From: Candidatus Heimdallarchaeota archaeon
GTDB taxonomy: Archaea; Asgardarchaeota; Heimdallarchaeia; Heimdallarchaeales; Heimdallarchaeaceae
Assembly: GCA_021399395.1 (NCBI GenBank)
Contig: JAAFKJ010000087.1
Location: 1 to 25,759 of the forward strand
Direction of reading: 5' to 3'
Length of the DNA stretch: 25,759 nucleotides
In this document: one piece after another, positions 1 through 25,759 of the stretch
Numbering within the stretch: position 1 is the first letter of the stretch
Layout of the letters: the number at the start of each line of letters is the position of its first letter
Made by a program: the position numbers and the translations under genes
The notes under the pieces: model-generated
The model's input: the letters and a program-made list of their open reading frames with translations, nothing else
Databases searched by the model: none
What the model was told of the DNA's origin: nothing

Positions 1-551
1 AGATATATCTTAGCTCCAGAAAAGACTGCATAATCATAAGATACATCAAAACTCTGAGCGATCCTTATTTTATCAGATGCTAATACTTCATCTTTATTAT
101 GTATTGTCTGTTGAGTATTGAATTCTTTACTGGTTGTTATTGATGTTATATTATACTGTAAATTATCTGCAGAATAGCCAGAGATGGATGTTATAGTATA
201 AGATTCAGTTAAGCTGTTATCAGAGTTTAGAGAAACGTTGTCTGAGTGATAAACCTGGAGAGTGTCATCAATTGTAAAATCATCTCCAGAACCAGATACA
301 TCTAGAATCGGGTTGTAATCAAATTGGAGAGGAGAAATTTCCGGATAATTATCTAATTTACTTGTACCATAGAAATAATTTTCTTCAGTACCAAAGTTGA
401 GATATGGTTCAATTGATGATACATCTCCATTCTTCTCTAATACTTGAACACCAGAAATCGGAATTGACGTTTGAATGAAGAGTAAGATTAGTAAAATTGC
501 AAATATCTTCGAAATCAAATTCCTAAACTTATTATATCGAATAGAATCCAC
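1..551 (-). CDS. Large secreted/surface protein, N-terminal part (runs off the left edge); paralogue of 686..3931
   Basis: Not in the ORF track. Hand translation from GTG at 551 is open to position 1: VDSIRYNKFRNLISKIFAILLILLFIQTSIPISG (signal-peptide-like)...YNPILDVSGSGDDFTIDD...YTITSISGYSADNLQYNIT...IRIAQSFDV. This matches YNPVTNVSDMGSTFTARD...YTIDLISGFTAENLQYGIT...IAIAQGFEI of the neighbour. Exact start uncertain. Confidence 0.85.
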   Translation of the reverse strand, partial: MDSIRYNKFRNLISKIFAILLILLFIQTSIPISGVQVLEKNGDVSSIEPYLNFGTEENYFYGTSKLDNYPEISPLQFDYNPILDVSGSGDDFTIDDTLQVYHSDNVSLNSDNSLTESYTITSISGYSADNLQYNITSITTSKEFNTQQTIHNKDEVLASDKIRIAQSFDVSYDYAVFSGAKIY

Positions 552-685
552 TCTCCATTATTCTGATAGATACATTATGCAAAATCGACTTAAAATTCTT
601 TCCAATATTCAAGTATTTTCTTGAGCAGTCTCTTAAAAGAAGAAATTGGGAAAAAATAACACTGAAACAATGAACATAATTAGAC

Positions 686-3600
686 TTATCTTTTTGTAAA
701 TGAAGAAAATTGTGTTCGCTCTAAAATCCCTTTGTTTACAAGTCTGAATACGCTAGTAAGTGTTTCTTCCATTGGTGAATCTTGGTTTTTTGTGAGAAGT
801 TCGCTAACAGCTGCTTGTTCTTTCTTCTTCATATAAAGAGCAATTCTCAAATCATTTTTGTCTAATTTCTTTATTTCTCCAGTTTTTGCCTGATTAAATC
901 TAAGTGGGAAATATAACCATACATACAAAGAATCAGCTACTTTATCTTGAACTAAGTGCTTCTTCTCTTGAAACATCTCTATTCTTCCATCCCAAATAAC
1001 CTCTTTTATTTGGAAACTGTATTCGAACCACATTATTATATCAAACAATTTAGCTTGAACTTCCTTGATTATGTCTTCAGCAGTGAAAAGATAGATGGTA
1101 TATGTTTCAGATCTTGCGCTACTAACTACGAAGTTTCTATATTCAAGTTTTCGTATTTCTCCCGCTTCTGTCCCACTAATTGTTCTCCCCATTTGTGTTA
1201 CTGCTGCTAAGAAACCAGACACCAATGTTGATTCAACTGCGGATTTCTCGCCTATGTCCACTTCGAAAACTGGAAGGCTTGTTTCTGTATGCAAAATCAG
1301 TACTTTCTTCATCGCAAGCACACTATCTAGAAGACCTACAACTTTCGATTTATCTTGAATATCCATAATTTCAGAAGGTTTTCTTCTATGAGATATTACA
1401 GTAGCCATAATAGCTATTATGGTTACTACCACAAATGCAGATCCAGCAATAATGAGTATCACATACAATGGTAATGGGGGCTGCGCACCAGCAGTAACGT
1501 CAACTGCGAAACTAACAGAGATTATTTCTTCCGCATATGAAGCTTTGAAGTTTTCTTTAGTGACATCCAAAGATATGCTAGCATGTCCTGATGTAATTCC
1601 ATAATCAGCTAATTTCACGCTTACATAAATAACTCCGCTTTGGTTTGAAACAGAATAAAACTCATTAGATACTGGATTGTTGTTGATTTTTAGTGAAATT
1701 GAATCAGGTAGAATTGAACCTTTCATTATATCTGTTTCATTGATTATACTGAATGCCAAAATTACTTCTTCAGAATTGTTTGTTTCTATATTCTGCTGAA
1801 CTGGTTGAATACTATATACGTTGAAAATTTCAACTTGAATATCTACCATTTCTTGAATACTCCATGAATCATTTACTGTTAATGTTACAGTTCTCAAACC
1901 AGCTGTAGTAAGTATTGGAACAGCTCCACTAAACTCAAGTGGGTATTCGTCAAGATATCCTTCAAGATTCCAACTAGTTAAGTAACCTATACTTGCATTT
2001 TCGATTGGAGTACCAAATTCTGTGAAGAAAGGTTCAGTGTTAGAGAAGAATGAAGCTTTGACATTTAATGCATCGCCATTCATTCTTAGAATAGTCTGAG
2101 AGTCATCAGCTGTCCAGACATCACTTGAAGGGAGGGTTTCCCAAGAAGCATTAAAGATGATTGAAGATTGGATAGAAATTTTGGTAGAGTATATTCCTAT
2201 CTCTGTTCCATTTTCCCAGAACACAAATGCAGTCCAGTAACCAACGGGGTCACTTCCATAAACAGAAGGATCCAAAGAAATGTCTGAGGTATACAAACCT
2301 GAGCCACTTGATGTAATCCCTGCTTGTGTATAAGATGAAGTATCTGTGTAAGATAAATTGACTGGTAAAGAAGATTTGATAGGAAGAATATTTCCTTCAG
2401 GATCAAATAAAGTAAAGTTTAGATCGCCTGTATCTTCTAAGTTCTTAATATTAATTGACGCATAAACTGTATCACCCTCATTCCCATAAGCAGTGACACC
2501 GTCATTAGTCCAGTAACCTAGAGTAAATTCTTCACTAAGACCAATGTCATCAGATAGCGATAGGGTTTGAATATAATTCGGACTACTCGTATGAAGGTCA
2601 ATAATACCAGCATCAGTATTATTCCCTAACAGTAAGAGATACCCTTCAGAAGTTTGTGCTTTTGAGGATATTGGTGTTGAGTTGTAGTAAGCGTTTGGAA
2701 CATCATACCAATCTGCTGGTGTATAAAGAAGTTGAGTTCTATTGAAATTAGTGTATGGAGAATAGTCGACAGATTCTATGTTCCAAGTAAAATTCCAGTA
2801 AATTGAGAAAGAATCAAAAGTCGAATTATAGGCTTCAAAAATTGAAGAAGCTACCGCATCATTATAGAATGCGTAAACGTTAGTAAAATCTATCTCAATA
2901 GATGTATCTGACGTAATATTATGTGATCCAGCAGAAGAGATAGAATCAGTAAAAGTATTGACAGCTACTAAATTATCTTCAAGAGTAATTTCGTCTAAGT
3001 CAGGAAAAACCATTGCTGTACCATTTTCATCTACAGGTAACATATCTAAAATTAAAGTATGATCTATCGGAATCAAAGAAGACCAAGTAAAAGTATCATC
3101 TCTATAATAGGTGTCTCCACCAAATCCTGAACTTTTTAAGCGTCCTCTCCAACTAAACAATTTTTGAGCAGAATCATCCCATACTGTGAGATTTGCAACT
3201 ATAAAATAGAATCCTTGCTCCAAAGTAACATCATTAAAATCATAATAGGTTGTGACTCCTGGAGAAGTTAATGGATTTACTACATTGTATGAACTATTAA
3301 CATCACTTGAGATAACATTGCTCATATTTGGTTTTCCAGATGAAGTTTCAGCCTTAACAAGAAGAAGTTCTAGTTCATTATTTCCGGTGTGAGCAACATC
3401 TCCAAAAAGATCTAGATTCAAATAGGCTCCATAAAAAGTGGCATTTGACCATATTATTTCAAAACCTTGTGCAATTGCTATTACAGATGGATCAATTATG
3501 ACTTGTTCATCATCAAATAAATCTTCAATTGTATAATTATCTTGTTTTGCTCTAACTTCCGTTATTCCATACTGTAAATTTTCAGCTGTAAAACCTGATA

Positions 3601-3931
3601 TAAGGTCTATTGTATAATCAGATACAAATTTATCCTCGATATCATCATAAGTTAGATTCAAGCTGAAATCATGGTCTACTGTTAGTCTGTCTCTTGCTGT
3701 AAAAGTCGAACCCATATCTGAAACGTTTGTTACAGGATTGTAAGCATTCATTGAATATTCTGAGATATCATTAGAAGTATCTCTAGAGTAAATTGTGTCT
3801 GAAATTGGAAACTCACTATTAAATTGATTAGAATCAGCTGCTTGTAGTGATATACTACTATAGAGCATCACACCGATTATAAAACTGACAAATAATTTTC
3901 TTGAATTTATTTTACTCCTCGAGTTTCTCAT
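686..3931 (-). CDS. Large single-pass (type I) membrane protein: signal peptide, ~790-aa acidic S/T/D/N-rich ectodomain, TM helix, cytoplasmic longin-like plus winged-helix-like region
   Basis: 1081 aa. N-terminal hydrophobic stretch LFVSFIIGVMLYSSISLQA; many N-x-S/T sequons; TM PLYVILIIAGSAFVVVTIIAIMATVIS followed by HRRK; C-terminal region KKVLILHTETSLPVF...LVSGFLAAVTQMG...IRKLEYRNF resembles longin/roadblock-like domains. Confidence 0.8.
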   Translation of the reverse strand: MRNSRSKINSRKLFVSFIIGVMLYSSISLQAADSNQFNSEFPISDTIYSRDTSNDISEYSMNAYNPVTNVSDMGSTFTARDRLTVDHDFSLNLTYDDIEDKFVSDYTIDLISGFTAENLQYGITEVRAKQDNYTIEDLFDDEQVIIDPSVIAIAQGFEIIWSNATFYGAYLNLDLFGDVAHTGNNELELLLVKAETSSGKPNMSNVISSDVNSSYNVVNPLTSPGVTTYYDFNDVTLEQGFYFIVANLTVWDDSAQKLFSWRGRLKSSGFGGDTYYRDDTFTWSSLIPIDHTLILDMLPVDENGTAMVFPDLDEITLEDNLVAVNTFTDSISSAGSHNITSDTSIEIDFTNVYAFYNDAVASSIFEAYNSTFDSFSIYWNFTWNIESVDYSPYTNFNRTQLLYTPADWYDVPNAYYNSTPISSKAQTSEGYLLLLGNNTDAGIIDLHTSSPNYIQTLSLSDDIGLSEEFTLGYWTNDGVTAYGNEGDTVYASINIKNLEDTGDLNFTLFDPEGNILPIKSSLPVNLSYTDTSSYTQAGITSSGSGLYTSDISLDPSVYGSDPVGYWTAFVFWENGTEIGIYSTKISIQSSIIFNASWETLPSSDVWTADDSQTILRMNGDALNVKASFFSNTEPFFTEFGTPIENASIGYLTSWNLEGYLDEYPLEFSGAVPILTTAGLRTVTLTVNDSWSIQEMVDIQVEIFNVYSIQPVQQNIETNNSEEVILAFSIINETDIMKGSILPDSISLKINNNPVSNEFYSVSNQSGVIYVSVKLADYGITSGHASISLDVTKENFKASYAEEIISVSFAVDVTAGAQPPLPLYVILIIAGSAFVVVTIIAIMATVISHRRKPSEIMDIQDKSKVVGLLDSVLAMKKVLILHTETSLPVFEVDIGEKSAVESTLVSGFLAAVTQMGRTISGTEAGEIRKLEYRNFVVSSARSETYTIYLFTAEDIIKEVQAKLFDIIMWFEYSFQIKEVIWDGRIEMFQEKKHLVQDKVADSLYVWLYFPLRFNQAKTGEIKKLDKNDLRIALYMKKKEQAAVSELLTKNQDSPMEETLTSVFRLVNKGILERTQFSSFTKR

Positions 3932-4061
3932 CTATAGACCTCTAGTTTAATTATGAGTCTCTTTTGATACTAGTTAGTATTTTCTATTTATATTTATGTA
4001 AAGTACTAAAAGTATAGTTTCTTATTCAGATAAGCAAAGATTATACTTCAGTAAACTAATG

Positions 4062-4742
4062 CTATCTCTTATCAAATTCAAAAAAAGTCTGTGTAAATTG
4101 GTCAGAGGTAGCTATTATGATGAACTCCTTTTCAACAAGTTTGAAAATCAATGTCAATAACTCTTCATGCGTATAGTCATCAAACTCATTCATCAATCTC
4201 ATTATAGATGTCTGTTTGTGTTCAGCAAAGTGTGCCAAGATTTCTCTCAACAATGAGCTCTCACTCTCTATTTCAGCTAACTTTGAAATATCAATTTCAA
4301 GTGGATAGAGAAGCCATAAACTGAAGAGATGAGTAATCTTGTCCAATATACTCATCTTGTAGTAGTCTGAAAATTCTCTTGAATAATCTCCTTCGGAACT
4401 ATCAAATCCGAAAACTAAATCAAACCATCTAACTATATCGCTGACCTTCACTCCAACATCACTTAACATTTCTCTCTCACAGAAAAGATAAGCTGAGTAA
4501 GAGCTGTAACTTCCACAATAGACAACAAACCCATAATATTTAATCAAACGCACGTCAGCAATTGAACCAATTATCTCTACCTCTTGTGGTTCTTGATTTT
4601 CGAGAATATCACAGATAATAGATGGATCCAAAGTGATTTCACTATTCATATCCATTTCAAAAAGAGGTAGGCATTGTTCATGTTGAACTACAAGAATTTT
4701 CCTTATCATGAAGACATCTTGGAGTATTTTATCATATTCCAT
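4062..4742 (-). CDS. Stand-alone longin-like plus winged-helix-like protein, paralogue of the cytoplasmic region of 686..3931
   Basis: RKILVVQHEQCLPLFEMD...DIVRWFDLVF...LFSLWLLYPL...IFKLVEKEFI aligns by eye with KKVLILHTETSLPVFEVD...DIIMWFEYSF...LYVWLYFPL...VFRLVNKGIL. Confidence 0.75.
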   Translation of the reverse strand: MEYDKILQDVFMIRKILVVQHEQCLPLFEMDMNSEITLDPSIICDILENQEPQEVEIIGSIADVRLIKYYGFVVYCGSYSSYSAYLFCEREMLSDVGVKVSDIVRWFDLVFGFDSSEGDYSREFSDYYKMSILDKITHLFSLWLLYPLEIDISKLAEIESESSLLREILAHFAEHKQTSIMRLMNEFDDYTHEELLTLIFKLVEKEFIIIATSDQFTQTFFEFDKR

Positions 4743-5085
4743 CTGCTGCTTACCTCATAATTTCTATAATAATATTACTGATTCATGCTTATTTAAAATT
4801 TGTAAAGTGACCAATGAGTTGTAATGCTTTAAATAGGTAGATTTGTGTTATATATACTCAGGTAACAATGGGAAAAATTGGAGATTTCATCTCAAGGTTT
4901 TTGTTTAGAATGTTTCCCCAAAGAGAACCTACCCTCTTAACTGCTGAGCGAAATGCTTATGAGAAGGAAGGACGTATTTTTTAGGTATAAAAGGAAACAA
5001 GGATAAATCCCGAATAATCGAAGGGATGGCTAAAAGAGGATGGGGCCCATAGCTCCAACTTTCAAGATTTAATGGAGAGAAAGGA

Positions 5086-5682
5086 ATGTCACGTCCATTT
5101 ATCGATCATGGTATAGAATCTTATCAACTCGTTTTGAATAGAGAGGAAGATAGAGAATTCTTGGAAACATTAGGAATCAATGAAATTAATGTAAACTATT
5201 TTCTTAAAGGAAGTTATGAAGAGAGAGCAAAGTATCTTGGACGCCAGAAAGGTATTCTTGATATTTGGTCTATAATATTGATTTTACTACTTGTTGGATC
5301 AGGATACTCTTTGTTTAGTGCTATAGATGGTTGGGTCTATGGATATGTTCTTTTTGGGATAGGAGCTTTATTATCCCTACTAATAATCTTTGGTAAAGTT
5401 ATGTCTAGAAAAACTGAAAGAGAAGATCCGCTAAATATCAAAACAAAAGAGAGTATCAATTATGTTGTTTTGAAGTCAATCGAGTTCTTCACTAAAGAAT
5501 TTTCTCTTATCGAAGTGGACCGGTATGTAGTTGATGATTTCATTCAATTCCATTCAAAAGGAATAGAAATGGAATTTGAAGATATTAGAGATCTAGTTGA
5601 AAGCTATGCGATAGATGATCCAAAAGAAGAAATCATGGCAGAGTATCTTAAAGGGATACTTAATCCAATAGAAAAAAAATGA
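5086..5682 (+). CDS. Hypothetical membrane protein with two TM helices
   Basis: 198-aa ORF with hydrophobic segments IWSIILILLLVGSGYSLF and YVLFGIGALLSLLIIFG; may have a disrupted 5' extension (see findings). Confidence 0.7.
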   Translation: MSRPFIDHGIESYQLVLNREEDREFLETLGINEINVNYFLKGSYEERAKYLGRQKGILDIWSIILILLLVGSGYSLFSAIDGWVYGYVLFGIGALLSLLIIFGKVMSRKTEREDPLNIKTKESINYVVLKSIEFFTKEFSLIEVDRYVVDDFIQFHSKGIEMEFEDIRDLVESYAIDDPKEEIMAEYLKGILNPIEKK

Positions 5683-5748
5683 AGTTTACTTCTAGTTGTT
5701 GACCATTACTCCAAAAGTCCATTTATCAATGTTCGAATTATTGTCTAA

Positions 5749-6486
5749 CTATCTATCATCTGAAGAAGTTTCAATATATCCGTCTATTACTAGATTGAAT
5801 ATTTCATAAAGAATTTTTTCTTCATCATATTCTTTGTATCCATCTAAAATACGTGCAGCAGTACATCTCAAATTTTTCTCAATACATTCGAAAATTAATT
5901 TTGCAGTGTCAGATATCCTTCCTTTATCCAAGGTCTGATCTTTTGATGTTTGCAAAGGATAGAGTAACCATAAAAACAGATTTTGAGCAATTTTACTTTT
6001 AATAATTGCTCTACTCATCTTGTAAACATCCAACGATCCATCCCAATTGTCTCTCAAAGAACTAAAGGTAGCGCTAAACCATTGAACTAAATCTTGCATG
6101 CCCTGTTCTATCTCCTTAACCAATTCCGTTTCAGAGAAGACATAGACAGTAAATCCTTCACAATATGCCCCAGTAATCACAAAACCATGATACTGCAGTT
6201 TTTTGAACCCAGTTGGTCTGCCAACCATTTCTTGCCCTATTGTTGAGATAGCTTGTAGAATGCTAGTAATCATTGCATCTTCAATGGTTACTGTATTTTC
6301 TATGTCCCTTACAAAAACAGGTAAGCTTGTCTCTTGATGGACAATGAGAACTTTATGTATCATAAAAACTGTTTGATAAATATCTCTAAGTTTATTCTTC
6401 TGTTGATATTCAGTATCAACACTGCTAATTGTATCAGTCACTTTTGAACCCCAAATAGATTTCCCAATCCAAGAAAGTAGTAACAT
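5749..6486 (-). CDS. Stand-alone longin-like plus winged-helix-like protein (third paralogue)
   Basis: HKVLIVHQETSLPVF...MITSILQAISTIGQEM...FKKLQYHGF...WDGSLDVY...LFLWLLYPL...IFNLVIDGYI, clearly similar to 686..3931 C-terminus and to 4062..4742. Confidence 0.8.
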   Translation of the reverse strand: MLLLSWIGKSIWGSKVTDTISSVDTEYQQKNKLRDIYQTVFMIHKVLIVHQETSLPVFVRDIENTVTIEDAMITSILQAISTIGQEMVGRPTGFKKLQYHGFVITGAYCEGFTVYVFSETELVKEIEQGMQDLVQWFSATFSSLRDNWDGSLDVYKMSRAIIKSKIAQNLFLWLLYPLQTSKDQTLDKGRISDTAKLIFECIEKNLRCTAARILDGYKEYDEEKILYEIFNLVIDGYIETSSDDR

Positions 6487-6686
6487 AGTTCAATCTTAAA
6501 AAGTTTTTGCGAAAACAATAATAAGAAACAGGATTTTTCATAGTTTAGAAATTCAAATACTAATCTACCAACTAATAACCTACCTTTTTGTAATGTCTCC
6601 TTTCTTGGAAGTAGACCTTAAAGCAAACTAAGGCAATTTTTTCTGAAACAAGAATATTTATTTGATTTTTCTAAAATATATATATT

Positions 6687-7250
6687 ATGTCTTCAACAGA
6701 AGATTGGTATTTTGGTTATTGCTTCTTAGATGATCCTGATGAAGAGCTTACTGAGTTTCTAGAACGAGTAGAAGAGGGAAAAGCCTTAGATATTGCATGT
6801 GGAAGTGGTAGAAACAGTTTCTATCTGGAATCTTTAGGTTATGATGTTATTGGAATAGATATGTCAAATATAGCTATTGACTTGATAAATGAGAAAGCTA
6901 AACAAAAGAAGTCCAAAGTTAGAGGAGTGGTTAGTGACATTCATGATTATCAATTCCAAGAGAAATTTGATATAATTGTGTTAAGCTACATCTTAAATTA
7001 TTTCTTAAGAAGTGTTGAGCAATTAGGCACCCTAGACAAGATTATTAACCATATTAAAATTGGAGGGATGATATATGTCAAAGTTCCATATTCTGATGAA
7101 TATATAGGTAGTGTATCGCTCAAAGAAGGAATGTTAAGAAGTACATTGAATGAATCCAATTGGGAATGGGAGATAATTTATGATGAAGTTAAATACAAAG
7201 CAGAAGATAAGAATTATGGTACTTATTCGTTTCTAGCTAAGAAGCTTTGA
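6687..7250 (+). CDS. Class I SAM-dependent methyltransferase (TehB-like)
   Basis: Motif I KALDIACGSGRNS, acidic post-motif VIGIDMS, and FDIIV motif. Confidence 0.9.
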   Translation: MSSTEDWYFGYCFLDDPDEELTEFLERVEEGKALDIACGSGRNSFYLESLGYDVIGIDMSNIAIDLINEKAKQKKSKVRGVVSDIHDYQFQEKFDIIVLSYILNYFLRSVEQLGTLDKIINHIKIGGMIYVKVPYSDEYIGSVSLKEGMLRSTLNESNWEWEIIYDEVKYKAEDKNYGTYSFLAKKL

Positions 7251-7303
7251 ACAAACACTAAGAATTTCTGTTATCTATTACAGAAAAATCAAGAAAGTTG
7301 GAG

Positions 7304-7332
7304 GATACAAGCCTTAGAAGACCTTCGTATCC
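7304..7332. terminator. Possible stem-loop between convergent genes
   Basis: GGATAC...GTATCC inverted repeat between the methyltransferase and SDR stop codons. Confidence 0.3.
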
Positions 7333-7343
7333 CATATTACTAA

Positions 7344-8417
7344 TTAAATATGAACTGTTTCTCTCTGACCACCATCTACATTGATGTTCTGACCAGTAAT
7401 CCATCGGCTTTCTTCCGAGGCGAGAAATACGAGTACTGGTGCGATATCTGAATAAGGGTCACCAACCCGCTGCATCGCATTATCTTTCATCATTGACTTT
7501 ACCCATTCAGAGTAGTCTGGTGAGAGTTTGTCAACAATAGTGTCTGTAATGGCCACAGGACTGATTGTATTCACTCTTATGCCATCAGCTCCCCATTCTC
7601 GAGCAACAACCATTGAAAGGGCACGGATTGCCCCCTTATCAGCTGCATAAGAAGCATACATCTCCAGCCCTACTTGATAGGTACCTGAACAGAAATTGAT
7701 GATAGACGAAGATTTTCCTTTCATGTAAGGATAGCACAATTTCATCAGGTGCCAGTGGGCGTAAACACCAGTTTGTAAAGATTTGTCTAGCATTTCCACA
7801 TCTTGATCAAGGAAGAGCATTCTGTCCGCTTCAAAATTTGCATTATTGACCAGCACGTCAATCGTTCCAAATTTCTTCACGGTTTTATCAATAAATTTCT
7901 TCAAATCATCATATTTCGAGACATCGCATTTTTCAGCTAATACTTCAGCTCCTTCAGCCTCGCATAGCTCCGCTGTAATCTTCAGCTTGTCCACTGATCT
8001 GGCACATATAGCCAATTTTGCTCCTTCCTGAGCAAGACGGATGGACATCTGTTTACCGAGACCAGCACTAGCACCTGTAAGGATCACAACTTTTCCTTCC
8101 AGTCTTTTCGTGGGGTCAGGAATTTTCTCGATAGTATAACCTGGAGTTGAGGAAGTAGGTTCTTCGTCAACTTCTTGTTCTGTAGGAAGTTCTTCATCAT
8201 CCTCTAATATAGCCTGAAGATCAGTATCTATATCTGGGAGTTTCTCTTTAGGAAAACCCGATCCTGGCATGTTGGCAATAAACTTCAGAGTCATTCTAAA
8301 TCCCTTCTTCAGCTGAGGATCTTTGGATATTCCTGGTAAATGCTTCTCTAGAACAGCTTTTGCCTGGGGACTTTTCATTAAGTCACCCAATTTTGATTTA
8401 ATAGAATATTTTGTCAT
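7344..8417 (-). CDS. Short-chain dehydrogenase/reductase (SDR) with an additional ~70-aa N-terminal domain
   Basis: TGASAGLG nucleotide-binding motif, IDVLVNNA, catalytic YxxxK (YAADK), GIRVNTISP, ITGQNINVDGG; an acidic linker separates the N-terminal domain. Confidence 0.92.
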   Translation of the reverse strand: MTKYSIKSKLGDLMKSPQAKAVLEKHLPGISKDPQLKKGFRMTLKFIANMPGSGFPKEKLPDIDTDLQAILEDDEELPTEQEVDEEPTSSTPGYTIEKIPDPTKRLEGKVVILTGASAGLGKQMSIRLAQEGAKLAICARSVDKLKITAELCEAEGAEVLAEKCDVSKYDDLKKFIDKTVKKFGTIDVLVNNANFEADRMLFLDQDVEMLDKSLQTGVYAHWHLMKLCYPYMKGKSSSIINFCSGTYQVGLEMYASYAADKGAIRALSMVVAREWGADGIRVNTISPVAITDTIVDKLSPDYSEWVKSMMKDNAMQRVGDPYSDIAPVLVFLASEESRWITGQNINVDGGQRETVHI

Positions 8418-8651
8418 GTCCTAATTTTTTAATTGTATATATAAAAAGATAAGCCCTAAATGATGATCTACTATAATTGGACACAAATGTATCCAAATAT
8501 AAGGCTATTAGAAGATGGTTATGGATGTTAGGAAAAAGAGAGCAAGCACCGGCGCCCTAAAGTTGCCTCAAATAAGGTTTCATCTAATTTAAGTCTTTCA
8601 ACCTCAAGAAAATAATGAGTTGTAAAAAAATTGGAAAGAAAGTTCTGAATA

Positions 8652-9776
8652 TCAATTCTTCCTTTTCCTTCTAAATCTCAAACTTAAGGCTAAAACACCT
8701 ATAGATAGAACTACGTAGATAGAAACTGATGCTTCTTCTTCTAATAGTTCTTCAACATTCCCTAGTCCTGTAAATACTGGAATAGCATTTAGAGGGTACA
8801 AATCTTCTGAATTTGCGGGACCTCCTATTTGATATGAGCCGCTTCCACTCCAATCTTCCCAATAATTCCCTTCATTGCTATCATCATCATACCAAATGTT
8901 TGATGTACCTTCATCCTCTGCTTGAGAAGAACCTAGTACATTATTATCTATAAACACATTATGATGGATTTTATTTTTACTAGCTATATCGCGCAGGTAT
9001 ATACCATATTCAATATTACTAACCAGTGTATTATACATCAAGTCGTTATTCTGGGCATCTAACAATTTTATACCATACTCTGCATTATCTATACAAGTAT
9101 TATTAGCTACTATACAATCTGAAGCTGTCCCTAGACTTATTCCTATCCTAGTTTCTACGAATGTATTGTTTACTATTTTACAGTTATCAGTTTGATAAAA
9201 TGAGATACCATCCATAAAACTCTCATAAATAAGATTTTCTAAGATTACTGACCCATCTGCTGCTTCTAGATAAATACCTTGATTTACGTTAATAATATTG
9301 TTCCCCTCTATTAGAAGATTGAAACCGAATCTGACTTCCAATCCAATGCCTAAACATGTAATATAATTATTTATAACTCTACATACACCATCGTTAACTT
9401 TCTTTATGGTGATCCCTGGACCACGTGCATTAACATAGCAATTTTGTATGGTAAAATATTTCTTAGAATCTTCTATATATATACCTGGAATTCCAAATTG
9501 TTCCGAATTTATATTCAGGTTTTGAATCAAATAAGGATCTTCTTTAGTTCCTGAACCTGGGAAAGAATAATCGGTGAAATTATCATTTATTACATTAATT
9601 GTTGTGTGATTAACTAGTCCTGAAGGTGGTGGTGGAACTTCAATTGATATCAGAGTTTTTGTCTGTTCCATTTTGGTTGCGGATACATTAGAATTAGTAT
9701 AAGCAAAAGACATTAAAATTAAGAAAAATGATAATGCTGCTAGAATTTTGTTTCGATTTTTATTTTTTTTCGACAT
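8652..9776 (-). CDS. Right-handed parallel beta-helix (NosD/pectin-lyase-like) surface protein with C-terminal membrane anchor
   Basis: Signal peptide; GSGTKEDPYLI motif; repeated GIxL...N.I..N units; GNYWEDW and DLYPL end motifs; C-terminal TM followed by basic tail RFRRKRKN. Confidence 0.88.
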   Translation of the reverse strand: MSKKNKNRNKILAALSFFLILMSFAYTNSNVSATKMEQTKTLISIEVPPPPSGLVNHTTINVINDNFTDYSFPGSGTKEDPYLIQNLNINSEQFGIPGIYIEDSKKYFTIQNCYVNARGPGITIKKVNDGVCRVINNYITCLGIGLEVRFGFNLLIEGNNIINVNQGIYLEAADGSVILENLIYESFMDGISFYQTDNCKIVNNTFVETRIGISLGTASDCIVANNTCIDNAEYGIKLLDAQNNDLMYNTLVSNIEYGIYLRDIASKNKIHHNVFIDNNVLGSSQAEDEGTSNIWYDDDSNEGNYWEDWSGSGSYQIGGPANSEDLYPLNAIPVFTGLGNVEELLEEEASVSIYVVLSIGVLALSLRFRRKRKN

Positions 9777-10098
9777 TTCATAACTTCCTTATCGCAAATA
9801 GTAGCTAATCAAAATAGTTATTTAAACTTTTTGAATTAGAAAATATCAATTTTCTAAAGAAGACCCTGTCAGATTCTTATATAATTATGATCTATTTTCT
9901 TCTATTCATTTGCTACTGCTCTCATCTTCAGTGGTTCAACAAATAATATTGGTTCTAAATTGCATAGAATTCCTTTAATATTCAGCGAATCTTTGCTGAT
10001 ATCTTTGTTTTTACCTAACCATTTCTAATTGAGAATAACAATTATTCAAGACTCCATTTAAAGCTGATAGTATCAAAATCTATAGTATCCCTGGATTT

Positions 10099-10350
10099 TC
10101 ACTCCGAATCTTTAGAAGCTAAGTCTCCTTTTTGTTTCAAACCTGCTAAAACAATCCTTGTAACTTGTCTTCTTATCATAGCTAAACTTTGTCTGATTTC
10201 CACCAAAGGTCTTCTTTGACTAAGGTTATGTTCTAACCGATTAACAGATTCGTAGATATAAGTGTGATTAGTGGTGAAAACTTGATCATATTTCTTAAAT
10301 TTTTTTAAAATACTAGTAACTAAACTGAAATCTTCAATAGTAAAATCGAA
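10099..10350 (-). pseudogene. Possible decayed gene remnant
   Basis: 83 stop-free codons without an upstream start (FDFTIEDFSLVTSILKKFKKYDQVF...IRRQVTRIVLAGLKQKGDLASKDSE*) inside an ~800-bp stretch with no annotated ORF; flanked by in-frame stops. Confidence 0.3.
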
Positions 10351-10594
10351 TTATTAGAGATTCTTAGTCTATAATTCTGTTCTATCGGTTAGATAAGCAT
10401 TTTAAATGATTTGCTAGGAATTGGTCTTACCAAATAGTTTATCAATCCCTAAACAAAATTCGATTAAGTAGATTTAAACTAGTTAGTTATGTATGTGTTA
10501 ATTCTTTTAAAGATTTAGTGACATCAAATTAATGGGTTTTAGATTTATGGGATGTCACATCCTAAAGTGAAAAACTAATGGAGGAAAAGTCAAA

Positions 10595-10792
10595 ATGAAA
10601 GGCACAATCAAAAGAATCATGTATGATAGAAACTTTGGTTTTATCCAAGTTGAAGGAGAAGAAAAAGATATCTTTTTCCACAGATCTGGAACAACTGTTG
10701 AATTCGGTGATTTAAGAGAAGGAGATACTGTTGAATTCGATCTTGAAGATACTGATAGAGGACAACAAGCAATCAATCTTAAAACAGCATAA
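10595..10792 (+). CDS. csp: Cold-shock domain protein (CspA family), copy 1
   Basis: 65 aa; MKGTIK, RNP1 NFGFI, RNP2 DIFFHRS, VEFDLEDTDRGQQAINL; GGAGG Shine-Dalgarno upstream. Confidence 0.95.
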   Translation: MKGTIKRIMYDRNFGFIQVEGEEKDIFFHRSGTTVEFGDLREGDTVEFDLEDTDRGQQAINLKTA

Positions 10793-10808
10793 TTAACCTA
10801 AACAAATC

Positions 10809-10850
10809 GTACGATATTATTTTAATATCATACATTCTTTTCTTTCTTTT
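10809..10850 (+). terminator. Putative terminator of csp copy 1
   Basis: GATATTA-ttt-TAATATC hairpin followed by TTCTTTTCTTTCTTTT. Confidence 0.5.
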
Positions 10851-10900
10851 AATTTAAATCAAACGCACAATTTTTAATTATCATCACCAAATCTAGATGC

Positions 10901-11374
10901 ATGAAAGAAGCCATACAGTACTCTCTCAAAAACGGTTTAAAAGGAGCTTTTTCACATAGTAACCCTGTAGAAGCAATTGCTAGTTTGGATGTAAGTATAT
11001 CTAGAAAACGTTTAGCAGTCGATTCACATTCGATTTGGGAGATCCTGTTCCATATTGTTTTCTGGCAAGATATCTTTATTGAAAATATTAAAGGAAACGA
11101 TCCTGAATGGGATGACAAAGGCAGTTGGCCTACTGAAGAACATATGGAAAAAAAAGAGAATTTTGAACAATTAAAAGTTAGATTCAAAGAAGGAATTGAA
11201 GAAATCGAGAAATTGACTGAAACAGTTGATCTTGAAGAGAGATTGATTTTCGGGGATAATAGACCACCCAGATTGCAGTTTGTTATAGTTGCAATTACAC
11301 ACAATTCCTATCATACAGGTCAACTATTGATTCTAAGGAATATACTGAAAACCCCAAAAAAATTAGATGAGTAA
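10901..11374 (+). CDS. DinB/YfiT-like family protein
   Basis: HSIWEILFHIVFWQD and HNSYHTGQLLILR are typical DinB-family His motifs. Confidence 0.88.
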   Translation: MKEAIQYSLKNGLKGAFSHSNPVEAIASLDVSISRKRLAVDSHSIWEILFHIVFWQDIFIENIKGNDPEWDDKGSWPTEEHMEKKENFEQLKVRFKEGIEEIEKLTETVDLEERLIFGDNRPPRLQFVIVAITHNSYHTGQLLILRNILKTPKKLDE

Positions 11375-11400
11375 TTAAGAAGAGATGTCAAGATTTTACT

Positions 11401-12270
11401 TCAATCTTTCAATGGCCACATCTGATCAAAGAACTCCTTCGGAGGATGACTTAAATCATCATTTATCCTTGTATCATGGAGAATACAAGAGCAATATGAA
11501 TCTCCTGCAACTATTGTGTGTTCCATTGTTAAGATAAAATGCTCGTTATTATTATTGTAGCTTTGAAAATCTCCATAGCAAGCTGCGAGATATTTTAATT
11601 CGGTATCCGGTAACTCTTTTATTGCATCATTCCACATGCAAGTGTCCTTTCTCTGCGGAAACTTTCCATCCTCAATAACGCCTTGCGCGATTACCCAACC
11701 AATATTAGGAGGGTCTCCCTTTTTAGGTATTCTTGCTTCCCTGAATTCCTCTAAAGTCTCATAATTTGGTTTCTTTGGTGCAATTGATTTGACATAAGCT
11801 GTGATGTAGTCTTTGAATAGTTGAACAGCTTGGTTTCTTTCTAGAGCTTCAGTAAGCGCTTGAACACTATAATACCTGTGAAGAAGAAAAGATAGAATAT
11901 AGTTTTTATTAGGTACCTTGATTTTGTCTTTTGTCCAATTTCTCGTTGTATCAAAGTTCAGTAGTTGTAAATAATATGCCATACTGTTTCGTAATAAGTC
12001 AGGATACATTTTCAGATGCATAAAATCTTCAATTACATCTTCAGGAATGAGAACTTTTGCTTCTTTGTATATTTGCTTTGAGAGAAGAATGAACTTGGTA
12101 TTGAGCTTTACAACAAAACCAGGTAAGATATCTGGTTTGTCTTTCTTAATGAATCCTAATAGATAATTCAATCGTTTTAATATTGTCTTCTTTGCAAATT
12201 CTAAGGGTTGTAGCTCTTTCATTCTATCTAAATCACTTATATGATATTGACCTGTTTGAAATACTTCCAT
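11401..12270 (-). CDS. L-2-amino-thiazoline-4-carboxylic acid hydrolase-like (ATC hydrolase family) protein with N-terminal extension
   Basis: C-terminal Cys pattern CMWNDA...ACYGDF...LTMEHTIVAGDSYCSC resembles this family; actual activity unknown. Confidence 0.65.
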   Translation of the reverse strand: MEVFQTGQYHISDLDRMKELQPLEFAKKTILKRLNYLLGFIKKDKPDILPGFVVKLNTKFILLSKQIYKEAKVLIPEDVIEDFMHLKMYPDLLRNSMAYYLQLLNFDTTRNWTKDKIKVPNKNYILSFLLHRYYSVQALTEALERNQAVQLFKDYITAYVKSIAPKKPNYETLEEFREARIPKKGDPPNIGWVIAQGVIEDGKFPQRKDTCMWNDAIKELPDTELKYLAACYGDFQSYNNNNEHFILTMEHTIVAGDSYCSCILHDTRINDDLSHPPKEFFDQMWPLKD

Positions 12271-12282
12271 TTTATATTCCTC

Positions 12283-12402
12283 CTATTCTTTTCCCATGCT
12301 TTCTGTAAATTCCAAAGAAGGTTGTTCAGCTTCGGGGTGAACATGATTATTCCAATAAAATGTATTTGTTAAACTAAAACACTTGTGAGTTTCTATTTGC
12401 AT
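12283..12402 (-). CDS. Small ORF, 39 aa, directly upstream of the ATC-hydrolase-like gene
   Basis: MQIETHKCFSLTNTFYWNNHVHPEAEQPSLEFTESMGKE*; GGTGA SD-like motif 5 nt before ATG; its TAG overlaps the AGGAGG SD of the next gene. Confidence 0.45.
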   Translation of the reverse strand: MQIETHKCFSLTNTFYWNNHVHPEAEQPSLEFTESMGKE

Positions 12403-12555
12403 TGATTTCACCTATTCTAACAATCAATTACACATAATTGTTAAAAAAATGAGCACTTATTAAGATATCTTAGAACGTATAACAGTTTTTTATTGCGAAC
12501 TTTGAGATAATTGAATTTGATTAGTTTTTTAAAGTAGTATCGCTAAAATAAATAG

Positions 12556-12939
12556 ATGAAGTTCTATTGCAAGAAATGCAATTCACAGTTTGATGAAGAT
12601 TACAAAGATTTATTCGAAAATCTAAAATGCCCTAATTGCAAACACAGAGATATTGTCTTAAACTTCATTGTTCAAGGAGTACATCCTCCTGAAACAGGAT
12701 TAGGCATCTCCTATTTTGAATTTGAGGATGTATTGGAGGAAGGTAAAAATCACTATTTAGAACAATTCTTTGAAGATGAATTCAAACTTCAGTATTCTCG
12801 ATCAGGTACAGAATTTTCTTTGATTGATAAATCGGGAAAGGGAGTAAATCTAGAAGAAATCTATCACAAAACTCAGAACGATGGCAAACTCCAGAGAATA
12901 ATTTACAATATCTACTATGTTCTCCTACAAGATTTCTAA
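12556..12939 (+). CDS. Zinc-ribbon domain protein
   Basis: N-terminal CKKC...CPNC pair; rest unassigned. Confidence 0.75.
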   Translation: MKFYCKKCNSQFDEDYKDLFENLKCPNCKHRDIVLNFIVQGVHPPETGLGISYFEFEDVLEEGKNHYLEQFFEDEFKLQYSRSGTEFSLIDKSGKGVNLEEIYHKTQNDGKLQRIIYNIYYVLLQDF

Positions 12940-13163
12940 TAAACCATGGTAAAATTCTTTGAAAATTGAAAGTTTATCAAAATAGTCATTTTGGGTAAAT
13001 CGCATACTTTATTAAGAAGTAGTTTAGGAATTTATATGATTAAAAAGTGTTATTTAGATTTTGACGTAGTCTTTAAAAGATAGATAAATTTCTGATTGGC
13101 AGTTTTTAATTTGCGATGAAGTAGTAAAACACTTCTTCGCATAAATAATTAGGAGGAATCCTT

Positions 13164-13361
13164 GTGAAAGGCACAATTAAAAGAATTATGTATGATAGAA
13201 ACTTTGGTTTTATCCAAGTTGAAGGAGAAGAAGACGACATCTTTTTCCACAGATCCGGAACTAAAGGAGAGTTCCAAGATCTTAAAGAAGATTCTGAAGT
13301 CGAATTCGAAATTGAAGAAACCGATAGAGGTAAGCAAGCCACAAACGTGGAAGCTGTTTAG
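13164..13361 (+). CDS. csp: Cold-shock domain protein (CspA family), copy 2
   Basis: GTG start after AGGAGG; first 23 residues identical to copy 1; RNP1 and RNP2 motifs present. Confidence 0.95.
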   Translation: MKGTIKRIMYDRNFGFIQVEGEEDDIFFHRSGTKGEFQDLKEDSEVEFEIEETDRGKQATNVEAV

Positions 13362-13503
13362 ATACATTAAAAAAAACAACTGATTAGGAATCAGAAAATA
13401 AGTCAAAGAATAAAGTCAGTTCTTAACTGTAAAATATTCTTTGCACACCTATTTTTTTCTAAATTTCGTTTATTTTTATTCAAACTCAACCAGAGATGAT
13501 ATT

Positions 13504-14754
13504 TCACACTAATTTTATGCGAATATATAAATCAACTTCCTGCTTATTTTTCAAGACCCCACTAACATAGAAAGTCTCATAATTACGGATGCCTTGCTCT
13601 CCTAAGGTTAAATCCAATTTTACTTCTTCAGGATCTTTCTTATCTATTTTCCAGAAAGATGGTAAAAAGTCTAAATTATATTCATATCCCTTATTCTTAA
13701 TTATTGAAAGAATGTTTTCAACAGTTGTTGATCTTGGAAGTTTTAATCTTTCAATTAAAGCTGCGTTTTTACCACAAAGAACACATTTCTTATTTGGAGG
13801 TTTTTCGAAGTAGAAAAACTTACCAACCAAGCCATTATAAATTACGTATTCAGCATTTACAGTACCTAGTTCAATTCCCTTCACATGATGCAAAAGTTTC
13901 AGTGCTTCTTGCGATTGAAGTGATGCAATTACAGCATTTATCGTAATAATAGTAGGATCATGTTGATCTACCATCTTGACTACTTCGTCAATAGAGAACA
14001 GGTTTTCTTTTGGAAAATGCTCTTTAGTTAGGTTATTTGCATAGTTCAAAACAACTTTCATTTCAGCTTGAACACCTGTATCTGGTGGTCTATTATGTTT
14101 CGATTCAAAGTATAATTGTCCTTTCAATAGACAATGTGATCTTTTTCTTGGGATTCCTACAAGAGTACATGCTGCTAATGTTTCTCTTTCTCTCTCAGGT
14201 TGTGGGTCACATTGAAGACATGCATTTTGCCCTGGAAGGTATGTATAGACATGTCCATAATACGTTACTGTCCCTCCATCTATCAAGGGTTTCTTATAAT
14301 GAACAGCTCTTCTGTTGAGTTCTCCTCTTGCAGTTACTGAATCCAAACCCGAGATTAACAAATCAGCTGAAACATAGATTTCTGGATCAACATCTTCTAG
14401 ATTTGAATGATGCCAGATGTATCTACAATAAGGATTTATTCGTTTAAGAGTTCTTGCTGCAACTCTAGATTTAGGTTCTCCTTCATCGGCATCAGAAAAT
14501 AAAATTTGTCTATTTAGATTTGAGTATTCAATTATATCTAAATCTATTAGATGTAATGTTCCAACACCAGCCATTGCAAGATTCTTCGCAACTTCAGTCC
14601 CTAAACCACCAATTCCTACAATGACGACTGTAGAATCTTTCAAAGCTTTCTGATTCCATCCAGGTAATCTTAGTTGTCTATCAAATCTTTTTCTTTCTTC
14701 TTTTGAAAATGTCTCATCAAAAAAATTAGACTTGTTTTCTTTGTTTTTACTCAT
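13504..14754 (-). CDS. Ubiquitin-like activating enzyme E1 (ThiF/UBA family, UBA3/UBA2-like architecture)
   Basis: RFDRQLR, GIGGLG, DLDIIEYSNLNRQILF, PLIDGGT; Zn pairs CLQC and CVLC; catalytic Cys region AACTLVGIPRKRSHC; C-terminal ubiquitin-fold-like domain (TTVENIL...LTLGEQGI). Confidence 0.93.
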   Translation of the reverse strand: MSKNKENKSNFFDETFSKEERKRFDRQLRLPGWNQKALKDSTVVIVGIGGLGTEVAKNLAMAGVGTLHLIDLDIIEYSNLNRQILFSDADEGEPKSRVAARTLKRINPYCRYIWHHSNLEDVDPEIYVSADLLISGLDSVTARGELNRRAVHYKKPLIDGGTVTYYGHVYTYLPGQNACLQCDPQPERERETLAACTLVGIPRKRSHCLLKGQLYFESKHNRPPDTGVQAEMKVVLNYANNLTKEHFPKENLFSIDEVVKMVDQHDPTIITINAVIASLQSQEALKLLHHVKGIELGTVNAEYVIYNGLVGKFFYFEKPPNKKCVLCGKNAALIERLKLPRSTTVENILSIIKNKGYEYNLDFLPSFWKIDKKDPEEVKLDLTLGEQGIRNYETFYVSGVLKNKQEVDLYIRIKLV

Positions 14755-14802
14755 TATTGTACATCTCTTAGGATTCTATTTAACATAAATTATTCTTGTT
14801 TT

Positions 14803-14856
14803 TGAAAAAATGAAAAGAAAGGAGAAACTATTTTCTTTCAAAAAGAAAAATAGTTT
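14803..14856 (-). terminator. Hairpin plus U-rich tract between the Ubl and E1 genes
   Basis: Imperfect inverted repeat AAACTATTTTCTT/AAGAAAAATAGTTT (14825-14856), followed on the minus strand by CTCCTTTCTTTTCATTTTTTC. Confidence 0.5.
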
Positions 14857-14860
14857 TAGT

Positions 14861-15220
14861 TTATCCAGCTGTTGAGACAGGGATAAGTAGAATAGTGTCT
14901 CCGTCTTCCACTCCATAATCTGCTAATGTATCGTCAGGATCGCAGGTTCTTCCAGCATGTGACAAGTGAAATTCATCTGGAGGTAATCCAAAGATTTGAC
15001 TGACAGTATATTTGATATCACCAACGGGCGCATCAGTAGCTACGACAAGCTTTTCCTGTTTTGGACTTGGTCCAATTGTACTTTGGAAATAAACGCTAAT
15101 CTTCTTACTTGCAGGAGTCTTAGACTTTTCAGGAGTTTTAGAGATAATTTCGTCTTCTAATACCTCTTCTTCTTCTTCTTCAAAAGATAATTCTTCAAAT
15201 TCTTCGCTCATTTTTATCAT
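14861..15220 (-). CDS. Ubiquitin-like protein with acidic N-terminal extension, ending ...STAG
   Basis: GLPPDEFHLSHAGRTCDPDDTLADYGVEDGDTILL aligns with ubiquitin [35 protein letters not shown]; adjacent to E1. The true start may be the second Met (15211). Confidence 0.92.
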   Translation of the reverse strand: MIKMSEEFEELSFEEEEEEVLEDEIISKTPEKSKTPASKKISVYFQSTIGPSPKQEKLVVATDAPVGDIKYTVSQIFGLPPDEFHLSHAGRTCDPDDTLADYGVEDGDTILLIPVSTAG

Positions 15221-15454
15221 TCCTAGTTTAATACAACATGTGTATATCTGTTTGGAATATTAAAAAATTACCCTTTTAGGTATAAAAAACATTCTTATTT
15301 AGTAAGATAAATTAGAAAAACAGATTGATAGTATCTAAAAATCTATAAAACACATTGAATATATCCTAAAATGGGAATAATCAGTTACAATTAGATGTAA
15401 AAAATTGAGTTGTTAAGTAATCTATGAAAGGCAAACTAAGAGTGTGACTTACAG

Positions 15455-16183
15455 ATGAATGATAAAAACAAAAAGAAACGACCTTCATCCAAGAAACCGA
15501 GGCAAAAAATCCCTATAGATTCGAAGATACCTCAACAAAAAAAACCATCTAGCAAAATACCGAAACAAAGAGTTAGCGATGAAGACCTGTTACCACCAAG
15601 AAGACAGAGATCTAAAAAAGAAACTCCTGCCCCTAGTAAGTCAAGGCTAAGACAAGATGAGATAAGAAAATCAAACAAAGGAGTAGCTAAACAAGAAATT
15701 TACACTAAGAAACCAAAAGGAGAGAGATTTGTTGATCAACAGAAGAGAAGTAAGGGTATTCCGAAACAGAAGATTCCCAAAACTAAAATCCCAAAACAGG
15801 ATCAATTAGACGAAGCTAAAGAGAAGAATATCGTTCCAGAGGATGAAGAAACAAGGAAAAAAGAAAAGCGAGAATCTATTCCACCAAGGAGGGAAAAGTT
15901 CAAAGAAATAGAAACTCTAGATTCAAAAGCTGTTGAGAAGGAAGAGAGAGAGAAGAAAGAAGATCATCCTCCTGCAAACAACAAAGACCAATTTTCTGAA
16001 ACTCAGAAGCATGAATCAAAGGCTTTACCCAAAGATGAAAGAGTAAGAGAGAAAAAGGAAAGAGAAGCACCAGCTGCTAGAGAAATTAGTGAGATTATTG
16101 AGGAGAAGCGTCCTACTCAAAAAACTCCTAGTCAAAAATATCCTCAACAGACTAAAAGACCTAAACAAAAGAAACCTAAGTGA
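15455..16183 (+). CDS. Lys/Glu/Arg/Pro/Gln-rich low-complexity, probably disordered protein with KIPKQ-like repeats
   Basis: 242-aa ORF almost lacking hydrophobic core residues; repeats SKIPQQK, SKIPKQR, KGIPKQKIPKTKIPKQ. Confidence 0.7.
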   Translation: MNDKNKKKRPSSKKPRQKIPIDSKIPQQKKPSSKIPKQRVSDEDLLPPRRQRSKKETPAPSKSRLRQDEIRKSNKGVAKQEIYTKKPKGERFVDQQKRSKGIPKQKIPKTKIPKQDQLDEAKEKNIVPEDEETRKKEKRESIPPRREKFKEIETLDSKAVEKEEREKKEDHPPANNKDQFSETQKHESKALPKDERVREKKEREAPAAREISEIIEEKRPTQKTPSQKYPQQTKRPKQKKPK

Positions 16184-16212
16184 TGGTCCTTTTGTTAAAG
16201 CATTTTTTCAGT

Positions 16213-16806
16213 TCACACAAATAGCATTAAGAGTGAAGAATAGAAATAAACTACTGCAAATACCATCAAGAAGAGATTCTCTAAGAGGAATATAGATGTT
16301 AAAATGTAGGTTGTTGGTATAATCAACAGGAGTAGAAAACCAAAAAGTTTAGGAGGGATTCCTTTTTCACTTGTGCCTTTCATTCTGATGAAAGGATATC
16401 TGATGAAAGTTCTGAATATTAGAAAATTGCTGAAGATGTAGTAAGGTAATAGAATGAAATCCACAATATTAATGTAAAAATAATATGTGGTAGTACCAAC
16501 ATCAAAAGTACTTGTCGAAATTAAGTTTGAACCATAATCATAAATTCCTAGAAGAAATTGAGTAAGAACAACAATCACAGGAATTAGCGGGACAATTAAC
16601 ACAAAAAAAACTTCGTTGAATGTAGCATTGTGTTTAAGATAGTATATACTTCGTATCATAATGAATAGTGTTAGAAAAGCAAATATTGCTGCCATTATGA
16701 AAATCTTCCCCATATCACTGTTTTCTTCTATGAAGAAATAGATAGATACACCTATCAACGATAAAGAAATAAGAAACGCAGTGGAGAGTTGTGTAATGGT
16801 TCTCAA
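16213..16806 (-). CDS. Multi-pass membrane protein (~6 TM), RING-less paralogue of the membrane domain of 17198..18328
   Basis: TTG start after AAGGTG; hydrophobic throughout; shares SD, YxKHN, FxLxxP, NxxxxxLxP and PxI...G motifs in the same order as the RING protein. Confidence 0.78.
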   Translation of the reverse strand: MRTITQLSTAFLISLSLIGVSIYFFIEENSDMGKIFIMAAIFAFLTLFIMIRSIYYLKHNATFNEVFFVLIVPLIPVIVVLTQFLLGIYDYGSNLISTSTFDVGTTTYYFYINIVDFILLPYYIFSNFLIFRTFIRYPFIRMKGTSEKGIPPKLFGFLLLLIIPTTYILTSIFLLENLFLMVFAVVYFYSSLLMLFV

Positions 16807-17038
16807 AGTAACACCTTCTTCTTTTATAGTTCTTACATCCTAATTTTTAAATTATTGTATATGTTTTTTTTGGCATTTTACTATTCTTTTATGGGTTTAT
16901 ATACTCAATTAGCTTTCGATAAATAGAGAGGATTTACATCTTAAAAAGCCTATGCGACCACCTCCAATTGGATTGTGGTCAAGCTTAAAAAGAAGATGAA
17001 TCCAACTCAAAAACAACTATCTATATATGAGAAAGTTC

Positions 17039-17104
17039 CAAGCGATCCGAAAACCGTACCTAAACGTACGGTGAACGGGGTAGGAGGGTATGTGATGTAC
17101 CCCC
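17039..17104 (+). repeat. Structured intergenic element copy A (candidate ncRNA or REP/MITE-like repeat)
   Basis: GC-rich CAAGCGATCCG-[ACCGTAC/GTACGGT hairpin]-GAACGGGGTAGGA-[GGGTAT/GTACCC hairpin]; homologous to 20493-20555. Confidence 0.65.
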
Positions 17105-17197
17105 GTAGAATTTGTGAGGACCATAGGGAATGACACACACAACGTCTACGAAATGGCTCAACTATATTTGACTAATATGCAAACATGACTAGTCACA

Positions 17198-18328
17198 TCA
17201 TAGCTTCTCAATCACTTTCTCTATATAGATTTTTACAGTTACACGATATTTTGGATTATTAACGTATCTAGTTGAGATAGGTTGATTACATCTTGCACAC
17301 AATCTAGATTTCTGGAACCAGTTAAGAAATTCATCTTCATGTGCTGGATATTTGCAATTAGGACATAGTATTATTTTTCTTGATTCTTTTTTATTAAAAT
17401 CCATATAACAAATAATACATTTCATCTCTTCTTTCTTTGGAGTACCAATTGGAAACATGCTTTTAGTAACAGTAGTTGTGGTTTTAGTAGTCTTTACCAT
17501 TTTTCTTTTCGATGATGGTACGTCAATACCTGGGGCAACTCTAGCGGAAGAGGTAGTACTTCTAGTAGCTCTCCTTGTAGTAGACCTAGAAGTTGTTGAA
17601 GTGCTTCTGGATCTTGTTGGTACAGACCTTGTCCCACTTCTCGAAGATGCTGTAACTTGACCTCTTCTTCGAGTTGCACTTGAAGATCCTGTTGAGGTAG
17701 TTCTTCTTGTAGAACTTCTTGCTGAGACTGTTACCTCTCTTCGTGACTTATTAAATGCAACAATAACAAAATATCTGAAAATGTAAACTAAGTATAATAT
17801 AACAAAGATGAAACAAACAAAATCTATTTGCCAATTGATAAAGAAACCAATCAAGAATGTCAGAATAAAGAAAGAATGGAGCAAGAAAGGAATTTTTTTA
17901 CCTCTATTTATTTTTCTGTTGATAGCAATTCCAGGCCATTTTCCTGAATAGAACTTACTGAAGAATATGGAGAGGATAATTACAGGAACTATCAAAGAGA
18001 TAGAAATTAAATTGAAGAACATTAGTTCCGAACCTCCACTTGACCGAATTGTGAAGATTTCAACAGTTAATGCAACAGGAGAGATGTAGTTTCCCATTAG
18101 CAAGACTGCATAAGGGAGTAGTAGAAATTGACTACTAGCTAAAATGGAGTTGTGTTTCTTATAGTGTCGTCTTTCCAGGAGAAATTTTAGAGCTGCTACT
18201 GTATACAGTGTAATAAAGAAAATCATTAACGTTGTTGCCAAGTCACTTTGAATAATTAGATATAGAATCCCTACGGTTAAACCTACAATTGATATCGCTA
18301 AGTAGGTTTTCCAATTATTCAATTCCAA
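17198..18328 (-). CDS. Multi-pass membrane RING-variant protein (putative E3 ligase)
   Basis: About 6 N-terminal TM helices, a long S/T/R-rich linker, and C-terminal CIIC-x14-CPNC-x3(KYPA)H-EDEF-LNW-x6-CARC; immediately downstream of E2 and JAMM genes. Confidence 0.85.
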   Translation of the reverse strand: MELNNWKTYLAISIVGLTVGILYLIIQSDLATTLMIFFITLYTVAALKFLLERRHYKKHNSILASSQFLLLPYAVLLMGNYISPVALTVEIFTIRSSGGSELMFFNLISISLIVPVIILSIFFSKFYSGKWPGIAINRKINRGKKIPFLLHSFFILTFLIGFFINWQIDFVCFIFVILYLVYIFRYFVIVAFNKSRREVTVSARSSTRRTTSTGSSSATRRRGQVTASSRSGTRSVPTRSRSTSTTSRSTTRRATRSTTSSARVAPGIDVPSSKRKMVKTTKTTTTVTKSMFPIGTPKKEEMKCIICYMDFNKKESRKIILCPNCKYPAHEDEFLNWFQKSRLCARCNQPISTRYVNNPKYRVTVKIYIEKVIEKL

Positions 18329-18350
18329 CTTTATACATCTCTAAATTCTT

Positions 18351-19070
18351 TTAATCCTTATTCAGCTTATTTTTCATGAACATGTTAATTGACTCAAAAC
18401 ATGCTTCACTGCTCATGCCTTTAATCTCGCAAGAAAGTTCATAGTAATTCTTTCTATCTCGATGAATTCGAAATACTCCTACCCCATAATTATCTGGAGC
18501 AATCATCAGGGGGTCGATGACTAGAGCTATTGACTTATTCCAAAATGTCTGATATCTACGATGTGTTTGGAAGTCATCACCACTGAGAAATGGTGTATAA
18601 CTTGGATGTGAATGAGCCCAACCTATGATAAAATGTTCGTTATCTTTTTTATTGAATATTTCAGTGAAAATCCTTTGATCTACTATCTCTACACTTACAG
18701 CATCACCTTGGTCAACAGGCCAATAGTCTTCAACATACACCTGTTCTAATGGAGTATCTTCGTGTCGTATTTTACCTGTCAATAGGCCTATAATTTCTAC
18801 CCACTCACTTTTTGGGATTCCCTTGTTAGCATAGGTTAAGGAATGTTTAGCAAGTTTGAGATAGGCTTTAGGATTTATCATTATTTCAGATCTTGTTTGT
18901 ATTTGAAGTGCTTCTTCTGTTATTGATTCAACACTAATGTCCTCTGAACTTTCTACTTGATCTTCAAAGATTTCATCTATTTTATGAAGACCTAGTGCTT
19001 TTTCTATTGCTTCAACTTTTTTCAAAAGAATTTTGTATTCTTCTGGAAGATTGTCTTCTTCTTTTCCCAT
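18351..19070 (-). CDS. JAMM/MPN+ metallo-isopeptidase (Rpn11/CSN5-like)
   Basis: VEIIGLLTG (catalytic Glu), GWAHSHPSYTPFLSGDD (HxH-x7-S-x2-D), ALVIDP; GGTGA SD upstream. Confidence 0.93.
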   Translation of the reverse strand: MGKEEDNLPEEYKILLKKVEAIEKALGLHKIDEIFEDQVESSEDISVESITEEALQIQTRSEIMINPKAYLKLAKHSLTYANKGIPKSEWVEIIGLLTGKIRHEDTPLEQVYVEDYWPVDQGDAVSVEIVDQRIFTEIFNKKDNEHFIIGWAHSHPSYTPFLSGDDFQTHRRYQTFWNKSIALVIDPLMIAPDNYGVGVFRIHRDRKNYYELSCEIKGMSSEACFESINMFMKNKLNKD

Positions 19071-19100
19071 TTTTTAATCACCTAAATTTGTGAAGAGTTT

Positions 19101-19631
19101 TTACCAGAAAGACTTTGCATATTTCTTGCTGATAGTATTTGCTTTTTTAATGAATTTCTTCTTATTATTTAAAAATTCCAAAGCAGCTTCTTTATTGAAA
19201 ACATCCTTTGGATTAACATAAGCTCCATCTATATTGAACATAGCTAGAATTGAGTGTACAACTGTAGTGATATTCTTTGCAGGTGACCATCCATCATGTT
19301 TTCCTATTAACTCATTGTCAACTAGAGCGAGACAAATGTTACGCTTCTTTGGATATTCTTTAGGATTTGGCCAGAAATTAGGATGCCAAATTGGTGTATG
19401 TAGTCTTACAAATGGAGGTTTCATAGGATAATTTGGTCCAAAGAATATCTCCAACTTATATTTTCCTCCAGCATATGGAGTGCCTTTTGGACCTACAAAC
19501 CCGACTGCAAGATGATCCATAGACTTCTTCTTTACAGGAAAAGATTTAACTTGAGCTATTATCCCTTCTTTGTGCAATTTTCTAAGTGCATCATAGTCTT
19601 TTATTACGCGCTGTTTTCGCATTATTGCCAC
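19101..19631 (-). CDS. Ubiquitin-conjugating enzyme E2 (UBC fold)
   Basis: GPKGTPYAGGKYKLEIFFGPNYPMKPP, TPIWHPN, catalytic ICL, WSPA, NKEAA. Confidence 0.95.
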   Translation of the reverse strand: MAIMRKQRVIKDYDALRKLHKEGIIAQVKSFPVKKKSMDHLAVGFVGPKGTPYAGGKYKLEIFFGPNYPMKPPFVRLHTPIWHPNFWPNPKEYPKKRNICLALVDNELIGKHDGWSPAKNITTVVHSILAMFNIDGAYVNPKDVFNKEAALEFLNNKKKFIKKANTISKKYAKSFW

Positions 19632-19777
19632 CGTTTATTTTATCAAAATCAATTCGGTTTGAACCCAGAATCAACAAGTATTTGTTCGAGGATTAATACT
19701 TAAACTTTCTTTTAAAGGTATACAAATTCAATTATAGCATTCATCTTCCTTAGTATTAGATAAAAGATAATAAAGGG

Positions 19778-20347
19778 TTAGTAAAGCTGCCATAATACAT
19801 ATTGTTCTGAACCTAGTTGAAGTAAAAATCTTTGCTCCAAAGATGCTTCTTCTATAATAGCAAATTCTTTTTCAGAAGGTCTCATCCCTAGATAGAACAG
19901 TTTTTCATATGGCCAGTCATTCTTGAACCATTTAATCAGCTGTTCTAGTATTTTGATGAAATACCCTTGATTCCATCCAGTTGGTGTAATCCAGAAAGAG
20001 ATAGCAGCATCATTATCTACCAACTCTAGATGATCACACATTCTATCATTGAAAAATGCGAATTTAAGAAATGGTGAGATAGGTTTTACAAATATACAAC
20101 CATAACATACTGTTTCTTCTTCATCTAAAATGGTATAAGCAAATTCTATTCTGTTATTGTGATCTAGTTCATGTTTAGCTATTTGTTCCAAGTTTACCTC
20201 TTCAGGAAAACCTTCTGGTCTGAAACCACTTTCAATCGCAGCTTGATAATCTAGCTCATTATCTGTACTTCGAAGTTGTCTTATCTTAATACCATTGAAA
20301 ACTAACTCTTTTGGTACTTTTTTATCTTCAGGGAAGAACGAGTTCAT
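19778..20347 (-). CDS. GNAT-like N-acetyltransferase (RimJ/RimL-like)
   Basis: IRQLRSTDNELDY, FAYTILD...YGCIFVKP, ISFWI, WFKNDWPY pattern. Confidence 0.6.
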   Translation of the reverse strand: MNSFFPEDKKVPKELVFNGIKIRQLRSTDNELDYQAAIESGFRPEGFPEEVNLEQIAKHELDHNNRIEFAYTILDEEETVCYGCIFVKPISPFLKFAFFNDRMCDHLELVDNDAAISFWITPTGWNQGYFIKILEQLIKWFKNDWPYEKLFYLGMRPSEKEFAIIEEASLEQRFLLQLGSEQYVLWQLY

Positions 20348-20492
20348 GGTCTGATACTTTTTCCAACCCTTATAAGTGGTTTCTTGTACATTTTTTGGTG
20401 TTTAAATAAGCCAGTGTAGAATATATGTTGAAGGATTGTAGCTATGCACCAACTTCATGGTGATTCTCGGGGTTACATCCAACGAACAGTAA

Positions 20493-20555
20493 CAAGCGAC
20501 CCGTAAGCATCTTGCAAGAAGATGTGGGCGGTGTAGGAAGGGATGTGACGTCCCT
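20493..20555 (+). repeat. Structured intergenic element copy B (candidate ncRNA or REP/MITE-like repeat)
   Basis: CAAGCGACCCG-[CATCTT/AAGATG hairpin]-GGGCGGTGTAGGA-[AGGGATG/CGTCCCT hairpin]; homologous to 17039-17104. Confidence 0.65.
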
Positions 20556-20701
20556 ATGATGTGTCCTAGACACTTCTAAAGAATTTGTACAAAATTCATG
20601 TCATAAACATTAACAAATCAGTATATTGAACTGTCTAAATGTGAGATGTCTCAATTCCTCTGAAGATAGATTTAATTAGTCAATTCCATAGAATCTAACC
20701 G

Positions 20702-21478
20702 ATGGAAATCATTGACGCTCATGCCAATATACTTTCTTCTCCAGATTACGTTCTTGAACTAATGACTGAGATGAATAGGTTGGAAATTTCCAAAGCTTGT
20801 ATAAGCGGTTTGGGTTCAATGTTCAATTCTGTAAGCAACAAAGAAATTCTCAAAATTGTCGATGATTTTTCTCCCAGATTTGTTGGTGCTTATTTTGTTC
20901 GACCTGGAGTAACTAATGTCATGGAGATACAAGATGCCCATTCCTTAGGCTTTCGGATGCTCAAAGTAGCTATTCCAAAGAAACCTTACAATGATCAAGC
21001 TTTCCTTCCACTCTGGGGAGCTGCTCAAAGATTAAATATGCCGATCCTTTTTCATACTGGCCTAATAACTGTTGCAGAAGCTTCCCCAAAAGATATGATT
21101 TTATCATTAGATATGCATCCTCTAAGAATCGAACCAATAGCTAATTCCTTCCCAGATCTAAACATCATTCTTTCTCAACTTGGCGGTCATTGGAACAGAG
21201 ATGCAGCTGAACTCGCCCGGATGAGGGCTAATGTATATGTTGATCTAACTGGAGAACAAGATGGTTGGCGTCAAAGGATAGATGTAGAGGGATTAGAGAA
21301 GTATCTTTATTGGCCAAATGCTTTCCAAGATTTAGTTTTTGGTACGAATACTGAACCATCACAAATTGAACAGATTCTCAGCGAAGATAGAAATAGATAT
21401 ACTAAACTTAATCTTGATGAAAATACTAAGGAAATGATATTCTCGGGAAATATTAAGAAAATGCTTGGAATACATTAA
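20702..21478 (+). CDS. Amidohydrolase_2-family TIM-barrel protein with degenerate metal ligands
   Basis: IIDAHAN, PILFHTG, FPDLNIILSQLGG, NVYVDLT, LVFGTN, IFSGNIKKMLG. Confidence 0.85.
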   Translation: MEIIDAHANILSSPDYVLELMTEMNRLEISKACISGLGSMFNSVSNKEILKIVDDFSPRFVGAYFVRPGVTNVMEIQDAHSLGFRMLKVAIPKKPYNDQAFLPLWGAAQRLNMPILFHTGLITVAEASPKDMILSLDMHPLRIEPIANSFPDLNIILSQLGGHWNRDAAELARMRANVYVDLTGEQDGWRQRIDVEGLEKYLYWPNAFQDLVFGTNTEPSQIEQILSEDRNRYTKLNLDENTKEMIFSGNIKKMLGIH

Positions 21479-21544
21479 ATTCACTTTCAAAGTAGGGGTA
21501 ATATTTTCTCTGTTTTTATATCCAAATGTCATTAAATCTACATC

Positions 21545-21763
21545 ATGATTAACGAACTCTCTGTATCTCAGTTTGGTATTGCGGAATGTAGTGTCGATGG
21601 TGAAGAATGGATGGATATAACTGAAATAGCAACTCTATGTGCTATTAATGATCACTATTGTTCCAAAGACCATGATTCAGTTCTATCACATTACAACAGA
21701 GGTGGAATTGTACCTGTAGAATTTGTACTTTACAGAAAAAAGGATAGAGCTAGACTAATATGA
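21545..21763 (+). CDS. Small hypothetical protein
   Basis: 72-aa ORF with Cys/His residues filling the gap between the amidohydrolase and the convergent gene. Confidence 0.55.
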   Translation: MINELSVSQFGIAECSVDGEEWMDITEIATLCAINDHYCSKDHDSVLSHYNRGGIVPVEFVLYRKKDRARLI

Positions 21764-21765
21764 AA

Positions 21766-22413
21766 TCAGTTCTTTTTCTCTTCTTCAAATTCATATCCAC
21801 TCTCTTTCCAAGCTTCATACATCTCGGGATTCTTTTTTAGAAACTCATCTCTAATTTCCTTCGGTACGCGATTAAGTATGCAAGAGAAGTTTATACAATC
21901 TGTACAAACTTTCCACTGAATAACAATATACCATAAAACCACACCAAAAACTAGCAAACCTAGAAGTACCCATTTCTGACCAATAATCAAAAACACAAAA
22001 GGAATAATGAACATGATATTCGCCCCAAGTAAAAATTGAATTTTCTTCCATATTCCTGCTGGTCCTGGATTGAATTTGAATTTTATTGGAAGACCATAGT
22101 TAATTGAACAATGTAATGTTTTTGAATTTCCTTCAGCATAATAAGGACAATGAGAGCAAAGAATAGGTGGTTCCCAGATCAAGAAGAAGAAAAGCATATA
22201 TCCAATCAGAACAAGGGTTGAAATCAAATTTAGTGGATAACTGAGTAGAATAAGCCCCACAAAGGCAGGAACAAAACCTATCAAGAATGGTATTGCGAAA
22301 ATAATTGTATATTTCTTATCAAAATGACAATGTAATCGTCCTTCAAGATTACAATCTTTACAACTTTCTTCATCTTCCCAAGTACAAATGCAATGGGGAT
22401 TTTTCTCACTCAT
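21766..22413 (-). CDS. Cys-rich four-TM membrane protein (possible metal binding)
   Basis: CIC...CKDC...HC, CSHCPYY...HC and CTDCINFSC clusters around four hydrophobic segments. Confidence 0.75.
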   Translation of the reverse strand: MSEKNPHCICTWEDEESCKDCNLEGRLHCHFDKKYTIIFAIPFLIGFVPAFVGLILLSYPLNLISTLVLIGYMLFFFLIWEPPILCSHCPYYAEGNSKTLHCSINYGLPIKFKFNPGPAGIWKKIQFLLGANIMFIIPFVFLIIGQKWVLLGLLVFGVVLWYIVIQWKVCTDCINFSCILNRVPKEIRDEFLKKNPEMYEAWKESGYEFEEEKKN

Positions 22414-22436
22414 TTGGTTATTAGTCTAAACTATTG

Positions 22437-23729
22437 TTATAAGACTTTTGCACTTTCTAGCTTATCTTTTCTTAATCTATTATAGATATAAAAAACAATA
22501 ATAACAGACAATGCAACCAAAGTGAAAATGAAAGAAGCTATCAGCATTGCGAAAATTCCTTCTGTGAAATTATCTGCAATAATACCTAAAACTAGAATTC
22601 CACCTACATAACCACTTGTTCCAATCGCATTCATAACACCAAAAGCTGTAGCTCTTCTCTCTGGAGGGGTATAATTCGAAATTATAGTCTGGAACGTCAC
22701 ACTGTACACTGGATACATTGGTATACTATAGATAAGGAGAAACATTAACCAATTCAATGGAAACATCATCATAAAGAAGTACATTACAGCTGACCAGATT
22801 GCGAATATTACCATAATTAAAATGTTTGTACTGTGTTTTTTCACTCTACCCAGTAGAATCGATAATGGTACGGCAAGTGCAGTTTTCAAAATCAAGTAAA
22901 GCGCATAATATGATTTTTTAATTTTGAGAATGCTTAAGAAATAGATAGAAGTATATGCCCAAAAACCTCCTGTAATCTGCCAAGTAAAAACTACGACCAT
23001 TAGAATACCAAAAAGGACTGGAAGAAATGTCAGAGGTTTTCTTTCTTTTACAATTGAGGGAACTGGTTCGCTCACTACTGGTTCGCTCATTACTGGTTTT
23101 TTCTCTTTAATGAATAAAGCAAAGATAATAGAAATTGTACAAAGAACTACAGCTAGAATAAGTTGTATCTTCATTGCCACTAGAGGTGTGTCTTCATAAC
23201 TATCACCAATCCAACCAACAAATGGGCTCAAAATCACCCAAGAAAGACTTATAGTTGCAATCATCTTTGCAAAAACCACTGTTCTCGGTTTATTTATAAT
23301 CTTGGCACCCAAAGCGTAGAAATTGGAAGATTGAGCTGCTCCAAAAATAGTTCCTACTAATACTGCAACTAGGAAATAAGTTGCATTGGTAGTAAATATC
23401 AAACTTAGAAAGAGAATAAAGTATGAACCCAAACCAAGCATAACAAATCTCTTAATTCCATACTTATCTGCAAAATGCCCCCAAAAAGCTGTTCCAACTG
23501 CAACCGCAATACTTGGGATAACAACTACTAGACCAGTAATGAAGTAAGAATCTATACTAAAAAGTTCTTGCAACCAGAAAGGAGCATAGGGTTCATAATT
23601 TGCAAAAGCAGCCCCCATAAAGAAGAAACTGATCAGAAGAAAAACTTCGTTCCTTTCAAAATTTAACCAATTGCTTGAAAGAATTTTATGTTTGAAGGAA
23701 CTCGGTTGCTTGGGTTGCATTAGTATCAA
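22437..23729 (-). CDS. MFS transporter
   Basis: About 12 TM segments; motif A WGHFADKYGIKR; PPERRATAFG in the C-terminal half. Confidence 0.92.
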   Translation of the reverse strand: MILMQPKQPSSFKHKILSSNWLNFERNEVFLLISFFFMGAAFANYEPYAPFWLQELFSIDSYFITGLVVVIPSIAVAVGTAFWGHFADKYGIKRFVMLGLGSYFILFLSLIFTTNATYFLVAVLVGTIFGAAQSSNFYALGAKIINKPRTVVFAKMIATISLSWVILSPFVGWIGDSYEDTPLVAMKIQLILAVVLCTISIIFALFIKEKKPVMSEPVVSEPVPSIVKERKPLTFLPVLFGILMVVVFTWQITGGFWAYTSIYFLSILKIKKSYYALYLILKTALAVPLSILLGRVKKHSTNILIMVIFAIWSAVMYFFMMMFPLNWLMFLLIYSIPMYPVYSVTFQTIISNYTPPERRATAFGVMNAIGTSGYVGGILVLGIIADNFTEGIFAMLIASFIFTLVALSVIIVFYIYNRLRKDKLESAKVL

Positions 23730-23780
23730 TCAAGATAGATTTTATGAAATAGAAAAGTAGTTATTTAATAGCTTTGCGTT

Positions 23781-24332
23781 CTAGATTTTGTGGATATTAT
23801 TCCAAACATAACCTATTACTTCATGATCCTTACAATCTCTCTGATCAATCATTGATTCCTTAGCTTTTCCACCCATTTTTTCATAAAACAAGCATGCTGG
23901 ATTTTCTTTTAAAACCCAAATAATCATTGACTTATGCTCAAATGTTTTTAGGAATTTTAACATTTGGTAAAATAACCTTGTACCTATTCCTTGTCCCTGA
24001 TATTCCTGGAGGATGTAAAATGCATACATCTCACAATCGTAATTTTGTTCTTTGTGAAAAATTTCTCCACCATTAACATAGCCTACTATCTTCCCCATGT
24101 TATTTTCAGCAACCAGAAAATTTCTTGTAGGATTTTCTTCAGAATCTTCTTCAAAACCTCTCCAATTCTCCCTAATATGTGGGATTCTTTTCTCAGGTGA
24201 TCTTTGTTGAATCAGTTCATCTGGAAAAATCCCGGTATACGTTGTAATCCAAGAATTATATCCGACATAAGCGATGCCTTCGATATCAGAATATCTTGCT
24301 TGTCTAATAGCTATTTTAGTATCAATTTTCAA
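23781..24332 (-). CDS. GNAT family N-acetyltransferase
   Basis: IRQA, YILQEYQGQGIGTRL acetyl-CoA motif, WVLKENPACLFYEKMGG. Confidence 0.92.
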   Translation of the reverse strand: MKIDTKIAIRQARYSDIEGIAYVGYNSWITTYTGIFPDELIQQRSPEKRIPHIRENWRGFEEDSEENPTRNFLVAENNMGKIVGYVNGGEIFHKEQNYDCEMYAFYILQEYQGQGIGTRLFYQMLKFLKTFEHKSMIIWVLKENPACLFYEKMGGKAKESMIDQRDCKDHEVIGYVWNNIHKI

Positions 24333-24837
24333 TTTCCTTACTCCAAGCTATTTCAACTAAATCTAGTCCATCTACATAATCAACTTTATCTTTTATAATC
24401 TTAAAACCATGTTTCTTATAAAACTTCAATGGGCTTGGATATATCGATCCATCTTCCCTCTCATATCCATCAGCTGGAGTACACCATCCGTGCAGCTTAT
24501 CATAGTATTCTTTTGCTTTGTCTACTAAAACAGCACCTATTCCTTTTCTTTGATAGTTCCTATCTATCACCATCGATAACCATGGAACGAAGTCTTCTTT
24601 CTCACTTTGTCTTACAATTCCTATCCCAACAAGTTTAGTATCATTTGATGTTATCACTCTTGCAGTAAAAATCTTTATACTATCATCTAAAGTTAGAAGT
24701 CTTCTTTTAGCATATTCAATCGTTGCTCTATCAATTGCAGTCGGAAACTCTGAATTAAACATATTTTGATAGATTTTACAATCGTTTTCGCTAATATATG
24801 AGTAATCCTCAACAGAATAAGCTATTCGTTCGCCCAT
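24322..24837 (-). CDS. GNAT family N-acetyltransferase
   Basis: IDRNYQRKGIGAVL and FYKKHGF motifs; overlaps the next GNAT by 11 nt. Confidence 0.9.
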   Translation of the reverse strand: MGERIAYSVEDYSYISENDCKIYQNMFNSEFPTAIDRATIEYAKRRLLTLDDSIKIFTARVITSNDTKLVGIGIVRQSEKEDFVPWLSMVIDRNYQRKGIGAVLVDKAKEYYDKLHGWCTPADGYEREDGSIYPSPLKFYKKHGFKIIKDKVDYVDGLDLVEIAWSKEIEN

Positions 24838-24929
24838 CTAGTGGACAACACATTCTAGAATTTTAAGCTTTACTGAAAAATTTGTGTTCTCACTAGCAGA
24901 TTTTTATATCTATATCACAAATGCGTTTT

Positions 24930-25759
24930 ATGGATTATGATGTAATAGTTGCTGGAGGAGGAATCGCAGGTTCTACTGCTGCAAGATTTTTAGCTAATTC
25001 TGGAATGAAAATACTTTTTGTTGAAAGGCATAAGACTCCAAGAAATAAACCTTGCTCTGGAATTCAATTTGATTACTTTGAGAAGATTTTAGGAGTGAAA
25101 ATCCCTAAAGAAAGACTGTGTAACATCGAACTGACCAAGATTGAGATGTACTTACCTGATGGAAGTTCATTTGGGGCTCCCTTCAAGATGCTCAATTTCA
25201 TGCGCAAACCTTTCGATGATTGGTTGAATATTATTGCACAAGATGCAGGAGCAGAATTCATTGATGAATGTGTATGTCAAAGTGTTGAACAGAAAAAGGG
25301 CCATAACATTGTAACCTTAGTTAAACCGAAGGAAAAGAAGGAGTTCAAACTCAAAACTAAATATTTGATCGATGCTACTGGTCTTCGTCCTAAAATTAGA
25401 AATCAAATTCGTCCTCAAGATTTCTCCACAGATTTCGAAGGGGGAACTCTAAATTACTATATTGACGGTGAAGCAGATTTAGATCCAGAAACCTTATACC
25501 AATTCTGGAATTTAGAATGGAACAATTACATTTTTGCATGGATATACATCAAGACTCTGGATGACGGTAAGGATTACTGGGTTGTAGGGACAGGAGGTAA
25601 CAATGTAGATGTACAAGAAATGCAAGATTCTTTCTACAATGCAATGAAAGAGAAGTTCAACATCAATGGTAATATTGTCAAGAAAGAAGGATATAAAACC
25701 TCAATGGATTTGCACTCAAAAGATTGTGTCTGGCTAGGAGAGAATCGTATCTTAATGGC
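24930..25759 (+). CDS. Geranylgeranyl reductase-family FAD-dependent oxidoreductase (runs off the right edge)
   Basis: Not in the ORF track. MDYDVIVAGGGIAGSTAARFLANSGMKILFVERHKTPRNKPCSG...RKPFDDWL...AGAE...LIDATG; alternative in-frame ATG at 24921. Confidence 0.88.
   Translation, partial: MDYDVIVAGGGIAGSTAARFLANSGMKILFVERHKTPRNKPCSGIQFDYFEKILGVKIPKERLCNIELTKIEMYLPDGSSFGAPFKMLNFMRKPFDDWLNIIAQDAGAEFIDECVCQSVEQKKGHNIVTLVKPKEKKEFKLKTKYLIDATGLRPKIRNQIRPQDFSTDFEGGTLNYYIDGEADLDPETLYQFWNLEWNNYIFAWIYIKTLDDGKDYWVVGTGGNNVDVQEMQDSFYNAMKEKFNINGNIVKKEGYKTSMDLHSKDCVWLGENRILM

Follow-up and report, generated by a model that had tools for sequence, protein, structure and literature searches.

A ubiquitin-like conjugation operon of Asgard archaea with a candidate membrane-embedded RING ligase

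The window analysed here, a stretch of 25,759 nucleotides from Candidatus Heimdallarchaeota archaeon (contig JAAFKJ010000087.1), contains a locus that we judge, with moderate confidence, to encode a dedicated ubiquitin-like (Ubl) conjugation cascade operating at the cytoplasmic face of the membrane, with a membrane-embedded RING protein as its E3. In this locus, an Asgard-wide operon with the order Ubl-E1-E2-JAMM-TMRING is present in rearranged form. Six genes, all on the minus strand between 13504 and 19631, encode an E2, a JAMM protease, a six-span membrane protein ending in a RING-fold domain (TM-RING), a RING-less membrane paralogue, the Ubl and an E1. The initial annotation had placed a complete, self-contained and co-oriented cascade at these coordinates, with one E3 candidate and with ESCRT and proteasome genes absent from the window, and this description stands: among the other 16 ORFs there are no ESCRT, proteasome or further RING genes. 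These flanking genes are of housekeeping type and do not form a defence island.

The modifier and its enzymes

The Ubl (119 aa; 14861..15220, minus strand) matches the Pfam ubiquitin family with an E-value of 3.4e-8. Its N-terminus (aa 1-39) is an acidic, disordered extension in which EFEEL and SKTP motifs are conserved; the beta-grasp core that follows, predicted by AF2 with pLDDT of about 90, finishes with IPVSTAG. In Foldseek the top match, at E 7e-8, is to the ubiquitin of Caldiarchaeum (6fno_D), with 30% identity and an rmsd of 1.6 over 79 columns. Residues I113, P114, S116, T117, A118 and G119 are invariant in 35 sequences, and IPxSxAG is found in 103 of 117 Ubl-like ORFs from 63 loci. 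None of the 117 is of the GG type, and the STAG end bears out the earlier proposal of a non-GG modifier. The 103 AG-type ORFs comprise 72 that stop at Gly and 31 that carry 1-7 residues beyond it, tails that would be the mark of a processed precursor. The Ubl of the window already ends at Gly and looks conjugatable.

A UFM1 system was considered and appears unlikely. No UFM1 appears among the 50 Foldseek matches listed for the Ubl, which also has no Pfam Ufm1 match; the E1 is far closer to UBA3 (4e-35) than to UBA5, and the E2 retains HPN. Ufm1 homologues of Asgard archaea are reported in the accessible text of PMC12962969.

The E1 (416 aa; 13504..14754, minus strand; Pfam ThiF, E 3e-57) comprises an adenylation domain with GxGGxG, a catalytic Cys196 in an AACT motif and a CxxC...CxxC zinc site, and its C-terminal extension of ~85 aa is possibly a ubiquitin-fold domain that recruits the E2. 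Residues G47, G49, G50, G52, R82, D138, C179, C182, C196, C208, C324 and C327 are invariant in 62 sequences. The best PDB matches are UBA3 (4.3e-35, query residues 40-354), UBA1 (1.8e-34) and SAE2 (6e-33), with UBA5 at 3.6e-14. Matches of NCBIfam MoeB/ThiF models to the adenylation domain reach 4e-39, each of them far short of the model's cut-off, and could speak for a sulfur-carrier system of the ThiS/MoaD type made up of the Ubl and E1, with unrelated neighbours. We consider this explanation extremely improbable in view of the eukaryote-type catalytic-Cys insertion in the E1, the extent of the UBA3 alignment, a Ubl that is ubiquitin-like and not ThiS/MoaD-like, the tight linkage to E2, JAMM and RING genes, and a separate ThiF/MoeB-like gene on contig C136 of the same genome.

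The same adenylation domain is matched by PADLOC models for E1-E2 (Cap2), at up to 4.8e-18, and for BilD (1.2e-6). A Ubl, E1, E2 and JAB protease are jointly encoded here and in the bacterial Bil and Cap2 defence operons, and the operon could on these grounds be an antiviral module of the Bil/CBASS-Cap2 kind that tags virus proteins at the membrane. This is very unlikely. The E1 matches reflect a generic adenylation core and fall far below those to ThiF or UBA3; the E2, Ubl, TM-RING and RING-less paralogue have no PADLOC match, and the JAB match is at 2.5e-4. Moreover, the bacterial operons are without a RING or membrane component, most carrier genomes of the archaeal operon hold a single full-length copy, and its flanks in the window are of the housekeeping type described above.

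The E2 (176 aa; 19101..19631, minus strand; Pfam UQ_con, E 1e-27) starts with GTG at 19631, with an ATG at codon 4 as an alternative start. HPN (83-85) and the catalytic Cys100 are separated by a stretch that includes a conserved seven-residue insertion. The best PDB match is UBE2T (1.6e-15, phmmer), and UBE2N and UBC9 are also among the closest solved relatives. Alignment with human UBE2T places seven additional residues between HPN and the catalytic Cys, followed by three and four more downstream, in agreement with the insertions noted originally. Both the core residues (H83, P84, N85, C100, W115, P117) and those of the insertion (W87, P90, E92, Y93, R97) are invariant in 67 sequences.

The Rpn11-like JAMM/MPN metalloprotease (239 aa; 18351..19070, minus strand; Pfam JAB, E 2.1e-12) has as its best PDB match the Rpn11-like protein of Caldiarchaeum (6fju_A, 1.4e-13), followed by eukaryotic Rpn11/PSMD14 (4e-12). 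Its motif residues E92, H153, H155, S163 and D166 are invariant in 62 sequences, and it is probably the enzyme that processes Ubl precursors and removes the modifier.

The membrane RING-fold protein and its paralogue

The TM-RING protein (376 aa; 17198..18328, minus strand) was read from a TTG at 18328, where the gene caller chose the TTG at 18322. Hydropathy gives six TM segments, and the K/R-rich loops indicate an N-in/C-in topology with the RING in the cytoplasm; together with the RING-fold C-terminus, this upholds the earlier view of a polytopic E3 candidate. The six-helix membrane domain (aa 1-207; 17708..18328; AF2 pLDDT 81-98) is joined by a disordered linker rich in Ser, Thr and Arg (about aa 208-289; 17462..17707; pLDDT <50 at residues 210-287), variable in length and sequence among homologues, to the RING-fold domain (aa 290-376 and stop codon; 17198..17461; pLDDT 89-96).

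The C-terminal domain is predicted to adopt a RING/U-box fold. In Foldseek with the whole protein as query, the top matches are RING/U-box domains with E of at least 0.09 and TMt up to 0.78 (RNF165) and 0.71 (HRD1 zinc finger). Of the 50 VIA rows, 41 align RING/U-box domains to residues 285-376, the best being 3lrq_B (Z 7.2, rmsd 3.5 over 69 aa), where a Z of about 7 is middling according to the tool's own note. Pfam RING models stay below their cut-offs: zf-RING_16 (E 0.0057, 16.7 bits, cut-off 27.4), Prok-RING_1 (E 0.0096, 16.3 bits, cut-off 29.1) and zf-RING_2 (E 0.014, 16.1 bits, cut-off 27.3).

The RING cross-brace follows the consensus C-x2-C-x9-39-C-x1-3-H-x2-3-C/H-x2-C-x4-48-C-x2-C, with eight Cys/His zinc ligands. 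The TM-RING protein has C304-x2-C307-x14-C322-x2-C325-x4-H330-x2-E333-x10-C344-x2-C347, so that Cys or His occupies seven of the eight canonical positions, the sixth is an invariant Glu and ligands 4 and 5 are spaced by four. E333 aligns with the ligand-6 His of the soluble Asgard RING P0178. All eight of these residues, together with W337 and R346, are invariant in 45 Asgard-wide sequences, and Ile306 is conserved at ≥90%. Ile306 and Trp337 lie at what we take to be the E2-contacting positions of RING-H2 domains. Many active RINGs carry an Arg or Lys 'linchpin' after the last Cys; among TM-RING homologues this residue is Asn, Ser or Ala. Judged by its sequence, the RING would be a degenerate one, which weighs against the ligase reading.

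These features raise the alternative that the membrane zinc-finger protein is an anchor, receptor or regulated substrate, for instance one that binds the Ubl or sequesters the E2, and that conjugation is E3-independent or proceeds through soluble RINGs encoded elsewhere. The genome does contain several further RING-domain ORFs (about 190-420 aa), and modification sites could lie in the Ser/Thr/Arg linker and among the many Lys residues close to the RING domain. The replaced ligand 6, the ligand 4-5 spacing and the sub-threshold Pfam scores speak for the same alternative. On the other side, a TM-RING ORF is found in 79 of 80 species loci (it is the gene by which the loci were selected) and in 55 of 60 more distant loci it immediately follows E2-JAMM; the domain as a whole fits the E2-binding RING/U-box fold, with Ile306 and Trp337 conserved. 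We therefore hold a non-ligase role to be unlikely, though of the alternatives it deserves the most weight.

The membrane domain belongs to no Pfam or NCBIfam family, and a profile search of 1.84 billion representatives returned no full-length TM-RING relative outside its own family. The best Z in VIA was 8.3, with no clear structural relative; HRD1 (9uav_B; Z 7.9, rmsd 3.4 over 114 aa) scored level with unrelated helical proteins. A conserved polar motif (Y56, A64, S65, Q67, F68, P72) where TM3 begins on the cytoplasmic side could form a small-molecule site. This motif fits a further possibility, namely that the target is the head group of a membrane lipid, or some other amine at the membrane surface, presented to E2~Ubl by the six-TM domain. 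Precedents exist in the Atg8 system, with its single-Gly modifier, and in yeast Tul1 (ubiquitin-phosphatidylethanolamine); the modifier of the window has a single terminal Gly preceded by a small residue, and the E3 would be integral to the membrane with a flexible tether of roughly 80 residues. The accessible text of PMC12203941 describes Tul1 as a transmembrane RING E3 that ubiquitinates PE with canonical E1 and E2, but gives proteins as substrates too. The VIA comparison of the TM domain gave no clear homologue, Tul1 and the Atg proteins included, and we rate a lipid target as a little less likely again than a non-ligase role.

The RING-less six-TM paralogue, TM2 (197 aa; 16213..16806, minus strand), has no Pfam family over threshold, and hydropathy gives six TM segments. 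Its relationship to the TM-RING profile, suggested in the initial annotation, is confirmed by two hhalign comparisons (probability 91%, E 1e-6, 166 columns; and 95.9%, E 6e-9, 138 columns) and by reciprocal HMM cross-hits. TM2 is present in 22 of the 80 species loci, every one of them Heimdall-titled, and its sequences form one clade with support of 99/99 on a long stem. The combination of a RING protein and a RING-less paralogue recalls heteromeric ligase complexes.

Distribution and layout of the operon

The synteny check across Asgard genomes proposed with the initial annotation was carried out, and the genes are co-conserved. Gene order is identical in all 11 sister-genus loci, and the order Ubl-(Ubl)-E1-E2-JAMM-TMRING is seen in loci titled Loki, Hod, Hermod, Thor, Odin and Borr. 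Within the 60 more distant loci, where E2-JAMM-TMRING is kept in the 55 noted above, the E1 is present in 53, the misses being mostly at contig-end cuts. Between families the order changes and the membership is kept. The operon occurs in 115 of 301 sampled genomes, mostly with one full-length copy, and the recurrence of the gene set in dozens of genomes is far beyond chance. The operon genes are also lost together: four genomes without TM-RING, 92-95% complete, are also without the Ubl, and their only E2 is a paralogue of 36-40% identity.

Three features that had been put forward as distinctive of this locus, namely its polytopic RING, AG terminus and E2 insertion, are thus family traits found throughout Asgard archaea; lineage-specific are only the RING-less paralogue, a gene order split in two and a Lys-rich gene. 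The latter (15455..16183, plus strand) encodes a Lys/Glu/Pro-rich protein of 242 aa (K 22%, E 12%, P 11%) with no Pfam, NCBIfam or PADLOC family. A tblastn search finds it in every one of the 11 sister-genus loci (40-74% identity) and in none of nine other loci of the order. As a conserved gene on the opposite strand, it accounts for the break shown in the initial annotation and splits the six-gene set into two half-operons. The spacer between TM-RING and TM2 (391 bp; 16807..17197) measures 63-85 bp in sister genomes, as taken from gene coordinates, and is enlarged here by a dispersed repeat. With the spacer as query, blastn gave 26 further matches in this genome, spread over 25 contigs and in several cases at the end of a contig; the spacer has no match in Rfam. 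The opposite-strand gene and the repeat insertion interrupt the operon, so that the six genes cannot all be transcribed together here.

The operon is very probably the 'Ub-E1-E2-E3-MPN' operon that the accessible parts of earlier publications mention in general terms for Loki and Asgard archaea. Our search of the published literature found no description of its polytopic RING or AG modifier.

Proposed cascade and comparison with known systems

From the domain identities, catalytic residues, topology, fold, paralogy, co-conservation and co-absence observed, we infer the following chemical steps. The E1 would adenylate the C-terminal Gly119 of the Ubl and take it up as a thioester on Cys196, from which it would pass to Cys100 of the cognate E2. 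E2~Ubl would then dock on the cytoplasmic RING-fold domain of the six-TM protein, which as E3 would bring the reaction beside targets that are presumably embedded in, or bound to, the membrane. The JAMM would trim those Ubl precursors of relatives that have residues after Gly, and would also remove the tag. In the Heimdall-group lineage, the ancestral Ubl-E1-E2-JAMM-TMRING order appears to have been rearranged and a RING-less copy of the membrane domain added; TM2 is probably a partner or substrate-receptor subunit of a heteromeric ligase.

The Ubl system would operate beside, and apart from, an ESCRT-linked GG-ubiquitin system. Contig C180 of the same genome carries Vps4, Vps25/22-like genes, a UEV-Vps23/28-like protein and the canonical ubiquitin locus, with a ubiquitin of 78 aa that ends in GGS and a compact 335-aa E1 (42% identical to the E1 of the window over the first 181 residues). 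Since the ESCRT locus has its own GG-ubiquitin and compact E1, the two systems are separate, as had been suggested. According to the accessible text, the ESCRT-linked system is described for Heimdall AB_125 and Odin (PMC9192718), an E1/E2/RING/pro-Ub set for Helarchaeia (bioRxiv 10.1101/2023.07.25.550441), and its characterised RING E3 was purified and used in SPR and in vitro assays. The operon of the window shares the enzyme classes and the phylum with that system, but has no ESCRT neighbour and an AG rather than a GG(S) modifier.

With Hrd1, Doa10/MARCH6, Asi and Tul1/Dsc the TM-RING protein has a design in common, a membrane domain of several spans joined to a cytosolic RING as the recruiting site for a soluble E2. 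However, a sequence relationship was not detected, and the Z of 7.9 for the HRD1 membrane domain is within the noise for helical bundles. Cdc48, Der1-like and proteasome partners are found neither among the window's remaining 16 ORFs nor in the Loki-type locus L064. The suggestion of Hrd1/Doa10/Asi-like quality control is accordingly reduced to an analogy of design. As this kit with its candidate membrane-anchored ligase is widespread in Asgard archaea, the tagging of proteins at membranes may predate eukaryotes.

The closest known counterpart is the operon of Caldiarchaeum subterraneum, which according to the accessible text of PMC5654768 and PMC6043591 encodes Ub, E1, E2, a small RING finger protein (srfp) and Rpn11 and was reconstituted in vitro; the modifier ends in Gly-Gly, and that text mentions no membrane span for the E3. 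The part list is shared, the Caldiarchaeum Ub and Rpn11 are the best solved relatives of the Ubl and JAMM, and the logic of a JAMM-trimmed precursor, as far as that text describes it, fits the tailed Ubls of the window's relatives. Compared with archaeal operons of the eukaryote type in general, the window has the ubiquitin-like modifier, the catalytic-Cys E1, the HPN/Cys E2 and the intact JAMM, and departs from them in the Gly-Gly end and in the small RING E3 without a membrane span. In place of these, its RING, with Glu at ligand 6, is carried on a six-TM protein, its modifier combines an Ala-Gly end with a conserved acidic N-terminal extension, and its E2 bears a conserved insertion.

Organization of the gene cluster

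Six open reading frames lie on the minus strand between 13504 and 19631, and the gene set described there in the initial annotation is confirmed. The E2 conjugating enzyme (19101–19631; UQ_con, E 1e-27) is followed by a JAMM/MPN protease (18351–19070; JAB, E 2.1e-12) and by TM-RING (17198–18328), a 376 amino acid six-helix membrane protein with a C-terminal RING-fold domain, for which the Pfam RING matches are all sub-threshold. Next come TM2 (16213–16806), a hydrophobic RING-less paralogue of 197 residues, the ubiquitin-like modifier Ubl (14861–15220; 119 residues, Pfam ubiquitin family, E 3.4e-8) and a 416-residue E1 activating enzyme of the ThiF family (13504–14754; E 3e-57). Gaps of 30 and 22 bp separate the genes within E2-JAMM-TMRING, 391 bp precede TM2 and 106 bp lie between Ubl and E1. 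The host genome is 2.8 Mb in size and 81.8% complete.

A plus-strand ORF of 242 codons (15455–16183) stands between the E2-JAMM-TMRING-TM2 and Ubl-E1 groups and encodes a protein of 22% Lys, 12% Glu and 11% Pro, for which a search for protein families gave no match. It recurs in the same place and on the opposite strand in all 11 loci of sister genomes in the genus, and was not found outside the genus in the loci mapped. It could conceivably be a dedicated substrate or a nucleic-acid binder.

The TM-RING/TM2 spacer (16807–17197) measures 391 bp here versus 63–85 bp in sister genomes, and holds a dispersed repeat with 26 further matches on 25 contigs of its own genome (68–89% identity), several of them at contig ends. 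The repeat looks like a MITE or the end of an insertion sequence; a 52-codon ORF (16975–17133, plus strand) is contained within the spacer. No Rfam family matched within 12900–20800 at E ≤ 0.1, and promoter and terminator scans stayed at background (26 promoter-like sites versus a shuffled mean of 25.8, with a sigma-70 model that does not apply to archaea). DNA of the window is present in sediment and cold-seep metagenome runs from three studies, and no RNA runs carrying it were listed.

The remaining 16 ORFs of the window have unrelated functions (a methyltransferase, an SDR, a NosD-like protein, DinB, an MFS transporter, GNATs and others). ESCRT, proteasome and RING genes are absent among them, and the earlier statement that no ESCRT or proteasome genes are visible in the window holds. 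Beside the E1 end, both on the plus strand, lie the genes of a cold-shock-domain protein (13164–13361; CSD, E 1.8e-17) and of a zinc-ribbon protein (12556–12939); the former recurs beside E1 in 8 of 11 sister loci of the genus and the latter in 6 of 11. A 289-residue protein with a weak ATC_hydrolase match (11401–12270, minus strand) is accompanied in several sister genomes by as many as four paralogues arranged in tandem next to the cluster, and an ORF of 1081 codons (686–3931, minus strand) has no Pfam family at E ≤ 0.001.

Conjugation enzymes and modifier

To judge from their sequences, E1, E2 and JAMM are intact enzymes of eukaryotic type. The closest solved structures to E1 are UBA3 (4.3e-35, query residues 40–354), UBA1 and SAE2, with MoeB and UBA5 further off. 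A sulfur-carrier function was rejected, as E1 lies nearer to UBA3 than to MoeB among PDB matches and the NCBIfam MoeB/ThiF models match its adenylation domain only well below their cut-offs. Membership of the operon in a defence system was likewise rejected using PADLOC models. E2 matches UBE2T, UBE2N, UBE2L3 and UBC9 (about 1e-15 to 1e-13) and has extra residues inserted between its HPN motif and the catalytic Cys as well as at two points further on, while JAMM is closest to the Caldiarchaeum Rpn11-like protein (1.4e-13), followed by eukaryotic Rpn11. Orthologues from the fetched loci were aligned for E1, E2 and JAMM (62, 67 and 62 sequences, respectively). Invariant in E1 are GxGGxG, R82, D138, four zinc cysteines and C196, the last within an AACT motif, at the site where E1s have a PxCT motif with the catalytic Cys. 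In E2 they are H83-P84-N85, C100, W115 and P117, together with W87, P90, E92, Y93 and R97 of the insertion, and in JAMM E92, H153, H155, S163 and D166.

In the AlphaFold2 model of Ubl the N-terminal 39 residues are disordered and the beta-grasp core has a pLDDT of about 90. Foldseek ranks Caldiarchaeum ubiquitin first (6fno_D; E 7e-8, 30% identity, rmsd 1.6, 79 columns), ahead of ubiquitin, ISG15 and NEDD8; UFM1 is absent among the best 50 matches listed. Asgard Ufm1 homologues are described in the accessible part of a 2026 paper (PMC12962969), and an assignment of this Ubl to UFM1 was rejected in view of its fold and the type of its partner enzymes. Across a 35-sequence Asgard-wide alignment the C-terminus IP-x-S-T-A-G is invariant, and in the acidic N-terminal extension F8, E9, L11, K28 and P30 reach a conservation of at least 90%.

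Among the 80 species loci examined, 63 contain a total of 117 Ubl-like ORFs, of which 103 carry IPxSxAG and none a GG-type C-terminus; 13 are Ubl domains that lack a terminal Gly and are non-conjugatable, and one is truncated. In the 103, AG is preceded by T in 83 cases, by I in 15, by V in four and by R in one. Seventy-two end at the Gly and 31 extend one to seven residues beyond it. A fixed Gly with variable tails is as expected for precursors trimmed by the linked JAMM, an activity demonstrated for the Caldiarchaeum system in the accessible text of PMC6043591.

Locus L064, a Loki-type relative, encodes at 3417–4214 (minus strand) a protein whose C-terminal Ubl domain ends IPSRK... and has no terminal Gly. 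Counterparts occur in 12 other Loki-type loci, with lengths of about 120–265 residues (ORF calls vary), and the 265-residue ORF of L064 has two N-terminal transmembrane helices. This gene has as neighbours a wHTH regulator and a second Ubl, which is longer and AG-ended. The combination of two transmembrane helices and a Gly-less Ubl domain is a further hint that the pathway is membrane-organized.

The membrane proteins TM-RING and TM2

Hydropathy places six transmembrane helices in TM-RING at about residues 8–26, 33–51, 61–87, 104–122, 146–164 and 171–189. The K/R-rich loops (52–60, 123–145 and after 190) argue for an N-in/C-in topology with a cytoplasmic C-terminal domain. The AlphaFold2 model, calculated from an alignment of 45 sequences (mean pLDDT 79.9), has a membrane domain of high confidence (block means 81–98), a disordered Ser/Thr/Arg linker (210–287) and a compact domain at 290–376 (pLDDT 89–96). 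Foldseek matches for the whole protein are headed by RING/U-box domains (3lrq, Rad18, RNF126, the HRD1 zinc finger, RNF165 and EL5), with target-normalised TM-scores of up to 0.78 and weak E-values of 0.09 or worse. In the structure-alignment search VIA, 41 of the best 50 matches listed align to residues 285–376, the best being 3lrq_B (Z 7.2, rmsd 3.5, 69 residues, 23% identity) and Ring1b (Z 7.0).

Eleven residues are invariant among 45 phylum-wide sequences: C304, C307, C322, C325, P328, H330, E333, W337, C344, R346 and C347. Read as a RING, the pattern C-x2-C-x14-C-x2-C-x4-H-x2-E-x10-C-x2-C comprises seven canonical ligands with Glu as the sixth. A soluble 203-residue Asgard RING protein recovered by profile search shares this local sequence but has His where TM-RING has the Glu (CPNCHYAGHRDHFMAWL versus CPNCKYPAHEDEFLNWF), which puts E333 at a ligand position. 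Ile306, directly preceding the second Cys, and Trp337 correspond to the E2-contacting positions of RING-H2 domains.

For the membrane domain no relative could be recognised: Pfam and NCBIfam gave no match, Foldseek found none, and residues 1–205 had no usable match in the ESM Atlas. VIA returned only generic helical matches (Z ≤ 8.3), with HRD1 (Z 7.9) level with unrelated helical proteins. A profile search of 1.84 billion representative proteins recovered 98 family members at E ≤ 1e-30; outside the family it yielded no relative that matched over the full length, the weaker matches spanning the RING or linker only. All database homologues are named 'hypothetical protein' except one from JGI ('membrane protein implicated in regulation of membrane protease activity'), and none carries a precomputed Pfam domain.

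TM2 has the same six-helix layout by hydropathy. Profile-profile comparison aligns it to the TM-RING membrane domain (91%, E 1e-6, 166 columns; in a second comparison 95.9%, E 6e-9, 138 columns), the two HMMs match reciprocally at about 5e-6, and both share the motif Y-x-K-H-N...A-[ST]-x-[QN] at the cytoplasmic entry of TM3. TM2 occurs in 22 of the 80 species loci, all from the Heimdall-titled group, and its sequences form a single clade (support 99/99) on a very long stem (branch 3.93). It is a putative partner of TM-RING.

Distribution, parallel pathways and comparison with known systems

Full-length TM-RING is present in 29 of 46 other genomes of the order and in 20 of 24 of the same genus. 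All window proteins were mapped onto 20 fetched TM-RING loci of the order. The 11 same-genus loci all have the order E2-JAMM-TMRING-TM2-(Lys-rich, opposite strand)-Ubl-E1, two being cut by contig ends, and one sister-genus locus has this order minus the Lys-rich gene. In a second family, three loci read Ubl-Ubl-E1-E2-JAMM-TMRING; four more keep E2-JAMM-TMRING, or JAMM-TMRING where the contig ends, with E1 at most 4 kb off and TM2 nearby in some.

When one genome per species was scanned, 88 TM-RING relatives came up, of which 80 were kept, with titles from Heimdall, Promethearchaeota/Loki, Hod, Hermod, Thor, Odin, Borrarchaeum and Promethearchaeum. E2-JAMM lies immediately upstream of TM-RING in 55 of 60 more distant loci, joined by E1 in 53 and in most by one or two Ubl genes upstream. 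Where E2 is missing, a contig end cuts the locus. Two further loci lack E1, and one of them has the gene order of the sister genus, in which E1 lies downstream, and its contig stops before that point. The synteny comparison proposed in the initial annotation thus finds the genes co-conserved; the components of the earlier interpretation hold, but its scope was too narrow, as the operon is Asgard-wide. A complete Loki-type Ubl-E1-E2-JAMM-TMRING operon is also filed under Candidatus Nanopelagicaceae bacterium, an actinobacterial MAG (locus L116). In the tree its TM-RING sits beside that of Promethearchaeota contig L096 on very short branches, and L116 is probably a mis-binned contig.

Within the phylum, the full-length profile (E ≤ 1e-25) detects TM-RING in 115 of 301 sampled genomes, patchily by family: 59/68 and 17/21 in two, and 0/76, 0/19 and 0/11 in others. 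Four genomes of 92–95% completeness without TM-RING also lack the Ubl, and their sole E2 is a paralogue of 36–40% identity, indicating that the genes are present or absent together.

The same genome bears a canonical Asgard Ub-ESCRT locus on another contig (C180, about 8162–16230), with Vps4, Vps25/22-like proteins, a 470-residue UEV-Vps23/28-like protein, a Rab-like GTPase, a compact 335-residue E1 and a 78-residue ubiquitin ending RTKGGS. The two E1s are 42% identical over 181 residues, the two modifiers have no mutual tblastn match at 1e-3, and a 158-residue canonical E2 is encoded on contig C18. The window's system is therefore a second, parallel pathway, and distinctness is the part of the earlier proposal that holds best.

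We infer the chemical steps as follows: Ubl would pass from E1 (C196) to E2 (C100) and on to the membrane-tethered RING, JAMM would mature Ubl and take it off again, and the reaction would be confined to the inner face of the membrane. Tul1 and ubiquitin-PE, described in the available text of PMC12203941, offer an analogy under which a lipid is a live alternative as target. The initial annotation had suggested membrane-protein modification or Hrd1/Doa10/Asi-like quality control; membrane-directed conjugation stands as the likely reading, but 'quality control' is too specific for targets that we only infer. A wider joint reading, which we consider rather unlikely as a whole, is that the core ancestral Asgard Ubl cascade is a membrane machine, its sole dedicated E3 a six-TM RING protein (in the Heimdall group probably a heteromer with the RING-less paralogue) that senses transmembrane or lipid features and links the modifier, with its Ala-Gly end, to proteins of the membrane or to lipid head groups. 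On this reading the cascade would be a prokaryotic forerunner, in design and possibly by descent, of ERAD/Dsc-type membrane ubiquitin ligases, older than internal membranes and parallel to ESCRT-linked GG-ubiquitin.

Membrane ubiquitin tagging (ERAD, endosomal sorting, organelle quality control) is regarded as a eukaryotic invention. Here the nearest archaeal relatives of eukaryotes have a conserved operon whose dedicated candidate ligase is an integral membrane protein, and a distinct Ala-Gly modifier system coexists with ESCRT-linked GG-ubiquitin in one genome. For eukaryogenesis, two points become testable: that parallel specialised Ubl pathways already existed in Asgard archaea, and that membrane-directed conjugation may be ancestral, not derived. 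The proteins are of small size, and reconstitution of the soluble components (E1, E2, Ubl, JAMM and the RING domain) should be straightforward. As the operon is found in MAGs titled Promethearchaeum sp., and the genus has a cultured species, conjugates could be looked for in vivo.

Isolate AB_125 is among the TM-RING relatives titled 'Candidatus Heimdallarchaeota archaeon'; the accessible text of PMC9192718 lists four E2-like proteins for it, two with a catalytic Cys, and one is probably the orthologue of the window's E2. A transmembrane RING or an Ala-Gly modifier in Asgard operons was not found in the full texts searched, and our claim of novelty is limited to that literature; supplementary gene tables and the first Asgard ubiquitin reports may list the genes. 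According to the available text of bioRxiv 10.1101/2023.07.25.550441, a cascade of E1, E2 and RING from Helarchaeia that acts on UEV-Vps23 has been reconstituted, and operons of Ub, E1, E2, RING and Rpn11/MPN genes are already known from Caldiarchaeum and Asgard archaea (PMC5654768, PMC6043591, PMC4571572, in the parts available). In contrast to the present system, those published operons, as described there, have a small RING finger protein as E3 and a GG-ended modifier.

Follow-up and report, generated by a model that had tools for sequence, protein, structure and literature searches.

An Ala-Gly-ended ubiquitin-like protein encoded with putative conjugation enzymes of its own in Asgard archaea

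Results

We analyzed a 25,759-nucleotide stretch of DNA (the window; contig JAAFKJ010000087.1) from a Candidatus Heimdallarchaeota archaeon. Positions 13504-19631 encode a ubiquitin-like protein (Ubl), an E1, an E2, a RING-like protein and an Rpn11-like JAB protease. The features of the locus are listed below.

13504..14754, minus strand: E1, 416 amino acids; ThiF adenylation domain with a Cys-bearing insert, and a C-terminal domain (Pfam ThiF, 3e-57)
14861..15220, minus strand: Ubl gene, 119 amino acids, span including the stop codon (from the open reading frame list, Pfam and 94 homologues)
14864..14878, minus strand: C-terminal tail V-S-T-A-G of the Ubl, ending in the putative reactive Gly119 with the stop codon directly after
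14879..15103, minus strand: beta-grasp (ubiquitin) fold, residues 40-114 (AlphaFold2 block, pLDDT 92-95)
15104..15220, minus strand: N-terminal arm, residues 1-39; acidic F-E-E-L motif, poly-Glu run and two S-K-T-P repeats, predicted disordered
15455..16183, plus strand: Lys-rich protein, 242 amino acids, transcribed divergently; six K-[I/T]-P motifs
16213..16806, minus strand: multi-pass membrane protein within the gene row, 197 amino acids (open reading frame list)
17198..18328, minus strand: RING-like membrane protein, 376 amino acids; helical N-terminal half, Arg/Ser/Thr-rich disordered linker, C-terminal zinc domain
17201-17461, minus strand: RING-like zinc domain of that protein, residues about 290-376, its C-terminal 87 residues (AlphaFold2 model)
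18351..19070, minus strand: JAB/MPN metalloprotease, 239 amino acids; Rpn11-like, JAMM motif HSHPSYTPFLSGDD (Pfam JAB, 2.1e-12)
19101..19631, minus strand: E2, 176 amino acids; UBC fold, HPN...Cys (Pfam UQ_con, 1e-27)

Seven sequencing runs are listed for positions 13504-15300, all of them DNA and from sediment and cold-seep metagenomes.

The Ubl reads MIKMSEEFEELSFEEEEEEVLEDE...ILLIPVSTAG, with a TAA codon directly after. Its true start may be the second ATG (M4, base 15211), which would give a product of 116 amino acids, because MSEEFEEL is the N-terminus of many homologues. The protein matches Pfam family PF00240 with an E value of 3.4e-8 (33.6 bits, cut-off 25.4), as do all 57 of the 57 family members, and no NCBIfam model matches it. 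Structure prediction had been named beforehand as a check, and AlphaFold2 returned a confident ubiquitin fold for residues 40-114. A Foldseek search with this model gave Caldiarchaeum ubiquitin (6fno_D, E 1.1e-8) as the best match and ubiquitin as the next. The assignment to ubiquitin is well above chance. In the ESM Atlas, the near clusters are all archaeal members of the ubiquitin family (0.95-0.96) and the best eukaryotic cluster lies at 0.87, values that serve as a lead only.

The HMMER alignment to ubiquitin places S87 at I44, R91 at K48, D106 at K63 and I113 at V70, with P114-V-S-T-A-G119 standing in place of L71...G76. The original prediction had arrived at the same mapping, with an Ala-Gly end and Ser, Arg and Asp at the I44, K48 and K63 positions. 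When aligned with the canonical ubiquitin of the same genome, ILLIPVSTAG lies opposite CYLIARTKGG.

An acidic N-terminal arm had also been predicted; it is present, it is disordered according to AlphaFold2 (residues 1-36 mostly at pLDDT below 50) and its motifs recur among 165 arms. Of these, 121 carry an F-acidic(2)-L/F/I motif and most of the other 44 have F-D-E-[ED]-L; two K[ITV]P motifs are found in 129 of the 165. The disordered acidic arm appears to be a conserved functional appendage that bears two K-[T/I/V]-P lysines in addition to the F-acidic-L motif.

Conservation of the terminal Ala-Gly among homologues had been set beforehand as the check on which the proposal of a distinct modifier could fail. 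Ala-Gly is present in 92 of the 94 database homologues and Gly-Gly in none, the two exceptions being P0076 (ending ..STADAF) and P0090 (a fragment). The motif P[VA]S[TI]AG occurs in 79/79 related genomic loci from many assemblies, and all 36 distant short representatives, with pairwise identity below 50%, end in Ala-Gly. In alignment A2, T48, G50, P51, S87, G90, T92, L111-P114, S116, A118 and G119 do not vary. It is next to impossible that Ala-Gly reflects faulty sequencing or a mutation of a Gly-Gly ubiquitin in a single strain, and the counts for the 79 independent loci and the 94 database proteins rule both out. The pattern of conservation suggests that Ala-Gly is under selection. By profile search, the family was found in 123 of 301 sampled Asgard genomes, and it is apparently spread through much of the Asgard phylum.

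The original prediction had noted the absence of a C-terminal propeptide. This stands for the open reading frame at 14861-15220 but not for the family, in which 1-13 residues follow Ala-Gly in 34/79 loci and in 57 of the 92 motif-bearing database homologues. A few homologues consist of tandem head-to-tail units, as in polyubiquitin (three units in P0095 and two in P0096), each unit with its own arm and fused at Ala-Gly. The variable tails and the tandem units indicate that Ala-Gly is probably a processing site.

The E1, E2, JAB and RING-like membrane protein genes all adjoin the Ubl gene in 48 of the 79 loci, and the E1 gene does so in 63. No E1 is found near the Ubl in the other 16, some of which lie on short contigs, and two loci (L060 and L074) have about 6-7 kb of flank per side without an E1 and the appearance of solitary copies. 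The E2 has UBE2T, UBE2N and UBC9 as solved relatives (about 1e-15 to 1e-13), and HPN-x-C is intact in 52/52 of its homologues. For the JAB protease, the best solved relative is Caldiarchaeum Rpn11 (1.4e-13), and the JAMM motif is retained in 49 of 50 homologues. The Cys/His pattern of the RING-like membrane protein is found in all 48 full-length homologues, with C304, C307, C322, C325, H330, C344 and C347 invariant, which makes seven clear ligands and not eight. Nearly all top Foldseek matches of its zinc domain are RING or U-box domains, but with E values of 0.04 or weaker, and the Pfam RING matches of the 376-residue protein are under the cut-off; its assignment as a RING protein is weak. 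No NCBIfam model was found for the E2 or the RING-like membrane protein. The 197-residue membrane protein has a tblastn match in 19/79 loci and neither a Pfam nor an NCBIfam match.

The best solved relative of the E1 is UBA3 (4.3e-35), aligned over residues 40-354, including the insert past the conserved Cys. Its best matches are UBA3, UBA1 and SAE2, with UBA5 far weaker (4e-14 versus 4e-35). AAC[TS] is present in 59/59 E1 homologues and both Cys pairs in 58/59. The best NCBIfam matches, to MoeB/ThiF, are sub-threshold. These MoeB/ThiF matches, the ThiF domain itself and a weak ThiS match in one tandem representative would fit a sulfur carrier or SAMP/Urm1-type protein that uses a ThiF-like E1 for thiocarboxylate chemistry. 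We regard this as highly improbable, given the Pfam ubiquitin match throughout the family, the alignment of the E1 to UBA3 through the insert and the presence in the genome of a separate short ThiF/MoeB-type gene (contig C136). Moreover, the sulfur carriers MoaD, ThiS, SAMP and Urm1 belong to an E1-only context, whereas the Ala-Gly Ubl is adjoined by an E2, a RING-like protein and an Rpn11-like JAB.

A model of the E1-Ubl complex scored 0.79, against 0.00 for the best of three controls, with at least 78% contact agreement between runs and a partner pLDDT of at least 73. Of 80 solved complexes, 58 pass the mark for this score, as against 2 of 110 mismatched pairs; these counts hold only roughly for this job because it included custom alignments and ATP. 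Since E1-Ubl complexes have already been solved, the pass may reflect likeness to those. The predicted E1 interface on the Ubl comprises residues 48-53, 82-95 and 111-119, coincides with the family-invariant residues and follows the Ubl tail to the nucleotide loop of the E1 (residues 47-52). The model speaks for binding of the E1 to the tail and the family-invariant residues of the Ubl.

The Ubl domain also forms the C-terminus of larger proteins, namely a HerA-like ATPase, a protein with CDC48_N plus VWA and zinc-ribbon coiled-coil proteins, and in Loki-type loci a membrane protein ends in a related domain that is without the terminal Gly. Together with the Ser at the I44 position, these proteins would be compatible with a non-conjugated adaptor that binds non-covalently, much like the UBL domains of shuttle proteins, and whose binding motif would be the arm. 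Such a role is very unlikely for the Ubl, as its terminal Gly is invariant and lies at the end, or within 13 residues of it, even in the fusions. Tandem precursors exist, the adjoining E1, E2 and JAB have intact catalytic motifs, and the E1 interface of the model extends over the tail as far as the nucleotide loop.

The same genome encodes a 78-residue ubiquitin ending in RTKGG-S, beside an E1 of its own, at a locus with two Snf7 genes, Vps4, ESCRT-II and a UEV-Vps23-Vps28 fusion. Gly-Gly ends 11 of 12 Heimdall homologues of this ESCRT-locus ubiquitin, the twelfth being truncated. BLASTP yields no alignment between the Ala-Gly Ubl and the Gly-Gly ubiquitin of this genome. The ESCRT-linked E1 is without the insert of about 45 residues present in the operon E1, and its adenylation domain matches UBA3 and UBA1 about equally. 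A further E2 and a further JAB are encoded elsewhere in the genome; as the genome is 82% complete, its gene counts are lower bounds. Of the 22 genomes of the genus, the same 20 contain both the Ala-Gly and the Gly-Gly type, and both were also seen, by sequence, in 3/3 other genomes inspected, including the complete genome of Lokiarchaeum ossiferum. The ESCRT-linked Asgard ubiquitin, as covered by the available text of PMC9192718 and bioRxiv 10.1101/2023.07.25.550441, shares with the Ala-Gly Ubl the host organisms, the fold, a ThiF-type E1 and sometimes a propeptide of 1-4 residues. It differs in its Gly-Gly end, its length of 77-79 amino acids, the absence of an arm and its place among Snf7, Vps4, ESCRT-II and UEV-Vps23-Vps28 genes.

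We constructed a domain tree of Ala-Gly and Gly-Gly types from 48 rows and 79 columns (36 Ala-Gly, 11 Heimdall Gly-Gly and one Loki Gly-Gly). The Heimdall Gly-Gly clade separates at 100/100. The lone Loki Gly-Gly row has a branch length of 9.85 and is placed among the Ala-Gly rows, and because of this long branch the tree gives no support for monophyly of the Ala-Gly type relative to all Gly-Gly types.

The presence of a canonical Gly-Gly ubiquitin with a second E1 in the same genome points to the Ala-Gly Ubl as part of a second, parallel pathway. The original prediction had considered a separate class of Ubl, which is supported by the invariant Ala-Gly, the dedicated E1, E2, JAB and RING-like genes, the coexisting Gly-Gly ubiquitin and the lack of a BLASTP alignment between the two.

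A close described counterpart is the ubiquitin operon of Caldiarchaeum subterraneum, for which the available text of PMC5654768 and PMC6043591 reports a Ub, an E1, an E2, a small RING finger protein and an Rpn11-like JAMM. The same five activities are encoded together here, and the modifier and the JAB are closest to those of Caldiarchaeum. Both systems, as far as that text describes, share an E1 with a Cys-bearing insert and a precursor trimmed to the terminal Gly, a step that is putative in the Ala-Gly family. They differ in that Caldiarchaeum ubiquitin has nine residues after its Gly-Gly and is described there as armless, whereas the Ala-Gly Ubl has an invariant Ala-Gly and an acidic, K-T-P-bearing arm. 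The RING protein reported for Caldiarchaeum is small and soluble, whereas the RING-like domain here is tethered to a multi-helix membrane domain through the Arg/Ser/Thr-rich linker. In the accessible part of PMC6043591, Caldiarchaeum ubiquitin with the penultimate Gly changed to Ala is processed by Rpn11 much more slowly than with a change of the last Gly, and Val at the penultimate position fully blocks cleavage. This would accord with a role of the penultimate Ala in insulating the two pathways from each other, but an Ala-Gly end may also just be cut less well by the protease if the cognate JAB has not adapted to it.

The shared gene set, the closeness to Caldiarchaeum structures and the slow but persisting cleavage of the Ala-Gly mutant by Caldiarchaeum Rpn11 (as given in the accessible text) would be expected if the Ubl were simply the archaeal ubiquitin of a Caldiarchaeum-type operon. 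It would then serve as ubiquitin does, by targeting proteins to the proteasome, and its Ala-Gly would be a tolerated, neutral departure from Gly-Gly that contributes nothing to specificity. We consider this unlikely. A neutral variant would drift, yet Ala is fixed in every one of the loci and in representatives below 50% identity, and a distinct Gly-Gly ubiquitin, served by another E1, persists in the same genomes. BLASTP does not align the two proteins of this genome, and the conserved arm and the RING membrane anchor are absent from the Caldiarchaeum system as described in the available text.

The K-[T/I/V]-P motif of the arm recurs in the divergently transcribed Lys-rich neighbor, whose six K-[I/T]-P copies compare with a mean of 0.72 in shuffled sequences (none of 5000 shuffles reaches 6). 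This protein ranks first for the motif among the open reading frames of the genome. Each homologue in the 16/16 complete Heimdall-type neighbors has 5-10 motifs, and the protein has neither a Pfam nor an NCBIfam match. We suggest it as a candidate substrate or docking partner. Loki-type loci likewise encode a motif-rich coiled-coil protein divergently beside the operon; homology between the Heimdall Lys-rich and the Loki coiled-coil neighbor was undetected by BLASTP (best E 5.2). The two K-[T/I/V]-P motifs in the arm and the occurrence of apparently unrelated, motif-rich divergent neighbors in Heimdall- and Loki-type loci are, on sequence grounds, new features of this system.

Discussion

We propose that the Ubl probably acts as the modifier in a ubiquitin-like conjugation pathway that Asgard archaea possess as a second, self-contained system, parallel to the Gly-Gly ubiquitin of the ESCRT locus. 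In this pathway, the Rpn11-like JAB would cut a short-tailed or tandem precursor after Ala-Gly. The UBA3-like E1 would grip the beta-grasp domain through the T48-P53 loop, the S87-T92 face and the L111-G119 tail, adenylate Gly119 and then load the Ubl onto its own Cys, from which the HPN-Cys E2 would take it over. The membrane-anchored RING-like protein may steer transfer to target lysines at the membrane, and the JAB protease might also remove the mark. We infer that the invariant penultimate Ala, Pro114 and the lost equivalents of Arg72 and Arg74 could together act as an identity determinant against the enzymes of the Gly-Gly ubiquitin, with the Ala insulating one pathway from the other.

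SUMO has a ubiquitin fold behind a flexible N-terminal arm whose lysines lie in a short recurring motif; its end is Gly-Gly and its E1 has two subunits. The predicted disordered arm of the Ala-Gly Ubl, with its recurring lysine motif, may resemble that of SUMO, but here the E1 is a single gene, the end is Ala-Gly and K-[T/I/V]-P is unlike the SUMO consensus. The Pfam family Rad60-SLD matches 49 of 57 members weakly (E up to 1). With NEDD8, the Ala-Gly system shares the relationship of its E1, for which UBA3 is the best solved relative over nearly the whole length. What separates NEDD8 from ubiquitin is a residue of the tail, at position 72. NEDD8 differs from the Ala-Gly Ubl in its Gly-Gly end and in being armless, and a cullin-type target is not evident for the Ala-Gly system.

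UFM1 in its mature form ends in a single Gly after a small hydrophobic residue, has a short propeptide and works with a UBA5-type E1 and a UFC1-type E2 without an HPN motif. In the Ala-Gly system, the E1 is nearer to UBA3 than to UBA5 and the E2 has HPN. Ufm1 (PF03671) was matched by none of the 57 members at E up to 1 and in none of the 301 Asgard genomes at E up to 0.001. The kinship with UFM1, ATG8 or ATG12 hinted at by the original prediction was not upheld, given the missing Ufm1 match, the UBA3/UBA1-like E1 and the HPN motif of the E2. The Asgard Ufm1 homologue, according to the part of the PMC12962969 supplement that was available, is a Ufm1-UFC1 fusion in another orthologous group. We reject kinship with UFM1 on the basis of Pfam, the types of E1 and E2 and this fusion.

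A full-text literature search, with subscription papers outside its scope, found no description of an Ala-Gly-ended Asgard Ubl. The diversification of ubiquitin-like proteins into ubiquitin, SUMO, NEDD8 and others is generally placed in eukaryotes. Our analysis suggests that Asgard cells may run at least two separate ubiquitin-type cascades, one tied to ESCRT and ending in Gly-Gly, and the other ending in Ala-Gly with its own putative enzymes. The latter would comprise its own E1, E2, protease and predicted membrane-bound ligase, and polyprotein precursors occur.

The original prediction had pictured a non-degradative modifier that is mono-conjugated or chained through its arm. The conserved K-[T/I/V]-P lysines of the arm make such chaining a concrete hypothesis and nothing beyond that. 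Taken together with the motif-rich neighbors, it is conceivable, though speculative, that K-[T/I/V]-P is an acceptor-lysine consensus read by the E2 or the RING-like protein, that the copies in the arm lead to arm-linked chains and that the divergent motif-rich proteins are dedicated multi-site substrates located at the membrane. If true, this would be a consensus-directed, SUMO-like system with an Ala-Gly identity determinant, which would have arisen in archaea before eukaryotes and independently of the link between ubiquitin and ESCRT.

The Ala-Gly cascade may offer a natural experiment on tail residues as a means of separating cascades, on the role of a membrane-anchored RING ligase prior to the endoplasmic reticulum and on whether motif-directed choice of lysines is older than SUMO. 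Every component is small and Lokiarchaeum ossiferum carries the operon in its genome, which brings these questions within reach of the bench.

The ubiquitin-like gene and its Ala-Gly end

The ubiquitin-like modifier (Ubl) is encoded in a gene row with the following features:

19101-19631, minus strand, E2 (UQ_con, 1e-27)
18351-19070, minus strand, JAB/MPN protein (JAB, 2.1e-12)
17198-18328, minus strand, membrane protein of 376 amino acids with a C-terminal Cys/His domain
16213-16806, minus strand, membrane protein of 197 amino acids without a family match
15455-16183, plus strand, divergent Lys-rich gene between the 197-amino-acid membrane protein gene and the Ubl
14861-15220, minus strand, Ubl of 119 amino acids (ubiquitin, 3.4e-8), C-terminus ...ILLIPVSTAG, then TAA
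13504-14754, minus strand, E1 (ThiF, 3e-57)

Pfam assigns the Ubl to ubiquitin (E 3.4e-8, 33.6 bits against a cut-off of 25.4, residues 60-112). In the HMMER alignment, ubiquitin I44, K48 and K63 correspond to S87, R91 and D106, and L71 to G76 are replaced by P114-V-S-T-A-G119. The AlphaFold2 model, built with 57 relatives, has a beta-grasp fold in residues 40-114 (block pLDDT 92-95) and a disordered N-terminal arm (pLDDT mostly below 50 for residues 1-36). Foldseek places the ubiquitin of Caldiarchaeum subterraneum first (E 1.1e-8, 30% identity), with eukaryotic ubiquitins next. Pfam, HMMER, AlphaFold2 and Foldseek together bear out every element of what the original prediction had observed. 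The true start may be the second ATG (M4), as MSEEFEEL opens many homologues.

A word-indexed search recovered 94 homologues, with named sources in the Heimdallarchaeota or Kariarchaeaceae; 92 carry P-[VAI]-S-[TI]-A-G, and the other two are P0076, which ends in ..STADAF, and the fragment P0090. Scanning one genome per species gave 353 pattern matches, 306 of them encoding relatives, and 79 loci were retained, each with P[VA]S[TI]AG (ASTAG 42, VSTAG 35, VSIAG 1, ASIAG 1; two loci read by hand). Counts taken from related genomes are not independent of one another. Record titles include Heimdall-, Loki/Promethearchaeota, Hod-, Hermod-, Odin-, Sigyn- and Sifarchaeum, and the complete genome of Lokiarchaeum ossiferum is among them. 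When 1.84 billion cluster representatives were searched in full with HMMER, 443 matched at E up to 1e-10. Among the 149 new proteins listed, x-A-G is kept in 36 of 36 short members of the Ala-Gly (AG) family, with variable preceding residues (PSSTAG, PHSTAG, PSSRAG, PISLAG and others); the remaining 113 exceed 400 amino acids, with many ubiquitin repeats and summed scores. By profile search the family occurs in 123 of 301 genomes sampled across the Asgard phylum, at up to five copies per genome and mostly within nine GTDB families, such as the one to which the window belongs (22 of 28 genomes) and family f14 (60 of 68); none of the 76 genomes of family f11 matched. The Ala-Gly end is thus a character of the family.

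Two operon-bearing contigs are filed elsewhere, one (L062) under a Nanopelagicaceae bacterium MAG and one (L026), 83% identical to the Heimdall protein, under a Thorarchaeota MAG. Both are probably mis-binned Asgard operon contigs.

Operon enzymes

Across the 79 loci, genes adjoining the Ubl encode E1 (63), E2 (54), JAB (52) and a RING membrane protein (48), and all four are present in 48; no nearby E1 was found in 16. Loki-type loci have the order Ubl-E1-E2-JAB-RING on one strand. All 52 E2s have HPN-x-Cys, and 49 of 50 JABs have the JAMM motif, the exception being a truncated ORF. AAC[TS] occurs in 59 of 59 E1 homologues, 58 of which have both Cys pairs. The top solved relative of the E1 is the NEDD8 E1 subunit UBA3 (4.3e-35, residues 40-354), followed by UBA1 and SAE2, with UBA5 at 4e-14. 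That of the JAB is Caldiarchaeum Rpn11 (1.4e-13), followed by eukaryotic RPN11, AMSH-LP and CSN5.

In the model of the 376-amino-acid membrane protein, residues 6-202 are helical, residues 200-287 form a disordered linker rich in Arg, Ser and Thr, and residues 290-376 make up a beta-beta-alpha domain predicted with confidence. The pattern C-x2-C...C-P-x-C-x4-H-x2-E-x3-W...C-x-R-C is invariant in 48 of 48 full-length homologues. The closest structures to domain 290-376 are RING or U-box almost throughout, only at E 0.04 or weaker (Foldseek), and RING matches fall below the Pfam cut-off; the Cys/His domain is termed RING-like with this reservation.

Residues 83-101 of the E2, from the HPN motif to the catalytic Cys, read HPNFWPNPKEYPKKRNIC and are the same in the four Heimdall-type examples printed. 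This stretch, which looks shorter in textbook E2s, could be a substrate-reading loop. A cold-shock-domain protein gene (13164-13361, plus strand; Pfam CSD 1.8e-17) adjoins the E1, and 11 of the 79 loci have a match to it close to the operon. Elsewhere in the window, a common domain of some 200 residues (...VLIVHQETSLPVF...) is seen by eye in the translations of three genes, at 686-3931 (C-terminal part), 4062-4742 and 5749-6486, all on the minus strand. One copy ends a 1081-amino-acid surface-type protein, and none of the three has a Pfam match.

A second, canonical ubiquitin in the same genome

The window's genome, 82% complete, contains two ubiquitin genes (Pfam ubiquitin). The second, on contig C180, encodes a 78-amino-acid protein ending in RTKGG-S, beside a 335-amino-acid E1. 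Its locus (L082, 2793-10113) comprises two Snf7, Vps4, ESCRT-II, EAP30, a UEV-Vps23-Vps28 fusion and the E1, and is a complete ubiquitin-ESCRT locus of the type known in Heimdallarchaeota (PMC9192718). A Ras-family small GTPase is encoded just outside it. Eleven of 12 homologues of this ubiquitin end in Gly-Gly (GG) plus 0-2 residues, and the remaining one is truncated. The AG Ubl and the GG ubiquitin give no BLASTP alignment with each other and are 25% identical by MAFFT.

The genome also encodes another E2 (117 bits), another JAB and a short protein of MoeB/ThiF type, so that two complete sets of enzymes are available. About 45 residues after the conserved Cys of the AG operon's E1 are absent from the ESCRT-linked E1, whose alignment to eukaryotic E1s is limited to the adenylation part. 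An AG profile match and two Pfam ubiquitin matches occur in the same 20 of 22 genomes of the window's genus. Three other genomes were compared by sequence: in Lokiarchaeum ossiferum a single GG type (..QAGG-Y) accompanies a single AG type, another Loki genome combines one GG type with three AG types, and Heimdall AB_125 has one of each; the AG versus GG tree leaves the Loki GG type unresolved. The proposal of a possibly separate Ubl class is supported, in that the Ubl belongs to a separate family with an invariant Ala-Gly that coexists with GG ubiquitin.

Tandem and fused forms

At 34 of the 79 loci the AG is extended by 1-7 residues, and in 57 of 92 motif-bearing homologues by 1-13; these extensions are unconserved. 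P0095 consists of three complete Ubl units in tandem and P0096 of two, a layout like that of polyubiquitin precursors, with an acidic arm on every unit and the next unit beginning directly after AG; the fragment P0138 extends across such a junction. The AG-joined units imply an endoprotease that cuts after Ala-Gly, making AG the predicted processing site in Ubl precursors.

AG-ended Ubl domains also occur at the C-terminus of other proteins (P0154, P0190, P0124 and P0133/P0136/P0144/P0146/P0165/P0178/P0195/P0237). The domain is joined to a HerA-like ATPase, to a protein with CDC48_N and VWA domains, to a part that weakly matches Roadblock/LC7, and, repeatedly, to a protein combining a zinc ribbon with a coiled coil; K-T-P motifs are found in the linker of these fusions. 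At two Loki-type loci (L043 7339-8133, minus strand, and L091) a membrane protein with a related C-terminal ubiquitin-like domain without terminal Gly (..ALIPSR..) is flanked by two AG-Ubl genes, beside a winged-helix protein.

A lysine motif shared by the arm and neighbouring proteins

Arms of at least 20 residues are present in 165 family members (median 40 residues, 11 acidic and 5 basic). F-[DEN]-[DEN]-[LFI] occurs in 121, and most of the other 44 have F-D-E-[ED]-L, one residue longer. Exactly two K-[ITV]-P motifs are found in 129 of the 165.

The product of the Lys-rich gene, 242 amino acids without a family match, has six K-[I/T]-P (shuffle mean 0.72; 0 of 5000 shuffles reach six), and its homologues carry 5-10 in all 16 of the complete Heimdall-type neighbours. 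At least three K-[ITV]-P motifs are found in only 7 of the genome's 2951 ORFs, among which this protein ranks first. Of the 1014 ORFs at the 79 loci, 51 reach three; grouped by reading the listed coordinates, these are 16 Lys-rich neighbours, 28 Loki-type coiled-coil proteins, 3 Ubl genes and 4 others. The coiled-coil protein is represented by:

L043 (a Loki-type locus) 5674-6711, minus strand, coiled-coil protein with a counterpart ORF in 27 other Loki-type loci

It is 338-399 amino acids long and lies upstream of the Ubl genes in divergent orientation (a contig end truncates one additional copy), with 3-8 K-[T/I/V]-P motifs against about 0.2 expected and often T-K-T-P-S near its C-terminus. 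No homology between the Heimdall and Loki neighbours was detectable by BLASTP. A lysine motif common to the Ubl arm and to unrelated neighbours in two lineages suggests a role in the Ubl system, either as an acceptor site or as a docking site.

Comparison with known systems and predicted pathway

The operon is of the same kind as the known archaeal E1/E2/RING/JAMM ubiquitin operons. New relative to the described members found are the invariant Ala-Gly end, conserved arm, tandem precursors, membrane tether of the RING-like domain, motif-rich neighbours and separate family beside GG ubiquitin. The portions of full-text literature searched hold no description of an Ala-Gly-ended Asgard Ubl. A UFM1 system is ruled out, as Pfam Ufm1 matches none of the 57 members and none of the 301 genomes; the Asgard Ufm1 homologue in the supplement of PMC12962969, as excerpted, is a Ufm1-UFC1 fusion.

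Given the gene parts, E1, E2, the RING-like protein and JAB would form a cascade as in the Caldiarchaeum system, and we consider this mode of action likely for the Ubl pathway. In the reconstituted Caldiarchaeum system, the precursor is trimmed by Rpn11, and conjugation proceeds through E1, E2 and a RING protein (PMC5654768, PMC6043591). A model of E1, ATP and Ubl scored 0.79 (best of three controls, 0.00), with contact agreement between runs of at least 78% and partner pLDDT of at least 73. Among solved complexes 58 of 80 attain this mark, and among mismatched pairs 2 of 110, counts that calibrate only roughly, as custom alignments and the ligand were used here. The predicted complex supports E1-Ubl binding, but its pass may reflect likeness to known structures because E1-Ubl complexes have already been solved. 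More informative is the modelled interface, which joins Ubl 48-53, 82-95 and 111-119 to E1 47-52 (the Gly-rich nucleotide loop), 136-140 and 160-168; its Ubl positions are the family-invariant T48, G50, P51, S87, G90, T92, L111-P114, S116, A118 and G119, and the arm lies outside the confident interface.

In Caldiarchaeum ubiquitin, a penultimate Gly-to-Ala mutant was cut by Rpn11 much more slowly than a last-Gly mutant, and Val at that position abolished cutting (PMC6043591). Because that Ala mutant is slowly cut, it is plausible by analogy that the fixed penultimate Ala separates two cascades residing in the same cell.

Follow-up and report, generated by a model that had tools for sequence, protein, structure and literature searches.

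A six-helix membrane RING protein and its RING-less paralogue in a ubiquitin operon of Heimdallarchaeia

Work on the ubiquitin operons of Asgard archaea treats them as precursors of the ubiquitin system of eukaryotes, in which ubiquitin also acts at membranes, in ESCRT sorting and in ER-associated degradation. In a 25,759-nucleotide stretch of DNA from a Candidatus Heimdallarchaeota archaeon (the whole stretch analysed, here called the window), a putative membrane RING E3 is encoded beside a smaller membrane protein with no RING. Are the two membrane domains related, and what would a RING-less twin do next to a membrane ligase? A sequence-only reading had placed the pair at 16213..18328, and this interval was exact, being bounded by minus-strand ORFs of 197 aa (16213..16806) and 376 aa (17198..18328).

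Pfam searches identified E2, JAB, ubiquitin-like and E1 proteins as the neighbours of the pair, i.e. a ubiquitin operon. The minus-strand genes were an E2 ubiquitin-conjugating enzyme of 176 aa (19101..19631; UQ_con, E 1e-27, 96.9 bits, cut-off 27), a JAB/MPN metalloprotease of 239 aa (18351..19070; JAB, E 2.1e-12, 47.3 bits, cut-off 22.5), a ubiquitin-like protein of 119 aa (14861..15220; ubiquitin, E 3.4e-8, 33.6 bits, cut-off 25.4) and an E1-like activating enzyme of 416 aa (13504..14754; ThiF, E 3e-57). The E2 gene heads this arm of the operon. Translation of the JAB/MPN gene contained HSHPSYTPFLSGDD, which we take to be the JAMM motif, and the protein is predicted to be an Rpn11-like deubiquitinase or a ubiquitin-processing enzyme. 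The ubiquitin-like protein had an acidic N-terminal extension and ended in ...STAG. Between the RING-less and ubiquitin-like genes lay a plus-strand, Lys-rich low-complexity ORF of 242 aa (15455..16183) that had no match in Pfam or NCBIfam; its position and orientation recurred in loci of the same genus (phmmer E 1e-139 to 3e-9), and it is uncertain as a part of the ubiquitin system.

The 376-aa protein was divided into a membrane domain (aa 1–200, 17729..18328), a disordered Ser/Thr/Arg-rich, Lys-poor linker (about aa 201–286, 17471..17728; AlphaFold2 pLDDT < 50 over residues 200–286) and a C-terminal RING-like domain (aa 296–376, 17201..17443), all on the minus strand. As had been read from the letters, a RING-like domain was present in this protein and none in the 197-aa protein. 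Its pattern, C-x2-C-x14-C-x2-C-x4-H-x2-E-x10-C-x2-C, gave eight invariant ligand positions with cross-brace spacing (C304, C307, C322, C325, H330, E333, C344 and C347), seven of them Cys or His and the sixth an invariant Glu (E333). Pfam matches of this region stayed under threshold (zf-RING_16, E 0.0057, 16.7 bits, cut-off 27.4; Prok-RING_1, E 0.0096, 16.3 bits, cut-off 29.1). RING/U-box structures ranked top in both structure searches, indicating a RING/U-box fold, and the best sequence match in the PDB was the RING-H2 domain of RNF24 (2ep4_A, E 9.9e-5), with RNF38 at E 0.017. Unlike RNF24, the domain had an invariant Tyr at the fourth-ligand (His) position and a further invariant Cys placed two residues ahead of the third ligand. 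I305 and W337 were invariant in 53 sequences, W337 aligning with a Trp of RNF24; these are presumably the hydrophobic residues that contact the E2 (an Ile or Val following the first Cys, and the Trp of the central helix). The C-terminal domain is thus RING-like, and E3 activity is predicted from homology and operon context. Among 55 family members, the linker between the final membrane helix and the RING was 38% Ser+Thr and held 947 Arg to 464 Lys, as against 755 Arg to 965 Lys in the rest of the proteins. The ligand order, C4-H-x-C2, resembled the C4HC3 arrangement given for prokaryotic RINGs in PMC11354881.

The 197-aa protein (TTG start) consisted of a six-helix membrane domain and nothing else. 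Its AlphaFold2 model had a mean pLDDT of 81.0 and a pTM of 0.74, and that of the RING protein a mean pLDDT of 72.4, the membrane part scoring 55–96 per 10-residue block. Predicted elements of the RING-less protein were helices 2–26, 30–58 and 66–86, a beta-hairpin at 95–113, helices 114–118 and 120–136, a loop, and helices 152–175 and 178–196; those of the RING protein were helices 6–27, 30–58 and 67–82, a hairpin at 92–105, helices 107–111 and 113–128, a loop, and helices 145–165 and 170–203. Comparison of the secondary-structure strings gave one common architecture: three helices, beta-hairpin, short helix, helix, conserved loop and two helices. The earlier description of both as domains of ~6 TM helices and ~190 aa therefore agreed with the models, in which the order of elements was identical. 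The beta-hairpin between helices 3 and 4, predicted to face outward in the RING protein, is unusual and common to both models.

Five collinear motif pairs had been noticed by eye. In profile-profile alignments all five aligned with their order kept: IIQSDLATTLMI / IEENSDMGKIFI, HYKKHN...LLP / YYLKHN...IVP, FFNLISISLIVP / YINIVDFILLP, KWPGIAINRKINRG / RYPFIRMKGTSEKG and FIFVILYL / MVFAVVYF. Such matches could in principle reflect the common composition of hydrophobic helices and no true homology, a view with which several results agree. BLASTP of the two single sequences was not significant (E 0.32; 20% identity over 64 residues), identity between the two family profiles was only 14–19%, and HMMER profile-to-sequence searches of large libraries did not join the families. 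With the RING-less profile, 1.84 billion proteins yielded 23 representatives, none fused to a RING; with the membrane-domain profile (E <= 0.01 for a 5.8-billion-sequence database, scored on 7,998 candidates of 110–385 aa sharing most words), 55 proteins were obtained, none among the RING-less proteins found by the RING-less-family searches.

Against this view, hhalign joined the two families. Narrow family profiles scored 37.8 (E 5.7e-5, 127 columns), whereas reversed profiles scored 12–13; none of 60 column shuffles reached 37.8, and neither did any of 60 shuffles of 22-column blocks (mean 18.6, sd 3.4, max 29.3). Wider profiles scored 70.3 (E 4.8e-10, probability 96.6%, 174 columns), as against 14.2 for the reversed profile, with 0/40 10-column shuffles and 0/40 25-column block shuffles (mean 27.1, max 47.6) reaching 70.3; block shuffles keep the hydrophobic segment structure. 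In two independently built profiles, one of 28 RING-less proteins (A4) and one of 22 membrane domains of RING proteins taken from loci (A3), positions 1–189 aligned with 6–188 at a probability of 98.1% (E 1.2e-13, score 92.7, 173 columns). This alignment was gap-free over positions 1–71, and Y56, K58, H59, N60 and F68 coincided; the narrower profile A1 gave a probability of only 72% against A3 (E 3.4e-5). An HMM made exclusively from RING-fused membrane domains gave direct matches, with E between 1e-8 and 1e-11 in a small set of six-frame ORFs, to RING-less ORFs of a sister family. The identical order of elements, including the unusual hairpin, argues against chance likeness as well, and we regard an absence of homology as extremely improbable. 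The HMM-HMM alignment that the sequence-only reading had proposed as a check thus showed the membrane domains to be homologous end to end, above shuffled and reversed profiles. The two membrane domains are true paralogues, and the RING-less protein, by end-to-end profile homology above composition-matched controls, belongs to an Asgard six-helix membrane-domain family.

Names given to the 55 membrane-domain matches were all Heimdall-, Thor- or Asgard-labelled, with no eukaryotic name among them; homologues numbered 61 for the RING protein (the named ones Heimdall or Asgard) and 51 for the RING-less protein. The impression that this TM family was not a recognised one was borne out, as the membrane domain had no match in Pfam, NCBIfam or the PDB. 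Profile A3 had no match in the PDB at E <= 10, A4 matched MrpG alone (E 0.016), and NCBIfam returned nothing relevant. The best Foldseek match of the RING-less model in the PDB (E 0.27, TM about 0.2) fell inside the noise band of the tool; all matches in the membrane-domain fold searches lay in that band and no fold was assigned, from which novelty of the fold does not follow. In the ESM Atlas, the clusters matched by the RING-less protein (score 0.84) were unnamed and recognition fell under the useful range; no usable match was obtained for the RING protein's membrane domain. A member-by-member Pfam search gave scattered single weak matches to TraL, TerC, EMC6 and MotB_plug, each in one or two members, and these were rejected.

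The positive-inside pattern and the predicted helices suggest that both ends of the RING protein are cytoplasmic. In the predicted topology, its conserved cytoplasmic loops were ERRHYKKHN and KWPGIAINRKINRG, and the invariant cytoplasmic motifs of the RING-less protein were A61-T-F-N-E65 and R136-Y-P-F-I-R141...S146..G149. The RING-less loops (ATFNE and RYPFIR..GTSEKG) thus differed from those of the RING protein. Loop 137–151 of the RING-less protein combined the highest conservation with the lowest model confidence (pLDDT about 50–63).

Throughout the Asgard archaea, Ub-E1-E2-JAB operons ended with the membrane-RING gene. Full-length matches occurred in many Asgard families, e.g. in 120 of the 135 genomes of one large non-Heimdall family, and all 15 non-Heimdall Asgard loci examined carried E1-E2-JAB-membrane-RING in order, none of them with a separate RING-less gene. 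The RING-less copy was found in 54 of 400 genomes, all within four families of Heimdallarchaeia. The sequence-only reading had missed this contrast between a membrane-RING architecture found in Asgard archaea at large and a RING-less copy confined to Heimdallarchaeia.

Co-occurrence was counted in 67 genomes of the four families, this one included, of which 54 had the RING-less gene and 13 did not. A membrane-RING match of E 2.7e-30 or better was present in 50 of the 54; no match better than 1.5e-15 was present in any of the 13, two of which were single-contig genomes, 92–93% complete. Related genomes are not independent, so these counts overstate the evidence. In this genome, matches of the weaker grade (1.5e-15 or worse) were confined to the RING region and, at the most, some of the linker. 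Of the 43 genomes examined, 34 had the RING-less gene next downstream of the RING gene and read in the same direction; spacing between the two ran from -14 to 391 bp (median 73 bp), and three pairs overlapped. The two genes are thus found together and, in most genomes, stand side by side in one direction, as the proposed co-occurrence check had asked. The remaining nine genomes lacked this adjacency, and co-transcription is therefore not required: in two (G051 and G055) the genes were convergent, 1.1–1.4 kb apart, and in seven no RING gene stood beside the RING-less gene, although two of these seven contigs ended within 319 bp and could not be judged.

These distributions bear on whether the RING-less protein might have a membrane job of its own, e.g. 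as a transporter, receptor or scaffold, its adjacency to the RING gene being a remnant of tandem duplication. The convergent pairs would fit such a history, as would G044 and G052, two others of those seven, in which the RING-less gene persisted although the 8 kb or so upstream of it held no RING gene; the different conserved loops and the long tree stem of the RING-less clade (see below) point the same way. Neighbours of the dislocated genes were unrelated (WD40, caspase-like, Fe-S assembly and aldolase), in keeping with independence, and gave no functional hint. Yet a full-length membrane-RING gene was found in 0/13 genomes lacking the RING-less gene as against 50/54 having it, the co-directional, closely spaced or overlapping arrangement was kept in most genomes, and the RING-less family was restricted to lineages with the membrane-RING operon. 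Independent function is rated as unlikely.

In a tree of the membrane domains, the RING-less clade (support 100/100, stem of 3.01 changes per column) and the Heimdall RING-fused clade (100/100, stem 2.81) both emerged, on long stems, from a group of other Asgard membrane-RING domains whose branches were short, indicating that both copies diverged fast where the duplicate exists. The RING-less clade did not group as sister to its RING-fused Heimdall counterpart; support at the deep join was 51/83. The most divergent RING-less member, P0130 (239 aa), had a Ser/Arg-rich C-terminal tail resembling the linker of the RING protein, and may possibly be an intermediate between the RING-fused and RING-less forms. 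Mirror-tree correlations over 31 gene pairs (RING-less with membrane domain, r 0.91; RING-less with RING, 0.91; membrane domain with RING, 0.89) were uninformative because shared phylogeny explains all three.

We lean towards the reading that the RING protein and its RING-less neighbour together make up the membrane arm of the Heimdallarchaeial ubiquitin operon as a hetero-oligomeric ligase, binding between them being conjectural. The 376-aa protein would be a polytopic membrane RING E3, anchored by six helices with both ends in the cytoplasm, whose flexible Ser/Thr/Arg-rich linker (about 85–110 residues) would tether the C-terminal RING; the RING would recruit the ubiquitin-charged E2 of the operon at the membrane surface. 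In four Heimdallarchaeia families the membrane domain would have been duplicated and one copy have lost its RING, giving the 197-aa protein directly downstream. Most likely, this copy would join the RING protein's membrane domain in a hetero-oligomer within the membrane. As a non-catalytic subunit there, it may adjust, or itself provide, the recognition of targets in or near the membrane, and its two cytoplasmic loops of very strong conservation would be the likely contact surfaces. The sequence-only reading had likewise proposed a hetero-oligomeric membrane E3, with a substrate-recognition, channel or inhibitory role for the non-catalytic subunit; paralogy, the RING in one copy alone and the co-occurrence of the genes support that proposal in part.

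RING-less paralogues can act as dominant-negative decoys. The RING-less protein might likewise damp the ligase by competing for self-association or for substrates, or it might be the dedicated substrate or sensor of the ligase. A predicted fold shared with the ligase and lacking a catalytic domain would suit such a role, as would its downstream position in the same operon and a conserved, low-pLDDT loop (137–151) of the kind that orders only upon binding. No result separates this regulator from a stable heteromer, as strict co-retention would be expected of a required partner and of a brake alike; we rate the regulator as unlikely and prefer the two-subunit ligase.

Archaeal E1/E2/RING-E3 operons, both of Caldiarchaeum subterraneum and of Asgard Ub-ESCRT clusters, hold the same set of ubiquitin-like protein, ThiF-type E1, UBC E2, JAB/MPN protein and RING, as far as the available parts of their descriptions go. 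Archaeal and Asgard ubiquitin operons are covered in PMC9192718, bioRxiv 10.1101/2023.07.25.550441 and PMC11354881, which in the portions at hand treat archaeal RING E3s as small soluble proteins; one of the three, in its accessible part, has a purified Helarchaeia E3 with an N-terminal loop. Unlike these soluble proteins, the RING protein of the present operon carries six membrane helices ahead of its RING and adjoins a RING-less paralogue. Literature searches gave no description of a membrane-RING and RING-less pair, although the RING protein may appear in the gene-cluster tables that supplement the Asgard papers. The RING-less twin beside the membrane ligase suggests a two-part membrane ligase, so far undescribed.

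Among eukaryotic ligases, Hrd1-Der1 pairs a polytopic ligase, whose C-terminal RING is cytoplasmic, with a RING-less polytopic partner (Derlin) of about 200 residues. The archaeal pair is alike in outline, with a polytopic protein carrying a C-terminal RING predicted to be cytoplasmic and a putative RING-less polytopic partner; Hrd1 has an eight-helix fold and derlin a rhomboid-like six-helix fold. Pex2-Pex10-Pex12 has paralogous membrane domains in one peroxisomal ligase and a RING in all three subunits, whereas the 197-aa protein ends with its sixth helix; searches with the membrane domains gave no sequence or fold match to these proteins. MARCH / RING-CH ligases carry an N-terminal C4HC3 RING followed by membrane helices, a domain order opposite to that found here, where the RING follows the six helices. 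Rpn11-Rpn8, Ubc13-Mms2, Ring1b-Bmi1 and BRCA1-BARD1 are catalytic/non-catalytic paralogue pairs that dimerise via soluble catalytic-type domains; in the present pair, by contrast, the duplicated unit is the membrane domain, and one copy is without any RING.

With a RING protein integral to the membrane, an Asgard operon would have the final step of its ubiquitin cascade take place there. A bolder reading is that the pair is a prokaryotic functional counterpart of Hrd1-Der1-like machines, recognising and perhaps partly extracting membrane proteins that are ubiquitinated for ESCRT sorting or for Cdc48/proteasome degradation. If so, archaeal ubiquitination would have been membrane-centred at its origin, as the core ubiquitin operon of Asgard lineages has the membrane-RING protein for its putative E3. 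This counterpart reading, with the membrane-centred beginning, seems to us quite doubtful. The Heimdallarchaeia-specific RING-less copy offers a natural experiment, one system occurring both with a non-catalytic paralogue and in its absence; the parts, all of them small, lie in one operon and can be tested directly by reconstitution.

The 391-bp gap between the two genes of the window (16807..17197) was enlarged by a dispersed repeat with its core at about 17040–17189. The same genome held 26 further matches to the repeat (68–89% identity). Among metagenome contigs in the bin, depth was 307 over the repeat core (17053–17133), as against 6–8 in the flanks; contigs of four DNA runs broke at the repeat and none spanned the whole stretch. 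The RING and RING-less genes are thus separated here by a repeat insertion, the gap in the 33 other adjacent pairs being -14 to 159 bp.

Two minus-strand ORFs, 17198–18328 (376 aa) and 16213–16806 (197 aa), exactly delimited the interval flagged by the sequence-only reading and were embedded in a ubiquitin-type gene cluster. This cluster comprised genes for an E2 (19101–19631; UQ_con, E 1e-27), a JAB/MPN protease (18351–19070; E 2.1e-12), the 376-aa RING protein, the 197-aa RING-less protein, an oppositely oriented Lys-rich ORF (15455–16183, +), a ubiquitin-like protein (14861–15220, −; E 3.4e-8) and a ThiF-type E1 (13504–14754; E 3e-57). The G+C content of the window was 30–39%, and the nearest named homologues of both the 376-aa and 197-aa proteins were labelled Heimdallarchaeaceae or Heimdallarchaeota.

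The 376-aa protein was modelled with AlphaFold2 from a 53-sequence alignment (mean pLDDT 72.4). Six long helices were predicted over residues 6–203, with a beta-hairpin separating helices 3 and 4, followed by disorder at residues 200–286 and a compact domain at residues 296–376 (pLDDT 83–92). Eight invariant positions of this C-terminal domain (C304, C307, C322, C325, H330, E333, C344 and C347) had the spacing of a RING, and I305 and W337 were likewise invariant. The domain matched the RING-H2 of RNF24 in a PDB sequence search (E 9.9e-5) and scored under the cut-offs of the Pfam RING models. Because the sixth ligand position was Glu, not Cys or His, it was termed a variant RING. Among 55 family members, the linker that runs from the final membrane helix to the RING was 38% Ser+Thr and contained Arg and Lys at a ratio of two to one; elsewhere in the same proteins Lys exceeded Arg. 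In the window this disordered linker (17471–17728, −) was Ser/Thr/Arg-rich and Lys-poor within an AT-rich genome, with a run of about 75 residues containing no Lys; we speculate that such a linker may limit self-ubiquitination of the RING protein.

The 197-aa protein consisted of the membrane domain alone (AlphaFold2 pLDDT 81.0, pTM 0.74). Its invariant residues were concentrated in two loops, between helices 2 and 3 (A61-T-F-N-E65) and between helices 4 and 5 (R136-Y-P-F-I-R141, S146 and G149). Lys and Arg were enriched at the N-terminus and in both conserved loops, and the helix 1–2 turn, the hairpin and the helix 5–6 turn were acidic or neutral; the RING protein had the same charge distribution. 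By the positive-inside rule, the N- and C-termini of both proteins should therefore be cytoplasmic, and so, judging from the sequence and predicted helices, should the RING and both conserved loops.

The sequence-only reading had proposed that the two genes encode tandem paralogous domains of about six transmembrane helices, one fused to a RING and one RING-less. Comparison of the single sequences by BLASTP was uninformative (E 0.32). Narrow family profiles gave a score of 37.8 (E 5.7e-5), against 12–13 for reversed profiles and at most 29.3 for 22-column block shuffles, none of 60 attaining the real score. Wider profiles, to which divergent RING-less members found by a library-wide HMM search and Loki-type RING proteins were added, scored 70.3 (E 4.8e-10, 96.6%); the reversed control reached 14.2 and the 25-column block shuffles at most 47.6 (0/40 attaining 70.3). 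When separately built alignments of 28 RING-less proteins (A4) and 22 RING-protein membrane domains (A3) were compared by hhalign, a match of 98.1% (E 1.2e-13) over 173 columns covered nearly all of both domains; against A3, the narrower A1 profile reached no more than 72%. When run against a small set of ORFs, an HMM built from RING-fused domains alone directly matched RING-less ORFs of one sister family, at E 1e-8 to 1e-11. The order of elements was identical in both AlphaFold2 models, hairpin included, and every motif pair listed in the sequence-only reading was aligned by the profile alignment. These results established that the two membrane domains are paralogues, as had been proposed, and the HMM–HMM alignment called for gave a score that shuffled profiles never attained; a chance likeness is highly improbable. 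The membrane domain had no family in Pfam or NCBIfam and no sequence relative in the PDB, in keeping with its having gone unrecognised at first sight.

The distribution of both proteins was surveyed in 400 genomes of the phylum, own genome included. The RING-less family was present in 54 of them, all from four families of one class (own genome excluded, f1 23/30, f4 9/12, f5 19/22 and f6 2/2), and was found in none outside these four, the largest family giving 0/135. The RING-protein profile had matches at E ≤ 1e-3 in 251/400 genomes. Weaker matches, judged from the three extra ones in the own genome, were confined to the RING region or extended no further than part of the linker. Nearly all of the best 150 matches listed (E ≤ 1.5e-65) covered the entire model, and these came from many families (e.g. 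f20, 120/135 genomes). All 15 non-Heimdall loci fetched had E1, E2, JAB and membrane-RING genes in that order, 14 of them with a ubiquitin gene upstream, and none had a separate RING-less gene. Thus, the membrane-RING E3 is an Asgard-wide operon feature and the RING-less copy a later addition.

Of the 54 genomes carrying the RING-less gene, 43 were examined for its linkage to the RING gene. The RING gene lay directly upstream on the same strand in 34/43 (gaps of −14 to 391 bp, median 73 bp), and the genes were convergent, 1.1–1.4 kb apart, in 2/43. In the other 7/43, no RING gene was seen next to the RING-less gene; the contig stopped within 319 bp in two of these, and in two others no RING gene occurred within about 8 kb upstream. 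Such relocation in some genomes supports a RING-less protein functioning independently, a reading that we consider unlikely overall. Co-occurrence, an analysis suggested by the sequence-only reading, was examined in the 67 genomes of the four families, own genome included: a membrane-RING match at E 2.7e-30 or better was found in 50/54 genomes with the RING-less gene and in 0/13 without it, counts that overstate the evidence since related genomes are not independent observations. The four exceptions had best matches of E 8e-13, 3.7e-4, 2.3e-4 and 3.6e-12, and in the first two the locus lay on short contigs. Among the 13 genomes lacking the RING-less gene, two of which were single-contig and 92–93% complete, no membrane-RING match was better than E 1.5e-15. 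These counts indicated that the two genes are retained or lost jointly.

In a tree of 50 membrane domains (LG+C20, 206 columns kept), the RING-less proteins and the Heimdall RING-fused domains each grouped separately with 100/100 support. The stems of both clades were long (3.01 and 2.81 changes per column, respectively) and departed from a set of other Asgard membrane-RING domains whose branches were short. The deep join was weakly supported (51/83), so the tree left the duplication undated. Both copies evolved fast in the lineages carrying the duplicate, as is expected if a self-associating domain split into two mutually adapted partners and equally if one copy acquired a new function. P0130 (239 aa), the RING-less member that diverged most, retained a Ser/Arg-rich C-terminal tail, which fits a RING-less origin through loss of the RING.

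The reading that we somewhat favour is a membrane-RING E3 bringing E2~Ub to the cytoplasmic membrane face, where the RING-less paralogue would be a non-catalytic subunit bound to the membrane domain of the E3, and partners or targets would be contacted through the conserved cytoplasmic loops. It seems quite improbable that the RING-less protein brakes the ligase, serves as a decoy or is a dedicated substrate. The hetero-oligomeric membrane E3 proposed by the sequence-only reading is plausible. In outline the pair would work like Hrd1–Der1, a membrane RING ligase paired with a RING-less polytopic protein. It is also reminiscent of Pex2/10/12, in which paralogous membrane domains form a single ligase, and of the many ubiquitin-system pairs that combine a catalytic with a non-catalytic paralogue. 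Membership in any of these systems was not supported. The Pex pattern failed because one partner has no RING, and the MARCH pattern failed on domain order.

Full-text literature searches turned up no account of Asgard ubiquitin operons encoding a RING E3 embedded in the membrane, and none of a RING-less paralogue, though gene-cluster tables may mention them. Neither appeared in passages from PMC9192718, bioRxiv 10.1101/2023.07.25.550441, PMC13328587, PMC13734099 and PMC11354881; according to the bioRxiv paper, the Helarchaeia RING E3 that it characterises was purified as a soluble protein. The pair is a putative membrane RING ligase system, and its significance lies mostly in what it implies for where archaeal ubiquitination occurs and in its ease of testing.

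Several further features of the window were observed. The 242-aa Lys-rich, low-complexity ORF (15455–16183, +) between the RING-less and ubiquitin genes kept its position and orientation in same-genus loci (phmmer E 1e-139 to 3e-9) and had no family in Pfam or NCBIfam; given its Lys content within a ubiquitin operon it could be a substrate or regulator, or alternatively a frame held open by AT-rich composition. The ubiquitin-like protein (14861–15220, −) carried an acidic extension of about 50 residues at its N-terminus and terminated directly at STAG with no C-terminal tail; for a Helarchaeia ubiquitin, a short propeptide past Gly-Gly is described in bioRxiv 10.1101/2023.07.25.550441. No Pfam family matched a 1081-aa ORF (686–3931, −) at E ≤ 0.01.

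A dispersed repeat (core ~17040–17189) lay in the intergenic gap that separates the membrane-protein genes (16807–17197), and 26 more matches to it occurred elsewhere in the genome at 68–89% identity. Seven aligned copies shared an invariant core, and the consensus fold (−40.2 kcal/mol) had compensatory double changes in 7/44 pairs. The repeat matched nothing in Rfam (E ≤ 0.1), its 52-aa ORF matched nothing in Pfam, and it had no terminal inverted repeats of more than 10 nt. Metagenome contigs broke at the repeat, and contig depth was 307 in the bin over its core versus 6–8 in the flanks. The repeat may be a structured-RNA mobile element.

Operons of the sister family f5 (loci L039–L048, e.g. 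L039 12485–13654) were arranged Ub-Ub-E1-E2-JAB-membrane RING-RING-less on one strand, with two ubiquitin-like genes upstream of E1 and a longer JAB protein (270–306 aa). In two loci of one non-Heimdall genus, an ORF of 219 aa containing five hydrophobic segments lay near the membrane-RING gene (L057 7958–8617, −; L065 5320–5979, +), in L065 convergent with and adjoining it, and matched neither membrane-domain HMM at E ≤ 0.01. Near four other non-Heimdall operons, ORFs of 264–273 aa (L052 11311–12105, L053 1119–1940, L055 1097–1891 and L064 1092–1901) had a ubiquitin-like match (E 3e-11 to 7e-9). A crude count of hydropathy gave each two hydrophobic segments, and they may encode a membrane-anchored ubiquitin-like protein.

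Follow-up and report, generated by a model that had tools for sequence, protein, structure and literature searches.

Gene-less derivatives of a TnpB element family in a Heimdallarchaeial genome share a structurally conserved, probable omega-RNA core

The window analysed here, a 25,759-nt stretch of DNA from a Candidatus Heimdallarchaeota archaeon (contig JAAFKJ010000087.1), contains a RING–JAMM–E2–GNAT gene cluster with one short mobile element on either side of it. For RING and GNAT, the Pfam matches are weak and fall below the curated cut-off. The initial annotation had described two diverged copies of a ~65-nt unit bracketing this cluster. Both look-alike core sequences are as it gave them, and so are their positions around the cluster, but the bracketing is coincidental, reflecting two independent insertions at sites that are empty in relatives. 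The unit itself is larger than was proposed: the elements span 309 and 231 nt, of which the 65 nt are only the best-conserved core, and although they belong to one family they represent different subfamilies (A-type and E-type). The features of the two copies are as follows.

16889–16892, + strand: TTAT target motif (TAM), directly 5′ of copy 1
16893–17201, + strand: copy 1, an A-type ORF-less TnpB-derived element of 309 nt (nhmmer E = 1.2e-76 with a 4-copy profile)
16896–16903, + strand: TATA box TTTATATA of copy 1, homologous to the full-length tnpB promoter
16923–17034, + strand: 5′ module of copy 1 (nhmmer E = 2.3e-17), found only in ORF-less A/C-type elements
17039–17104, + strand: core of copy 1 (covariance model, 90.4 bits)
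17046–17049/17076–17079, 17053–17059/17066–17072 and 17086–17092/17096–17102: outer stem, hairpin 1 and hairpin 2 of the copy 1 core
17105–17201, + strand: probable 3′ omega-RNA scaffold and right end of copy 1, with CATCAT at 17196–17201 (18 A-type tails aligned)
17198–18328, − strand: RING-like gene, its TGA stop being the complement of 17198–17200
17202–17221, + strand: putative guide flank of copy 1, placed by position
20370–20373, + strand: TTAT target motif, directly 5′ of copy 2
20374–20604, + strand: copy 2, an E-type ORF-less element of 231 nt, with empty sites in relatives
20401–20408, + strand: TATA-like box TTTAAATA of copy 2
about 20414–20492, + strand: 5′ module of copy 2
20493–20555, + strand: core of copy 2 (covariance model, 77.2 bits)
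20499–20504/20528–20534, 20507–20513/20519–20525 and 20539–20545/20549–20555: outer stem, hairpin 1 and hairpin 2 of the copy 2 core
20556–20604, + strand: E-type tail, with hairpins followed by the ATGTCAT right end
20605–20624, + strand: putative guide flank of copy 2, placed by position

On the + strand, each core folds into two hairpins with an outer stem that closes hairpin 1 (−25.2 kcal/mol for copy 1 and −24.7 kcal/mol for copy 2; z = −2.0 and −3.4), and RNAalifold predicted the same helices. The − strand fold of copy 2 reaches just −13.7 kcal/mol. We examined compensatory change across 28 distinct core sequences, scoring 18 base pairs (501 cells) against 500 shuffles. Pairing was retained in 95.2% of cells compared with 83.4% in the shuffles, and none of the 500 shuffles reached the observed value, a control that overstates the significance because sequences within one genome are related. 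Cells changed on both sides numbered 66, compared with 19.7 in the shuffles, and double changes were seen in 9 of the 18 pairs; helices slid out of register were only 33–50% paired. G.U pairs (88 of about 477 paired cells) favour the + strand, which is the tnpB sense strand. These data bear out three earlier proposals: that compensatory substitutions preserve the two hairpins, that the + strand is the relevant one and that the repeat family is maintained at the level of structure. The cores had also been called GC-rich islands; their GC content is indeed higher than that of nearby DNA, but the difference is modest (0.39–0.42 versus about 0.29–0.33).

The window copies belong to a TnpB element family that is expanded in this Heimdallarchaeote and its relatives. 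A strict core pattern recovered 5 copies in the genome and none when reversed, and nhmmer returned 35 matches at E ≤ 1e-5, 11 of them at contig ends. The genome scan proposed in the initial annotation, made with a covariance model trained on 29 copies from this genome, gave 30 matches; inside the window, this model detected the two copies alone (both on the + strand), with the next-best hit at 10.1 bits. BLAST found the family in 22 of 24 genomes of the genus, and a sample of 151 genomes from the phylum yielded it in 14, almost all of them belonging to one family. For the E-type, three near-identical own-genome copies were aligned, and 14 of the 25 genomes of the genus contain matches. The suggested Rfam scan gave 0 matches at the gathering score over the whole window, and between 16800 and 20800 nothing overlapped the copies at E ≤ 10; the haloarchaeal sotRNA families, which overlap tnpB, were among those without a match.

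In seven copies from this genome, a frame of 420–461 aa on the same strand runs into the core motif. In one of these (the C131 copy), the frame matches the Pfam families Cas12f1-like_TNB (PF07282, 7e-12) and OrfB_IS605 (PF01385, 2.7e-9), both above their cut-offs, and the genome contains 20 TNB-domain matches in all. Full-length tnpB is a gene of ~430 aa whose 3′ end the core motif overlaps on the same strand, and the core lies at the gene 3′ end in 75 of 80 TnpB loci from Heimdallarchaeota assemblies. In these full copies, the motif also codes the TnpB C-terminus (...KSDPKA.P.R.VNGVGGYVMYPRRV). Coding alone does not account for the conservation, which runs beyond the variable tnpB stop codons to a common right end, ...ATCAT, after which the flanks diverge. 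The two core hairpins lie ~100–160 nt inside this right end, and a separate hairpin lies ~15–40 nt from it. Where alignable, the TnpBs keep the RuvC acidic motifs (GAIDLG, PEDYTS and NADVNAA); all zinc-ribbon cysteines are absent, so TnpB activity is not assured. The ORF-less copies are homologous to the full copies at the left end, promoter and right end, except that copy 1 is missing the left-end hairpin. The earlier suggestion of a free-standing structured non-coding RNA does not hold, the motif being the 5′ part of a probable omega-RNA scaffold that overlaps the tnpB 3′ end in full copies.

Each window copy sits precisely 3′ of TTAT, which occupies the left junction of 46 of the 60 TnpB loci that were aligned, and the same sites are empty in sister species. 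The boundaries of copy 1 were set by comparison with such empty sites, and the element was aligned with 14 other short elements. Among nine relatives, the orthologous site of copy 1 is empty in five, reading ...TTTTAT|AGCTTCTCAATC; two further sites, also empty, have diverged flanks, one holds another family member and one is unclear. The empty site of copy 2 reads CTCTTAT|AAACGTTAACAATTCA in relative G001 and CTCTTAT|AAATTTTAACAAATCA in relative G021. Filled and empty sites showed no target-site duplication for either window copy, nor did the copies show the terminal inverted repeats with target duplication of a classical MITE. A search of 25 genomes of the genus (72–92% complete) found no Y1/HUH TnpA (PF01797), whereas the control search was positive in 6 of 14 reference genomes. 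The expected mobilizing enzyme of an IS200/IS605 element is thus missing, a result that does not prove its absence because the genomes are incomplete metagenome assemblies. Of the linkages raised in the initial annotation, that to TnpB is therefore borne out and that to HUH/TnpA is not.

From left to right, copy 1 carries a promoter and the 5′ module, followed by the probable omega-RNA core with its tail, and it finishes with the right end CATCAT. Its TATA box aligns with GGGGGCTTTTATAGG, found ahead of the tnpB start codon (ATG) in full elements, and the sequence suggests that transcription would start at about 16925–16930. The element is inserted at the very end of the RING-like gene: on the − strand, its TTAT motif is the original TAA stop codon of that gene, and the final 4 nt of copy 1 now provide the stop codon, such that the gene end changed from CT|ATAA to CT|ATGA, both of which read Leu-stop. 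The flank 3′ of the element lies antisense to the final codons of this gene. Copy 1 may be a fossil, since it has lost the left-end hairpin present in other copies and has a weakened hairpin at its right end.

Copy 2 begins with a left end and the TATA-like box, continues through the 5′ module, core and tail, and closes with the right end ...CATGTCAT. The tail contains the hairpins GTGTC-CTA-GACAC (20561–20573) and GAATTT-GTACA-AAATTC (20581–20597). Judging from the sequence, the TTAT of copy 2 lies within a putative TATA box (TTTATAA, − strand), ~26 nt upstream of the start of the GNAT-like gene. No frame through the core exceeded 48 aa in any of the 11 E-type loci examined.

We conclude that the motif is very probably the 5′ part of an omega-RNA scaffold encoded at the right end of a tnpB-only (IS1341-like) family of the IS200/IS605 type, and that the window copies are gene-less derivatives of that family. 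This conclusion draws on family membership, conserved structure, overlap with tnpB, precise insertion with matching empty sites and the lack of a conserved ORF. In the proposed mechanism, the tnpB mRNA of full copies would run through the motif to the right end, ...TCAT, and, by analogy with characterized TnpB systems, the guide RNA would comprise the scaffold and ~16–20 nt of flanking DNA beyond the end. Such a guide could direct TnpB to cut TTAT-flanked empty sites, which would favour retention of the element. The window copies, which keep a tnpB-type TATA promoter, a leader module and the scaffold, would be non-autonomous and would need TnpB from full copies elsewhere in the genome; we infer that they may be transcribed, be bound by TnpB in trans, act as guides and contribute to homing.

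One alternative is that the hairpins work as single-stranded DNA, as recognition structures for a transposase in the manner of the subterminal hairpins at IS200/IS605 ends, and not as RNA. G.T wobbles are tolerated in DNA, the hairpins share one strand and the family is mobile. IS200/IS605 transposition employs top-strand DNA hairpins, as Meers et al. (10.1101/2023.03.14.532601) also describe. We nonetheless regard this alternative as unlikely: hairpins recognized by transposases normally lie nearer the end, where the separate hairpin sits, whereas the core is well inside it, at a position that fits the omega-RNA scaffold of TnpB systems. In addition, the core is intact in copy 1 despite the lost left-end hairpin, and it is the best-conserved part even where copy ends differ between subfamilies. 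It is more improbable still that the window copies are decaying fragments of the tnpB C-terminal coding region, with hairpins incidental to conserved codons. The motif does encode a conserved ...SDPKA..R.VNGVGGYVMYP in full copies, and copy 1 retains 45 open codons from an ATG, in register with TnpB. However, double compensatory changes occur in 9 of the 18 pairs, hairpin 1 is shortened by 2 or 4 nt (non-multiples of 3) in ORF-less copies and is still paired, and the frames through the core of 15 short elements (21–99 codons) have no conserved start or frame, with an ATG in only 7 of the 15. The gene-less lineages also persist with their promoter, as multiple dispersed copies in 7 and 14 of the 25 genomes of the genus.

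The gene-less elements could instead be domesticated host small-RNA genes and not selfish elements, for example serving a TnpB-derived regulator as guides or controlling the adjacent ubiquitin-system genes in antisense. Copy 1 keeps its promoter and RNA region with its left end lost, its 3′ flank lies antisense to the end of the RING-like gene, and copy 2 is in the putative promoter of the GNAT–E2–JAB–RING operon; TnpB-derived RNA-guided regulators are a precedent, as reported in 10.1101/2023.11.30.569447. Against this, G021 and G001, the nearest relatives that have this operon, lack an insertion at either site, members of these families turn up at unrelated positions and at contig ends, and the TnpBs keep their RuvC acidic motifs where alignable, all of which make domestication very unlikely. 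The omega-RNA scaffold of a tnpB-only family thus remains our preferred explanation.

Several features align this family with TnpB omega-RNA (reRNA) systems of the IS1341 type: a tnpB with OrfB_IS605 and TNB domains, a structured sense-strand region that overlaps the tnpB 3′ end and reaches the right end, insertion 3′ of a fixed 4-nt TTAT without target duplication, asymmetric ends with a subterminal hairpin, and many copies per genome. It departs from them in having no Rfam or primary-sequence match to described omega-RNAs, a host in the Heimdallarchaeia, no zinc-ribbon cysteines in its TnpB and no Y1 TnpA found in the genus. Short, repeated, hairpin-forming, intergenic and non-autonomous, the window elements also resemble REP/BIME repeats and classical MITEs. 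The REP reading fails, however, because no RAYT/HUH gene was found in the 25 genomes of the genus and the motif is internal to a tnpB-derived element of 231–309 nt and itself overlaps tnpB in parental copies; of the MITE-like description, non-autonomy and mobility stand, and terminal inverted repeats with target-site duplication do not.

According to Meers et al. (2023, bioRxiv 10.1101/2023.03.14.532601), omega-RNAs are frequently encoded by PATEs and are acted on in trans; Altae-Tran et al. (2023, PMC10691335) report that standalone omega-RNAs are mobilized and function in trans. Such elements are already described, and the window copies belong with them: they are gene-less and mobilized, they share an omega-RNA region and ends with tnpB elements and, by analogy, their omega-RNA would have to use TnpB supplied in trans. 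Compared with the elements in these two studies, the derivatives here differ in carrying an archaeal TATA promoter, in the conserved structured leader from the middle of tnpB in the A/C lineage and in the lost left end of copy 1. Haloarchaeal sotRNAs (Rfam RF02656/RF02657), sense transcripts that overlap the 3′ part of archaeal tnpB, are now viewed as omega-RNAs (PMC12558985); the family here differs from them in phylum and sequence. As a probable TnpB omega-RNA core, the hairpin pair marks a known kind of mobile element and not a new class of RNA. Under the refuting condition set in the initial annotation, the novelty of the hairpin family largely falls because it matches a catalogued kind of IS end, although it matches no Rfam family.

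For annotation, a structured repeat named by no library is resolved as the probable omega-RNA core of a TnpB family that lies behind many of the contig breaks in assemblies of Heimdallarchaeia. The covariance model, exact element boundaries, TTAT target motif and natural pairs of empty and filled sites provide inputs for testing Asgard TnpB as an RNA-guided nuclease. The gene-less lineage with a promoter and an intragenic hairpin, the lack of a detectable Y1 transposase and the TnpBs without zinc-ribbon cysteines are leads only, relevant to the persistence of tnpB-only elements and the organization of omega-RNA biogenesis.

The 5′ module of copy 1 contains an extended hairpin (GACCAC-C-TCCA..TGGA-TT-GTGGTC, 16956–16980), and across 15 elements the extended stem is 91.8% paired compared with 86.7% in shuffles, with 14 double-change cells versus 5.3. 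The A/C module is weakly homologous to nt ~560–650 of the tnpB ORF. Tentatively, the long-lived gene-less lineage of copy 1 may have discarded nearly all of tnpB and kept precisely the segment with the intragenic hairpin, with compensatory changes, between promoter and omega-RNA. TnpB systems of this Asgard lineage might, although we hold this to be doubtful, use a second, undescribed cis-acting RNA module, which could nucleate or regulate TnpB–RNA assembly or processing; if so, this module and the failure to find a Y1 transposase in the genus would together suggest that the elements have an atypical life cycle. A possible analogue is the AmaTnpB mRNA inhibitory region, which, according to Nety et al. 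(2023, PMC10278001), lies in the tnpB coding region next to RuvC-II, acts at the RNA level on the TnpB–omega-RNA complex and is proposed to pair with omega-RNA. The hairpin here, by contrast, is a self-contained stem-loop just after RuvC-I. Located at codons FVDNLGNQPIVIKDHG of the tnpB frame, it is 98% paired over 77 genes and shows covariation at synonymous third positions of Leu and Pro codons.

The interpretation given in the initial annotation, a mobile family maintained at the level of structure, holds in outline, except that the two-hairpin motif is not a new class: it is the core of the omega-RNA (the TnpB guide-RNA scaffold) of TnpB insertion sequences, a known kind of element, present in the window as two gene-less copies. 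Once their flanks were extended, four copies aligned over about 290–390 nt, and a profile of these four returned 35 matches at E ≤ 1e-5, 11 of which run up against the end of a contig, a pattern expected for mobile elements present in many copies. Many profile matches span only the 3′ 170 profile positions, starting at the core motif. In seven such 3′-only copies, a same-strand frame of 420–461 aa enters the element by about 100–150 nt; it carries the motifs GAIDLG, IPEDYTSK and INADVNAAYNI and exceeds the Pfam thresholds for Cas12f1-like_TNB and OrfB_IS605, which identifies it as TnpB. The core motif in these tnpB-bearing copies encodes ...KSDPKA.P.R.VNGVGGYVMYPRRV, and nucleotide conservation does not stop at the variable stop codons but continues to a shared terminus, ...CATCAT. 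This is the established layout of a TnpB omega-RNA at an IS200/IS605-type right end, as restated in two studies (10.1101/2023.03.14.532601; PMC10691335).

Five of these TnpBs were aligned and used to query public genomes, which yielded 164 relatives. Among the matches listed (80 of 164), 79 of 80 loci are in assemblies titled Candidatus Heimdallarchaeota, and the one other is on a 2.8-kb contig titled Cloacimonadota that is probably misbinned. Of these 80 listed loci, 75 have the core at the 3′ end of tnpB; in the locus sequences displayed, the tails reach the common ...ATCAT and the flanks beyond it diverge. Searching solved structures gave only weak Cas12f matches to TnpB (E about 6e-4). The RuvC motifs still align to Cas12f chains, but the TnpB of this family (L046:247-1551:- and relatives) lacks the zinc-ribbon cysteines in that alignment, reading YTSKSSFLDNE... 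and ...FTSALGH where the Cas12f chains have TSQRC..SECG and CRACG. Loss of these cysteines is also described for some TnpB branches in the available text of Altae-Tran et al. (PMC10691335).

Both copies of the core read as first transcribed, with 76% column identity across 112 alignment columns. On the + strand, both fold with hairpin 1 enclosed by an outer stem and hairpin 2 after it (−25.2 kcal/mol for copy 1, core at 17039–17104, and −24.7 kcal/mol for copy 2, core at 20493–20555), and most of the fold of copy 2 is gone on the − strand (−13.7 kcal/mol). Searching the genome to which the window belongs (2.8 Mb, 201 contigs, 34% GC) with a strict pattern yielded five copies; hairpin 1 differs in sequence in each and pairs in all. 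Across 29 aligned core sequences, all from this genome, 95.2% of the 501 cells in the three helices are paired, compared with 83.4% after column shuffling (none of 500 shuffles as high), and the helices contain 66 double-change cells compared with 19.7 in shuffles; the core sequences are related, and these shuffle figures are therefore not probabilities. Slid controls were 33–50% paired. RNAalifold independently predicted the same helices; it gave these core helices only, and not one consensus fold for the entire scaffold, because the tails differ among subfamilies. G.U pairs account for 88 of the paired cells, which identifies the sense strand of tnpB as the one that folds. The best argument for structure is qualitative: in gene-less copies, hairpin 1 is shorter by 2 or 4 nt and its pairing is kept.

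A covariance model of the core has two matches in the window, on the + strand only (90.4 and 77.2 bits; next best, 10.1 bits), and 30 in the whole genome. Across the phylum, 14 of 151 sampled genomes were positive (11 of 13 in the window's own family, 2 of 5, more weakly, in one other, and none elsewhere). BLAST detected the element in 22 of 24 genomes of the genus and in none of 16 genomes from the other families of the order. Rfam returned nothing for the copies, either at the gathering score over the whole window or at E ≤ 10 over 16800–20800, and a tRNA/tmRNA scan found none. The RNA of this family is not described in the portions of the literature covered, on TnpB with PATEs (gene-less TnpB-derived elements), Asgard or mRNA processing. 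What is new is the family itself among TnpB omega-RNA elements, the kind being already known.

Neither copy contains a tnpB gene, and they represent two short lineages. The lineage of copy 1 (16893–17201, +), with 15 aligned elements from 7 of 25 genomes, has the order left end, tnpB-type BRE/TATA promoter, leader of about 115 nt, core, tail and right end. Copy 2 (20374–20604, +) belongs to the E-type lineage, which is more abundant (14 of 25 genomes) and has its own left end, TATA-like box, leader and tail, the last ending ...CATGTCAT. A conserved mini-ORF in the short elements was considered and is unsupported: core-spanning frames in the copy 1 lineage run to inconsistent lengths of 21–99 codons, with an ATG start in only 7 of 15, and frames through the E-type core never exceed 48 aa (11 of 11 loci examined). 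In two related genomes, short elements lie directly after a tRNA 3′ end (L143, G011:C105, and L148, G013:C88; ...GGTTCAAATCTCCCTCCCCGCACCA, then ATTTAT, then the element). At another locus (L175, G014:C81), an IS607-like element, its right end reading ...CATAACGTG, is followed without a gap by an E-type fragment (CGTAAGC...), the two being either nested or recombined.

The copies lie within and upstream of a complete eukaryote-like ubiquitin cassette (13504–20347, − strand), which is consistent with a Heimdallarchaeial origin:

13504–14754, − strand, ThiF/E1
14861–15220, − strand, ubiquitin-like protein
17198–18328, − strand, membrane-anchored RING-like protein (weak Pfam match)
18351–19070, − strand, JAB deubiquitinase
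19101–19631, − strand, E2
19778–20347, − strand, GNAT-like gene (weak match)

We compared this operon with those of nine relatives. The copy 1 site is empty in five of them, with ...TTTTAT directly followed by AGCTTCTCAATC; among the other four, it is empty between diverged flanks in two, occupied in one (G014) and unclear in one. An alignment with short elements had placed the left boundary of copy 1 at 16827, and the empty site in G021 refutes this: 16828–16892 is ordinary flank there, so that copy 1 begins at 16893, directly at its promoter, and is without the left-end hairpin seen in relatives. Copy 2 is preceded by TTAT and followed by AAACATTAAC, and its empty sites in G001 and G021 read CTCTTAT directly followed by AAAC.... 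Comparison of empty with filled sites revealed no target duplication at either insertion. Read from the alignment of 60 TnpB loci, the tetranucleotide preceding the left end is TTAT in 46, ATAT in 6 and CTAT in 4, superseding a crude regular-expression count of 33 of 60 for TTAT. This site comparison indicates that copies 1 and 2 are independent insertions, and the bracketing of the RING-JAB-E2-GNAT genes to which the initial annotation drew attention is a coincidence.

At copy 1, TTAT is the reverse complement of the TAA stop of the RING gene; after insertion, the stop is TGA, supplied by the terminal TCAT of the element, which leaves the RING protein unchanged. The orthologous position in G014 (L158, G014:C97; window 17201/17202) holds another subfamily member, with the tail ...GACAGAATCAAATCAT, at the exact TTAT junction used by copy 1, which points either to repeated use of this site or to replacement of an old insertion. 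Copy 2 was inserted (window 20345–20373) at the TTAT of a putative TATA box (TTTATAA, − strand) about 26 nt upstream of the GNAT-like start, and its first bases partly rebuild TTATAAG there.

The mobilising enzyme was sought among known types. Y1 (HUH) TnpA was found in none of 25 genomes of the genus, and the control was detected in 6 of 14 reference genomes. This absence contrasts with the dozens of polymorphic TnpB-element insertions in each genome; it serves as a lead and does not demonstrate that the enzyme is missing, because incomplete assemblies can lose small multi-copy genes. Four genes for an IS607-like serine recombinase are present, but the ends of their elements, ...AACGTGTGT, are unrelated, which led us to reject this enzyme as the mobiliser; these elements carry 660-aa TnpBs. 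No Cas1 was found. By eye, the two ends of A-type elements (for example, at the TnpB loci L045 and L046), with TTTTGTCATG on the left and CATGACAAAA on the right, appear complementary to each other within a single strand; IS200/IS605 ends do not usually show this, and it could let left and right ends pair in single-stranded DNA.

The original ISDra2 work is part of the background to the TnpB guide-RNA model. By analogy with characterised TnpB systems, the guide RNA would comprise the scaffold and the flank beyond the right end, and the TnpB–RNA complex would cut empty sites flanked by TTAT, favouring re-copying of the element; this homing model is taken from the available text of Meers et al. 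(10.1101/2023.03.14.532601) and Altae-Tran et al. (PMC10691335). Both studies state that there are such elements, PATEs or standalone omega-RNAs, and that they work in trans. In gene-less copies, the element's own TATA box would drive transcription, with TnpB supplied by full copies; guide function, transcription and use of TnpB in trans are the most likely reading on this analogy.

In the copy 1 lineage, the leader is more than filler. An extended stem within it (columns 20–75) is 91.8% paired compared with 86.7% in shuffles, with 14 double-change cells compared with 5.3, and fits better than an A-type 5′ hairpin of columns 5–10 with 17–22 (only 68.9% paired). A leader profile matches 23 of 85 TnpB loci, all at one place in the ORF (nt ~560–650; E 6e-4 to 0.15), where tnpB contains the hairpin GAUAAC-C-UCGG...CCGA-UU-GUUAUC. 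This intragenic hairpin (ORF nt ~575–625, just after RuvC-I, in tnpB of L045–L049 and L058–L136, all outside the window) is homologous to window 16956–16980 and is 98.2% paired across 77 distinct tnpB genes; the gene-less lineage has the same architecture, GACCAC-C-UCCC...GGGA-UU-GUGGUC. A lower stem around the intragenic hairpin is only 69.8% paired and is not claimed. The pair formed by Leu and Pro third codon positions is never mismatched: it is C-G in 62 genes, U-A in 11 and U-G in 4. Mapped onto a tree of the flanking sequence of the gene, these two columns require at least 9 and at least 7 changes; among six independent pairs, the partner changes to match in a mean of 4.7 and opposes in none, making the synonymous covariation suggestive only (median sign-test p 0.06). 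The nearest precedent for the intragenic hairpin is the AmaTnpB mRNA inhibitory region, a stretch within the mRNA of a different TnpB that inhibits cleavage, as described by Nety et al. (PMC10278001).
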